Assembly (NCBI GenBank): GCA_025558095.1 | Contig: JAIVFI010000001.1 | Location: 1,426,001-1,490,000 of the forward strand | Direction of reading: 5' to 3' | DNA length: 64,000 bases | Source: Hyaloraphidium curvatum SAG 235-1 | Lineage: Eukaryota > Fungi > Monoblepharomycota | Shown: positions 1 to 64,000 of the stretch, in pieces | Layout of the letters: each line of letters begins with the position of its first letter | How positions within the stretch are numbered: the first letter of the stretch is position 1 | Position numbers and translations under genes: made by a program | Notes under the pieces: generated by a model | The model's database searches: none | Told to the model about the DNA's origin: nothing | What the model saw: the letters and a program-made list of their open reading frames with translations, nothing else

Positions 1-3000
1 TCGATGTCGACCGTGTCGAGGGCGAAAAGACGGTGGATGTAGACCTAAGACCGCGAATGAGCCACGTAACCGGAAGCGAAGCATCTCGTGGTTCACCATC
101 GGCTTCGTCTGGCCGTAACGGACCGCACGGCCAATGGCCTGCGTCTCCTTTGCATCGAAGCTGGCCTGCGTCGGGGTCTTGAGCGGGCTCAGGAAGATGA
201 TGTGGTTGGCCACGGTGAGGTTGGCGCCGCTGGCTGTCTCGTTATCGAGGTTCAGAAGGAGCACTCGATGCTTGGAGTTGGGACTCTGGAAGTCGTCGAG
301 GATTTTCGACTTCGCGTTGGCAGTGCCCTTGTCCAACGTTGCGCAGGTGATGCCGGCGTCGCCGAGAGCCTCCGCCACCTTCTTGAACATATCGAAGAAC
401 TGCACAAATATCAGGCAGCGCTCGCCTGCGGGAATCCTGCGCACGATGTCGACGAGTCGCTGAAGCTTGGCGCCGAACTTGCCCGAGGTCTCTTCCGCGC
501 CGACAGAGGAAAGAATCGAAAGGGGCACGACGTTCGTCGCCCGAACAGGGGCGGCGCAAACGTCCGCATCATGCACACAGCGCTGCTGGCCAGCAAAGTT
601 CTTCAGGCAGTCCAAGCAGGCGACGTGTCCGCAGCAAGACAGCACCCCCATCTCGACCCCGTCTCCCTGGTGCGAACACACAGAGCGTTCCAGGGCGGCG
701 TCCCGCTCGGCACCCCCGCGCTGGATGTTCCGGATGGTTTCGAAGAAGCGCAGCGAACGACAGCGACCGGCGAGTTCCTTGCTGATCTTGCGCAGCACGA
801 TGACGCGCTCGCGCAGCTCCCAGATGGTGTCGGAGAGTTTGCCGGACCGGTCGACGACGTCGTACTTCTTGAGCTTCCCTTGGGGAGTGAATCCCTCGTT
901 GTCCATGATCTCCGCCAGGAGCCGGTCCGCGAACCTGTCGCCGCTCAGTCTCAGGGCGAAAACCGAGCGGGCGAACTCCTCAATCGGCGGCTTCGGCACT
1001 TCCGGCGGGTATCCACCGCCAGCGGCGATCTGCAAGGCGAGAATGCGGCAATAGGCGACTTCGCGAGCAAAGTCGACCTGGCATGCCAGACGCTGGTCGC
1101 GGCGGACCTTGGCAATGTCGTCGCAGGCTTCCTGTGCGTTCTCCGCCGTACTCTCCCTGGTGAAGTCGGGAGAGAAGTGCGCAGCACGCTTCAGGAGTGC
1201 CTCCTCGGCATCTTTGCTGTCTGCGAGAACCTCTTGCAGCCGATTGTTCCGGTCACCGACAGAGACATCCTTGAACGTCTTTGGCGCCTTACTGCGTTAT
1301 CGAGAAGGCGAAGTTAGACTGGTGAGACACTCAACGAAGATGGTGAAGACTTACGCCAGCATCTCGATCGAAAGCAGGTGGTGCTCCAGCTCCAGATAGA
1401 TCGTGCGCTCGTCAGACGGCAGGCACACCTGGTGACAGATGTCGGTCCGAGGGATGAGATCGATCTCCGCCACATTCTGCCGGAGGAACTTGTCGAGGAA
1501 AGCCTGCGCAACGTCGTCGCGGGCGGCGTGCCAGGCGGACGAGTGCACCTCGCGATACCCGTGGAACTGTTCCGCCGCAGTCTTGACGGTCTTCTGCGCC
1601 ACAATGCCCTGTTTGTCGTCGTCGACACCGAGGTGGATGCCGAGGAAAGCAGCGATGCCCTTGATGGACCCAAAGTCCTCGACGGGGGGCGTGCCCGAGA
1701 GAATCCAACGGCTGGAAGCCTTGATGCCGGTCATTGCGGCGAGAGGAAGTCCCTCGAGGTACGTATACTCGTCGATGATGAGCCTCTTGAAGGAGAACAT
1801 CTGCAGAGGGGCGCCCTTGATGTTGCGGAAGCTCTCCTTGACGTTCTTGTCCCCGAGGTTGGTCTTCACATCGTCCTTGCGTTTCGGTTCCTTCTTGGGC
1901 TAATCGCAGCGACGGTCGTAAGCGTTTCTGGGAATGAGAGCTCAGACGACTTCTGACGTACCTTCGGCTGCGCCTTCCCAGACTTTTTGCGACCCTGCTC
2001 GGCCAAATCTGCGGCGACCTTGGCGCGTTTCGCGGCAAGTGCGACGGCGCGCTTCTTGGCATCCGCAATCCGCTGATTGACCTCGTCGATCTTGTTGTCC
2101 TTCAGTAGCCGCGTTTGCTCGCGGAGCCCTGCCAAAACGCCCGATATCGTGTCCTGGAAAAGACGGCCTCCGTTCTTGTCGCTCAGGAGATCCTCCTCAG
2201 ATCCCGCGAAATGGCCAAGACGTTCGAGGTAGACAGGCGACTTCAAGAGCGTGGCGTTCGTGATAATGACATCGGCCTCCTGAAGGTCCTTGATCGAGTG
2301 TTTGTAGAGCTGGGCCACGCTGGGAATCTCGAGAATCTTCAGGACGCCCGAAGAAACAAACTTGTCAAACTCGCTCTTCCACTGCTTGCCCAGATGTGCC
2401 GGGGTTACGACCAGGGTGGCCTTCAAGGGAATCAGAGCATCGTCCGCCACGGGAAGTTGGATGTCCCGAGTCTGGCGGATGAGTCCGATCGAAATGGCCG
2501 TCTTGCCGTAGCCGACCTGGTCCGCAATGACTCCTCCACGGGCCTCGACAAGACGGCTAGCATGTGCCTCGACGCGCAGGCCAAAAGCGGGGAGGTCGGC
2601 TTCAACAATCTCCTTCTCCTCGAAGGTGAACTTTTCGGGGTCCTTCTCCTGCTCCAGCATCCAAGACAACGACCTGAGCTGCTCCGGCCTCAGGTTCAGC
2701 TTAAAGCTCGGAGGCTGGGCGTGCTGAGGATCATTCCGGTTGCTGCTCAGCGTGAAGACGCGCTTGGCATGCTCGTGATCGCCGGTGTAGTCCTGAGCGA
2801 GCTTCCACGTGACACGAGGAGGCTGCACGTTGGGCTTCCGTGGCAGCATCGACAAGGCTTGATGCGCAAGGGACGCCGCGTTGAGGCTCAGCCGGAGGAA
2901 CCCAAGCCCCGAGATCGGATCGGCACGGATCTGCACCATGAACGGCGCAGGCCGGTTCTTGATGGCAATCTCGTACTCCGTCGCCTCGCGAGCATCTTCC

Positions 3001-6000
3001 ACCGGCATCCATTGCTTTGCAGTCTGAACCCACTCGATCGCAGGTCCCAGTGGCGCGCAGCTCGAGCATCTCTCGTCAGATGCCTGGTGAGCGCGGCTGT
3101 GAGCGATCTGGCGAAGCGAGGGCAAGAAATGAGGCCTACCGCGGTCTCGCCGGCAATCGAAAGCTCAGGAAGCAAAGACGTGACCCATGCCAACTTCCGG
3201 AACGTGGATGATCCTTCGCGCAGGAGGTCGATGTCGCGCCACGAACTGCTTTTCCAAAGATCATCGAGCTCCGTGCCTTGGACGATCGGAAGGGGGAACT
3301 CGCACTTGAGGACCACGTGGGCGTGCCGGCAGGACGCAGTCGCCGCGGACGTGTCGATGGTCCTGGCAATCTCGTAGTCCACGTTTTGTCGCTCCCCTTG
3401 CAGATGGGCAGGGACAAAGTGCACCGCCTCCGCGGGGACCCACTTGCCCATCACGTGGAGAGGCACGACCTCTGTGCCGGGCTTGTCGTTGGTGCGCCAC
3501 TTTGCGTCGATCTTGGCAACGATTGGGCGGAAGTACTTGAAACCGCCGCGAGAAGAGTCCGTCGAAAACACGAAGGCGTCTTCGTCGAGCGGAGCGGTGG
3601 GCGTAGCGTCGTGGAAGAAGAAGAGCGGCGGCAAACCCCGGTCCTCTGCCGTCTCCTTCTTGCGGTGCAGAGAGTTCTGCGAGGTGCCGCACTTGTCGAG
3701 CAGAACATACGTGCCCGAAATAGGGCGGTCGAGCTCGGCTTCGACAACAGGAGAAGCGGTGACCGCGTACTGGCTCCAACGCTTCGTGTCCTTGAACTCC
3801 GGCATCACGACCCCGAGGCTCGCTTGCCAAGAGTCGACCAACTCCCCCTCGCCAACGAACTCCACGTCGAACTTCTGCTTCGTCGGGAGGCAGATCTCCC
3901 ACTTGCCGCCCGTTAGACTCGAGGTCTCCTTGTCGAGCTTCAGACGAGCCACGGGGTTCTTGAAAAGAGCGCGGAGGTCGTGACCGACGGGCAGATCTTT
4001 GTCCGGCATTCCGAACAGGAGCCATTCCGGCGCCTGCGGCTGCAACCTGAGCTCCAAGCGCCCGTACGGGGACTCGTAGGAAGCAATCCAACACCGGTCC
4101 CGGATCAGCGCGCGGAAGTAGACGGTGGCGCGCTGCATCCGGTGAACCGCGTCAGCCCACATCGTCCAGTCGGCATCCTTGATGGCGCCCTCGCTGCATG
4201 CGGCGCGAAGAGCATCCAGTTCACCAAGTCCGAGCCCGTCAAGCTGGAGGCACATCGGAAGAAGCGACTTGATGCTCTGTTCCACAGATTTGGGCGGCAA
4301 GCGCGACGCAGGAGCCCGCTCGGTCGCGCTGTTCGGGGATTCGGAGGCCTCGGCAACGGCAGAGCTCTGCCGGATCCAATCGGCTTCCGTCAGCTCGGAT
4401 CCGTCAAAGGTGCACGTCAGGTGTTCCGGGCGCCCGCCGCACGACTTGCAAGCCGTGTTGTGGCACGCAACGCACTGCATGACCGTTTCGGCGGCGATCT
4501 TGTCCCCTGCCTCGCACATGCATCGGCGGGAGCTCAGGTTCGCCTGGCGCAGAATGTCCCTGAGCGCAACTTGGGTGGTGCCCGAAAGCGCAAAAGACCC
4601 CCGGTGCAGCGCGTCGTCCTCGACAACATCCGCGGTCGCCCTGCTCTGCTGCTGCTCCGACCCGCCGGGCGTGCCGTCACCAGGATTCAGGAGATCCTTG
4701 CCGAACGAGAGCGCCGACAGCATTGCCGCCGAAATGACGGTCGTAGACATGGCGTTTCCGGCCAGGTCCGCGAGCTGGTCCTCCGTCTCCACCGTCAGGT
4801 GCAGATCCATGTAATCGATTCCCTGGAGCGCGAGGGCCTCGCGACCGGTCGCGGGCCCGCCTCGCGACGTGATGTAGGGGATCATGGACGGCGTGAGGCA
4901 GGGCGACAGGCCAATGTGACCCGAGTGGGTGTTGCGATCGACGTTCTGGGACGCGACGACCCAAAGTCAGGCGACGAATCGGTGCTGCTCATGCAGCCAC
5001 GCACCTGGCTGACGTTCCAGAGGAAAGTCTTGAAGCTGGGATCCGTGAGCTCCGACGTCGCAACCTTGAGGGTGTTGATGTCGAGCAAATCGACGACGCG
5101 CTCCGTCTGCGAGGTGAACCAGTCGTTCCAGGCGAAATCGAGGCCCTTGCAGACGCCGGCTTGGTGCCACGCGGTGAGCGGCCTCTTGTTCCCCAGCATG
5201 TTCTCCTCGCGGTAGCGGGCGTGCCGGGACTCGCACTTGCTCCAGTCGTTCCTGGAGTTCCTGCTCTTGCCCTCGGCGGTCTGCTTGCGGGCGTAGAAGG
5301 CGCGGGCCTTGGCGATGTCGGGGTGGTCGACCGGCAGCAGGTAGCCGTCGATCGGGACGGTCCAACCTCGCTTGAGGCTCTCGACGCGCTCCTTCCACTC
5401 CTCCGAGATGCCCTCGACGCGGCACGCCATGAAGTACCCCCGAGTGCGGGTGTGGGGGATCGAGAACTCCTTCGTGTCGAGCCTGGAAAAGAGGTCGTGA
5501 GAAGAGACTCAACGACGCTCGCTCCAAAGCGAAGCTCACCTGACGTGAGTGCCGAAGTACCCGATCTCGTTGAAGTGCTCCTCGATCGACTTCCCAGCGT
5601 ACTTAGGCTTCTTGCCGGCCTCCTTGGCCTTCTGGATCTTCTCCTGGACGCCCTGCTTGGTCCAGGGGGCACCGCAGACGTTCTCGAGGATGACGATGGG
5701 CGGGAGGTGCTTCTTGACGTAGCGCAGCATGCCGAAGAAGGTCGACCCGGACTCGCCCATCTCCTGGAGGTTCTTCTGCTTGTTGTTGAGGCCGGAGAAG
5801 TCCACGCAAGACGTGCCGGCGACGAGGATCTGCAAGCGAAGGCATGAGAACCAGCCGGCCCGATCGCCCGACGAGACCCACGTCGATGTCGCCGGGCACG
5901 GCGACCAGCGCACCGTACGCCGTGTGCGCCTCGTCCCTCCCGAGCTCCTTCACGTCCCGGAACAGGATCGGCGGCTTGAAGTTGCGCTCGATGTAGGCCT

Positions 6001-8113
6001 GCTTGAAGGGCTCGATCTCGCACGAGAAGACGGATTCGAACTTGAACAAGATCCCGAACTCTTTGAAGAGCGCGTTCTGGATCTTTGTCAGTGCGATGAT
6101 GGGCGCTTCGGTACCCCTGCGAAGCGCGAAGGGAGTCAGCAACCACACATTCACGAAGCAAAGAAGTGCCCACGAGCACATCGTCGCGATCCTCAGAGAC
6201 CTCCCGTTCAGGTGGGCGACGAGCTCCGCGAGGAGTCCCTGCTCCGGCGTCTGCAAAGGAAAGATGAGGCGGCCATCGTCCGGCTCGCACGGGCAACCCA
6301 CGTTCATGCGCTTGACCTGGTCCGAGATGTGCTCCTGCGGCGTCTGGAGCGGAGCGAGGTGCTTGGCGATCTTGCTCTTGTGGGGCGCCCCGCCGTCCTG
6401 GTTCTCGTCCTCGTCCTCCTCGTCGTCGTCCGAGCCCTTCTTGGCCTTCTTCCTGCCGGGCTTGGCCTTGACCGGCTGCTTCTTGGTCGCCTCCTTGGCC
6501 CGCACGTGCAGCCAGTTCGAACCCGAGCCCGAGGCCGAAGCGCGCTCCTCATCCTCGCCCGAGGCCGAATCCTTGTCGGCAGCCCGCTCCTCCCACGCGG
6601 CCTCGACGTCCTCCTCCGACAGGAACTTGACGGGCTTGCCCTTGGGCCGGATGTCGACCTTCTTCCTGTTCACGCCGTTCTCGTCCTCCTCCCCCTCGGA
6701 GCTCTCCTCCTCCTTCTCGGCCTCCTTCTCGGCGCCGGATCCCTCGGCCTCCCCGTTCTCGTCGTCCGAGCTCTTGCGGGCGCGCTTCTTGGCGGGCGCC
6801 TTTTTGCCGGGAGACTTCTTGGCCTTGCCCGCCGCGGCCTTGCCCTTGCCCTTGGAGGAAGGCCCGGGCTTGGGCTCGGAGTCGCCGCCATCGTCCGACT
6901 CGGAGTCGGCGGGGCGCTTGGCCTTGCCCTTGCCCTTCGGGGTGGCCGCCTTGGCCTTGGGCCGCTCCTCCTCCATCTCCGCATCCCCCTCCGATTCCGA
7001 TGCGACGGCAGGGCGCTTCAGCTTGCGGCGAGGCGGTGAGGGCGCCTTTTCCTTGCCCTTGCCCTTGGACTTGCGCTTGCTCTTGGCATCCGAGTCGTCG
7101 TCCTCGGACGCCGGCTCGCTCTCCGCGGAGCTCGACTCGGCCTCCTCCGACGACGAGGACGACGATTCCGAGGGCGAGCCGCTGCCCGCAAAGTCGGACC
7201 CGCTCTCCTCGTCCTCGTCCTCGTCCTCATCCTCCTCGTCCGACGGCGGGTCGACGACCTCGATCTTGTTGCGCTTGGGCTCCGGCTGCTTCTTGGGCGC
7301 GGCCTTGGGCGACGCCTTGCGCTTGCGTGCGGGTGGCGCGGGGGAGTCGTCCTCGTCGGCCGCGGCCGCCTTGCCGGGCTTGCGGACGGGCTTGACGCCC
7401 GACGCCGGCGGTGCTGACTTGGCTTTGGCGGCTGCGAGCGAGCAAGTCGGAGGTTAGCCAGCGACCGCGAAAACCCCAGAGAATCGACCAACCAGGCTTG
7501 GCAGTCCCCACGTCTTCATCTTGCTCGGACGCAGATGCGCCGGCGGGGCTCTTGGGCGAGGCCGCCTTGGGCGAACCGCTGGCGGGCTGGGCCTTGGATT
7601 GCGGCGGCGCCGATGCCGACGCCGGCGCCGCGGCCGGTGCGGGAGATGCCTTGAAGAAGGAGTCGAGCTTCTTCTGGTTGGGGTCGTCCTTCTTCTTGGT
7701 CGAGGCCTGGGCAGGGGGGGCGGGGGAGTCAGCTCGGTTCCACGCGGATCCAAGAGACGAATGCGGCCGGAGGAGGCTCTCCTGCCTCCATTGCAACATC
7801 CTATTGCAGAATAAAGCAGGCTGAGGAGCCTCACCTGGGCAGAGGCTGCGGACTTTCCCTGGGTCTGCTTCGACGGTCCGGTCTTCCCCCCCGCGGCGGG
7901 CGTCTTTGCCGCTGCGGCGCCGTTCCGTGCCTTCGGCGGCGACGACGTGACCACGGTGACCGGCGCAATGTCCTCCTCGAGCATCTCGTCCGCCGAGTCG
8001 ACGACGATGGGGGCCGCTGGGACGGCGGAACCTCCTTTGGCGGTCTTGGGCGGCGGCGCGTCGTCCGCCGCCGGCGCCGCGCCGTCGCGGTCCGGCGACA
8101 AGTGCGTGAGCAT
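1..8113 (-). CDS. DNMT5: DNMT5-family DNA cytosine-5 methyltransferase fused to SNF2 ATPase; multi-exon, 3' end runs off the window
   Basis: MTase motifs LRIATMCS(G)TEAP, FSCEIEPFKQAYIERNF, VAGTSCVDFS, ILENVCGAPW and DLAGNAMS, followed by SNF2 motifs GGVIADQVGYGKT, RLIIDEYTY and RWILSGTPP. GT-AG introns, e.g. 1292-1354 (GTAAGT..CTAAC..GCAG). Start ATG at 8113 is the best guess. Confidence 0.9.
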
Positions 8114-8302
8114 GGCGCCCGCAGCCTGCCGGCTAAAGCGGCTCGAGGCTGCGAGACGCGGGACTTCGAGGGGAGCTCGACGGTTGGGCGCGTTCCGCCC
8201 TTCGCCCCACTCGATCCAGCTGCATCCCGAATCCCATCTCGCAAATCGAAGGCAGCTTCTCATCTCCATTTATTGCCCCTAGCATCAGATACACCGGAGC
8301 AA

Positions 8303-10183
8303 TCACTCGTCCGGCACCGCTTCCTCCACGAGGACCGCGCCGTTGGGGACCAGGCCCACGTCCTTGAGTGTTGCCGCCATGTCGGTAAACTCCCGTCGCG
8401 GGTACGTCCCGACGAGCACAAAGTCCGACTCGAGCGGGATCGGATCCAGGTCCTGGGAGAGGACAAAGTCGTAGACCGTCTGCAGAAGCGAGATCGGTTG
8501 AGCAAAGATCGAGGAATCCGAGCTCGTCGACGCACCTCGATCTTCTCGCCGTCCTCGAAGCGCCGCACCACCCTCGCCCCGCTCGGCAGCTTCACGCTGA
8601 GCTTGGTCGTCCCCGGTCCCGTCGGCTCCGCCAGCGACGCCCACTTCTCCTGCGCCGCGGCCCGCATCTCGGCCTTGCTCCGCTGCTTGGACTGGCGCTC
8701 CCGCTCCTCGCGCTCGGCCCGCTCCCGCTCCTCCTCCTCCTGCCGCAGCCGCTCCTGCTCCAGGCGCTCCTGCTCGAGCCGGTCCTGCTCCGCCTTTTTC
8801 GCCTGCAGTGACGTCGAGAGTCAGCAAGTGCGAACGACTCGCCCGTCACCATCGCCAACCTTCTCCTCGTCCGCCCGCAAACTCTCCCTGTACGCCCTAT
8901 CCTGCTGCTCCCTGAGCCTCGTTGCCTCCTCCCTCTCCCGCCGCTGCCTCCGAATCCCTTCCAGCTGCGGTGCCAGCGTCGCTATCCGCCGCGATAGCCG
9001 GTCCACGAGCGCGTCGGCGGTCGTGGGGCCCTCGATCCGGTCGAAGATGCGCATCTGGGAGGAGTGGGGAGCGATCATGGCCATGAAGGGGTAGCGGGTG
9101 GCCTCGAGGATGCCGGAGACTGGGAGAAACGTTGGTGAGCCCAAGCTTGATGGGGAGAATGGAAGGTCGCGCCCACCCTGGAACGCCTCCGACTCCTTGA
9201 TGTTCCCGCCCCAGATCACGAAGTTGTTCTCTCGCAGGAACGTGCAGACGCGTTCGGAGCACAGGACTTGCCTGTTTGCCGGGCAAGAGGCCACTTAAGA
9301 TAAGAACGACCGCAACCTTCCTCGCCCAGCCCACCTCGTGAAGGCCTCCGTGTCGTCGTGCTCCTCGCTCTGCAGCACAGCCAAAAAGTACTTCAGATCC
9401 CTCTTCGCCGCGTCGAGGGCCTGGTTGTACGTCCCCTGGAAGAACTCGGGGTGCTGCCGTCCGTACTTCTGCTCAAAGTCCAGGAGGAACCTCGCGGCCG
9501 CCGCGCGGGGGTCGTCGGTGCGCCGTCGCGGGGGGCCGCTGCGGGATGCTGCGGATAGCGGCCAGAGGGGGGAGGGGCGGGGAAGGCGGAACTGCGACGC
9601 AACGCCGGGTGGGAGGAGCGAGGCTGCGATGGCAGGAAGGGGATGTGAGCCCAGAAGGTCAGGCCACCGAACATTCGTTCCACCCACTGAAGAAGGCAAG
9701 GATATAAAAGACGATGGAATAGGACAGACGGAACGGCAGCGTGACCAGCCCCGTGACGAGGTCCCCGCCGCTCTCCTGCTCCGGCACGCGCCATGAGCGG
9801 CCCAAACGCGGAAACTCGGCAATCGTGGCACCAACCGCAGCGCCAGCACCCGTGTTCCGCTGCTGCGGGCCCTCCGATCCGCCGTTCGACGCGGCGGCTG
9901 CCTGCCCCGCCGGCTGCTTGCCCTTGCCGGCCGCCTCGGCGGGCTGCTCCGGCGGCGCCTCCTCGCCGCCGTCGTCCTCGATCTCGGCGTCCTCGACGTC
10001 GTCGACGTTGTCGTCCAGAACGTTGTGGATCGCGCGCTCGACGTTAAAGCGGTACTTGCGCAGGATGCCGAGCGCGCGCGCGTTGTCGGCGATGTCCGTC
10101 ACGGCGCGGAACTGCGCGAGCGCGTCGCGCTCCTCGGCGCTCAGCGCGGACAGCGACACCGGGCCGGACGACGAGGACGCCAT
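8303..10183 (-). CDS. UBA-UAS-UBX domain Cdc48 adaptor (FAF2/Ubx2/Ubx3-like), multi-exon
   Basis: N-terminal UBA-like LAQFRAVTD..FNVERAI; UAS-like FEQKYGRQHPEFFQGTYNQALDAAKRDLKY; coiled coil LREQQDRAYRESLRADEEK; UBX VKLPSGARVVRRF..TYPRREF..LVPNGAVLVE. Confidence 0.85.
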
Positions 10184-10408
10184 TTTGGGCGGGGGTTCAC
10201 GTGGAGTGGTCGCAGAACTTACTGGCCGGGCCGCGCATCAACCTGCTCCAATATGATCGAACGGAGGAAAGCACCCGGATGCAATTCGATCTCCCGGTCG
10301 GGAGGGCCGTCAAGATGCTCGTCATCGAAATCAGCGGCAATCAAGGCCGATCCGGAGTTGTCTGGGCCAACAGGCTGCAAGTACAATCGCCTCACTTCAC
10401 AGACCCGC

Positions 10409-13168
10409 CTAGTCGTCCAGGCCCCAGAACCTGAGCCGCTCCTTCAGAGCCTGCTCCTTCTGCGCCTCGGTACGCGCCGCGTCCTCGGCCTCCCGCCGCG
10501 CCGCCGCCTCGGCCTCGTCCTTGGCCGCCAAGATCTTGTCGAAAGCCACGCGGAGCCTGGCGAAGCCCTCCTGGAGCACTTTCGCCAGCTCGGGGTCATG
10601 TCCGGCCTGGTTGGCCTCGTCGGGAGCCGTGGCAAAGCTGGTCCGATCGTCTCCCTCGTCGTCGCTCGATGACGAAGAGTCCGAGCTGTCCTCCGACGGC
10701 GAGCCCGACGATTTGCTGCCGTCAGACCCTGGGCCCCTCCCGCTCTTGGATTCTGAGCCCGAGCCAACTCCCGACGAGGATGAGCGCCGATCCGAGCTCC
10801 GTTGTGTGTCCGACGCAGGCTGTTCGGAGCTATCCGAGTCCTTGTCCGAATCAGCCTCTTCTGAGTCCGCATGCGCCGAGCCCAGGTCAGAGTCCCGAAC
10901 TTGCCCACGTTCCTTGCCGCCGGCGTCCCCGTCGTCACTCTCCGCACTCTCCTCCGCGCCGTCCTGTTTGTCGTCGCCGTCAACGTCCATGCGCTCCTTA
11001 TCCTCCCCCCCGTGCACCTCCCTCCCGAGCCTTCCAAGCGCCTCCTCGTACCACTCACTCAAGCGGTCCCAGCCGTACCCCTTCTTCTTCTTCGGGCGCA
11101 CCCGCTTCACTTTGCCCTCCCTGCCCTCCTTTTCCATGAGCCCAGCAAAATACCCGGTCTCCTTGCCCTGAAGCAGCACGCTCCAGGCCGTCCCCTCCCG
11201 GCCCGCGCGGGCCGTGCGGCCGACCCGGTGAACGTAGGCCTTCAGGTCCCCCGGCGGATCGTAGTTGACCACGTGGCGCACCGATGCTCCGAGGTCCAGG
11301 CCGCGCGAAGCGAGGTCCGTGCACACCAGCACCGCGAGGTCGCCCGAGACAAACGAACGGAGGTGCGACTTCCTCTCCTGCGCCGTAAGCGCCGAGGACA
11401 GGAACGCCGCCTTGATCGGCGGATCCGGCGGCTCATCGCCTGATTCGGCGACCAGCTCGCCGACGAGCTTGAACAGCCGCGCCAGCCTCCCTGCCGCCTC
11501 CACGCTCCGCGTGAACACGAGCAATCCCCTCAGCCCCTCGTTGAACGCGAGGTGAAGTACCACGAGCGGCTTATCCCCCGCGCCGTCCACGTGCACCGCC
11601 TTCTCCTTGAGCGTGGCGGGCAGCGCGTACCGCGACCGCGGGCCGTCGCCTTCGGCCTCGGGCTGCACGTCCTCCGCGTCCGCGGGCATCGCGTCGCCCC
11701 TCACGCTGACCAGCACCGGGTCCTTGAGGTTCAGCGGGGCCAGCTTGGCGGGGTTGCGAGTGAGCGTGGCCGAGCAGAGGATCTTCTGCAGCGGGGTGAT
11801 GGGGAACTGGATCGCAGGGCGCATGTGCAGGTCGGGATCCCAGGTCAGGTCGCGGCGCACGGTGACGGCGGTGTGTTTGGGCAGTTCCGGCCAGACGGGG
11901 TCCGTGCGGATGCCGAAATCGGACCAGGTCAGGGGGCGGCCCGACTTAACCGCGGCGGCGAGGCGGTCCATGTTGGCGCGGTGGATGCGGTCGCCCTCCT
12001 TCTCGGCCGAATCGAGCACGCGGTCCAGCCAGCCGCGGAATTCGTCCTTCAGAAGGCCGTCAGCTTCGTCGATGATGAGGAAGCGGAGGTGCTGCAGCGT
12101 GAACCCGGGCGTCTTGTCCAGGTGCTCGAGCAGCCGTCCGGGGGTCGCCACGAGAATGTCTACTAGGTCGTACCCCTCTTCGACGTCGGTGAGTTTGACG
12201 CCTTCGGCTTCCAAGCTCCGTCCCGAACCCGAAGTCGCCAATCCGACCCGCAGGCCCGTCCCACGGGCGAAGCGCTCAAACTCGTCCCGCACCTGCCTTG
12301 CCAGCTCCCGCGTCGGAAGCACCGCAAGGCACCTGATCCTCGGAATCTTCCTGTGCATAAGGTTGGAGATGACTGGGAGCACGTACGCGAGGGTTTTGCC
12401 GCTCCCCGTTGGGGCAGAGATGAGCACGTCCTTGGGGCCCAAAATCGTGTTCTCGAGGATGTGTGGCAGGGCCACGGCCTGCACGGGGAACAAGGATGGA
12501 ATGTGCTTGTACTTGTTCAAGAGCGCAACAAAGGCCGGATCCAGGGAGAGGGAGGGATCCGAATACGGCGTAGGCACGATGTCCGACGGGATCCAAATCG
12601 GGTTGGCGAGGAAAGCAGGGAGCCCGATGGAGCTGTCCGAACGGCGTTTCCGGCGCTTCTTCTTCTTCGCCGGGCGTGAGCCGCCAGGTTTCCCTGTATC
12701 TGCTTTGCCTGGTGCCTCGTCTGCCGACGCGTCCACATCGGAGCCGTCGCTCTCGGCATCCTCGTTCTCTTCGCTTCCCGACGGACGCCCGCCTTCGGCT
12801 CTTTCATCTGAAGATTCAGACGATGAAGACAACGAAGCCGAAGGTTTTGAAGCCTTTGCGGCCCCGTTGGCGTCCATGTCCTCATCGCTCTCCTCCGCGA
12901 CCCGGGCCGCTTTGCCAGGCTGCACGATCTCCTCGTCGTCCTCATCGTCCGAATTGAACACCCTCTTCTTGCCGGTCGACAGCACAATCGCTTTCGGAGC
13001 CAGAATCCGCTCCCCTCGCGCCAGCACGGCCGGAGATACCCCGTGCACTCGGCCCCGGCTTGGAGCCGACGCGTCGACGGGGTGTTGGTTGCCCCGGCCA
13101 CGGGAGCGCCCGCGTCCGGGTGTCCCGCGACCGTCTGCAGCCTCGTAGCCGCTGTTTGCGCCCTTCAT
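10409..13168 (-). CDS. DBP6: DEAD-box RNA helicase Dbp6/DDX51-like, intronless
   Basis: LFPVQ (Q motif), APTGSGKTLAY, PTRELA, TPGRL, DEAD, SATLTRNP, TDLASRGLD and YVHRVGRTARAG. Confidence 0.88.
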   Translation of the reverse strand: MKGANSGYEAADGRGTPGRGRSRGRGNQHPVDASAPSRGRVHGVSPAVLARGERILAPKAIVLSTGKKRVFNSDDEDDEEIVQPGKAARVAEESDEDMDANGAAKASKPSASLSSSSESSDERAEGGRPSGSEENEDAESDGSDVDASADEAPGKADTGKPGGSRPAKKKKRRKRRSDSSIGLPAFLANPIWIPSDIVPTPYSDPSLSLDPAFVALLNKYKHIPSLFPVQAVALPHILENTILGPKDVLISAPTGSGKTLAYVLPVISNLMHRKIPRIRCLAVLPTRELARQVRDEFERFARGTGLRVGLATSGSGRSLEAEGVKLTDVEEGYDLVDILVATPGRLLEHLDKTPGFTLQHLRFLIIDEADGLLKDEFRGWLDRVLDSAEKEGDRIHRANMDRLAAAVKSGRPLTWSDFGIRTDPVWPELPKHTAVTVRRDLTWDPDLHMRPAIQFPITPLQKILCSATLTRNPAKLAPLNLKDPVLVSVRGDAMPADAEDVQPEAEGDGPRSRYALPATLKEKAVHVDGAGDKPLVVLHLAFNEGLRGLLVFTRSVEAAGRLARLFKLVGELVAESGDEPPDPPIKAAFLSSALTAQERKSHLRSFVSGDLAVLVCTDLASRGLDLGASVRHVVNYDPPGDLKAYVHRVGRTARAGREGTAWSVLLQGKETGYFAGLMEKEGREGKVKRVRPKKKKGYGWDRLSEWYEEALGRLGREVHGGEDKERMDVDGDDKQDGAEESAESDDGDAGGKERGQVRDSDLGSAHADSEEADSDKDSDSSEQPASDTQRSSDRRSSSSGVGSGSESKSGRGPGSDGSKSSGSPSEDSSDSSSSSDDEGDDRTSFATAPDEANQAGHDPELAKVLQEGFARLRVAFDKILAAKDEAEAAARREAEDAARTEAQKEQALKERLRFWGLDD

Positions 13169-13351
13169 TTGGCGCCAAACAACCCCCCACGAGCCCCCCA
13201 GGCGGAAATGGAGCCGTTGTTTACACCTCTTAGACGCCGGCGTCGCGCGCGCCGCGCGGAGCGATCACGATCGCGGGAGCCGTTAGTACCGTTTACAGAA
13301 TGAAGCGTGTAATGAGGAGCTAGCAATCCCACCGTACACTTAGAAATCCCC

Positions 13352-16300
13352 CTACGCCCCAAGAATCAGCTCCTCATCTACATTCAAACCAAAAGCGACC
13401 GGCGCGGGGGCCGGAGCGTTGACAGCGGCGGCTTCGGTGCACAGCTGAAGCCAGTGTTGGAGTTGGGCCGCGACGCCAAGAGCCCAGGCCACCGCGATCC
13501 GTTCGCGGAAGCGCCGCACAAAACGAGAGTAAAGGCCATCGAGGTCCACGGGCTGCCCATCGCGGCCGACGATCCCGGGATACTGGATGCGCCCCATCTC
13601 CGAGGAGAAGCGCGAGAAAGTGGCAGAGACAGCGCTGTACGAATCAAAAGCAAGCACGATCAGAGGGTAGAAGTTGGCGTTGAAGGCGAAACGGGAGTAG
13701 TCCTTCCTGGCGGCCTCGACCCGCCGTTCGACTGCGTGGCCCGGGACCGAGAAGACCAGGCCCGTGTGCAAATGGGCCATAGAGGTGAGGGTCTTGATCT
13801 CGAGCAACCACCGTTTCCGGGTTTCGCGGTGCGTGATGAGAATGTCGCCAAGGCGGCCAGCATCCGCAGGCGTGGGCGGGGTGACAGTCTCGTAGCCATG
13901 CGCAAGGAGGTTTGGCGGCATGGGGTGCACGCGGAGGAGCGGGATGGAGCGAAGCGCCGCGCGGATGGCCGCGCAAATGTCGTCGTGACCAGGACTGAAG
14001 AGATCCCGGCCATAGCAGCCCGAGAACGCGTGCTCCCCCGTCAGCGACATGGCCGATCGCTTGCAGCCCCGCCGGCAGGGCAAGGAAAGACCAGGGTAGT
14101 CGGCCTCGTGCAGGAGCGGGAGGCAAAGCCGGAAGCGTACAAGTAAGCGGAAAAAGTTGTTGCGAATGTGGTTGGCAAGCAGCGCGGGAGAGGCAGTCAG
14201 GAAAGCCGACAGGCCGTCCTGCGCCTGGACGAGCCGCTTGCGGCGCTCCAGACCAGCGGAAGTGTCGGGTTGCAAGGCAATCAGAGCCGCGAGGCGGCGC
14301 TGGTCCTCGAGACGCGTAAGGTCGCTCTGCAGGCCGTGCCAGACCGGCTGAGCGAAGAAACTGGCGTCCGCAGGGAGCGTACGGCGGGCGGGCGCGGCGC
14401 CCACCGGTTGCCCAGCACGCGCAGCCTCGGCGTACGCTGCGGCCGTGTCATCCTCGACACGCTCAAAGGCGGGGCGGAGGGCCTCGATGACGGGAACCAG
14501 TTCCCGCACGTGCTCCACGCCCACACCCCGGGCCGAGGTTCGAAGACCAAGCATGGCGTCCAAGGGGCCCGCCGTGAGGTTGAGTGAAGACAGGTAAGCC
14601 GCCGAGGCCACCTTCTCCGATGACAGAAGCCCCATCCCCGAGTAGTGCAGACCCAAGAATACCTGCTCCCGCACAGTCCGACCCTCCACCGACAGCGGAT
14701 CCAGATCCTCGGCCCGATCTCCCAGCAAGCGCAAGAAGGTGGTGAAAAGCGCGTTGTCAAGACGTCGAGCAAAGGGTTGGGTAACCGAGGGGGGGAGAAT
14801 GCGGAGCCAAAACGAGAAGAGCTGGGTCACACAGAGACGGAGGAGGGAGTACAGGCCCTGGAGGGAGGGGATGTCGGCCGGCATGGCGTAGCCGAGCGCG
14901 GCGCGCTCGATTTCATCGAGAAGAGCGGCAATGGAGTCGATCTTGGCCGCGAGGAACGACTCCACATAGGCAGGGGTGCCGACCGGGGCACCTACCACCT
15001 TGAGGCCGCACGAGCGAGCGAAGTCAGGCGAGCCCGGGGCCGACGCCGTGGCATGCACCTCGGGGTCGGCCTCGTGAGGCGGGAAGCCAGCGACGCGGAT
15101 GTTGTGGGCCGCACCGGCCGCGCGCACCCGCTCCAGCACGGCCGGGTTCGTCGAGAGCGAAAGCAGGTAGCTCTTGTCCGGGCGGTGGGTCATGCCGAGG
15201 GAAGAAAGGCCGTCACGCACCTCTCCCAGGACGGCCATGACCGAGTCCAGCGGCCCGACCACGGTGAGGTCGTCGAGGTACCCAAGGATGAGGCAGTCGG
15301 GGTGCCCAGAGCGGATGGGCCGCAGCATGCGGCTCATGGCGCAGGAGAAGATGGCAGACGACAGCGGGTCGCCCTGGATGTTGCCCTCGTACATGGTGAT
15401 CCGGAAAAGGAGCTCCGCCGAGCGCCGGTCGCGGAAGTAGGCGTGGGAAGGGCGCGAGTAAACGAGGTTGTAGTACGGGATAAGCTGAGGCACCTGGCGG
15501 ACCACCTCGCGCGCGAAGAGGCGGCGCAGCGTATTGAAGGCGTTCCTAGAGTCGACCTTCATGACGACGTGGTCGGGGAAGGCCGCCAGCCACGCGTTCA
15601 CCGCGTGGGCGGTCGCCTCCGCGCCCCCGTCCACCCCGTGACCCAGGTCCTCCTGCTGTTGGAGCTTCCTCAGAAGAGCCTTGTGCCGCACGGCCAGGTA
15701 CGAGCCCGCGAGCCGCATGATGCCCTCCATAATGCCAATCGGCCGGAGCCCCCCCTCCGGCTTGAGCAGAGGGACGAGGATTTGATCCGTGAGGAGCGGC
15801 CGGAGCATGGGGGTGTCGAGTCGGCCAGTGCACACGCCGTGCACCATGGCCGCCAGCGGGCGGAGCTTCCGCCGCGTCGCGTCGTTCTCGCAGTTGTGCA
15901 CGATGAAAAGTTTGGCCATGCTGAAACCCGACATGCCGGCCCCCACGCCGTCCTTCTTCCGGCGCAACCGGGCCCAGATGTCCTCCAGGAAAGCCGCGTC
16001 CGTGTAGGCAGGGCAGGGCGCGGGCGCGTTGGGGGGCAGAGACAGCCGACACAGCGGCTCTCCCTCCCGCGGCCCCGGGTACAGCTCCTCCAGTTCCGCC
16101 TGAAGCGTGGGCGTGAAGCCAGCCGGAACGGCCTCCCCCGAGAGGGCCGCGGACGCAGCACCAGGAGCGCCCTTCAAGGCGGCAAGCACGATGGACTTGA
16201 AGAGCTGGTAGTTGAGCGGCCGCAGCCCGTCCCGCCGCGCGCCCCGGTTGACCTGACGGGCGGCGAAGTAGTTCTGCTCGTACATGTAGTCCCCCGACAT

Positions 16301-17263
16301 GACGTAGCCGCCAAACGCAAGGTAGGCGGTGAGAGTGCGGTGCAGGTCGGTTTCCGGTGCCGCCGGGTCCTCGTAGGCCCGTTGGAAAGACTCGCTGGCC
16401 CGGAAGGCGAGCGTGCTCCAGGTGGTGGTCCGGTAGCGGTGCTTCAGCGGCTCCGGCGGCGGCGCCCCCGCGCCCCCGCCCGGCGGCGGATCAGGCCCGG
16501 GACCCCCGGGTGGACCACCGTCGCCCGGGTCGCCCGGATCACCGCCGTTGCCGTGCCCGCCAGCCGCGGCGTTGCCGCCCGGCGCGCCGTCGCCGCCTGG
16601 GGGATCACCGCCGTCCGGGGCGGCACGCGCCGCCGCCGCCGCCGCCGCCAGCGCCGCCCGTTGCGCCTGGCCGTCCTGCGGGGCGTCGGCCGCAACCCGG
16701 GCGGCCGCAAGGGCCGCCATCAGCGCGGGCGCGGGTGGCGAAGCACGGGGAGATGCCGACGATGCCGCTGGTGACGCCGGTCCCTCCGCGCGTCCCGTGG
16801 CAGCCGCCCGCTCGGCACGCACGCGGTCGAGGAACTCGACGAGATCGGGTGGAAGCGAAGCTAAAGAGACGCCGAGTGGCGGGTTAGCTGCGTCCGGGTT
16901 GCACGAGGTGTGCTGTCCAGAAACACCGGCACCAGAGGCGTTTGCGGCGTAGGGACGCCGGCAACCCCCGCACCGCGCTAGCCCCATGGCGCGCAACGCA
17001 TCGGCAGACAGGCGCTGCATCGCCAACCAGTGCTCCGGGCTCCGTGTGACCCGAAGATGACCGTCCCGTTTGTTTTTGTTTGGAGTTGGCTGGAAGCGGC
17101 AACCATCAACCGGGCACGCATGGAGGCCGGGTTCAGCAGGCGCCTCCGCCATCGGCACATCGCCGTTGATGCAAGATTGGTGATGATGAGATAGAGCTCC
17201 GATGTTGGCGAAAGCTGCCGCGCAGCGGTGGCAGCTGTAAGGCAGGAGCGGCGTGCGGCTCAT
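13352..17263 (-). CDS. 1303-aa retrotransposon protein: N-terminal zinc fingers, reverse transcriptase, Cys/His knuckle, restriction-like endonuclease
   Basis: CHRC..HHHQSC and CPVDGC..H; RT motifs LRPIGIMEGIMRL, GHGVDGGAEATAH, KVDSRNAFN, QGDPLS, YLDD and VVGAPVG; CRRGC..EHAFSGC; RLE GHDD..RLGDIL..LLEIK..RKDY. Uninterrupted and intronless. Confidence 0.92.
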   Translation of the reverse strand: MSRTPLLPYSCHRCAAAFANIGALSHHHQSCINGDVPMAEAPAEPGLHACPVDGCRFQPTPNKNKRDGHLRVTRSPEHWLAMQRLSADALRAMGLARCGGCRRPYAANASGAGVSGQHTSCNPDAANPPLGVSLASLPPDLVEFLDRVRAERAAATGRAEGPASPAASSASPRASPPAPALMAALAAARVAADAPQDGQAQRAALAAAAAAARAAPDGGDPPGGDGAPGGNAAAGGHGNGGDPGDPGDGGPPGGPGPDPPPGGGAGAPPPEPLKHRYRTTTWSTLAFRASESFQRAYEDPAAPETDLHRTLTAYLAFGGYVMSGDYMYEQNYFAARQVNRGARRDGLRPLNYQLFKSIVLAALKGAPGAASAALSGEAVPAGFTPTLQAELEELYPGPREGEPLCRLSLPPNAPAPCPAYTDAAFLEDIWARLRRKKDGVGAGMSGFSMAKLFIVHNCENDATRRKLRPLAAMVHGVCTGRLDTPMLRPLLTDQILVPLLKPEGGLRPIGIMEGIMRLAGSYLAVRHKALLRKLQQQEDLGHGVDGGAEATAHAVNAWLAAFPDHVVMKVDSRNAFNTLRRLFAREVVRQVPQLIPYYNLVYSRPSHAYFRDRRSAELLFRITMYEGNIQGDPLSSAIFSCAMSRMLRPIRSGHPDCLILGYLDDLTVVGPLDSVMAVLGEVRDGLSSLGMTHRPDKSYLLSLSTNPAVLERVRAAGAAHNIRVAGFPPHEADPEVHATASAPGSPDFARSCGLKVVGAPVGTPAYVESFLAAKIDSIAALLDEIERAALGYAMPADIPSLQGLYSLLRLCVTQLFSFWLRILPPSVTQPFARRLDNALFTTFLRLLGDRAEDLDPLSVEGRTVREQVFLGLHYSGMGLLSSEKVASAAYLSSLNLTAGPLDAMLGLRTSARGVGVEHVRELVPVIEALRPAFERVEDDTAAAYAEAARAGQPVGAAPARRTLPADASFFAQPVWHGLQSDLTRLEDQRRLAALIALQPDTSAGLERRKRLVQAQDGLSAFLTASPALLANHIRNNFFRLLVRFRLCLPLLHEADYPGLSLPCRRGCKRSAMSLTGEHAFSGCYGRDLFSPGHDDICAAIRAALRSIPLLRVHPMPPNLLAHGYETVTPPTPADAGRLGDILITHRETRKRWLLEIKTLTSMAHLHTGLVFSVPGHAVERRVEAARKDYSRFAFNANFYPLIVLAFDSYSAVSATFSRFSSEMGRIQYPGIVGRDGQPVDLDGLYSRFVRRFRERIAVAWALGVAAQLQHWLQLCTEAAAVNAPAPAPVAFGLNVDEELILGA

Positions 17264-18111
17264 GGCGAATACGGTGGCGGCGGCGATGCCGGTGTCCCGC
17301 CGCCAGGATCAGCTACCGCGGACGGTGCCTTGTCCGACGAGATCTCCCAATCGTCGAGCGCATGTGTCCGCATCCAAACCTCCTGTGACTCGGTCAGGTC
17401 GCCCCCCGCCCTGTGCCAGGCCGCAAGCGCCGACCACGCGTCACCGATAGCATCACGGCCGCCGTCATCGAGGAGCTCGGAACCTGGCCATTCGAGGTGC
17501 GCCGGCGAACCGGGCTCCGTGTGAGCATACCAAGGAGGCAAGGTGCGCGTCGGAGTGGATACTTCCGAGGAGCTCTGCCCCCCCCCGGCCATTGGTGCCG
17601 GCGGCGTGCCGGGGGTTGTGCGGGGCGGCGCAGGCGGCAGCTGCAAGCTCGGCACGGCGGTTGCAGCTGGGGTTTCCCACGGAGGATGGCCTGGGTGCGC
17701 CGAGAGCATGGAAGCGGCCGAAGCCGGGGCATCAGCGATCAAGATCTGCGATGACGAGGAGGGAGATACTTCCGAGCATGCCGCCCCTTTCCCCCCCGCT
17801 GGTGCCGGCAAGCGGGAGGAGCCGCGGGGCGGCGTGGGCAGAGTGTGACCCTCGGCCAAGCTAGGCACGGCATTTGGCCGAGGGGCCCCGGGGGACGCGG
17901 GGTCAATGTCGGAAGTCTCCCCTGCTGCCGCGAACGGCCTCGGAACTCGGTGAGACGTTGTAGATAGTGGTAGTTGGCGTACCGGTGAAGACTGCAAAAC
18001 AGCAAAAGATGGAGGGGCTGACCGCGCCCGGGAGGTATCCGGACGAGCTCGGCGCCGAGAAGAGCAGCCCACTACTCGGCGTTGCCACTTGCTTGGTGGT
18101 GTTTTAGGCAT
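17260..18111 (-). CDS. Hypothetical Pro/Ser-rich ORF upstream of the RT ORF (possible ORF1)
   Basis: 283-aa ORF whose TGA overlaps the RT ATG (ATGA at 17260-17263); Trp/acidic segment near the C-terminus; no recognised domain. Confidence 0.35.
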   Translation of the reverse strand: MPKTPPSKWQRRVVGCSSRRRARPDTSRARSAPPSFAVLQSSPVRQLPLSTTSHRVPRPFAAAGETSDIDPASPGAPRPNAVPSLAEGHTLPTPPRGSSRLPAPAGGKGAACSEVSPSSSSQILIADAPASAASMLSAHPGHPPWETPAATAVPSLQLPPAPPRTTPGTPPAPMAGGGQSSSEVSTPTRTLPPWYAHTEPGSPAHLEWPGSELLDDGGRDAIGDAWSALAAWHRAGGDLTESQEVWMRTHALDDWEISSDKAPSAVADPGGGTPASPPPPYSP

Positions 18112-18385
18112 TCAAGGACGGTGAGCCAGGAGCCGGCAGCAGGGATCCGGTTGACGTGGAGGCGGCCTTGGCCTGGGGGGAGCCGAGCTTGCGAACGGCC
18201 GCCTTGGCCTTCCGTTCCGCTTTGGCGGATTTGACGTCGATTTGCTGATACGGCTTGGCAACCTTGTCCGGGTTTGTCCCTGCCACATCCTCCACGGGAC
18301 GGCCCTTGCCTGCGTGCTTGGGGCCTGGGGCCATCGTAGGATCACCAACCGCGGATGCCCCAGCGGCCTCATCGGCCGTGTGCAT
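18104..18385 (-). CDS. Short basic hypothetical ORF at the 5' end of the retroelement
   Basis: 93 aa, Lys/Ala-rich; overlaps the next ORF start by 8 nt (ATGCCTAA). Confidence 0.25.
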   Translation of the reverse strand: MHTADEAAGASAVGDPTMAPGPKHAGKGRPVEDVAGTNPDKVAKPYQQIDVKSAKAERKAKAAVRKLGSPQAKAASTSTGSLLPAPGSPSLNA

Positions 18386-18484
18386 GTCTTCGCTTGGTGC
18401 CTCCGAGTTCCAGAATGAACGGGAGCCTCTAAGAAACCAACAACTAAGCCAACCACAATACCTCCCGGCATCCTGCTCGTACTA

Positions 18485-18758
18485 CGGCGATTGGTTACGC
18501 CGACTCCGGAGCAATGAACCCTACCTCCATTTGTTTTGGTTCCTGCTCCCGCCCGCCGGGGTCTTCTCAGTATCACTGATCGCCCGGAGAAACCGAGCCC
18601 GCGGATAGATGCCCCGCCCGATCAAAACATCATTGCATAGCTCAGTCGGGATCGGATCGGCCACGACCCTTGCTTTCGAGAGCGAACTCAAGATCGCAAG
18701 AGTTGACCGTTGAGCGGGATCGTCACACACACAGGAGTCGTTGGAGGGCCAAAAGACC
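18485..18758 (-). ncRNA. Candidate Fanzor omegaRNA scaffold
   Basis: Lies directly 3' of the spliced Fanzor stop. Consecutive hairpins at 18658-18709 (with an internal GAG-UUCG-CUC loop), 18617-18650, 18582-18598, 18567-18579, 18508-18549 and 18485-18502. Ends not determined. Confidence 0.55.
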
Positions 18759-21700
18759 CTAGTTGACGATGACACCCGCGCTCGCCGGATCGCGTCCCTC
18801 GAAGTTGGCCCTCCGCGTCGAGTAGAACACGGGAGGCCTGCCTCCGTGGAGGATCTCCGACAAGGCAATGGTGCGGATGTTGGTGGCAGCCATGACGTCC
18901 CTGCGGCCGAAGTGTCAGGAGCTGCGTAACGAGAACCCAAGGCAACGAACCGATTCCAGCACTTGATCAAACAATCCGGATTTCTGCAATCCTTGATCTG
19001 GTAGTGCCCGTTCTTCGGGTGTTGTTTGCCGACCCTTTCCCAGCATGCCGCGCAGATCTGCGACGTCATGTCTTCCTCCACGTCCTCGGTGACCGTGACG
19101 CTGCGGCGGCGCAGGATGCGCTTCAGCCACGCCAGTGCCGACCCTGGCGTCGTTACGCCGCCGCGCATGTTGTGACGGAACCTGGCCTTGCCGAACGCAA
19201 GTATAAGGCGCTCCGCTTCGACGCCGCAGCCCTTGATGACCTTCTCGGCAACGGCTTCCTGCGCGGTGTGCTTGCCGATGTACCGGTCGAACCGAGACCG
19301 CCGGTGGACCTTTGTCCCGTAGAAGCCGACGATCGTGGAGAGGTGCTTGAGACAGTGGTGGATGTACAGCTTGGTGTCCGCGACCGTGGAGGCCTTGGCG
19401 ACGGGCGTGTCGCGCTCGATCTCGAGGATGGACGGGTGCCGCTTCTTGCGCTGGTTTGCTTTCCACGTGTTGTTCTTGTACCGGGCGAGGTGGTAGTACT
19501 CGCCCGCGGAGATGCTGACGGCCTTGCTGTTGCCGTGGTGCTTGTCGTCCCCCGGCGTCGAGAGGCCCGTCGAAACCGTGAGGATGGCTGTGCTGCCGGG
19601 GTCGAGCCCGGCAACGGACATGCCGGGGATCTTGATGTCGGAGAACGACGTGCCGGGCTGCTCCTCTGACGGCTTCCGCACGCGAACCGTGATCGAGGCC
19701 TGCACGGCGTTGGTGGAGAAGGAGTAGTCGAAGTGCCTCGACAGGTTCTTGGCGCCGCCGGTGTTGACCTTCTCCGGCCGGAAGAACATGCGCCACCAGT
19801 GCTCCGGATCCTCGGCTTCCGCGGCGAGGTAGTCGGCCAGCGAGGTGGGCTCCTGGCCGAGCCGCCGCTGCGCCACCTGGAGGAGCTGGTGAAGAGCGAT
19901 GCGGTCGATGAGGATGTGCTTGGCTTCGGTCGAGAAGCGCGGGAGGACGTTGAAAGGCTTCACGAGCTTGTGGTTGTAGGGAAAGTTGCGGAGAGCGAAC
20001 TTCCTCTCGCTCTTGCTTAAGTTCTCCGTCCACTGCACTAGCTTCTTGCGCAGCTCCTCGTGCTCCCGCTGGATGCGGAACAGGACGTCGAAGAACCTCT
20101 GCCAGTGGTACGCTACCCAGTACGCGTTGAGGTAGAGACCCTTGAGCAGGTCGTCGCGCAGTTCGGTGTAGACGTCGCGGCAGATCTCCAGGAGCAGCGG
20201 GTCGGTCGTGACCTTGTCGTAGAGCTCGTTGTTAGGCAGCGTGAAGGGTCGGTTCGTGTTGGCGGGGTGCTCCCTCGGATCCCAGAACTTCAGGCTGTTG
20301 ACAAAGTGGGTCGCGATGGCCGTGGTTTCACCCTTGGTGAGCGTACGGCCCTGGTTTGGTTGCTGGGGGCCAAAACGACCGTGCTTGTGCAGCCGGATGC
20401 GAATCCTGCAGATCGTCCACGCGCGCACCCGATCGTGCAGGTTTTCCTTCACCGAGTTCATGGCAGCCGTCACGTAGCCTTGCGAAGCGGTCCGCATGAT
20501 CTGGCCGAGGCCAATCCGTGAGGTCCGCTTGTAACCATGACGAGCAGCTCGTTTGACGCAGCCCAGCCATTCCGTGTCGCGGAACGTGTTCAGAAGCGGC
20601 ACCAGAGTATCGGCGTGGTCTTCGTCGCCGTCGAGTGGCGCCGCCACGGCGAAGAAGGCGTTCAGGCCGAGGCTCATGTCCAGGTGAGGGTACCGAAGGT
20701 CCCCTCCCAGTAGCCGCAAGTCGCGCACGTACTTGAAGAAGAGGTCCATGAACAGAGACTTTTCGAACGAAAGCTTCGTGAACCGCCCGATGGCATCCTC
20801 GATGACCTCGTAGAGCGTGGCAGCTAGTTCCTCCTCTGGGCTCGCGGGTTCCCGCGCCGTCCGGTCCCCATACCTCAAGAACTTTTGGAATGCCATAACA
20901 ACGGTCCTCTGGGCAGACTGCGGGCCCATGAGCTCGTCCAGCGCCTCCTTGGGCGTGAGCTTCTTCAGATCGTTGATGTTGAACACGCAGGCCCCGGCGG
21001 TAACCTTCGAGTGACCCCTTTGTCCGCAGCCGTTGGCGCTCGTGTGGCACGCAGACATGTAGTGCACGTGCTCCTTGGCCCGGTGCTCAAACGATCCGCA
21101 CTGCGAACAGTACAGAGGCTCTACCCCGCCGTGCGCCGCGCGCGTGTGGCCCAGCGAGCCGCAGTGAACGAGGAAAGGCCGGCAACCGTTGGGCTCCTCT
21201 GCGGAAACGAAGCTATGCTTGTGCTCGAGCACGTGGTCCTCGTACGAGATCAGGGGGAACCACGAGTACAGCACGTTCTCGGACAGGAAGCCATTTGCGA
21301 CCATCTCCCACAGTTCCTCCTTTGAACGCGACGCCCAGATCCTCCCGGTGCACACGAGGGCGTCGCAAGGATGCGCGTGGGCGATGTCGCCATGGTCAAG
21401 CTCGCCACACGTGCCGCAGACCGAGTGGAAATCTTCGTCGTGGTCGAGCGTGTTGAGCGGGTCGCAGTGCGGGCACATGAAAGGCATGCGGGGATCGGGC
21501 CGCTTCAGATGTTCCTTGGCGTTGTGGTAGACGCTCCCGCATGGAAATAACTGGCAGCCGCTCCCGTCGCCGTGACCGGTATCCCAATGATCAGTGTTTC
21601 CGCAAAGCAGGGCGGGGCAACCGGTGGGCACGTTGGCCTGCTCCAGGTGGGCGGAGTACTCCGGCGGCAGGGCCGCCTGTGCGGCGGCGGCGGCGGCATC

Positions 21701-22051
21701 GTAGCCCTTCTTCTTCGGCTTCTTCGGTGGCGGAGGCTCTGCCGCGGCGCCCTCGCCGTCCGACAAGGGAGGAGACCGTGCCCGCTCCTTGCCTTTTGGC
21801 GTTGCCTTGGGCTGCTGCTTCTTTGTTGTTGACTTCTTGGGCACCGACTTCGTTGGCGGCGCGGAGTCCGAGTCGTCCCCCCGGACTCGGAATCGGACGA
21901 CTCGTCGAGCGGAAGCTGTGCCGTGACGTCGATCTCTGTCCTCCTTGGCTATTCCTCGAGCTGGTCGCTTCTTCGCCGGGTCCTTTGACGACCCTTTGCC
22001 CGCATCGCTGTCAGATTCCTTATCCGGAGTCCGTCTCCTCTTGGGCCCCAT
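18759..22051 (-). CDS. Fanzor (Fanzor1-like TnpB-derived RuvC nuclease), about 1080 aa; exons 22051-18951 and 18900-18759
   Basis: FSTNAVQASI; RuvC-I VAGLDPG; ISAGEYY; ILAFG; RuvC-II EEDMTSQ followed by the Zn ribbon CAAC..CRNPDC. After removing intron 18901-18950, RuvC-III reads WNRDVMAATNI..GGRPPVF. NLS-like PKRRR and PPKKPKKK. Confidence 0.9.
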
Positions 22052-22533
22052 GTCACTGCTATTGCAAACAATGTTAGAGCTCGATTGATCCTCGTCGACG
22101 GCCGAGGAAACGGACCTCGATGCGGTGACTTGGGCAGGGGTCGAGGTCGGAGGCAAAGGCGGCTCTAGTCACCAGCGTCCTGGAGGAGGTGCGAAGGAAC
22201 GAGGGCGAGGTCAGCATCGCGCACTTCGCGAACCGTGTACTTGCGGCCCACCTAGACCCGGCTGGTGCAGTGGATGGCCATGCGGCCGGCGAGGCGGACT
22301 CGGACTCGGCACCCGAATGCCATGCCGGCGGAGAGCGAAGCGGGCGCAGACTACCGACGTCTGAAAGAAAGAAGGTCAGCGGCTTCGTCGGAGGCAATCC
22401 CGAGTGGAGCTCACCAACGAGCTGCAGGAATTGTGAATGAGGTTGTGCTGACCACGGGCTCGCCTGGCTCGAGCACGGATCCCCACCGCGAATCCCGTCA
22501 ATCCTTGCACTCCCGGTTTCTTGAGGCCGGCAC

Positions 22534-23335
22534 ATGGCTTTTCCCCTGGCATTGGCCGGTCCTCGGGATTTTCTTTCCATAGACCACTTCATTCGGGTGC
22601 GTTGGGGCGCCCTGGTCTACGATCCCACCGTGCACGGGACTGTGCACAACTTTCTTCAAAACTTTGGCGTCTTCGGCCCCTTGCAGTGGGCCCTCATACC
22701 TTCTCTAGCGGTCTTCAATCCAGCATACAACCCTTTTTGGTGGCTGCCAATGCCTCCCTGGTTCCCCTTGCACGCAATGAATAGGGTGCTCCATGGAAAC
22801 ATCCTGATGGCGCAGCCCGTCGGTCCGGCAGTTAAGAAAATGAATGTGATCAATATGGGGATGAACCATGGAATGCAATCGGGATCCATCGGACGCTACT
22901 TCCAGATCGCCAACGGTGATACAACCAACATGGTCAACAGGGAGTTCCGGGCGCTTGGCAATGCCATCATGAACGGACTGGCGCCCCACATCCTTGCCAT
23001 ATTGCTCATACCTGGACATCAAGGCATGCCCGGGTTTCCGCCTGCACAGGCGGTCATCAAGGTCTTCTGCCAGAACGTCTTCAACGGACCCGCCCTCTGG
23101 CAGTGCGTAAGCAATCATCGATCGAGACCTCTACTACTGACTTCATATCTCGACCAGGACGGTTCAAAACATCGACGCAATACCCATTCTGATGCACTTT
23201 CGGTACCTGAGGATCAAGCCTCTGATCATCTACTTCATCGGCCAGAATTCCGGAACCGCCTTCCCCATGACCACCGGGCTGACGACGCTGACGATCGACG
23301 TGCGCTTCCAGCTCGGCAATTTGGTAGTTGTTTAG
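22534..23335 (+). CDS. Orphan hypothetical protein, about 248 aa, divergent from Fanzor; predicted intron 23103-23157
   Basis: Removing GTGCGT..CTGAC..CCAG keeps the frame open to TAG 23333-23335, with consistent hydrophobic composition in both exons. Confidence 0.5.
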
Positions 23336-23483
23336 CTTATGGTGGAGACAGAGATAGAGCGTCAGAATGATATGCAGTGGTTAGGAATTCAAGGGCCTGC
23401 TTTAGGCAGTGATATAGAACTTCTTTTGGCACAGAGTCCCGGTTGTTTTGAATACACCGTTATCTTTCGGAGGAGCTACGGCA

Positions 23484-24446
23484 ATGAACGCGACAGACGC
23501 GACGTGTCCATGTCGAGACCATACTCCCGTGACAGTGGGAGGCACGGGACTGTATCATTCCATCGTCGGGCCGGCAGTGGAAATGCTTGGCGAACCGCTG
23601 GCCTTCGTACTCCTGACCAACGCCGTGGTCAACATCGCCAACTGGCCCCTCACTTGGCTGTACCTGGCTGCGGACAAGTACGGCTGGCGGAAGGACATTC
23701 GGATCTGGCCGAACAAGTACGCCGCTGATGAGCTCGTCCGGGAGACGATACCGGACATCGGCACCGCGCTGGTTCAGAACCTCCTTGACCAAACTCTAGG
23801 TTTCTTCCTTCCGTACTACGTGTTCAAGTTCACGTTCGGGATGGACATGCTGGGACCGCTGCCGACGTGGACCACGGCGCTGTTCCAGTTCGTTGGCATC
23901 CATCTGCTCACGGACTTTCTCTTCTTCTGGATGCATCGCGCATTCCACGAAAACGAATGGTTGTGGAAGAACGTCCACAAATGGCATCACCAGTACAACT
24001 ACCCGAATGCACTAGCCCACTATCACTTCAGCAGGCAGGAGCTCATGATCCAAAGAATCTTCAAGGACTGGCCAACGCTCATCCTCTTCAAGCCCCACTT
24101 CGCCTTATGGCTGGTTTACCAAGCTTACAACGAGGTCCTAGACATTCAGATTCACTGTGGATACGACCACGGTTGGGCCTGGGCTGGCGCATGGATGGGA
24201 AGCCGTGTCAGCTGGCACCACTACCATCACAACCAACCGGGGAAGGGAGCCTACACGCTGTGGTGTGCATGGATTGATCGTCTTTTCGGGACTGCGAGGA
24301 ACTACGACACCTGGCTCGAGGCCTCGGAGGCGAGGAAGGGCACCGACGATGGGACGGTTGAAAAGATCATGTTGGAGGACGATAGCGGCATCGTCGGCAA
24401 GGGGGGGATTTACGCGAAAGATGCGAAGGCTGAAAAGTCCGAGTGA
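23484..24446 (+). CDS. Sterol desaturase / fatty acid hydroxylase superfamily protein (ERG25/ERG3-like)
   Basis: His boxes HRAFH, HKWHH, HCGY and HHYHH, with hydrophobic segments. Confidence 0.85.
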   Translation: MNATDATCPCRDHTPVTVGGTGLYHSIVGPAVEMLGEPLAFVLLTNAVVNIANWPLTWLYLAADKYGWRKDIRIWPNKYAADELVRETIPDIGTALVQNLLDQTLGFFLPYYVFKFTFGMDMLGPLPTWTTALFQFVGIHLLTDFLFFWMHRAFHENEWLWKNVHKWHHQYNYPNALAHYHFSRQELMIQRIFKDWPTLILFKPHFALWLVYQAYNEVLDIQIHCGYDHGWAWAGAWMGSRVSWHHYHHNQPGKGAYTLWCAWIDRLFGTARNYDTWLEASEARKGTDDGTVEKIMLEDDSGIVGKGGIYAKDAKAEKSE

Positions 24447-24713
24447 TTATTTCGTATGAAACCATCTCGTTTTTGGCAGTGTAGAATAGTACGATTGCGG
24501 GGACGTGGGTCACCGACAAGGTCACCGACGAGTTTCGCCGCGCCGCGACGCGACAGAACGGACATCACATCACGTCAAACCGCGCCGCGTTCCGTCTTCG
24601 TCGGCCTTTGAGCATATTTAAGCGAGAGACGCTCGGACGGACCGCAGCGCGGCTCTTGAGGACTACGCCGCACCGTCTCCCACCACTCAACCGGCGCCCC
24701 GCCGCCCGAACGA

Positions 24714-25455
24714 ATGGCCTCCATCGACCTCTCCGCCCCCAAGCCCCGCGCCGAAGGTCCACTCGCCAGCAGCTCGGGTGCCCACGTGACCGTCAAGGAA
24801 CTCCCGGAACGGCTGTACGCGGGTATCGCCGCAAGCGTGACGATGCAGACGATTGGGAGCGTGTACGGCGACAACATGGAGATGCTCAACGAGTTCCTGG
24901 GCGGAAAAATGGCAGGACCCCCGTTTCTGAACTACAAGGTATGGCAGAACTGCTCGTGCGTTCTCGATTGGTGATTGAAGCTCGTTGCCATCAAGGTCAT
25001 CGACATGGACCGGCTGCTGCAGGTCGAGCTCGGTTTCCCTGTCACGTCCATCGACGGTCTCAAGCATCCCGAGGGCAAAAACAAGCAGTTTGTGTCAGCA
25101 AAGCTGCCTGCAGGGCGCTATGCGTGCATGGTTTTCAAGGGACAGTGAGTATCTTCCCCGCTCTCCGAGGCTGACCGGTGCTGACGGCTCGCCAAAGCCC
25201 GGGAAAGTTGATCCAGGCGAATGCCGACATCCAGGCCTGGTACGTGCAGTGTCCAGTCAATTGCATGCCTCAGCCTGATCATTGGCCACGGGTTCACGCA
25301 GGGAAAAGGAACAGGGACCGGAAACCAAGTTCGACGTTCGGCAGACGCCCGAAGGCTCGAAATGGGGCGCGAGGCTTGAGATCAGCTTGACGGACCCCCA
25401 GCAGCAGCCGGACATGGAGGAATGGGTGACGGAGCTCCAGTACTTGCTGCGCTGA
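24714..25455 (+). CDS. GyrI-like small-molecule-binding protein, bacterial type, three introns
   Basis: Spliced product ..PERLYAGIAASVTM..GPPFLNYK|VIDMD..LPAGRYACMVFKGH|PGKLIQANADIQAW|..WGARLEISLTDPQQQPDMEEWVTELQYLLR; donors GTATGG, GTGAGT and GTACGT. Confidence 0.75.
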
Positions 25456-25614
25456 GGGGGAGCAAGCTCGAGGGAAAGGGAACTCTGGCGTTTAGCTGCG
25501 TCATTATTTTGCATGATTTGAATCTGAATGGATTTTGGTGTTCGAGCTCATCATCCCTCCGACGGCGGGCTCAAAAGGGCGGTTCAATAATTTGGTGTAG
25601 GACCCTGAAAGAAG

Positions 25615-26724
25615 ATGCACGTCGTGCTCATCTCCACGCCCGTCGGGCCTCTGGGATCCGGAATGGGCGGCGGGATGGAGCTCACTGTCGCGGCTCTCGC
25701 CGAGGAGTTTGCAGCCCTCAGCTGGGACGTGACGGTCGTGGCACCGCACGGCTCGGTGCCGCTCGCCGCCCCTGTGAAGACCATTCCGGTGCCAGGAGGA
25801 CTCCAGATTCCCAGCCAAACACAGGCACGGGACACCCCCATTACGATGCCGCCCAATCCCGTCCTCGCGGCGATGCTGCAGGCGACCCGCGAGCTCCTCT
25901 TGGGACCCCGTCCGCCGTCGATCGTGATCAATACGGCCTACGACTTCCTCCCGCTGTTCTGCACCCCGTGGATGCCCCTGGTTCATTTCGTATCGATGGG
26001 ATCATTGAGTGACGGGTTCGACGCGGCGCTGGCGTCCGCACTGGCTGCGCGCCCTAGATGTGCCGCTGCTCTGACGCGGACCCAAGCCGAGACCTTCAAA
26101 TCGCTTTCGAGCCAGATCGAAGTGGTGGGCAACGGCCTGGACCTTTCTCCGTACGTTTTCAGACCGGAAGCTGGGGACCATCTGGCGTGGGTCGGCCGCA
26201 TCTCGCCGGAGAAGGCGCTCCAGGACGCCATAGCAGTCGCCGAGCTCGTGAACCTGCCCCTTGTCGTCTATGGACTGTGTCAGGACAAGGATTACTATCG
26301 ATCCTGCCTTGCAGCCCATCCGCGGGCCAGGGTGGAGCACGCAGGATTCCTTCCCGTGCCGGAGCTGGGCCGCCGGCTGGGTTCAGCAAAGGCCCTTCTC
26401 GTGACCCCGAAATGGGTCGAGGCATTTGGCAACGTCGTGGTAGAGGCGCTTGCGTGCGGCGTGCCCGTGGTGGCGTACGATCGTGGAGGGCCGGCCGAGA
26501 TCGTGACCAACCAGGTGACCGGATTCCTCGTCCCAGCCGACGATGTCCATGCGATGGCAGCAGCGGTCAAAAAGATCGGCAATATCGACAGAGTAGCATG
26601 CCGACGCGACGTAAAGACTCGTTTCACCAAGAGGGCTTTCGCATTGCGCGTATTGGACTGGGCAACCCGCGCGCTTGGAGTCGTGGCACACGAACCCGTT
26701 CCGCTGCTGCCCGTCGAGGCGTAG
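25615..26724 (+). CDS. GT4 glycosyltransferase resembling cyanobacterial UDP-glucose:tetrahydrobiopterin glucosyltransferase
   Basis: STPVGPLGSGMGGGMELT, AYDFLP, HFVSMGSL, WVGRISPEK and TPKWVEAFGNVVVEALACGVPV (Ex7E); intronless. Confidence 0.85.
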   Translation: MHVVLISTPVGPLGSGMGGGMELTVAALAEEFAALSWDVTVVAPHGSVPLAAPVKTIPVPGGLQIPSQTQARDTPITMPPNPVLAAMLQATRELLLGPRPPSIVINTAYDFLPLFCTPWMPLVHFVSMGSLSDGFDAALASALAARPRCAAALTRTQAETFKSLSSQIEVVGNGLDLSPYVFRPEAGDHLAWVGRISPEKALQDAIAVAELVNLPLVVYGLCQDKDYYRSCLAAHPRARVEHAGFLPVPELGRRLGSAKALLVTPKWVEAFGNVVVEALACGVPVVAYDRGGPAEIVTNQVTGFLVPADDVHAMAAAVKKIGNIDRVACRRDVKTRFTKRAFALRVLDWATRALGVVAHEPVPLLPVEA

Positions 26725-26755
26725 AGGAAGCACAGGAAGTACATAAACCATAACA

Positions 26756-27760
26756 TCAGTTGGTATTGAGCAGTGTTTTGACCCAGTTCTTGCACCTCTC
26801 GAACAAACTCATGCTCGCGGTGGCCATGGCGGCGCTGAACACGACCCTCGCCCCGGATCCCTTCCACAGTCCCCGGAAACCCTCGTTGGTGACGATGGCC
26901 TTCAATCCGTCGGCCATTCCCCGGTATTTGAAGCCCAGGCCGCCTTTGACCTCGGATGCCTCGCCCCGCTGCACCTGCAGCCGGAGCTTGACCATGTCCA
27001 GCGGGTTCGTCAACCAGCTGGCGAGACCACCCGCCGCGCACGCGGTTCCAATCTGCCAGCCCATGGGCAGCAGATCCGTCTTCTGGAGTTCGAGGCGCCG
27101 CTGCGCAAAAGCCTTGAACCACTCGTAGAACATGAAGTACAGCGCGCTGTTGGGTCCAAAAGAAGCAAGGGTTGCCCAGTACCCCTTGTATAGGCCACGG
27201 ATACCTTCGCCGCGGGAAATCTGCACGATGGCATCGGCACCGGACTTGTAGTATGTCCCGCCGCCGCCGACCTTCTGGATCTGCATCCGTTCCTTCACCA
27301 CGTCGATCCTGGAGAGCAGACGCGTCAACACCGATCAAAGACCGAGCGAGCCTGGGAACACCCACGGAACCCAGAGAATACAGGAAAAGGCCTCGGCGAC
27401 CATCCCGGCCACGAAGAAGTTGAGCTCGTCCGGCATCCTCGCCCCCTCGGGCAGCTCGGTCAGCGCCGACTTGGTCACCTCGTACGAGGTGAAGTAGAGC
27501 ACGCTCGCCGGGCCGCTTCCGATCATGGTCGGGAAGAAGCCGCGGTACAGGCCGCGGAGGCCCTCGGTCCGCATCGTCGCCGAGAGCCCGTGGACAAAGT
27601 TGCGGTACCGCGGGTTCCCCGACGACGCGTCGGCCTGCAGCCGCGCCTTGATGGTGTCGATCGGGTGGCACGGAATCCGCGAAATCATGCCCGACAGGGC
27701 CGAGCCCAGCATGGTGGGAAGGTAGCTCTTCTCCGAGCCTGAAGCGGCCGAAGGAGCCAT
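26756..27760 (-). CDS. Mitochondrial carrier (SLC25) protein, one intron
   Basis: Three carrier repeats: PIDTIKARLQ, (P)IDVVKERMQ and PLDMVKLRLQ, each followed by EGxRGLY/WKG. Confidence 0.9.
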
Positions 27761-28035
27761 TTTCGCGCCGGTTCCGCCCGAAACGTGCCAAGTCCAATGT
27801 CGAGTGACGGGCGATGTTGGCTCAGAGCGTTCCTACTGCGATGTTTCGCGCGGCCTTTGTTAGGGGGACATGCGATCGCCTCTGACTGCGGCGGTGACGA
27901 GAACGCCGCCCGCGGGCGATCTAGAGATATCGATGACACTTCGATTCGTCTTTTTCCAACGATAGACAATGATAAGCATAAGCTTCCAGATACCGTGATG
28001 ATGACCCTGCTCCCCTAGACGCCGCTGCTTCCACA

Positions 28036-30451
28036 TCAGACCACCCTGTTCCCCGAGACCTCGAAGCCCCGCAGGCCCGGCGCCCGCCCGACGAGCTGCG
28101 CCTCCGTCGGCGCCCCCCCGTTGTCCGAAAACACCCTCGGATGCGGGCTCCTCGCCCAGACGTTGTCCACGATCCGCAGGTCCGCCGCGGTGTCGCTCCA
28201 GATCCGCGCGCGCTCGTCGATCTCGGGCACCGCCGGGTCGGGCTGCTCGATCCTGTTGCCGCTCACCACGGACCGCCCGACGTTGGCCAGGCTCATGGCC
28301 CATCCGGGCGTGTTGCGCACGACGTTGCGCTCGATCCGTATGTCCGTGAAAAAGTCGGTCACGGGGGTGTAGCTGCTCCCGTAGCCCGCGGCGCGCACGA
28401 GGATGCACCCCTGCCTGAACATCCAGTCCACGTCGCACCCGTCGAACACGTTGTCCGCCACCACCGCGTCCCGCACCCCCGTGCCCTCGTTGGTCCCGGC
28501 GTCGGCGTGGATCATTATGCCGGGCATGGCGATGTTGCGGAAGGTGGACCCGAGCACGGCCGACTCGCCGACCTTGAGGAGGATGCCGCGGGCGCGGTTG
28601 TCGTGGCAGGTCAGGTTGCGCACGAGGAACTTGGGCGCGCGGCGGCGGTCGTTGAACAGGATGGTGGTGGAGATGTTGCCGCCCGTAGGGAAGCTCGAAT
28701 TGAACTCGAGGTCCCACCCGACGCGGCGGTCGAACGACGCGCGGACGAGGGTGCCGACGAACCAGTTGGAAAAGTCGGCGTTGCGGAGCTGCACCACGTC
28801 GCCGGGCATGAAGTCCGGATCGGTGCCCGCCGGCGGCCACCGCGAATCGTCGGGCAGCTGCACCGGGACGGAGCCGCCAGACCCGCCGTCGGACGAGCCG
28901 CCGATCACGTCCGGGCCCGCAGTCTCCTGGTTCGGGATCAGGATCGACGACGGGCCCGTCCGCCGGAGGCCGTAGTTGCCCCAGATGGTGTCGTGGTTGT
29001 TGATGCAGTCGTCCCCGTTCCAGCCGATCTCGACGTCGGCGACGAGGATCTTGCCGTGCGTCTTTTCGTAGAACAGCCCGTCCGCGGTGACGCTCATGGG
29101 CCTCGGCTGGCCCGTCAGCGCGTACGGCTCCTCGGGGCGGGTGATCTTCATGCGCGTGAAGGACATGTACTCGCAGTCGTCCTTCATGGTCATGGCCTTG
29201 CCGGGGGCCGAAACGATGTTGACCTCGTCAAAGGCGCAGTGCACGCATAGGGCGACGGTGAAGGCGTGGCCGGTGTAGACGAAATGGCGGATCAGGTAGG
29301 TGGCGTTGAGCTGGAACGCAGGCCGGAGCACGCGGGTGAAGCGCAACGTGATGATCCTGGTGCCGGGCACGGGCGAGATGCGCTCCAGGTTGCTGTTTAT
29401 GCTGAAGTGCTCCGTGGCGCCGCGGAGGGCCATGTTGTAGCGCACGGGGTCCACCATGTGCAGCGAGCGGTAGCCCGCGATCTTGCGGGGGTCGAACGGC
29501 GGCAAAGACGCCTGGCGCTGTGCCGTGCCGTTGGAGCCGCCGCCGGGCGCGCCGTACTGGAAGAACTCGAGGTCAATCTCCCTGCCCTCCTCGCGGATCG
29601 CGGCCATCTTGACGAGGCTGGCGAGCGGCCACACGTCCCACTGCCAGTCCACGGTGAACCCCCGGAACTCGCACCGGGTGCAGTTGACGACGTGCATGAG
29701 GTGCGAGATGCGGACCATCCGCACGAACGACAGCGTGGTCTCGGGCTGGCCCGGCGGCGCCCGCAGGTCGAGCGAAAAGTCGGTCAGGTTGACGAAGTCC
29801 ACGGCGCGCTCCTGCGAGAAGCGGTAGGTGCCGCCGCGCTCGGCCACCAGGCGGCACGGCACGGCGGCGCGGCGGCATGCGGCCACGGCCATGCTGAGCT
29901 CGAACCAGTTGTCTGCCTTGGCCGTGTCCATCCCATAGTCGTTGACAGAGACAACCATCTGCGCCGAGCAGTTGGGGCGGCGGATGAGGTCGGGCGTGAC
30001 CCACGCCGGGTCGCCGGGGCGCGGGGTGTATATGGGCCCGGCGCGCGAGGCGGGGCACGGGAAGAGCGCCGACACGTTGGCCGCCGCGGGCCGCACGGCC
30101 GGGTCGAGCAGCAGCCTGTCCTGCTCCTGCCAGGAAGGCGGCCCCGACGACACCGAGCCTAGCAAGTGACCGGAATCGATGTTAAATGAACGCTGAAATT
30201 GAAAGCTGGGAAGGAAACCCACTTGCGGTGGAGCTCTGCGACGACTTCGACACGGAGACGCCGACGCCCACCCCAATCGCGACCGCGGCGACCAGCCCCG
30301 CCGCGACGCCCGCCCAAATCCATTTCCGCTTCGACGACGGGGACGGGGCGGGCTCGGCCACCTCGACCTCGAGCCCGTCCTTCGCGGGAACTTTGGCGTC
30401 GCCGACGAGCGTCTCGGCCGACGGCGACGGGGGCAGCCCGCCGGTGCCCAT
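28036..30451 (-). CDS. Membrane-anchored right-handed beta-helix carbohydrate-active protein (GH110-like); intron 30159-30222
   Basis: N-terminal TM helix WIWAGVAAGLVAAVAIGVGVGV; beta-helix motifs TADGLF, GDDCINNH, DNRARGILL and IERNVV. Confidence 0.7.
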
Positions 30452-30808
30452 CGCGCCCGGAAAAGGTGCGAATGAAAACGCCTGCAAGTAGACGGCCCGG
30501 AACCGCGGATGCCCGCGGGAGCGCGATGCCTGTGCGCGAGGGCACTCGGCGCGGGAGACCACGCAGGGGAATGTGGCTGGGCGCCCGGCCCGATTTGGGC
30601 AGATCAGCTTTTCCTCGCGCAACGCCGCCCCACCGCGGACGAACGTGAGAGCTCTATATATCGACAGTTTTGATGCTTCGAAAGCTATTTCACAATTCGC
30701 CGGGCCACATCCGGCGTCCGGCGCCCGCAACAGCCTCCAACCAGATTCCCTCCACCTGTCCACCGTCCGACAACGTCCAATGGTAAGATGGTCGTCAAAT
30801 CGTCGTCT

Positions 30809-33962
<3,154 letters not shown>

Positions 33963-34675
33963 CGCGGCGGATCTGCGGGTATCGGCGGCGGGCGAGCTGC
34001 GCAGCGGAGAAGGCGGGCGCGGAGCAGGAAACGGTAAGATGCGCGAATGGGGTCGCGGCGGGGCACGCACGGGTCCCCGGGAAGTCCGGGAAGGCGGGAG
34101 TGATTGGGGCACTGGGGACGAGCCTGCGCCTGGCCCAGCGTGGCCTATCGGAGCGATCTCCAAACTTCCCCAGAACATTCTCGTTGCGTGGCCCCACAAA
34201 CCGACGACCCGAAGCACCGAGAAGTTGTAACAGGCAACGAGCTGCCAAGTACAGAGAAGGAATCCGGTGACAGGAGACAGTTGCTACCTCCTGCGAGTCA
34301 AAGATCGGACTGCGAACTGGCCCGACGCCAGATCTCCATCCTGAGCGATCATTCACCACATTCACTAGGGCGGGACAGTGGCAAGACACCGAAGCGCATT
34401 CTATATGCTGCCCCTCGAAGCATCCTTGGTGGCCGGCTGTCCAGCTCGAGATCAGCACTTTGGCTATGCCACCAGATCGCGAGACCAGTGAGTGCGGCCC
34501 GTTCCATGGATCCAACTCCAATCGTCCGCCGACCCTTTTTGGAGCTCATCCGCTCATCAGCATGCTATGTTCTTGATCTCGATGGACACCACGTGAGGAT
34601 TGGCCACCGCGGGTGTTGCTGATCAGCTCTCGCGCGATCTCCTTTGGTCCTCCTTCTGTCTCCCTCCAAACCACG

Positions 34676-36133
34676 ATGGCAGAGCGCATCGGGCAGATCA
34701 ATGTGCATCTCGCCGCCACTGCGCCGGCACGCACGCTGCATGCCGACTACGCGGTCGTCGGCTGCGGCATCGGCGGGCTCGCATTTGCCGACACGCTGCT
34801 CTCGTCGTCGCCCACCGCGACGGTGATCGTGGTGGACAAGCAGGACCGCCCTGGGGGACACTGGGTAAGCGCGTATCCCTTCGTGAAGCTCCACCAGCCG
34901 TCTGTGCTCTACGGCGTGGCGTCGATGCCGCTCGGCAGCGGCCGCATAGACGCGTCGGGAGGCAACGCGGGGATGCTGGAGCTAGCCACGGGCACCGAGA
35001 TCCTGGCCTACTGCGAAAAGGTGGTGCGTGAGCGTTTCCTGGACAGCGGGCGGGTGACGGTGCTTTGGATGCACGAGTACGATTGGGGCTCCGGCACGGC
35101 GCGGAACCTCGTGTCGGGGGAGGTTGTCGGGCTGGTCGGCCGCAAGCTCGTCAATACGGCACACGAGGCGGTCGAGGTGCCGTCGATGCGGCCGCCGCCC
35201 TTCCCCGTCTCCCCGAACGCCCTCTGCGTGCCGCCCAACGCCGTGCCGGCCCATCCACGCGCCGCGCGCTTCGCGATCCTGGGCACCGGCAAGACCGCGG
35301 TCGACACCCTGCTCTGGCTACTCGACCGCGGCGCAGATCCGGACAGGATCACCTGGATCGTGCCGCGCGACACGTGGTTCGAGAACCGCGCGCCGCACCA
35401 GCCTGCCGAGGTCTTCCGCCGGAGCGCCGCCGCGTTCGGCCGGGCGATCGGCAAATCGATCATGGACGCGACATCGCTGGACGACGCGCTGCTCCGCCTG
35501 GAGAAGGCCGACGTGCTGTTCCGGCTCGATCCGGCGGTGATGCCGAAGATGTTCCACGGGGCCACGATCACGGCGGTCGAGCTGGCGTCGGTGCGGCGGA
35601 TCAAGGATATCGTGCGCATGGGCCGCGTGTTGGAGATCACGGACGGCGGCATGCGCATGGATGGTGGGTTCAGAGAGATGCCGCCGGGCACCCTCTACGT
35701 GGATTGCACCGCGGCGGGCCTCAAGAGGCGCGCGGTGCCCACCAAGGTGTTCGACGGGGACGTGATCAACCTCCGCCCGCTGTACGCGATGCTGGTGGCC
35801 TTCAGCGCCGCGCTGGTCGCCCACGTGGAGGTCTCGTACGCGGACGAGGCCACCAAGAACCTGCTATGCGACCCGGCCCCGTTCTCGGACCTGCCGGCGC
35901 ACTACTTCACCTCGGCCCTGAACAACAACCGCAACCTGGCCAGGTGGTACGCCGACTGGGACCTGGTTCGGTGGCTATCGGGGTGCAGGCTCTTTCCGGT
36001 GAGCTACTTCGTCGACATGCCTAAGAACGAGGAGGAGCTCCGCATCGCGGCGGCGAGGCGCGCGGAAAAGTTCGAGGCCGAGGGGAGCAAGATGCGGCGG
36101 ATGCTCGAGGAGGCGGGCGTGGAGATCGCTTGA
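34676..36133 (+). CDS. FAD/NAD(P)-dependent oxidoreductase, bacterial type, intronless
   Basis: DYAVVGCGIGGLAFADTL, PGGHWVSAYPFVKLHQPS, second Rossmann motif ILGTGKTAVD, and YVDCTA. Confidence 0.8.
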   Translation: MAERIGQINVHLAATAPARTLHADYAVVGCGIGGLAFADTLLSSSPTATVIVVDKQDRPGGHWVSAYPFVKLHQPSVLYGVASMPLGSGRIDASGGNAGMLELATGTEILAYCEKVVRERFLDSGRVTVLWMHEYDWGSGTARNLVSGEVVGLVGRKLVNTAHEAVEVPSMRPPPFPVSPNALCVPPNAVPAHPRAARFAILGTGKTAVDTLLWLLDRGADPDRITWIVPRDTWFENRAPHQPAEVFRRSAAAFGRAIGKSIMDATSLDDALLRLEKADVLFRLDPAVMPKMFHGATITAVELASVRRIKDIVRMGRVLEITDGGMRMDGGFREMPPGTLYVDCTAAGLKRRAVPTKVFDGDVINLRPLYAMLVAFSAALVAHVEVSYADEATKNLLCDPAPFSDLPAHYFTSALNNNRNLARWYADWDLVRWLSGCRLFPVSYFVDMPKNEEELRIAAARRAEKFEAEGSKMRRMLEEAGVEIA

Positions 36134-36415
36134 CCGTCACGTTCGATGAAGGGCAGCCAAGCACTAGTCCAGTGAGCACCACGCTTTGCGAGGAATTGGT
36201 GCACGGGACAAGGGCCGATATGTAGGATAAATCATAGAATAACTCACTTATTGGGCGAAGCGGCCGCCGCAGGCGACGTTGCCGTTCGAAGTCAGATCCA
36301 AACTGTGCTCCGGCCACGGATGGGAAGAAAAGGATACATTCCAACACGGGTGTACAACAAACAGGGAGGCACACCACCAGTAAGGAAGCTAGGTACATGA
36401 GGCAGGTGTCCATCA

Positions 36416-36860
36416 TCAACCACGGCACACGCCGGACTGGCAGACCCCCCCAATGACGCAGTTGTCGCCGGGGCAGCACGGCATCCCATCTTCGCCGCAC
36501 TGGCAAGTGCCGCCGAAGCAGCCGCCCGCGGAGCAGGTGTTGCCGGCGCAGCAGGGGCCGAACAGATTCCCGCACGGGGTTCCGTACGACCGGTAAAAGA
36601 GGCGCTGGTCCCGCGGCCGTACTTCATGCAGCGCACCTCGTCGCCGAGATACTCGCCTGCGCGGGCATCGGCGGGTCAGCGGAGCCGGGGATGGGGAAGG
36701 ACGGGTGAGACCTACAGTAGGAGTCGAGGGGGCACTCGGCGCACGACCGGGTCTCCAGGGTGCGGCCGACGGGGGTGCCGTCGGCGCGGGGGAGGTGCGC
36801 GGCTAGCGCAAACATGGCGGCAAGGGCCGCGGCGAGCAGAGCGTGGGCGGCGAAGCGCAT
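36416..36860 (-). CDS. Small secreted Cys-rich protein with two apparent frameshifts (assembly error or pseudogene)
   Basis: Signal peptide MRFAAHALLAAALAAMF; SCAECPLDSYC|EY across an intron. The Cys-rich continuation PCGNLFGPCCAGNTCSAGGCFGGTCQC..PCCPGDNC..VCQSGVCRG needs frame changes near 36600 and at a G6 run near 36445. Confidence 0.55.
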
Positions 36861-37239
36861 GGTTGTCGGGGCTGGCACGGCGCGAGCGGTGTAAGATCTT
36901 GGGGAAGATGGGAGGATGAGGTGCGGCGATGCCTGGGATGGCCGTCGGCGTAATCTGATGGTCACTGAGCAGTTGTTGCCGCGCTAATTGTGCCGACGGT
37001 TTCCGCGCCGGCCGCATCGGGCCGCCTTGCCGACCCCGCCCGAACCTGGCGCCTGAACGACTTCGCACGCTTTTCCAACGCTCTGCACGGAGACACCGCC
37101 TGGGACAGCCTCGGAACTTACCGTTCGGCGAGGCCAACTAGCTTGCAAGGCGGCAGCGTCGGCACGTTTGTCAAAGGGACCATCAGGTTGCTTCTGTCCA
37201 GACCATCACCAACCGGCCAACCGGCCCCGATTTTGTTGC

Positions 37240-37569
37240 AGAGGTACGCGCACTTAGATCCTTCATGCATTACGAATGCGAAAACATCCGCTTATGGCGC
37301 GAAGACTTTTAGTACTTCAAGGAGGCGGAACCTACTTGCCCAAGCAATCCGAGTTATGCGAGGAAGAATGTGCTGGATGCCCTTCGCCGCCATTGCGCTA
37401 CGCAGAACTACCCCAGGTGGTGCAGAGCGCCGGGAAACACGTGGGAAGCAAAATCCCCGCTCGCGCTCGTGGCTTCGTTGATCTTTTCGCCAGGAAGGAT
37501 CTATTCGGCGATATCTGCCCGGGGGTAGGCAAGATACTTGAAGTTGAGTACAACTGCGCCGGATGCTAG
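37240..37569 (+). pseudogene. Possible SUEL/galactose-binding lectin-like fragment
   Basis: LFGDICPGVGKILEVEYNC resembles the SUEL C-terminal FGDPCPG-K-LEV-Y-C motif; no clean gene model could be built. Confidence 0.3.
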
Positions 37570-37944
37570 ATCGGGGGGTTCAACATTACTGTGTGGCGTT
37601 GCCCGTCCATTGGTTTCCTTTGCATTCCATCACCGCTCCTTCAACCGCCTGGATGGCTAGCTAATCATTACACCTTCAACGGCAATGTTCGGAACGGACC
37701 ACGTATCCTGCCAAACAGGGCTGAGGGGGCCCTGGCGCTCTTGCCCTTGGGCGACTCAGATGCGCCGGCCTGCAGGAACTACGCGACGTCATCGGGTGCT
37801 TTTTTCGTCATGTGCGACGTGACCACAGTCCCAGCCACGAACTGGCGATCGACCGATGATCGAAATAGGTGTGCTTCACCACCAACGTGTCCCGGCACGG
37901 ATTCCGCTCTATTGATTTTCCTCGCCATTCGAAAGCCTCCCCCG

Positions 37945-39375
37945 ATGCCCGCCCTCAACGGCCACGCCGCGCCGTCGGGCACGCTGCGGCGGTTCGTGCA
38001 GGACTTTTCCGGCCACCCGCTCAAGGACAAGCTGGTCCCCTACCTCCCGTGGCTGTCGGACCGCGCGCTGTCGCTGCGCTCGGAGCCCATCGTGCAGATC
38101 ATGCGCGACGCCACGAAGGAGCTCGCGTCGGGCGACGCGGTGCCGCTCGCGGGGGGCAAGCCGTTCCCGTCCCTGTTCCCCATCGCCGGCATCGAATTGG
38201 AGCTGCGGGGCGGCGGGAAAATCAGGGTGTCCGACGACGATCTGGTGCAGGGCAACGACTACGGGCAGGCGTGGGGCCTGGACTCGCTGCTCTCGTCGGT
38301 CAAGGAGATCACGACCGCGGTCCACGGCGTGCCGCGCGACGCCACGTTCGGGTACACGACCAGCATGGGGAACCTGGGCGCCCTTTTCCTGGTGCTGGAT
38401 CTGACGGTCAACAGAGGCGATTATGTGCTTCTGGACTGCCCGACTTTCACGGCCACCCTGACGGCCCTGCATTCTCTCGCGGCGCGGCCGGTGGACGTCC
38501 GCACCGACGGCGATGGCCTGGACCCCGACGCCCTCGAGGCCATCCTCTCGGGTTGGGACGAAACCGCGCGCGGCGGCGCAAAGCCCAAGGTCCTGGTCAC
38601 CGTGCCCACGGGCGGCAACCCCTCGGGCATGTCCACCACCACGGCGCGCAAGCGGCGCGTGCTCGAGATCTGCGGGCAGCACGGCGTGCTGCTCCTCGAG
38701 GACGACCCGTACTACCACCTCTCCTTCGACCCCGAGCCGCCGACGTCGTACCTCTCGTTGCTCCACAGGGAGCCGCCGTCGCCGGCGCCCCCGTTCCTCC
38801 GATTCGACTCGTTCGCCAAGCTCATCTCCGCCGGCGCCCGCGTGTCGTGGGTCGTGGGCACCCCTGCCCTGGTCGATCTGCTCGAGCTGTACACGATGGG
38901 ATCCGTCCAGCACGCCTCCCTGCTGGCCGAGGCGCTCGTCGCCACCGTCATCAAGCACTGGGGCGTGCCCGGGTTCCTCAAACACGCGGACGAGGCGCGA
39001 GACTTCTACAGGGCAAAGAGGGACCGCTGCCTCGCGCTCGCGGAGGAGCACCTCAAGGGGATTTGCGAGTGGGAGGTGCCGCAGGCCGGCATGTTCCTCT
39101 GGCTCCAGCTGGTCCGCGGCCCGAAGGCCGATTGGGTCGCGGGCCCGGACGGAGGCGGGTTCTTCGACTCCACCAAGGCGGTGATCGAAGGGCTGCTGCC
39201 CGCAGGGGTGATCTTGGTTCCTGGACAGCCCTTCATGCCCGAGCCTGTCGACGCGTGCCCGTTCATTCGCATTTCCTACTCCATGGCGACGGATGAGCAG
39301 ATGGAAAAGGGGTTCAGGCGGATGGGCGAGGTGCTCCGGGCGAGGATCGATGGCGAAGGCGGGAAGAGCGCTTGA
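37945..39375 (+). CDS. PLP-dependent aromatic/2-aminoadipate aminotransferase (ARO8/AADAT-like)
   Basis: LAGGKP, VPTGGNPSG, LEDDPYY, RFDSFAKLISAGAR (PLP lysine), AGMFLW and IRISYS. Confidence 0.88.
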   Translation: MPALNGHAAPSGTLRRFVQDFSGHPLKDKLVPYLPWLSDRALSLRSEPIVQIMRDATKELASGDAVPLAGGKPFPSLFPIAGIELELRGGGKIRVSDDDLVQGNDYGQAWGLDSLLSSVKEITTAVHGVPRDATFGYTTSMGNLGALFLVLDLTVNRGDYVLLDCPTFTATLTALHSLAARPVDVRTDGDGLDPDALEAILSGWDETARGGAKPKVLVTVPTGGNPSGMSTTTARKRRVLEICGQHGVLLLEDDPYYHLSFDPEPPTSYLSLLHREPPSPAPPFLRFDSFAKLISAGARVSWVVGTPALVDLLELYTMGSVQHASLLAEALVATVIKHWGVPGFLKHADEARDFYRAKRDRCLALAEEHLKGICEWEVPQAGMFLWLQLVRGPKADWVAGPDGGGFFDSTKAVIEGLLPAGVILVPGQPFMPEPVDACPFIRISYSMATDEQMEKGFRRMGEVLRARIDGEGGKSA

Positions 39376-39433
39376 TGGGTCCTTTTCGACGCCGCGCGAG
39401 AGCGGTCGTATCTATAGATACATTGTGTGTGGA

Positions 39434-40162
39434 TCACCGCATGAGCCTCATGTACGCGAGCGTCAAACCTGCCGTCGCGGTGAACATGGGCAGGAGCACC
39501 CGGAACAGCTCCCATTTGATCGTCTCGAGGCCGGTCTTGAAAGCCGAGATCTCCGAGTCTATCCGGCCCTCAACCTCGTTGATTCGAAGTTCCTCCGCGG
39601 CGTGCATGTCCCGGATTCGTCCTTTCTCCAGTCCAATCTCGAGCTTCATGGCCGACTCGGCCTTCATTACTTCCTCCTTCAGCCGTTGCCGGAGCTTGTC
39701 CAGGTCCGATTTCATCCGCGCCACATCGGCCCTCATGGCCCCGAAATCGGCGCCGTTGAGCCGCGACAGCGCCGTGTCCAGCTCGTGGATGTCCAAATGC
39801 TGCGAGAACTTTGTCCGGTCGAAGTCCGCCCGCGAGACGCAGGGCGCGAGCAGCGTCGAGGTCGAGAGCGCCTCGGTGAGCACGTCCAGCAGCGCGTCCG
39901 GTTGGCCCGGCGGCAGCTCCTTCTCCAGCCGCGAGACGAAGCGCCACGTGTCGAGCGGCTGCGACTTTGGCGGCGGCGGCGCGGCGGGGACCGTCGTGTG
40001 CAGCGTGCCGTCGAAGGACGACGGCCGCGGCAGCGTGTCCTCGACAAAGTGCGGCCGCGCAAACCCCGACTGCGCGCGGCCGCGGGCTGAAGATGAAGGG
40101 ACAAACGTCGAGAGCCCTATTGCGCAACGCCGCGGCGTCCGCAGGGGCGGGAGGGCAAGCAT
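39434..40162 (-). CDS. DUF1640 / CCDC90-MCUR1-Fmp32-like mitochondrial coiled-coil protein
   Basis: Arg-rich presequence, LDTWRFVSRLE, LEIGLEKGRIRD, RIDSEISAFKTGLETIKWE and a C-terminal TM helix. Confidence 0.8.
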   Translation of the reverse strand: MLALPPLRTPRRCAIGLSTFVPSSSARGRAQSGFARPHFVEDTLPRPSSFDGTLHTTVPAAPPPPKSQPLDTWRFVSRLEKELPPGQPDALLDVLTEALSTSTLLAPCVSRADFDRTKFSQHLDIHELDTALSRLNGADFGAMRADVARMKSDLDKLRQRLKEEVMKAESAMKLEIGLEKGRIRDMHAAEELRINEVEGRIDSEISAFKTGLETIKWELFRVLLPMFTATAGLTLAYMRLMR

Positions 40163-40247
40163 GTTCGCGTTTCGACGCGCGTGATCGAGACCGGATCGAG
40201 ACTCGAGACGCCGCAACCACTCCGTCGTCGGTCCAGCGGCCGGCGTC

Positions 40248-41252
40248 ATGTCGGCGCCATCTGTTGCGGCTTCCGAGCCGCTCTTCTTCACGTCCCCGAC
40301 GTACGGGATCGCGATCGCGTACTGCATCTTCGGCGACGCCGCGTCGCAGCGGACCCTCCTGCACTCGCACGGCTTCCCGGGCTCGCGCCTCCAGGCCGCC
40401 GTATTCCACCGCCAGGCTCTTGCAGCCGGCGTGCGCGTCGTCGGCGTCGACAGGCCGGGATTCGGCAGGTCGGAAGTGTGGCCGGCGTCCGTGGCGTCGG
40501 ACCCCGCGTCGGTCCTCAAGACGCACTGGCCGGCACTGATCAAGGAACTCCTGGCGGAAATCGCGTCGTCGGCATCCGTTTCGTTCTCTGGGCCGTCGGG
40601 CGGCGGCTCCGTTTCCTTTTCGGGTGTGTCGGGCGGCGGGCCTTACGCGCTCTCCTTGGCGATGAACCTCCCCAACGCCCGCGGGCTGATCCTGATCGCG
40701 CCTTCGACGGACCCGACAAAGAGGAGCACCTGGGCCGGGATGCCCTGGCCAAACTACCTGGTTGTCTCGGCGTGCCTGAACCCGTGGCTGCGCTGGATCG
40801 GCGTGGGCATGAACTCGCTCATGCGCTACGCCATCTCGGGCCGCGACCCCGCGGACATCAAGAAGATGCTTGGGGGCAGCTTCCCGACCGAGAGCGACCG
40901 CGCTGCATTCCAGGACGACGAGTTCGGGACCGCGATCGCCTCGGAGATGCTCGAGGCTTTCGGCGGCGCCGGCTTCGCGCAGGGCGCCACCACCGAGGCC
41001 TGCGTGCTGTTTTCCCCGTGGGGCCTCTCACCTTCGGACCTCAACAAGGGCCTCGCGGAGGGCGATCCCGGCTTCGTGCGCGCCGCGGTGTTTGCCGGCG
41101 CCGAGGACACGGCGTGCCCCCTGGCGGCCGTGCGGGAGAGCTACTTCGTGATCGGCGGCGCCGATGCGGTGGTCAAGGACGGGCTCGGGCACATGGCCGT
41201 GTACAAGGCCGTCGTGGATGAGGCGGAGGGGCTGTTTGCCAAGTACGTCTAG
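40248..41252 (+). CDS. Alpha/beta hydrolase
   Basis: HGFPGSRL, DRPGFG, nucleophile elbow GVSGG, GAED and GLGH. Confidence 0.85.
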   Translation: MSAPSVAASEPLFFTSPTYGIAIAYCIFGDAASQRTLLHSHGFPGSRLQAAVFHRQALAAGVRVVGVDRPGFGRSEVWPASVASDPASVLKTHWPALIKELLAEIASSASVSFSGPSGGGSVSFSGVSGGGPYALSLAMNLPNARGLILIAPSTDPTKRSTWAGMPWPNYLVVSACLNPWLRWIGVGMNSLMRYAISGRDPADIKKMLGGSFPTESDRAAFQDDEFGTAIASEMLEAFGGAGFAQGATTEACVLFSPWGLSPSDLNKGLAEGDPGFVRAAVFAGAEDTACPLAAVRESYFVIGGADAVVKDGLGHMAVYKAVVDEAEGLFAKYV

Positions 41253-41369
41253 CTGGATGTTCGACTCGATCCCCGAGGGACCATGTTTGCCGATTTCGAG
41301 GGACATGTTCACTGCCTGCGAGACTACAAACGACGAACTGCTACCTAACCCCAAGTTGCCGACGACGAT

Positions 41370-44300
41370 TCACTTCGCGCCCTCTTCCTTTCCGTTCACT
41401 TCGACATCCTTGACCTTGTAGGCCGCCTCGGCTTCGCCCGAGGCCTGGGCCTCCCTCTCCATCCTGGCCTTGCGCCGCCTCCCGAGGACGACGACGGCGG
41501 CGATCCCCGCCACGAGCGCCGCCCCCGCGACGGCGACGCCCGCGATGGCACCGACCGGGATCGCGGATGACGCCGAGCTCCCGCCGCTGACGTTGAACAC
41601 GGCCTCGGCGTACTCGTTCTGGCCCTGGCGGATGCGCCCCGACACCGTCGTGTTGGCGGGGGCGGCCCTGCGCGCGAGGGCGTGGCCGGCCAGCTCGGCC
41701 TCGGCCTCGATGGTGGCGTATTTGAGCCTGCGGCGGCGGCCCGCAAGCGGGGTCGACGAGTCGAAGGCGAGGGAGATGCCGATGCGGACCTTGAACGGGT
41801 TTTCTCCGCCGACGTCGCTGGGCGCGATGAGGCCCGTTTCGGGGGCGCCGATCTTGGTGTCGAAGCCGATGGTGTCGGAGAAGCTGGAGTTGCCTTCACC
41901 GCCGGCCGTGTGCGTTCCGGAGAACGACTGCGAACCGGTGTTCAGGTTGAGTACAGTGCCGAGGCTCTGGGTGACGCCGTCGGCGCGCAGGCTGCGGTTG
42001 CGGTAACCGTCGCTTGCGTGCCTGGCAGCAAGCGAGGCGACATAGACGTCCCGAATGTTGTACGACCAGATCAGCTTGTTGGCGGATGAAATAACCAGGT
42101 CGAATTGGACCCGGGATCCCATGTTGACCGTGCCCGAGCTCGCCGACGTCAGCGAGTTGGTCACGCCGGTGACGACCTTGTCCAGCGTTTCGGTGCACAC
42201 GGGCAGCTCGGGCGCGGTCACGTCCGCGGTGAATGTCCCTGAGCCGCAGTCGTCAACGCATCGCGTGCTGAAGGTGAACCTGTAGGTGCCCGCCACCGAG
42301 CACATGTCGTCGGGGAGCAGGATCGTCAGAGTCTCCGTCTGCTTGCAAGTGGTCCATCCGCTGCTTCCAGCCCCGGAGCAGCCTTCGGGGGAAGCGGACC
42401 ATCCAGAGCGGCCTAGGAACGACATCCCGACCTGCGGGAAGACCATCGCATTCGGCTGCCAGTCGTAGACGAAGGGGTACTTGTTGAGAATGGACCAGAC
42501 CACGGTGAGCACGCGCTGCCCGGTCTCAGTCGAATAGGTGAACTGGTCGATGGAGAAGGTGTCCTGGCCCGAGTCGGCGTCGACCGTGGCGTCGCTCTCC
42601 GCGAGACCGGCCGTCGGGAAGCTGAACGAGACATCCTGCTCGTAGCTGCTGGTGCGCTCGGACCCGGCGGTCGGCCCGGTGGATACTTTTTCCGTCCAGC
42701 TCACGCGCACTGTGGTGGAGACGTTGGTCCGGCCGTTGGCTTCGGGCGCGGTGGTCCATCCGCATTCGCGCAGCTGCTTCCACGTGTCCGAAACGGTGAC
42801 AATGAAGCTGCAGCTTTCCCCCGACACCGCTACCGGCCCGGAAAGGGGCCCTGCCGTGCATGCGAGGGACGCAGACGGGGTCGTTCCGACTTCCAGTGTG
42901 ACACGCCTGGATGCGAAAGACGGTACTGATCAGCATCATCACTTTCCAATCTCTGCGTGCATGCATACCTAAGGTAACCAAAAAATCCGCTCATGTACTG
43001 CGCAGATGAGACCGAAAAGGTCAAACGCTCGGCGTCGTTGTAGCTCGCGTCGAGCGCCGGCGGTGCGGCCCCCGCCATTGCCGTGGAGTTGGCGGGGCTG
43101 TCGGGACATTGTAGCAGTTCCGCTTGCAGGCTCCACGAAAGAACTCGTCCCGAGTACCAGGAACCGTAATTCTTCGACACCTGAAGCCGCCACGTTCCAG
43201 CAAAGCTCATCCCACTAAGCGATAGCAGACTACCAGGTCCGGATGAAGGAAGAAACTCAGCGAACACCGGAGTAGGGCAACTAGTCCCGAAATTACCAAG
43301 CCCGCTTCGAGAAAATGTAACGGTACGTGCTTCGACACTGAAAGCGGAATCGCAGCCAGACCCCCCGTAAAGGCGGATCGATTTTGCGGGGGCAGTCAAG
43401 GGAATCAGGTCCATCACGATGTGGTCCAGCTTCGCGTGCTGGAGCTGCACCGTGATCGAGAGGTACTGGATGGTTCCCGGATCGGTTACGACGATGTCCG
43501 AGTACGAGTTACCAGTGTCGTAGATGTAGAACGGCGGGCCGTGGTTCTTTGGTGGCGCTGGGACCGGTGGCTATTTGATGACAAAGATCAAACTCAAACC
43601 AGAGAGAAAGGTCGGTCTTGCTACTCACGTCGGTGCACACGTGGGTCAGAGGCATGTACAAGAACATCACCTCGTCGTTGTATCCGGCGAAATTGTGCCT
43701 GTAAGGGGCTTGGACCCCTCCGTGCGCAGCAAAGCAGAATCCCTCGTCGCCTCGCGGGTACTGGGGATTGCCCATAGCAGCCGTTCCGATTATGTAATAG
43801 TGTTTCCAGCGATCCCCGAGGAGCCGTGTCGGGATGGCAGCGCAGATCACGCGGTCGGATCCGTTGTGCTTCCCGGCCGAAACGAAGTGCCCGGGAGGGT
43901 TGTCGTAGTCGTAGCGCGCCCAGAAGTAGTCCGCGCCGGGGACCTTGACGAGAAATTCCGACTGGGATGCCCATGCGCCTCCCTCAGTGCCGTTGATGGG
44001 CCCCGTCGGCGTGGTCTTCCCGCCGTTGCCTGCGACGACCTTAAGAATCTGACTAAGGGACAAACGCGAAGCTCCGCAAGTGGCTCACCGTATTCGCAAA
44101 AGTAGTTTCCGACATCTGGCAGCTGCCCGTCGTTGGAGTACCCGAACAACGGCCCGACGTGACCTGGTGGGGTGACAGATCCGTTCTTGACCCTGCATGG
44201 CCAGCAATGGGGCGGACCAGCGGGCTTCTCAATCTCTACCCATGACATTGGAGCCTCGGGGTAGCCCGTGTACGTGAACTGCGGCGTGCTCTGCGAGTCG

Positions 44301-44416
44301 TTCCACCGGACGAAGGCGCTGTTGTCCTCGCGGCAAATGTTGGGCGCGGCCGCGCACGCGAGGACGACCGCCAGCAAGCAGAAGCAGATCAAAGGCAGGC
44401 GGGCTCCGACGGCCAT
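41370..44416 (-). CDS. Type I membrane protein, paralog A: signal peptide, Cys/aromatic (possibly DM9-like) region, proprotein-convertase P-like domain, shared Cys-rich core, polybasic site, TM; multi-exon
   Basis: Signal MAVGARLPLICFCLLAVVLA; P-domain-like GMSFAGTWRLQV..GRVLSWSL; core highly similar to 45194-47020; RRRRLKY; TM IAGVAVAGAALVAGIAAVVVL. Exon joins only partly resolved. Confidence 0.65.
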
Positions 44417-44568
44417 GGTGCGGTGCGGCGCCGTGCAGTTCGTGAAGCGAAGCGGGAATTGCCCTCCGAGTTGGGCGGGGTGCTCCGCCTGCAGAACCGT
44501 CGCGGGCGACGGTCTCCGCAGCTGGACAGAGTCGGACGGCCGGTCCGGGTCGGAGATTCGTTCAGAGA

Positions 44569-45013
44569 GAAAAGTCAGTCAATCAACGGGCGGCCAGGCG
44601 GTCCAGACCGACCTCGCCGGGTCGGCCGTCCAGCGCAAAGTCATCGGCGGTAGTTCAGCCCAGTCCCCCACGGAGACCATTGACCTCTCGGCGCAGTCAG
44701 CGAGTGCGCGGCGGTCTGCTGCGCAAGGCAGCCAGGGGGCGATCCCGTCGGCGACTCGAGAAAGTCAGTCAGTCAATCAAACCTGCTCCGCCCCGATGAT
44801 AGGCTCGAGCATACGGCCATCGGCCATCGTCGATCGCAGCGGCTGGAGCGTCACCCAAACCATGTCCATGCACGGACTTATCCGGGGAGCCTTCGGCACT
44901 TGAGGCCGCCCCGGCGGCAAGGTGCTGCGTGCACGGGCGAGCTGGTGCGGTGCCGGGAAGCCGGGAGGCCCGTGATTGACAGACTTTCTTTTTGTCGGCG
45001 TTTTGACTGACTT
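44569..45013. promoter_or_regulatory. Repeated AAAGTC(A/T)GTCAATCA motif in the divergent intergenic region
   Basis: Copies at 44569-44590 (+), 44758-44780 (+) and 44969-44989 (inverted), with a partial inverted copy at 45003-45013. Confidence 0.55.
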
Positions 45014-45193
45014 GGGCTGGTGCACCCCCCTCCGCGCCGCCTTCGCTCCAGGAGGTGCTGTTTCCGCCCGGCCTTCGAGGATCTAACGGCAACAGCGAGG
45101 TGCGTCCAGGCTGGTATGCCCGGGGCCGGACAGAATGACCGACGCCGGCCGGCACGCAGCCTGCGCCCGCGCACCCTCCGCCCCGCCGCAAAG

Positions 45194-47020
45194 ATGGCCG
45201 GCGCTCAGAGCCGCCTCCTGCTTGCCTTCATCCTGGCCGTTCTCGTTGCGACCGCCTCGGCTCTCTGCCCCGACAGTCCCGCCAGCTCTACCGCCTTGAG
45301 CGATTCTCCCCCGACGCTGAATGTCACCTACGACAACGCCGACCGGTTGGAGTTCAGGATCAGCTCTGTGCAGTACCAGAACGCGGCTCTGCTTTACCTC
45401 AGGTGGCGCGGGTCGGGCGTCTCTGAATGTCCGTATGCTGACACGGCTACCGCTGGCAGGAACGTCTGGCTCGAGATCGGCAGTACTCCGTCCGCTGCGT
45501 CTTACTGCACGACAGGGCTGTTCAACGGCCCGGTCACCGAGGACGCAGGCACATGCTCCTTCGAAATCGCAGCCCTGTCGGCGACCTGGAAGGAAGTGCG
45601 CGAATGCGGGTGGACCAACGCACCTGAAGAGAACGGCGTCACCAACGTGTCCACTATCGTGCGGGTCTACTGGAAGGAAACCATCTCGACCGGTCCCACC
45701 GCGGGATCGGAGCGGACCAGCAGCTACGAGCAAGAAGTCTCCTTCAGCTTCCCGACAGCCAACCTCGCCGAGAGCGGCCCCATCGATGTCGTTGCCGACT
45801 CTGGCGACGACACCTTCTCCGTCGACCAGTTCACCTACTCGACGGAGACCGGGCAGCGCGTGCTCACCATGGTTTGGTCCATGACCAACAAGTACCCGTT
45901 CGTCTACGACTGGCAGCCGAATGCGATGGTCTTCCCGCAGGCCGGGATGTCCCTTCTCGGGCAATCTGCATGGCTCCAAGAACCGGACGGCTGCACTAGC
46001 AGTGCGACCAACTTGTGGAGCACATGCAAGCAGACGCAGACTTTCACGGTCCTCCTCTCCGCCGACACGTGCTCAGTGGCCGGGACCTACAAGTTCACCT
46101 TCGGCACGCGATGCATCGAGAACGACTGCGGGTCGGGAACCTACACCGTCGATGTGACAGCGCCGGAGCTCCCCGTGTGCACCAGCGCGCTAAACAAGGT
46201 CATCGACGGCGTCACGAACACGCTCACGGCGACGGGCGGCGCCAGCCCCAGCACCTTCTCCACTGGCGGACGCATCCTGTTTGCCCTAAACATCACGTCC
46301 ACAAAGAAACTGCTCTGGTCGTACAGGATCCAGGATATCTACGTCGTCTCGCTCGCGGCCAAGCACGCGAACGACGGGTACCACAACCGCAGCCTTTATG
46401 CCTTTGCCAACAACGGTGTCCAGACCCTCGGGGCCAATCTTGGCCTCGCGGCGGACTCTGTCTCGTTCTCCGGAGTGCACAACACTGGTGGTGGCGAAGG
46501 ACGCGAGAGCTTCTCCGACACCATCGGCTTCGACGCCAAGATCGGCACCCCCGAAACTGGCCTCATCGCATCCAACGACATCGGCGGCGAAAACCCGTTC
46601 CGGCTGCGCGTTGGGATCTATCTCGCCTTCGACACGCAGACGTCGCTGGTTCGCCGCCGCCGGCTCAAGTACGCCACCATCGAGGCCGAGGCCGGGCTCC
46701 CGCGTCCCAAGGTCCTGCGCAGGTCCGAGCCTGCGAACGAGACCGTCTCGGAACGCATCCGCCAGGGCCAGACCGAGTACGCCGAGACCGTGTTCACCGT
46801 CGGCGGCGGAAGCACGTCATCCTCCACCATCCCTGTCGGCGCCATCGCGGGCATCGCCGTCGCCGGCGCGGCGCTGCTTGCCGGGATCGCCGCCGTCGTC
46901 GTCATGGGGAAAAAGCGCAAGGCCAGGATGGAAAAGGAGACACATGCTGCGGCTTCGGCGGAGGTAGCCTACAAGGTCCAGGATGTCGAAGTTGGAGAGG
47001 CCAAGGAAGGCTGGAAGTGA
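45194..47020 (+). CDS. Type I membrane protein, paralog B (608 aa, intronless)
   Basis: Signal peptide RLLLAFILAVLVATASA; Cys-rich Ser/Thr ectodomain; RRRRLKY; TM followed by KKRKAR; inverted paralog of the preceding gene. Confidence 0.8.
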   Translation: MAGAQSRLLLAFILAVLVATASALCPDSPASSTALSDSPPTLNVTYDNADRLEFRISSVQYQNAALLYLRWRGSGVSECPYADTATAGRNVWLEIGSTPSAASYCTTGLFNGPVTEDAGTCSFEIAALSATWKEVRECGWTNAPEENGVTNVSTIVRVYWKETISTGPTAGSERTSSYEQEVSFSFPTANLAESGPIDVVADSGDDTFSVDQFTYSTETGQRVLTMVWSMTNKYPFVYDWQPNAMVFPQAGMSLLGQSAWLQEPDGCTSSATNLWSTCKQTQTFTVLLSADTCSVAGTYKFTFGTRCIENDCGSGTYTVDVTAPELPVCTSALNKVIDGVTNTLTATGGASPSTFSTGGRILFALNITSTKKLLWSYRIQDIYVVSLAAKHANDGYHNRSLYAFANNGVQTLGANLGLAADSVSFSGVHNTGGGEGRESFSDTIGFDAKIGTPETGLIASNDIGGENPFRLRVGIYLAFDTQTSLVRRRRLKYATIEAEAGLPRPKVLRRSEPANETVSERIRQGQTEYAETVFTVGGGSTSSSTIPVGAIAGIAVAGAALLAGIAAVVVMGKKRKARMEKETHAAASAEVAYKVQDVEVGEAKEGWK

Positions 47021-47281
47021 CCGACTTCAGCGGTCATGTTTGCAGAAGAGTCGGACCACATCATTGTATAGGCTTAGCGATCCGTTCGCGGACTATCAGT
47101 TTGTATCTTTTCGAGTGCTTGGAGTACGAATCGTAATGTCGCTTCATAGTTTGGTAGAGGGGCAGCCGGGGCGGCGGCACTCAGGGACAGCGAGGGTTTT
47201 CAACGGTCAGCAGGGGACCTATTTCACGCGTCAATCCCGGGCCATAGCGCCTCCAGGGAATTTTTTGAGGCGCGGTTTGCG

Positions 47282-49372
47282 ATGGCCGACGCTGCTTCCG
47301 AGCGTGCGCCGCTGCTCGGCGGGGCGGCGGCGCCCGACGGGCCGGCGGACGAGGCGGCGGTGCGGGACGCGTTCACGCCGCGGCGCACGTCGGAGCTCGT
47401 CGAACAGGTCATGGGACTCGTGGCCAAGGAAATCACCGAATCGTTCGCGACGCTGGACGATGCGCTCGAGGGCGAGCCGGCGGTCGGCCCCGAGGGCGCC
47501 GCCGAGGCGGTCGTCGCGTCGGCCAGCGGCGCCGCGGTGTACGTGTCGCTGTGCGCCATGAAGCGCTTCCAGGACCGCTCGCACGCGCCGATCGAGACGA
47601 TGCCCGACGCCGGCGCCGGCTGGCCGCCGGACCTGCTGTGGAGCCGCGCCCGGTTCGCGGAGCTGGTCGCGATCGCGGCGCTCGAGGCGCTCATCGCGAA
47701 ACACGGCACGCGGGAGGCCATACTCGAGTCGCTGTGCGCGCTGTACCCCAAGGAGGAGGAGCCGGCCGAGGCCGGCGCCAGCGTGGCAAGGAAGCTCGGC
47801 GACTACGAGGGCGAGAACGCCATACTGCAGGGCGCCCAGTGCGGCGCCAACAAGTTTGTCGGCCAAGCGGCCGTGACCATGGCGTGGGCCTCCTGGTGGC
47901 TGCCCGATTGGCGTTCATTTGCTCACTTGCTGCCTGCCTCCCAGCGTCGACTGGATCTGGTCCGGCACGGTCTGCTTCGCGGGCTCCGCCGCCGGCCCCG
48001 ACGGCGTCGTCCACCCTCTCTACACCCCCGTCCTCAAGAGCAGCGACTTTGGTCTGAGCGCCCTGGCCTCGGGCAACGGCCGGCTGCGCGTGCCGGCCAA
48101 CGGCCGCTTCGCCGCCCGCATCCTCCTCGCGACCTTCATCGGCCTCTACACCTACGTGCTTGCCAACCGCACCGAGACGCCCGGGCCGGCCGAGTGGGCC
48201 ATGATGCTGTTTGCCCTGTCGTACGCGCTGGCCGAGCTGGGGCAGATCGCGCAGCTGGGGCTGGGGCTCTACGTGGCCGACTTCTGGAACGACGTGGACC
48301 TCGTCCTCTGGTGGGTCGCTTCTGGCCCGAATATTACCCCCTACGGGTGTTCATGCGGCGCCTTTGTGCCAGGGGAACGTTCATCGGCTGCGCCTGCATC
48401 CGTATCTACTCGCTCCTGCGCCCGGCCCCCCCGGGGGACCCCGACGACGGCACCTCCCCCTCCGACACCTACTACGACTTCCTCTCCTTCGCCGCCGTCC
48501 CCCTGTGGCTCCGCGTCCTCAGCGCCTTCTCCGAGATCCCCTTCGTCGCGACCACCCTGATGACCGTGCGCCGGGTGCTCCGCGACACGCGGCTCTTTTT
48601 GATCCTGCTGATCCCGCTGTGCGTGGGGTTCTCGCAGGCCCTGCGGGGGCTGGATCCCAAGGGCAAGGCGGGGATGGGGTTCTGGGGGGTGTTTTTCCTG
48701 CTCATGAGGGGGTTCATCGGGGATCTGGACTTTGACGCCGCGCAGGCGTTCCACCCTTTCTGGGGCCCGGTGTTCTACGGCTCCTTTGTCGCCATCGGGT
48801 GCGTTGCCTGCGGTGCAGATCACTCGTGGCGGATCCAGCTGACCTCCCTTCATTCCACCAGCTACATCATCCTGGGCAACCTGCTCGTCGCCATCTACTG
48901 GGAATCCTACTACGCCGCCCTCGCCGACGCCGGCTACCGCTTCCGCCTGCAGCGCATCCTCGCGGCCCTGGAGCTCGGCGACCTCGGCACCCCGCGGCCG
49001 TTCCCGCCGCCCTTCAACCTGCTCGAGCTGGTGCTTGTCAAGCCCGCCGTGCTGGTGTTTGGGCGGGGGGGCGAGACGTGGGCGAGGGCGGTGTGGTGGG
49101 TCGCGTGCGCGCCGGTGCATTTGCTGGTGGCGCTCAAGGAGGAGGTGGTGCGGCCGGCGGTCGCGGCCGCCGCGGAGGGGGGGCCTGCGGCGGCCAAGGA
49201 GGCGGATGCGGCGCCCGCGGAGGAGGAGGAAGGGAAGGCTTCGCCCGTGGCGGAGTTTGCGGACCGCCTGGTGGCCGCGCTCGCGCTGGACCGCGCGCAG
49301 GCGGATCGGCTGGTGGCGCTGCACGACGCCGAGGTCGCGGAGCGGAAGAAGGAGATCGCGCCGGCCAGCTAG
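47282..49372 (+). CDS. TRP-like cation channel (Yvc1-like), multi-exon
   Basis: YVADFWNDVDL, LWLRVLSAF, pore region LLMRGFIGD, S6 ILGNLLVAI and post-S6 PPPFNLLE; short introns present. Confidence 0.75.
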   Translation: MADAASERAPLLGGAAAPDGPADEAAVRDAFTPRRTSELVEQVMGLVAKEITESFATLDDALEGEPAVGPEGAAEAVVASASGAAVYVSLCAMKRFQDRSHAPIETMPDAGAGWPPDLLWSRARFAELVAIAALEALIAKHGTREAILESLCALYPKEEEPAEAGASVARKLGDYEGENAILQGAQCGANKFVGQAAVTMAWASWWLPDWRSFAHLLPASQRRLDLVRHGLLRGLRRRPRRRRPPSLHPRPQEQRLWSERPGLGQRPAARAGQRPLRRPHPPRDLHRPLHLRACQPHRDARAGRVGHDAVCPVVRAGRAGADRAAGAGALRGRLLERRGPRPLVGRFWPEYYPLRVFMRRLCARGTFIGCACIRIYSLLRPAPPGDPDDGTSPSDTYYDFLSFAAVPLWLRVLSAFSEIPFVATTLMTVRRVLRDTRLFLILLIPLCVGFSQALRGLDPKGKAGMGFWGVFFLLMRGFIGDLDFDAAQAFHPFWGPVFYGSFVAIGCVACGADHSWRIQLTSLHSTSYIILGNLLVAIYWESYYAALADAGYRFRLQRILAALELGDLGTPRPFPPPFNLLELVLVKPAVLVFGRGGETWARAVWWVACAPVHLLVALKEEVVRPAVAAAAEGGPAAAKEADAAPAEEEEGKASPVAEFADRLVAALALDRAQADRLVALHDAEVAERKKEIAPAS

Positions 49373-49486
49373 GGATAAGGAAGTGGTGCGCAAAACTATG
49401 TAACGGCGCCCGAAGCTACTGGGGTATACATGCGTTCGTCAGATGCAGTTCCAAATGCAGGTCGCGTCCGCCAGGCACCCGATCCA

Positions 49487-50554
49487 TCACAGGCCTCCCG
49501 AATCCGCCTTTACAAGCGGCCGCACCTCTTCCCTCACCCCCGGTCCTGCGCCCCCCTCCTTGGCCACCTTGGCCCCCAACGCCACCGTCCACACCCCCGC
49601 CACCACCAGCGCGCTCCCCCCCATCCCCACCGCGTCCGGCCGCCCCATCCCCAGCGCGCCTTGCGCCGCGTACACCAGCGGGTTCGACAGCGTCCCGACG
49701 ACCAGCACGTGCGTCGCGGGCAGGTCGCTTAGCGCGCGGAGCATCGCCGTGTGGCCCGAGAGGGTGGCGGCCACGGAAGCCAGGAGGAGGGCGAACTGGT
49801 ACGGGGAGGGGCGGGCGGCGGTGCGGATGCCCGAGGCGAGGAACCACGGCACGCCGATGGCCAGCTGCCCGGCGAGCATGGCGAGGATGAGGTGGTCGTT
49901 GGTCAGCAGGGAGCGCTTGTCCGCGTCCTCGGCCTTTTCCGCCGCCGCGCGCTGCTCGGCGATCGTGCGCGCGTGCACCGACATGACGGCCGCCTTGAGC
50001 GAGGTGAAGACGGCCAGGAAGACGTAGAAGGGGTAGTACGGGTCGGCCAGGGAGGGCGGCAGCGCCTCGGGCCCGCCGTGCATGGCGGTCCTGCCCGCCT
50101 CTGCCAGGCCGAGGAACGACGGCCGCGAAATGAGCGCCATCCCGGACAGACACAGCGCGAGGGCGAGCAGGGTCGGACCCGTCGGCCTCTCGCGCCACGC
50201 GGCCCACTCGAGGGCGGCGGCCAGCACGGGCGACGAGTTGCAGAGCACGTGGGCGTCGCCCACGGGCAGGTGCGAGAGGGAGAGCGTCAGCGTGACGATC
50301 GACGAGCCGTAGACGGCGGCGCGGAAGGCGAGCGCCGCGAGGTGGCCGGCCGGCAGGAGCGGCACGCCGCCGGAGCGCATGCGGCGCGCCAGCAGCGAGA
50401 ACGCGATCGCCGCGCGCGCGACGATGAGCGCCGACGGGTGCGCCGCCGACGACGCGAGGTACAGCGAGATCGACAGCGAGAGCGCCGCCGACGCGGCCGC
50501 CGCCACGGCCGCGAGCGCGACCCCGCGCGCCGCGGTGCCGCCGGCAGGAAACAT
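49487..50554 (-). CDS. EamA/DMT-family membrane transporter
   Basis: Multiple TM helices; SLSHLPVGDAHVLCNSSPVLAAALEWAAWRE and LSGMALISRPSFL. Confidence 0.75.
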   Translation of the reverse strand: MFPAGGTAARGVALAAVAAAASAALSLSISLYLASSAAHPSALIVARAAIAFSLLARRMRSGGVPLLPAGHLAALAFRAAVYGSSIVTLTLSLSHLPVGDAHVLCNSSPVLAAALEWAAWRERPTGPTLLALALCLSGMALISRPSFLGLAEAGRTAMHGGPEALPPSLADPYYPFYVFLAVFTSLKAAVMSVHARTIAEQRAAAEKAEDADKRSLLTNDHLILAMLAGQLAIGVPWFLASGIRTAARPSPYQFALLLASVAATLSGHTAMLRALSDLPATHVLVVGTLSNPLVYAAQGALGMGRPDAVGMGGSALVVAGVWTVALGAKVAKEGGAGPGVREEVRPLVKADSGGL

Positions 50555-52168
50555 GGCCGCCGGTCGGCGCACGAACGAGCCGGGTACGTCTTCCTGGCGC
50601 GCCGTAGACGGGAAGGGAGGGTTCGAGGGATCGAGATGAAGAAAGGGCAGCACAGCCAGCGACCGGTCCCTCGAGCCCTCGGCCCGAGCAGAATCGGGCT
50701 GGTCGCTCTTCGATCCAGCGCTGCAAGTGGCCCATATGGTCAACGTTCATAGCCGAGCTTCAGAACTCGACGTCCCCAGGGGCATGAAGTCCGGCGATGC
50801 GGGGTCGGCCGCCGATCCCATCACCGTGAAAGGGGACGGTCCGTTCCGCGCGAATGTGCTAGAGGCCATCGAGTCCATGTCGTCCCGGTCCAATAACCTC
50901 GGATGCTCGAGGGCGAGCGTCCGACTGTAGCAGTGGGTGATCGCACTCGACAGGTCCGCGGCTCCCGCGCGCCTCAAGACGATTTAGGCTTACAACCGGA
51001 GGCATTAGATTTTGCATGTGACCTTCTGCCAATTGGGACCGATACCTTGAAAACGCAGAATCAGCCATATCCTTGTTTGAGGTTTTCTTCAAATAATGCT
51101 TAGTCTGCGCAATGAGAGCTTCCCTCTTTACTTGTGGCTTGTTTAAATCTGCACCCCGTTTGAGCTTCCAAATGTTGGATCGCAAAATGCGGATCAAAAG
51201 ATACAAGAAACTGATGGAGATCTGGTCTTTCTAGGAACTCCTCGAATACAGGGTAAACCCAGCGCATGTATTGTGGAGATTTGTAGAATAAGTAAGGCCG
51301 CAGAGCAGAAAAAGACTGAGAAAGCACGGCGACCACCGGCAACCGGTCGAGCGAGGCGGCGAGGTCCGGGGTGAATGGGAACCCGGGGCCGGAGACCACG
51401 GGGTGCTCCACCCGGTCGAGCCAGCGCGAGTCGAAGCTGTTCACGGCCCCCGCTTCCTCCGAGGCGGAGCATATCGGCAATGTCAGGTCGGGGATCATGA
51501 AAGGATCGCGAAGCAGCCCCACTCATCCAAACGCGCGCTTGCACTGGTTCGAAAGCAAAGCTGCGCAATCGCTCGAAAGCAGACGCCTGTGGACGTGGTG
51601 CGCTGCGGCGCGCGATCGACCCAGTCCCCGGGGGACGATGCGGCATGAACAGGAGATGGACGGGCTCACATCACGTTGGAAATGATATCCAGCATCACTA
51701 GGCTCGCAAGCCAGCGATCGAGCCTTGCTCGTACCATTCCCGGAGGATGCAGTGCCCGTGATGAGCTGCTCCGTCGGCGTCAGCGCACCGCACGACGGTG
51801 ACACAGCGGGGAGGCGCCATTGCGCGAGCGGCGCAAGCGGTTCAGACCGGCTACGTCGGAAAGTTTTCGCGGCGACCCCGCCCTGCTCCGACGCGTACCC
51901 GCGGTTTTGCGCGCAGAAGAGCGGCGCCTTTGCCCGCGCGCTGACTCACCGGGATCGCGTCGCCCATCCAGGCCCTGCTCCGGCCGAGGTTGCGCACCGT
52001 GTCGTGTACAGTGGGGTGATGCAAAGTCGGGCGGTTCACGCTGCTGTGTCGCGGTCCCGATGCGCCGGCGGTGCGATTACGATTCAGGCATCTGGGCCTG
52101 GATCGCAAGGGACCGCATGACTCAAGCACCCGAAACAAACAATCTCGCCGCCGGAGCTCCCTGCAGCG

Positions 52169-52970
52169 ATGGGCAAAGCATTGCCGCTGAGCCTCTTTCT
52201 CTTGGCCGTCGCCGCCGCCTCCGGGGCGCTCGCGAGGTGGGCGCGCCGCCGCTGTTGCCCGCCACCGTCCTCACCTGTCCCCGTCCGCCCGCCCGATCCC
52301 CTGTCGGCTGCTCTCGCCCGCTGCGTTCCCACAGCCCCGTCGAGCAGCGCGGGCTTTCGGTGACCTTTGCGCCGTCGTGCGCCGCCTGTGCCGCCGACAC
52401 CTTCTGGTGGGTCGTCCGAGCCGCCCGCCTGCCCACCTCCCGACCAACCGCCCGCCCGCCCCCCCCCCCAGCGAGTACGGCTACCCCGGCACCCCGGCCG
52501 ACTCGATCGCCTGCGTTGCCGGCGGCTCGCTCAGGCAGCTTTACCGCCGCTACGACACGGGCAACGAGTGCCCCGACGTGGAGCAGGACGAGCTCACCTA
52601 CTTCCCCGTCGGGTCGCAGCTCTGCCCCGCCGGCGCCCAATCCGCCCAGGCGTGCGACACCTCCACGGGCAGTTTTGCCACGGGGTCGTCGGCCAGCGGC
52701 ACCTGCCAGGAGAACGGCGCGGGCCACGTGTGCTGCGCCGTCGGCTCCGCCCTCGCGGCCGTCTGCGAGGGGTGGCAGCCCGATTCCAAGCTGTGCGTCA
52801 CGTCCGTCGGCGGAGGCCTGGCCGTCAACCCCGTGGGGATCACCGAGGCCATGCAGTGCGACTTTGGCACCGGGGTCGTGGGCTCCGGGACGGGGGTGTG
52901 CTTCATTGGGTCCGCCGATCCCGTCGCGGGGTATATTGCGGGGTGCTGCCAGACGAGCGGGGGGCAGTGA
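52169..52970 (+). CDS. Secreted Cys/Gly-rich protein, two introns
   Basis: Signal MGKALPLSLFLLAVAAASGALA; middle exon PVEQRGLSVTFAPSCAACAADTFC|EYGY; many Cys residues. Confidence 0.7.
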
Positions 52971-53535
52971 TTCCGCTGCGCCGTTCGGAGCACGTCGTCG
53001 ACTTTCGTAAACCAGCGCATGCCCCGACGGGCATGACCTGCAGCTAAACCAGAGGTACAGGGCTTCCAGTGTACACGGGGGAAAGAACATCCTCGCCCTC
53101 ATCGACGGGATCCCTGGGGGCGGAACCGAACTATCCTCGTTCTGACATGTATGAATCGGAATTCGGAGACTGCGTGAGATTCTAGGCGATTCGGCGGGAT
53201 TCCTGGGCTAGGAAGACCGATCCGCGCCAGTCGTTGGGGCACTGCCGGCACGGATCCCGCGAATCCTGCCCACTTATCGCCGAATCCACTCCTCGGCACC
53301 ATCTTCCGCCTGCCGAGGTTCTCCGGGATGCAGGTAGCCGGTCGGACCGGGCGGGATCCGCGCGCGGGAAAATCGGAGCGTTTCGTCGCTGCCCTTGCTC
53401 TCCAAACATTACGCAAACGTCTCCCGGCCGAGCGCGGGTATAAAACCGGCCGGAAGCTGGCGTGCGGTGCTCCATCAAAGCCATCGAACAGCTTCCCGCC
53501 GCCTTCGACGCCCAGTCTCCGTTGAACGGAAAGCA

Positions 53536-54225
53536 ATGAACGTGCTCGTTTCCGGAGCGACGGGGGAGGTCGGCCGCGGCATCGCCGCCGCCTTCCTCGC
53601 GCGCGGCGCGTCGCGCGTCTTCATCCTCGGTCGCAGCGCCGACAAGCTCGAGGCCGTCAAGCAGAAGCACCTCGGCTCGGACCCCCGCGCGGTGCCAGTG
53701 GCCGCCGACTACTCGACCGAGGCCGGCGCCCGCGAGGCCGCCAGGAAGGTGCAGGAGCTGCTGGCGGGGGAGAAGCTCGACCACGTGGTGTCGTCCTCGG
53801 GCCCGTGGTGGCAGGTTCCCTCGCTCGCGGGCATGGACCCCGCCAAGTGGAGGGAGGCGATGGCGGCCAACGTCGACGCGCACTTCTACGCCTACCGCTT
53901 CCTGATCGGCCTCACCAAGGGGAGCTTCCAGATCGTCAACGGCGCCGCCAAGGACGGCCTCCCCGGGATCGGGCTGACGGGGATCACGGCCAACGCCGTG
54001 GACGGCTTCGCGCGCGTCGCCGCGCACGAGGCCAAGCGCGGGGGCGGGGCCAGGGTGTACAACGTGCTCCTAGCGTCGTCGGTGGGGCATGCCGCGCAGA
54101 GGGGGAGGACGAACGATCCGGCAGAGTACGGGCACGCGTTCGTGGCGATCGCGCTGGGCAAGGCCGGGGGGACCGAGGTGGCGCTGGACGACGCGGCGGC
54201 GGCGAGGCTGATCGCTTCGCTGTGA
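53536..54225 (+). CDS. Atypical short-chain dehydrogenase/reductase
   Basis: NVLVSGATGEVGRGIA and LDHVVSSSG; no YxxxK motif; TATAAAA about 95 bp upstream. Confidence 0.8.
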   Translation: MNVLVSGATGEVGRGIAAAFLARGASRVFILGRSADKLEAVKQKHLGSDPRAVPVAADYSTEAGAREAARKVQELLAGEKLDHVVSSSGPWWQVPSLAGMDPAKWREAMAANVDAHFYAYRFLIGLTKGSFQIVNGAAKDGLPGIGLTGITANAVDGFARVAAHEAKRGGGARVYNVLLASSVGHAAQRGRTNDPAEYGHAFVAIALGKAGGTEVALDDAAAARLIASL

Positions 54226-54535
54226 GCCGAGCATGGTTCGGGGGAGACACCGGGACCGGATGGCAGTCTGTATCAGATCGAATTGAAGTGTGCCAAGGAC
54301 TATGACGCCTTCCCGTCCATCTTCCATCCAAGCATCTTTCCAGCAAATTGGGCAATCTGGAGGACGGATCATTTAAGACTCCGTCGCGATGCTGCTTCTG
54401 CCTGCCTCCCACTCTAGCAGCTGGCCGGCCGGTTTTCGGGATTCCAGCCCGACCGGCCGGCCCGAAGGCAGCCCCCAGCCCGACTCGTCCCTCAATCACA
54501 AGACGTTCCCCTTCCGCGCCGGATCCCCTCCGCCG

Positions 54536-55486
54536 ATGTCCAAACGCGCGCGCGTGCTCTCTCTGCTCGCGGGCGGCCCCGCCGACGCGGTGCCCGCCGC
54601 GTTCTTTGTGCACTTCCCGGAAAACGCGCACTTTGGCGACGCGGCCGCCGACGCGCACCGCGCCTTCTTCCGCGCGACCGACGCCGACGTCGTGAAGGTG
54701 CAGTTCGAGCAGCCCGCGCCGGTCGTGGACCCGCCGGTGCGGGACGCCGCGGACTGGCGGCGGCTGCCCGGCCTCGTCGAGGCGCACTTTGCCCCCACCG
54801 CCGACATAATCGGAAAGCTGTCGGATTTAAAGACCGAGGCGCTGCTCATCGCCACCATCTACTCGCCCTTTATGCACGCCATGCACATGGCCGGCGACGT
54901 CGACCCCGTGCTGCACGCGCAGCAGGACCCCGACGCCGTGCGGGCCGGCCTGCGGACCGCAACACAAAGCACCTGCGCGCTCATCGCCGCCTGCCGCAAG
55001 GCCGGGCTCGACGGGTTCTACCTCTCGACGCAGGGCGGCGAGGCGTTCCGCGCAAACACGCCCGAGGGCCGCGCCTTCTTCGAAGATTTCGTCGTGCCCG
55101 CGGACCTCGAAGCGTGGCGGGCAGCGGAGGGCTGCGCGTTCAACGTGCTGCACATCTGCGAGTACCTCGGCCCTTACGATGACCTCGGGGCGTTCAGGGA
55201 GTACCCCGCGCACGCGGTGAGCTGCCCGCTCAACATCGGGGGGAGGCAGTGGACGGCGGCAGAGGCCGCGGCGTTTTTCGGCAAGCCGTTCGTCGGGGGA
55301 TTGTACCGCAAGGGCATTATTGCGACGGGGACCCCGGAGGAGGCGAGGAGGGCGGCGGAGGAGGTGCTGCGCGGGGCGCCGCCGCGGGGGTTCATGCTGG
55401 GCGCGGACTGCACGGTGCCAGGGGACACACCGTGGGCCAACCTCAGGGCGGCCGTGGATGCAGCGCATGCCGTGAAGCCGAGCTGA
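54536..55486 (+). CDS. Uroporphyrinogen decarboxylase (URO-D) superfamily protein, bacterial type, intronless
   Basis: VPAAFFVHF, ATIYSPF, AGLDGFYLSTQG, NVLHIC and FMLGADCTVPGDTPWANLRAAVDAAH. Confidence 0.8.
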   Translation: MSKRARVLSLLAGGPADAVPAAFFVHFPENAHFGDAAADAHRAFFRATDADVVKVQFEQPAPVVDPPVRDAADWRRLPGLVEAHFAPTADIIGKLSDLKTEALLIATIYSPFMHAMHMAGDVDPVLHAQQDPDAVRAGLRTATQSTCALIAACRKAGLDGFYLSTQGGEAFRANTPEGRAFFEDFVVPADLEAWRAAEGCAFNVLHICEYLGPYDDLGAFREYPAHAVSCPLNIGGRQWTAAEAAAFFGKPFVGGLYRKGIIATGTPEEARRAAEEVLRGAPPRGFMLGADCTVPGDTPWANLRAAVDAAHAVKPS

Positions 55487-55733
55487 TCGTTGGGGACGAA
55501 CCATGCGGTGACCCGTTGGTCTTGAGACCTCTTCGTCGGGTGCCTACCCGTTACTTCAACTTGGCAGATGTGTAGCAATATGTACAAAGAGAATGACCAC
55601 GGAGCCATCCGACTTCAGAAAAGGCTATGGCATTCCCGCTTCCGCGAGCAGAGTGACCGATCCGCTCATGGCATTGGCCCGCCACAACGCCGGCGCAGGA
55701 CCCCAGTGTCCCCAGCCCGGCCCACACGGCAGC

Positions 55734-55964
55734 TCACCGCCTCGCGAGCCACTCGAAATCGTCCTCGATGACGCTCCCGACGGGGCTCCCGTACCACAGC
55801 GACCTCGCGTGCCCCATGACGTCCATCGTCCTCCCCTTGCCCTCGCGGGCGGCGATGCGCTCGAGCCGGCTGTGCCGCTCCCTCTTGTCGAGCCGCACGT
55901 TGTACCCGCGCCGGAGGAGCCACTGGTTGGCGGGGTGCTCGACAATGCTCGGCTGGTTGCCCAT
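55734..55964 (-). CDS. Small basic hypothetical protein (at least 76 aa)
   Basis: ATG directly follows a CTGAC..GCAG acceptor (probable 5'UTR intron); host-like codon use; GTGAGC at the 3' end may be a donor. Confidence 0.45.
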   Translation of the reverse strand: MGNQPSIVEHPANQWLLRRGYNVRLDKRERHSRLERIAAREGKGRTMDVMGHARSLWYGSPVGSVIEDDFEWLARR

Positions 55965-56418
55965 CTGCGGTGCGCGGGCTCCGTCAGCGTGGGGCGCCCC
56001 GGTGCACGGCTCGGGTTACCCACGATTCGCGGTTTCTGTTGCTTTTTCGCGCCTTCTCGCGCTGCTCAAAGGGTCGTTTTTGTCAGAGTGCTTTGTTGGT
56101 TTTGAATGTCGTCCGTCAGAGCGGCCGCACGGCAAGTCACAGCTCGGACTTGACTCATCCCAACTCAAACTCGTGGCTCACACAAACTCAAAAGGGCCCG
56201 GATCGTTGGAAGCAAAGACGACAAAATCTTGCGATGCATATCGATGCAGGCCAAGGATATACTATATCTCACTTGTTCTGCATGCCGAGCTAAATGAATC
56301 CAGCTTGACGTGTCCCTGCTGGTGCCAAGCTCCGAGATCGTCGAGGCCAGATTTCCATTCCCATGCACATTGATGCAGGACAACCAAGTTCAATGCATAA
56401 TGCCCGCGCCAGAATAGC

Positions 56419-58749
56419 TCAGTGCCCCAGCAGTGGCGTCCTCTCCCCTACCGCCCCCGACCCCGCCGGCGACACCGCCTCCTCCCCCTCCTCCTCGCCC
56501 TCCGCGGCGGAAGGCAGCATCCAGAACACCACGAACACCAGCAGCCCCAGGGCGGCCGTCGCGCCGCCGACGTAGAGGAGCATCGCCGCGAACCCGGCCG
56601 TCTCGGCGAGGTGCGAGCACAGCACGGGGCCGGCGAGCATGCCGGCGCTGTAGCAGACGTTCCACATCGCGTCTGGATGGATGGGCGGGAAGAGGATGGT
56701 CAGCGGCCGTCCCCGGATCGAGCGCCAGCTGCAAAGGAACCCACACATAGTCCCGTACCCCTCCCCGCCCGCGTGCTCCCTCACGATCCCCGCGATCTCG
56801 GCGTATATCGGCGTCGAGTACGCGCTCTCCGCCGCGCCGAACGCCAGCAGCGGGAGCGCCACCCAGCCCACGGCCGCCGGCGGCGCCACCAACCCGGTCA
56901 GCGGCGCCGACAAACCAAACAGCGCCAGGCCCGCGGCCGAGAGGAACCGCCTCCCCCTCGACGACATGCGGTCGCACACGGGGCCTAGGACCAGCCGCAC
57001 GAGCGAGTTGGGCACCTCGATGGCGATGAAGAGCAGGCCGACGGTGGAGGGGGAGGCGCCGAACCGCCGGGAGAGGTGCACGGGCAGCGTGGGCTCGATG
57101 CCGCTGAAGAGGGTGGCGTCGACGGCGGAGGCGGCAAAGACGACGAGGAGCTCGGGGCGCAGGAGGAGGCGCAGCACCAGGGTGCCGACGCCGGGCTTTT
57201 CTGGCTCCGCCTCGTCGTCCCCTTCCTCGGCATCGTCTTCCTCTCCGGGGGTGCCGCCGCCCTCGTCGGCCGCACCGTCGTCGTCGGCTTCCTGGGTGCG
57301 GGGGTCGATGAAGGTGTCCGAGGTTTCGCCCACGCGCACGACGAGGTCCTTGCGCTTGCGCGATGCCGGGTCGCCGGGTGTTGCCGCGTCGTCCGCATCC
57401 TCGGCAGCAACCTCTCCAGCAAGGATGTCATCGGGTGCCGGTGTGGTGTCCTCGCCTGCTCCCTTGGTCGGCATGCCGGCGAGCACCGCCTTGTCCGCGG
57501 CCGCCTCCTTCTCCGCCTCTTCCTCCTCCGCCGCGCGCACAGCCTCCCTCCTTGCCCCCTCGAGGTCGATCACGATCCAGCACAGCAGATCCGCCACCGC
57601 CAGCCCCGTGCACACGAAGAACGGCATCCCCATGCCCCCGGCCTGGAACAGCACCCCGCCGACCACGGGCCCGAGGAGGAAGCCCGCGGTGTTGAAGACC
57701 AGCACGCGCGAGGTGGCGCCCGTCAGCGCCGAGGGTGGGTACACGTCCGCGAGGCAGGCCACGGCGACGGACCAGATGGAGGCGCCGGCGCAGCCCTGCA
57801 CGGTGCGGGCGAGGAGGAGCAGCGGGTAGGAGAACTGCGCGAAGGTGCCGAACATGAGCGTGGAGAGGGAGAGAAAGAAAAGGCCGACGAGCATGGGGGC
57901 GCGGCGGGTGCGGTACTTGTCCGAGAGGAAGCCGATGAGCGGGGAGAGGATGAGGTAGCCGAGCGAGTAGCTGGCAAAGAGCAGGCCGACCTCGCGCTCG
58001 CCGAGCTTGAGGCGGTCGACGACCAGCTCGGGGAGCACGGGCACGACGACGCCGTACACGAGCATGTCGACAAAGAGGGAGGCGGCGACGGCGGCTTCGA
58101 CAAAGATTAAAGAGCGCGTGAAGGCGGGCGCGGGGTGGCCCAGGAACAGGGAGCACGGATGCCGCGCAGGGTCGAGCTCCTCCTCGTCGGCGCCCTCCTC
58201 ATCGCCACCCTCGCCTTCTTCGCCTCCCTCGGCAGGTTCCGCGGCGACGTGGCGGCCCTCTTCAATATCTCGTTTCCGCCGTTCTTTGGCAGCGGCCGCG
58301 GCAGCCCGTGCGAGCCTCTGTGCCTCCGATCGCTTCCGCTGCTCATCCAGGACGGCCCGGGACAGAGCAGACTGCCGGCTCCCGGCGCCCAAAAGTCCCT
58401 GCCGCTCGGCATCGGGCGCCCCGAGGCTTTGGGAGCGCTGCGCCCTCGGCCGCCTTCCCAGGCTCCCATGGAACCCCCGATTGTCCCCCTTGTGTCTCTT
58501 TTCCCCCGGCAGAAACGAGTCCGCCGACGATGCACGCGCGGGAAACGCGCGTCGGGGGGCTCCGGAGGGCTGCGCCGGGGGGAGACGGGCGGGGGCGCGC
58601 CCGCGGGAGCCCAGCGAGGACGGGCCCGGCAGCGAGCGCGACGCGCCGTCCGTCGCCTGCCGCGCGATCCGCCGCGGTTCCGAAGCCACGGCAATTTCCG
58701 ATGCGGTGCTTGGAGGGGGGAATGAGGAGCTGCTGGGCAGTGAGGACAT
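56419..58749 (-). CDS. MFS transporter (DHA1/SLC18-like)
   Basis: LFVDMLVYGVVVPVLP, MFS motif GFLSDKYRTRR, ARTVQG and GPVVGGVL; acidic central loop; probable in-frame intron near 56670-56750. Confidence 0.88.
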   Translation of the reverse strand: MSSLPSSSSFPPPSTASEIAVASEPRRIARQATDGASRSLPGPSSLGSRGRAPARLPPAQPSGAPRRAFPARASSADSFLPGEKRHKGDNRGFHGSLGRRPRAQRSQSLGAPDAERQGLLGAGSRQSALSRAVLDEQRKRSEAQRLARAAAAAAKERRKRDIEEGRHVAAEPAEGGEEGEGGDEEGADEEELDPARHPCSLFLGHPAPAFTRSLIFVEAAVAASLFVDMLVYGVVVPVLPELVVDRLKLGEREVGLLFASYSLGYLILSPLIGFLSDKYRTRRAPMLVGLFFLSLSTLMFGTFAQFSYPLLLLARTVQGCAGASIWSVAVACLADVYPPSALTGATSRVLVFNTAGFLLGPVVGGVLFQAGGMGMPFFVCTGLAVADLLCWIVIDLEGARREAVRAAEEEEAEKEAAADKAVLAGMPTKGAGEDTTPAPDDILAGEVAAEDADDAATPGDPASRKRKDLVVRVGETSDTFIDPRTQEADDDGAADEGGGTPGEEDDAEEGDDEAEPEKPGVGTLVLRLLLRPELLVVFAASAVDATLFSGIEPTLPVHLSRRFGASPSTVGLLFIAIEVPNSLVRLVLGPVCDRMSSRGRRFLSAAGLALFGLSAPLTGLVAPPAAVGWVALPLLAFGAAESAYSTPIYAEIAGIVREHAGGEGYGTMCGFLCSWRSIRGRPLTILFPPIHPDAMWNVCYSAGMLAGPVLCSHLAETAGFAAMLLYVGGATAALGLLVFVVFWMLPSAAEGEEEGEEAVSPAGSGAVGERTPLLGH

Positions 58750-58897
58750 CCCGGTGTTCACACTTCAATGCGTCGGGCGGGATCGTCACTGCGCTACTTC
58801 TTGGCAGCTCTTCAGCTCGTGATGTCTATCTTCAAGTCAGCCAAAATGGCAAATCTAGTAGTGATGGCATTCTAGGCATAATGATGCCGTCGTAGGT

Positions 58898-60664
58898 CTA
58901 GAGCTTGCCGGGGACGGCCTCTCCGGTCTCGAACCCGTCGTCGCCGTTCTTGGACTCCACAGCCGTCTCGCCCGTGCCCCATCCAATCTGCAGCAAAGCA
59001 AACGATCAGCAAATGAACGCACCATCTCGCAATCAAGACGCAACCCACCGGCCGCCCCCCGTACTTCTTGCTGGCGTCCACAAACAGCGACTCCGAGTCG
59101 ACGATCGGCACCAACCGCTCGTCGATGAAGCCCGCCCGGTCCGGCGCCGCCGCCTCGCCCGACGGGATGTCGTACACCCTCCCGCCAAACACCGTCTTGC
59201 GCCCGCCGCCCTCGACCCGCTTGACGAAGCACCGGAACATCTTGACCCCCCGCGAGGCGTCGTCCGTCCGCGCCTCGGCGGCAAAGTCCAGCCGCAGCGT
59301 CAGGGTGCGGAAGTTCCACTGGTGCGTCGCCAGCGTGGCCTTCTCCTTCTTCCCCACGCTGGCGAGCAGCAGCGTGTTGATCAGCATCCCGTAGGTCGAG
59401 TCGATGAAGGCGCCGATCGCGCCGTGCGATGCCGCGCCGGAGCCCGAGCCGGCGCGGTGGGGGTGGAACCACACCAGGCCACAGATCTCGCCGCCGGGGC
59501 GGAGGTCCCCGACGCCGCCGTCGCCCGGCGCCGCGGGAGCCTGCGGCCGGCCGAGGAAGTAGATCCCGTACACGCGCCGCCCTTCGGGGAACTCCTCCCG
59601 GAAGTAGCGCTCCGACCGGTTCGAGCGCTCCGGGAGGCGCAGGGCCTGGTAGGTCCCGCGGATCAGGGGCGCGAGCAGGGAGAGGTGCGCGCGGGGCATG
59701 TAGTTGAGCTCGGGCTGGCGCGAAGCGAGGGAGGCAAAGGCGCGGTCCTCCAGAGGGGGAAGCGAAGCGGGGATCGCGGGGAGGGCGAGCGAGGAAAAGG
59801 GGATGCGGATGGTGGTCTTGCCCTCGACGGCGAACTTTTCGCTCGCGCCCGTGGGGTCCGTGCGCTGGTTGATCCGCGACGAGATGGTCAGGATGGTGGC
59901 ATCGCCCGAGTGCTCGACCTGCGTGATGGCCGCGCGCCAGCTCGAGACGGTGCCAAGGGGCACTCCGTCCTTGTACACGTTCTCGTGCGAGGCCGAGGAG
60001 AGGTACGGCAGCTTGCCGCGGTTGCGGCCGCCCGAGGTCAGCCAGTGGCCGGCCAACATCGTCGCCACTGCGTCGAGGAAGGTGTATGTGCTCCCGCCGC
60101 TGGTTGGGATCGCTGGATCAGCGCCCATCGCACACAATTTCGGCCGATAAGTGCTCACTGGCAGTTGTCCATGGGCCCCTGGCACATCCGCGTCGGGTAG
60201 AAGAGGCCGACAAACTGGTCCCGCGCGGGGGCGCCGGCGGCGTCCACAGGCACGAACCACAGCGCGGCCATCCTCTTGTCGTCGAAAACGTAGCTGATCT
60301 CCCGTTCTCCGGGCACATCGACGAGCGGAGGCAGTCCCAGCGACGCCTCGCGGTGGTGCTCGAAGGTGTAGGCCGAGCGGACCAGCCGGCCCGCCGCCAG
60401 CTCGTCCAGGACGTATTTCAGCGCCGGCGGCGCAGCCTTGAGCGGCCACACGGGGTCGTTGTCGGGGTCCGCCGATTTGTGCCGCGGGGGAGGCGTCGGC
60501 GGGACCATGAAGGCCGAGGCAGAAGGCTGCCCGTACTCGGCGATTTTGGCCAGGACGCCGGCATAGTCCGAGAGCTGCGCCCGGGAGGGCGCGGCAGTCG
60601 AAAAGCCGGCAATTCTGCTCGTTGCCGCCGCGGGAGCGATGTCCTCCGCCGTGGATTTGGCCAT
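58898..60664 (-). CDS. HotDog-fold thioesterase-like protein, multi-exon
   Basis: Two HotDog-like segments (CQGPMDNC|(H)GGSTYTFLD and ASHGAIGAFIDSTYG). The last exon ends ..VPGKL* if one G is added to the G6 run at 59055-59060. Confidence 0.65.
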
Positions 60665-61129
60665 CTTTCGGGGGGTTAAAAGCGAGCCCCGGGCAAACTT
60701 TGTTCCGGTGGCCGGTGAGGGCCACCTCACCTCATGCATCACGCGCAATGGGCGGCGAGGCGGATTCGAGCTTCTAGATCACGAGAACAACAGGTGAAGC
60801 ATGAGGACAGGCGTTTTATATAGCAGAGCTGCCAGAGCTTGAGAAGATCCGTGTTCGGCTAGGTCCCCGGCACCCTTGACAGCTGACTGAGTGATCTTCC
60901 ACCCAATCGCCTGATCCCGTGCAAATCAAAGGCATAGAGACAAAGTGGGCATCCGTGGCAATGCGGTTGTGCATTCAGGATCCCATATTGGTTCGCTTTG
61001 ACACCACCTTCCCGATATCCCAGTATCCCTTTTAGGATCGGGGTCCACGATTGCGGCGCGGCGTCCCTGACCGACTCACCACGGAATCACCCTCTGTTTT
61101 CCACGCCCATCGACCCCAAACCCCACGCA

Positions 61130-62222
61130 ATGCCGCGCCACGCGCTGATCTCCTGCCTCGGCCTCCTCCTCGCCCTCGCGGCCCGCGCGTCGGCCGCTCC
61201 CGCCGCCCACGAGCTCGAGGAGCGCGGGTGGACCGACTTTGACGGCACCCAAGTCTGCATACAGTCGTGCAGCGACGGCGGCGCCTACTTCATTGGGATG
61301 ACGAAACCCGCGGTGCCCATCGTCTACTGCGCCGGTTCGCAGGGCGCCTGCGCATGGTCTGTGAAGGCGGCGCTCTTGCCGGCGAGTCCACGCTGACTGC
61401 GCTCTCCTTCCACAGGTACGAAGACCCCTCGTGCACCAAGCCGAAGCCCCTGGCCGTGAGCCCGTACGGCGAGCCGGTGCCATGCCCCCGTAAGTCACTC
61501 TGCTGCACCACCACCACCGTATAATCAACCTGACCGCCGAATCACCTCCTGGCCGACCCAGAATACCCCTCGTCCGGCTGGTGCAAGGCCGCCTGGGACG
61601 TTCTCAGGAACGGTGCCAACCTTCCCAGCTGCGGTGGAGGCGGCGGCGGCGACAACGCAAACTGCCCAACGACGCCCGTGGGATATCCCCACCTGCCCGT
61701 CGACCCTGTGCCATACAGGACGTGCTCCGCCCCTGTGGGAGGTCCGAACTACCCGGGCGGGAACTGGTTCTGCCTCCAGGACGCGTCGGGCATCGATTCG
61801 TGGGTTCCCGTCAAGCGCACAGGGGTTGGTGATCGCATCGCTCCAATTTGTGCCGTGCTGACTCGTCTGCACAGGCCGGGCAGATCGCGTGCATGTCGAC
61901 CAATTCGTGGGACTGTGAGCTCGATGCCTTGGTTGCGCGGGGAGCTGTAGCTCACGCCGTGATGTTTTCGCAGGCATCTGGACCCCTCGCGAGTGTTGCC
62001 TCCGCCTGGCCGCCTCCGGTACCTCGACCAGCCCTTACTTCGAGGCAGGTTCATCGATGGATTGCCTTCCGCAGCGGATGAGCTGACAACGCCGCTCTCT
62101 AGTGTGGTCCACTTCACTTTCAATTGTGGCAGACCTCGGGCTACACGGACCCCTCCCACTGGTGCTACCGCGGATGGCAGCTGGTCAACCCGGGCGTTCC
62201 CGTGCCCAACCTGGGGTGCTGA
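61130..62222 (+). CDS. Secreted Cys-rich multi-exon protein
   Basis: Signal peptide plus LEER pro-site; exons encode WFCLQD..WVPVKR..IACMSTNSWDCIW and GYTDPSHWCYRG. The last junction is unresolved. Confidence 0.6.
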
Positions 62223-62275
62223 GGCCGATCTCCGAGCCCAAGAATCCTTTCGTCGCGCTCGTAGTTCCGTAGTTC

Positions 62276-62351
62276 CATCGTGTACATATTGCACCTCAGT
62301 CGTAACGCCTGGCAATACATCATGTACGTATTGCAGCTCTGTCGTAACGCC
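62276..62351. repeat. Two-copy 34-bp direct repeat, period 42
   Basis: catcgtgtacatattgcacctcagtcgtaacgcc versus catcatgtacgtattgcagctctgtcgtaacgcc (4 mismatches). Confidence 0.8.
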
Positions 62352-62580
62352 CGTGTCTCGGCTTCTCATGAGCTTGATGAGGATGGAACATCCACGCACG
62401 AGCAAGGAGAAACGGGCTTTACTTCACAGACGAGTAGAAAGGAGAAGTAGGTGGACAGGTGGTTTGGGAGACACCGCTTGCCCGCCTTCGCCACCTCGGC
62501 CGCCAGCGCCAATTGCCAAAAAGGAACCCTTGGCCGCTCGCCCAGTCCGTTTGGCCGACTGCCGCAAACTGCCGCTGAAG

Positions 62581-64000
62581 ATGCCCGACGGGAGCGAGTC
62601 CGCCGCCCAGCGCTCGTTCGAGCCGCGCCGCACGTTCCCCGCGTGGGACGAGGTGCTCGGCGGCGGCAACCCGGATCTGTACGCTTGGCTCGAAAATCGC
62701 CGGAAGTACAACGCCCGCGGGGGCGGCCTCTATCGCGTTCACGATGGGCTCTACGATTTGACGAACTTCGAGCACCCCGGCGGCAACGATTGGCTCGAGC
62801 TCATGAAGGTGGGGGGCGTGCAGCGTATCGCGACAGGCCGTGATCCGATTGACGCCTCGCATGAAGGGGGCCGACATAACGGAACTCTTCGAGGCGCACC
62901 ACGTCAACATCGAGGCCGCGAGGGCGATCCTGAAGAAGTACTACGTGCGTGACGCGGACTGGCCCCGCGAGTCGCCAATCACCTTCGAGCCCGACGGCTT
63001 CTACTCGGTGCTCCGCGGCCGAGTCTTCGAGGTCGTCAAGAAGCTCGGCAACCGCCCCAAGATGCTCTCAAAGGCCATCACCGACTCGTTCGCGGCGCTG
63101 TACCTCGGACTGTCCCTCGCGGCAGCCTACAGGCGGAGCGTGCCGCTCGCTGCGGCCGCCGGACTCTTCGCCGGGATGCTCGGCATCGCCTCACACAATT
63201 TCATCCATCAACGATCTACCAGGGAGAACTGGAGACGCTTCTACCCAGAGCTGACGGGCGGCTCGCACGTCGTGACGAGGATCCACCACGCTCTGAGCCA
63301 CCACATCTACCCGAACACCTCCCTCGGTCAGTTTTGCTTGTGTTCGAGCTCGCGACCAACCAGCTTTGAACTTCTTTTAACAGACGTGGAGATCCCCATG
63401 TTCACGACCATGTTCCGCATGAACTGGTTGCTCCACGAGCCTCGCTCCAAGAACTCCATGCTCTACGACATCATGCGCTTCTACTTCCGCCTCATCACCA
63501 TGGGTCCCCTCTCGGCGGTCCTCACCCCGCTCAGCTGGATACTCGGCCGACGCATCCCGAAGTTCTTCGAGACCCTCACCTACCTCGTCCTCTCGGCCAT
63601 GATCCTCGCGCGGCGGCGATCGGCGCTCCCCAACTCGCGCACTCTGCGCGGGGCGCTCGAGACCGCGGGGCTGTACCTCGTCACCCGGGCGCTGGCGCCG
63701 TGCTGGACCCTCACGGTCGGGCTGACCGTCGGCCACTACTCGGACGACGTGTGGAGGCAGGGCGAGACGGTGCCCAAGGAGGAGGAGATCCTCGACTTTG
63801 GGCTGCTGCAAATCGAGACCGTCGGCGAGCGGAAGGAGTACCACGCACCCGAGACGGACCTGCATCTGCTGATCGTGCTGATGACGCTGGGCGACCACGG
63901 GATGCACGTGGGTTGTGCGAGCGTTGGGCTTTATCTTTTGCTGACGTCGTTTCCTGCATCTTGTGACACGCTTGCAGCACCTCTTCCCTGCGTGAGTGTT
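62581..64000 (+). CDS. Cytochrome b5-fused fatty-acid-desaturase-like protein (Cyt-b5-related family); runs off the window
   Basis: LYDLTNFEHPGG..GADITELFEAHH; His boxes SHNFIH, HHALSHH and GDHGMH|HLFP; introns present. Confidence 0.85.

Follow-up and report, generated by a model that had tools for sequence, protein, structure and literature searches.

Fanzor1 proteins of the SpuFz1 type (PDB 8gkh; PMC10432273) share with the protein described here homology over the WED, RuvC and TNB regions, the RuvC residues, an NLS-like N-terminus, an intron in the gene and a position within a DNA transposon, at its right end. Non-LTR retrotransposons of the RLE clades R2, CRE, R4, NeSL/Utopia and HERO (PMC4640811) have in common a single large ORF with N-terminal zinc fingers, reverse transcriptase (RT), a CCHC motif and a PD-(D/E)XK nuclease; target-site duplications, 5' truncation and sequence-based choice of site are found both in these clades and in the family treated below, whose nearest solved proteins are those of R2. 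The two kinds of element have also been reported together: in proximity-based 'Fanzor-LINE associations' no more than a few hundred bases separate a Fanzor1 gene from a LINE-like element, and the carrier looks Tc1/mariner-like, with TA-flanked ends.

The same arrangement is seen in a 64,000-nucleotide stretch of the Hyaloraphidium curvatum genome (the window). At this locus the two can be told apart to the base, and their adjacency proves to be a secondary nested insertion rather than carriage. In all probability the locus consists of two unrelated mobile elements, a retrotransposon lying inside a Fanzor-carrying DNA transposon, which makes it nesting of an ordinary kind and no composite RNA-guided retroelement. 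The features on which the argument rests are as follows.

18411–23462, minus strand: main body of the Fanzor element, from its left end to the insertion point; five other copies align.
22156–18521, minus strand: long open reading frame homologous to Fanzor1; SpuFz1, GtFz1 and PpFz1 are matched by a profile built from 25 homologues.
18951–22051, minus strand: exon 1 of the Fanzor1 coding sequence, from the first ATG (an upstream exon is possible); from the homologue profile and conserved residues.
18901–18950, minus strand: Fanzor intron, 50 nt, GT..AG; from the sequence and spliced contigs.
18759–18900, minus strand: Fanzor exon 2, with the RuvC-III motif, the C-terminus and the stop at 18761–18759; from the sequence, paralogues matching profile positions 581–611.
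18411–18758, minus strand: Fanzor 3' non-coding region, candidate omegaRNA scaffold by position only, shortened by the retroelement.
18428–18434, minus strand: target motif TCTTAGA, the only TCT[G/T]AGA in the Fanzor element.
18411–18419, minus strand: target-site duplication copy 1, TTCATTCTG, 9 bp, 8 bp after the motif.
13307–18410, minus strand: 5'-truncated RLE-type non-LTR retrotransposon, equal to nt 1846–6949 of a 6,949-bp family.
18104–18410, minus strand: remnant of ORF-A, the last ~100 codons of 712, by comparison with full-length copies.
17260–18111, minus strand: ORF-B, 283 aa, Pro/Ser-rich, no domain match; shares 8 nt with ORF-A and 4 nt with ORF-C.
13352–17263, minus strand: ORF-C, 1,303 aa, with C2H2-like N-terminal fingers, RT (YLDD), CCHC and a putative PD-ExK nuclease region.
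13296–13304, minus strand: target-site duplication copy 2, TTCATTCTG, 9 bp, an exact repeat of copy 1.
13284–13295, minus strand: terminal 12 bp of the Fanzor element, TAAACGGTACTA, detached by the retroelement; all five intact copies continue with the same 12 bases.
10409–13168, minus strand: neighbouring DEAD-box helicase gene (DBP6 in the preliminary description), Pfam DEAD and Helicase_C, outside both elements; a transcript contig extends to 13234.

The minus-strand gene previously taken for a Fanzor was borne out. A phmmer search returned 262 relatives of its protein, and a family profile of 25 sequences, the window protein included, matched SpuFz1 (8gkh, E 7.5e-54), GtFz1 (3e-44) and PpFz1 (5e-38). 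Family membership needed the profile: the whole ORF gave no match in Pfam and its C-terminal half none in the PDB (phmmer). PF07282 is found in 21 of the 25 family members, while the window protein alone, its exons searched separately, reaches E 0.067 and misses the Pfam threshold. Exon 1 encodes the RuvC-I motif GLDPG, Cys/His clusters and, at the N-terminus, a basic stretch resembling an NLS; a Glu just before the Zn-ribbon cysteines (E469) is conserved. The RuvC-III motif, N-R|D-V-M-A-A-T-N-I, lies in exon 2. Across the alignment D293 (the D of GLDPG) is invariant, and E469, C476 and C498 are nearly so. Judged from its sequence the window protein is a genuine Fanzor1, for which RNA-guided cleavage is only predicted. 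It differs from SpuFz1-type proteins in a much longer N-terminal half, which bears the Cys/His clusters, and in that its omegaRNA is a candidate by position.

The reading frame first assigned to this gene ran through the 50-nt intron. A contig joint from run X1 skips exactly these 50 nt (CT..AC ends on the plus strand), and the true C-terminus, with RuvC-III, lies in exon 2. Because the true stop is in exon 2, the non-coding gap between Fanzor and the retroelement is 348 nt and not the ~100 nt given earlier. This stretch, which had been called structured, is not measurably so: the intact 3' region folds with z = -1.27 (10 of 100 shuffles fold equally well), no Rfam family matched, and conservation is no better than that of the coding sequence. 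Contigs from run X1 extend from the 3' region past the end of the element into the flank of the copy on C7, as do RNA-like contigs of Fanzor; the family is expressed and spliced.

The element that carries the gene is ~5.07 kb long. Five other genomic copies align with it over about 23465 to 18411 at 92–99.7% identity. Its left end consists of TA and an imperfect inverted repeat; the two ends, aligned by hand, show 17 inverted matches in 29, and TA stands on both sides in six of six copies. Two ORFs within 1.3 kb upstream of Fanzor (22534–23370, plus strand; 22705–23118, minus strand) have no Pfam match and encode no recognisable DDE transposase. As no transposase was recognisable among the ORFs tested, in agreement with what had been noted before, we call the element non-autonomous.

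The five intact copies (on C7, C31 and C34, with two on C2) contain no retroelement and serve as the equivalent of an empty site; within the data, which come from one strain, no true empty allele of the window locus was seen. In all five, TTCATTCTG reads straight into TAAACGGTACTA, after which the copies diverge; the final TA of TAAACGGTACTA may be the Fanzor element's own duplication. In the window, these 12 bases come after the second copy of the duplication and so beyond the retroelement. The insertion point is 12 bp within the right end of the Fanzor element, and both the nesting and the duplication are directly visible. The candidate duplication around the retroelement alone (18419–18411 and 13304–13296) accordingly stood, whereas 13296, given earlier as the end of the block, is not its limit: the Fanzor element's final 12 bp, 13295–13284, lie beyond it. 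The Fanzor coding region is still intact; the right end of the element is split 12 bp from its tip.

The retrotransposon belongs to a family of at least 69 candidate copies, which are 97–100% identical and were counted genome-wide by their 3' ends; the window copy is 99.8% identical to other copies and is followed directly by an extra GC (13306–13305). At least 36 copies share its 3' end at 13307, and none of them adjoins this Fanzor family elsewhere, an absence of linkage that is again a matter of direct comparison. The hallmarks of target-primed reverse transcription are present: duplications of 7–13 bp, varied points of 5' truncation and a 3' end common to all. Evidently the family is very young and has recently been active. 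Full-length copies measure 6,949 bp, have three overlapping ORFs and run 1.84 kb beyond 18410, a 5' end that is private to the window copy; RNA-like contigs of the retroelement likewise reach into this full-length 5' part. As previously described, overlapping ORFs form a chain ending in a 1,303-aa RT protein, but the element is not complete. Comparison with full-length copies shows directly that it begins at nt 1846 of 6,949 and lacks the first 1,845 bp. Since the 5' leader and most of ORF-A are missing, the window copy is probably inert.

Target choice in the family follows a simple rule: a TCTGAGA-like motif, about 8 bp, and then the duplication. Among the 17 copies whose duplication is 7 bp or longer, 13 show the rule directly: [CT]T[GT]AGA ends 6–9 bp (mode 8) before the duplication, against a background of 1.3e-4 per position. 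Upstream of 12 of 20 full-length copies, TGAGA occurs 14–50 nt before the start codon. The window insertion conforms, with a spacer of 8. TCT[G/T]AGA occurs twice in the whole window and once in the Fanzor element, at the site used; the retroelement landed at the Fanzor right end because the sole full motif of that element lies there.

ORF-C matches RVT_1 in Pfam (E 3.5e-10), and its profile finds R2 proteins first in the PDB (E 6e-24), followed by LINE-1 ORF2. Protein homologue searches found distant relatives only, at ~27% identity. Its motifs align with the CCHC, RH, PD, D/E and K..Y positions of homologues. The putative nuclease region has GHD and RKDY where homologues mostly have RH(D/S/T) and K/RxxY. 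A profile of the RLE region, compared by sequence with the PDB, gave nothing meaningful; the AF2 model of ORF-C is poor (pLDDT 50), and with it Foldseek places R2 proteins at the top, then restriction enzymes and Hjc resolvases. The unusual motifs are those first noticed; the suggestion that through them the element has come to depend less on its own nuclease is unsupported, because clean 7–13-bp duplications at a fixed distance from the motif are what an active, site-selective nuclease is expected to leave.

Compared with the known RLE clades (PMC4640811), the family is distinguished by its three overlapping ORFs, with ORF-A (712 aa) and ORF-B (283 aa) devoid of domain matches; by GHD and RKDY where RHD and KxxKY are usual; and by a target that is a dispersed 7-bp motif cut ~8 bp away and not a multicopy gene. 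Its nearest sequence relatives are only ~27% identical.

One further observation bears on how often the two kinds of element meet. On C5 a Fanzor gene from a different family is followed, ~430 bp downstream, by the start of a full-length retroelement that points the same way; this second Fanzor family has nine other near-identical copies, among them those at C3:632736, C6:425955 and C7:383713. Of the retroelement copies, at least 69 in number, two lie directly 3' of Fanzor genes, co-oriented, and next to two different Fanzor families, which exceeds the prediction of a naive uniform model and counts to that extent against plain nesting. It could be that Fanzor right ends are landing pads by virtue of the motif, or that Fanzor elements settle by retroelement leaders, no functional unit being implied. 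However, just one of six copies of the window Fanzor family has been struck, though the motif, or a form of it with one base changed, is present in most; the C5 copy has neither TGAGA nor TTAGA 14–50 nt upstream, which points to a different route; and a single chance strike is unremarkable where there are ~40 Fanzor loci, each several kb long. We consider it improbable that, on the strength of the window and C5, the family meets Fanzor right ends more often than chance would have it, and rate such attraction as an explanation of the locus a little lower still. Were the excess real, the retroelement nuclease could recognise sequence within Fanzor or omegaRNA ends; alternatively, were a Fanzor element to have settled by a retroelement leader, its guide would match every full-length copy of the retroelement.

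The headline reading of the preliminary description was a composite: the retroelement would either carry Fanzor or depend on it for its DNA break, the whole block moving or working as a single unit. The co-orientation and nearness of the two, the GHD and RKDY motifs and the second co-oriented adjacency on C5 would all fit such a unit, yet at the level of sequence it is already refuted by the comparison of paralogues, and we accord it hardly any credence. A junction with shared outer boundaries exists at no other locus; the duplication flanks the retroelement alone, with the Fanzor terminus beyond it; the retroelement copy is truncated; and the insertion is within the Fanzor element, not in its flank, at a position fully predicted by the retroelement's own motif. 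A Fanzor-made break is rejected on the same grounds, as this insertion is inside the element and a cut directed by a guide would be made in the flank. No RNA-like contig crosses the window junction from Fanzor to RT and no contig joint skips the retroelement, these being contig data only, which a rare read-through transcript could escape. The composite fails the test that the preliminary description set for it: retroelement copies occur apart from this Fanzor family, and five Fanzor copies are free of the retroelement. The other reading offered at that time, insertion beside the Fanzor guide region, which the duplication had even then been said to favour, was right in substance, given the position 12 bp inside the right end, the retroelement-free Fanzor copies and the at least 69 candidate retroelement copies elsewhere. 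The parts first observed are thus real, save for the Fanzor reading frame, the completeness of the retroelement, the block end and the 'structured' stretch; of their interpretation, the insertion reading holds, and the composite and the relaxed nuclease do not. Least credible of all is an assembly chimera of collapsed or joined repeats, to which multicopy, near-identical elements are prone, as an independent short-contig DNA run covers the Fanzor–retroelement junction (18381–18531) and the exact 9-bp duplication and split 12-bp terminus are marks of real insertion.

Nested insertion suggests the following course of events. A ~5.07-kb non-autonomous Fanzor1 element with TA-flanked imperfect inverted ends, probably mobilised in trans by Tc1/IS630-type transposases, would have inserted upstream of the helicase gene. 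Later, the RNA of a young RLE-type retrotransposon would have been integrated by target-primed reverse transcription after TCTTAGA in the Fanzor right end was recognised by the retrotransposon's protein. We infer a priming nick 8 bp downstream of the motif and then a second-strand cut 9 bp further on, giving rise to the TTCATTCTG duplication; reverse transcription, or joining, would have stopped 1,845 nt before the 5' end of the RNA. This Fanzor copy would in consequence have lost its omegaRNA, guide and right inverted repeat.

A composite of Fanzor and retrotransposon would have added a new type to the RNA-guided mobile elements; the window holds no such composite, and it cautions that proximity-based 'Fanzor-LINE associations' need not mean carriage. 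The Fanzor1 family, of which six copies are mapped and the exact ends defined, is useful in the hunt for the omegaRNA. The RLE family, from an early-diverging fungus, offers in its short dispersed motif and fixed cut distance a tractable model for site choice by RLE retrotransposons.

The window spans C1:1426001-1490000 in the assembly of Hyaloraphidium curvatum, an early-diverging fungus (31.9 Mb in 55 contigs; GC ~65%). Against this assembly, a BLAST search with 13296-18500 returned at least 36 matches to the retroelement at 97-100% identity. All copies that reach the 5' end of the window copy cease to match at 18410, and matches to those reaching the 3' end start at most a few bases from window 13307. 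On either side of the window retroelement stands the same sequence, TTCATTCTG (18419-18411 and 13304-13296). Searching with 18400-22600 recovered five further copies of the Fanzor element, together with one degraded copy. The five align to the window from ~23465 to 18411 and on the 3' side, in 5/5, TTCATTCTG runs on into TAAACGGTACTA, with divergence into unrelated flanks only after that. The same 12 bases, TAAACGGTACTA, are found in the window directly after the second copy of TTCATTCTG, and the promoter of the DEAD-box helicase gene comes next. The five uninterrupted copies are thus equivalent to an empty site, and the retroelement lies 12 bp inside the Fanzor element.

The preliminary description had offered two models for this adjacency, a separate insertion of the retroelement beside the Fanzor guide region and a composite Fanzor-retroelement unit. 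The first is borne out by the TTCATTCTG duplication and by the presence of TAAACGGTACTA, part of the Fanzor element, beyond the retroelement. The composite unit is contradicted by the other Fanzor copies, which are without the retroelement, and by a duplication that flanks the retroelement alone. No retroelement was found near other copies of the Fanzor element, and no Fanzor signal was detected in the ~6 kb upstream of seven full-length retroelement copies, nor in the shorter flanks of the others. Accordingly, we conclude that a dead (probably inert) retroelement copy is nested in the right end of a Fanzor transposon through a one-off insertion.

The junction between the two is real, because a DNA-run contig (18381-18531) bridges it; none of the contigs of X1, an RNA-like run seen as contigs, does so. 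The X1 retroelement contigs depart from the window at 18410 and continue in the 5' region of full-length copies; the X1 Fanzor contigs depart at 18411 and continue in the flank of the copy on contig C7. The helicase transcript contig extends to 13234, ~50 bp from the Fanzor element terminus (window 13234-13295); both elements therefore lie in the helicase promoter region. The RNA-like run still includes the helicase gene.

In every other long copy the same sequence extends ~1.84 kb upstream of the 5' end of the window copy. Reconstruction from the copy on contig C27 gave a complete element of 6,949 bp, of which the window holds nt 1846-6949; the 5' leader is absent and just the tail of ORF-A remains. 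The ORFs of full copies overlap by 8 nt (ORF-A/ORF-B) and 4 nt (ORF-B/ORF-C):

ORF-A, starting at nt 14 of full copies, 712 aa
ORF-B, in full copies, 283 aa
ORF-C, in full copies, 1,303 aa

ORF-C contains an RVT_1 domain, and a profile with distant relatives matched R2 proteins best (E 6e-24) and LINE-1 ORF2 next. Its C-terminus aligns with the CCHC, RH, PD, D/E and K..Y motifs of the relatives, the residues at their nuclease motifs being GHD, GD, E-I-K and RKDY. An AF2 model of low confidence (pLDDT 50) gave R2 proteins as top matches, followed by restriction enzymes and Hjc resolvases. We accept the retroelement as a non-LTR retrotransposon of the RLE type.

Several further features of the family were seen. 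Another mobile element, one terminus of which begins with TGCGAAGGTACAGGACG, is inserted in several retroelement copies (L045:6335-, L046 (rc):6214-, L028:1-200), and its junction with the retroelement is also a loose end in X3, a 2024 freshwater metagenome run. Three retroelement 3' ends on one contig (C11:513129, 524207, 535286) are spaced by exactly 11,078 bp, a regularity pointing to a tandem segmental repeat that includes the retroelement. X1 contigs omit 58 nt (window 14316-14373) and 52 nt (14592-14643). Both gaps have GT..AG ends when read on the plus strand, the strand antisense to the RT/RLE ORF; they suggest a spliced antisense transcript from the family.

With the 3' 344 bp of the retroelement as query, at least 69 candidate copies were obtained, of which 40 were scored. 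Where both junctions were in hand, duplications were of 7-13 bp and differed in sequence. In 13/17 copies the motif [CT]T[GT]AGA lay upstream of the duplication, ending 6-9 bp (mode 8) before it (background 1.3e-4 per position), and TGAGA occurred 14-50 nt before the start codon in 12/20 full-length copies, with none for a reversed-pattern control. The window target site reads TCTTAGA, then 8 bp, then TTCATTCTG. Across the compared loci L019-L046 and window 18411-18434 the dispersed rule is a TCTGAGA-like motif, ~8 bp and a 7-13-bp duplication; the rule resembles that of a type IIS enzyme. Because the spacer is fixed and the length of the duplication variable, we suggest that a priming nick would be made at a set distance from the recognised motif and that a second-strand cut, looser in position, would follow. 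At their 5' junction, full-length copies have 5-31 extra, variable bases.

TCT[G/T]AGA occurs once in the Fanzor element, where it lies on the sense strand at a distance of 30-36 bp from the end, and twice in the whole 64-kb window with both strands counted. The position and strand of the single motif therefore explain both the right-end location and the co-orientation. A Fanzor-made break was rejected as the cause of insertion: such a break is expected in the flank beyond the element, whereas the insertion is inside.

Direct Pfam and PDB searches did not identify the window Fanzor. Exhaustive phmmer found 262 relatives, and two annotated H. curvatum proteins share 97% identity with it. A 25-sequence profile, with PF07282 in 21/25 members, matches SpuFz1 (E 7.5e-54), GtFz1 and PpFz1. 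The gene of the preliminary description is thus real; the reading frame followed there crossed an intron. All searches took the exons one at a time, unjoined. The intron is:

18950-18901, minus strand, Fanzor intron of 50 nt, GT..AG, after W-N-R

D-V-M-A-A-T-N-I follows, then a stop at 18761-18759. One X1 contig omits exactly these 50 nt, and the Fanzor family is therefore transcribed and spliced. Base differences from the window copy, and a loose end that matches the C7 flank exactly, show that the sampled transcripts derive from other copies. By position, a candidate omegaRNA is expected in the 348-nt gap from stop to insertion together with the split 12 nt. The structure of the non-coding stretch once described beside Fanzor was not confirmed: the 3' region of an intact paralogue is no more stably folded than shuffled sequences, the Fanzor 3' region has no match in Rfam, and its conservation is not above that of the CDS.

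All six copies of the Fanzor element have TA at both bounds, and the ends match in inverted orientation at 17/29 positions (hand alignment). In the 1.3 kb that precedes the gene, the two ORFs tested gave no Pfam match. The carrier is probably a non-autonomous Tc1/mariner-like element. A ~280-bp segment (window 21727-22005), present in the window and C7 copies, does not align to the ~300 bp that the copies on C31, C2 and C34 have in the equivalent position, and we therefore recognise two Fanzor subfamilies distinguished by a replaced block near the N-terminus.

A profile search gave ~40 Fanzor loci genome-wide, of several families. Contig C5 holds a second adjacency:

C5:5316-5776, minus strand, Fanzor locus of a different family of ten near-identical copies (profile search)
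C5:4887 (5' end), co-oriented with the C5 Fanzor, full-length retroelement running off the contig start

Here the Fanzor lies ~430 bp upstream of the retroelement 5' end, and pattern tests found the target motif absent 14-50 nt upstream of this copy. The retroelement family and the Fanzor family are new members of kinds already known.
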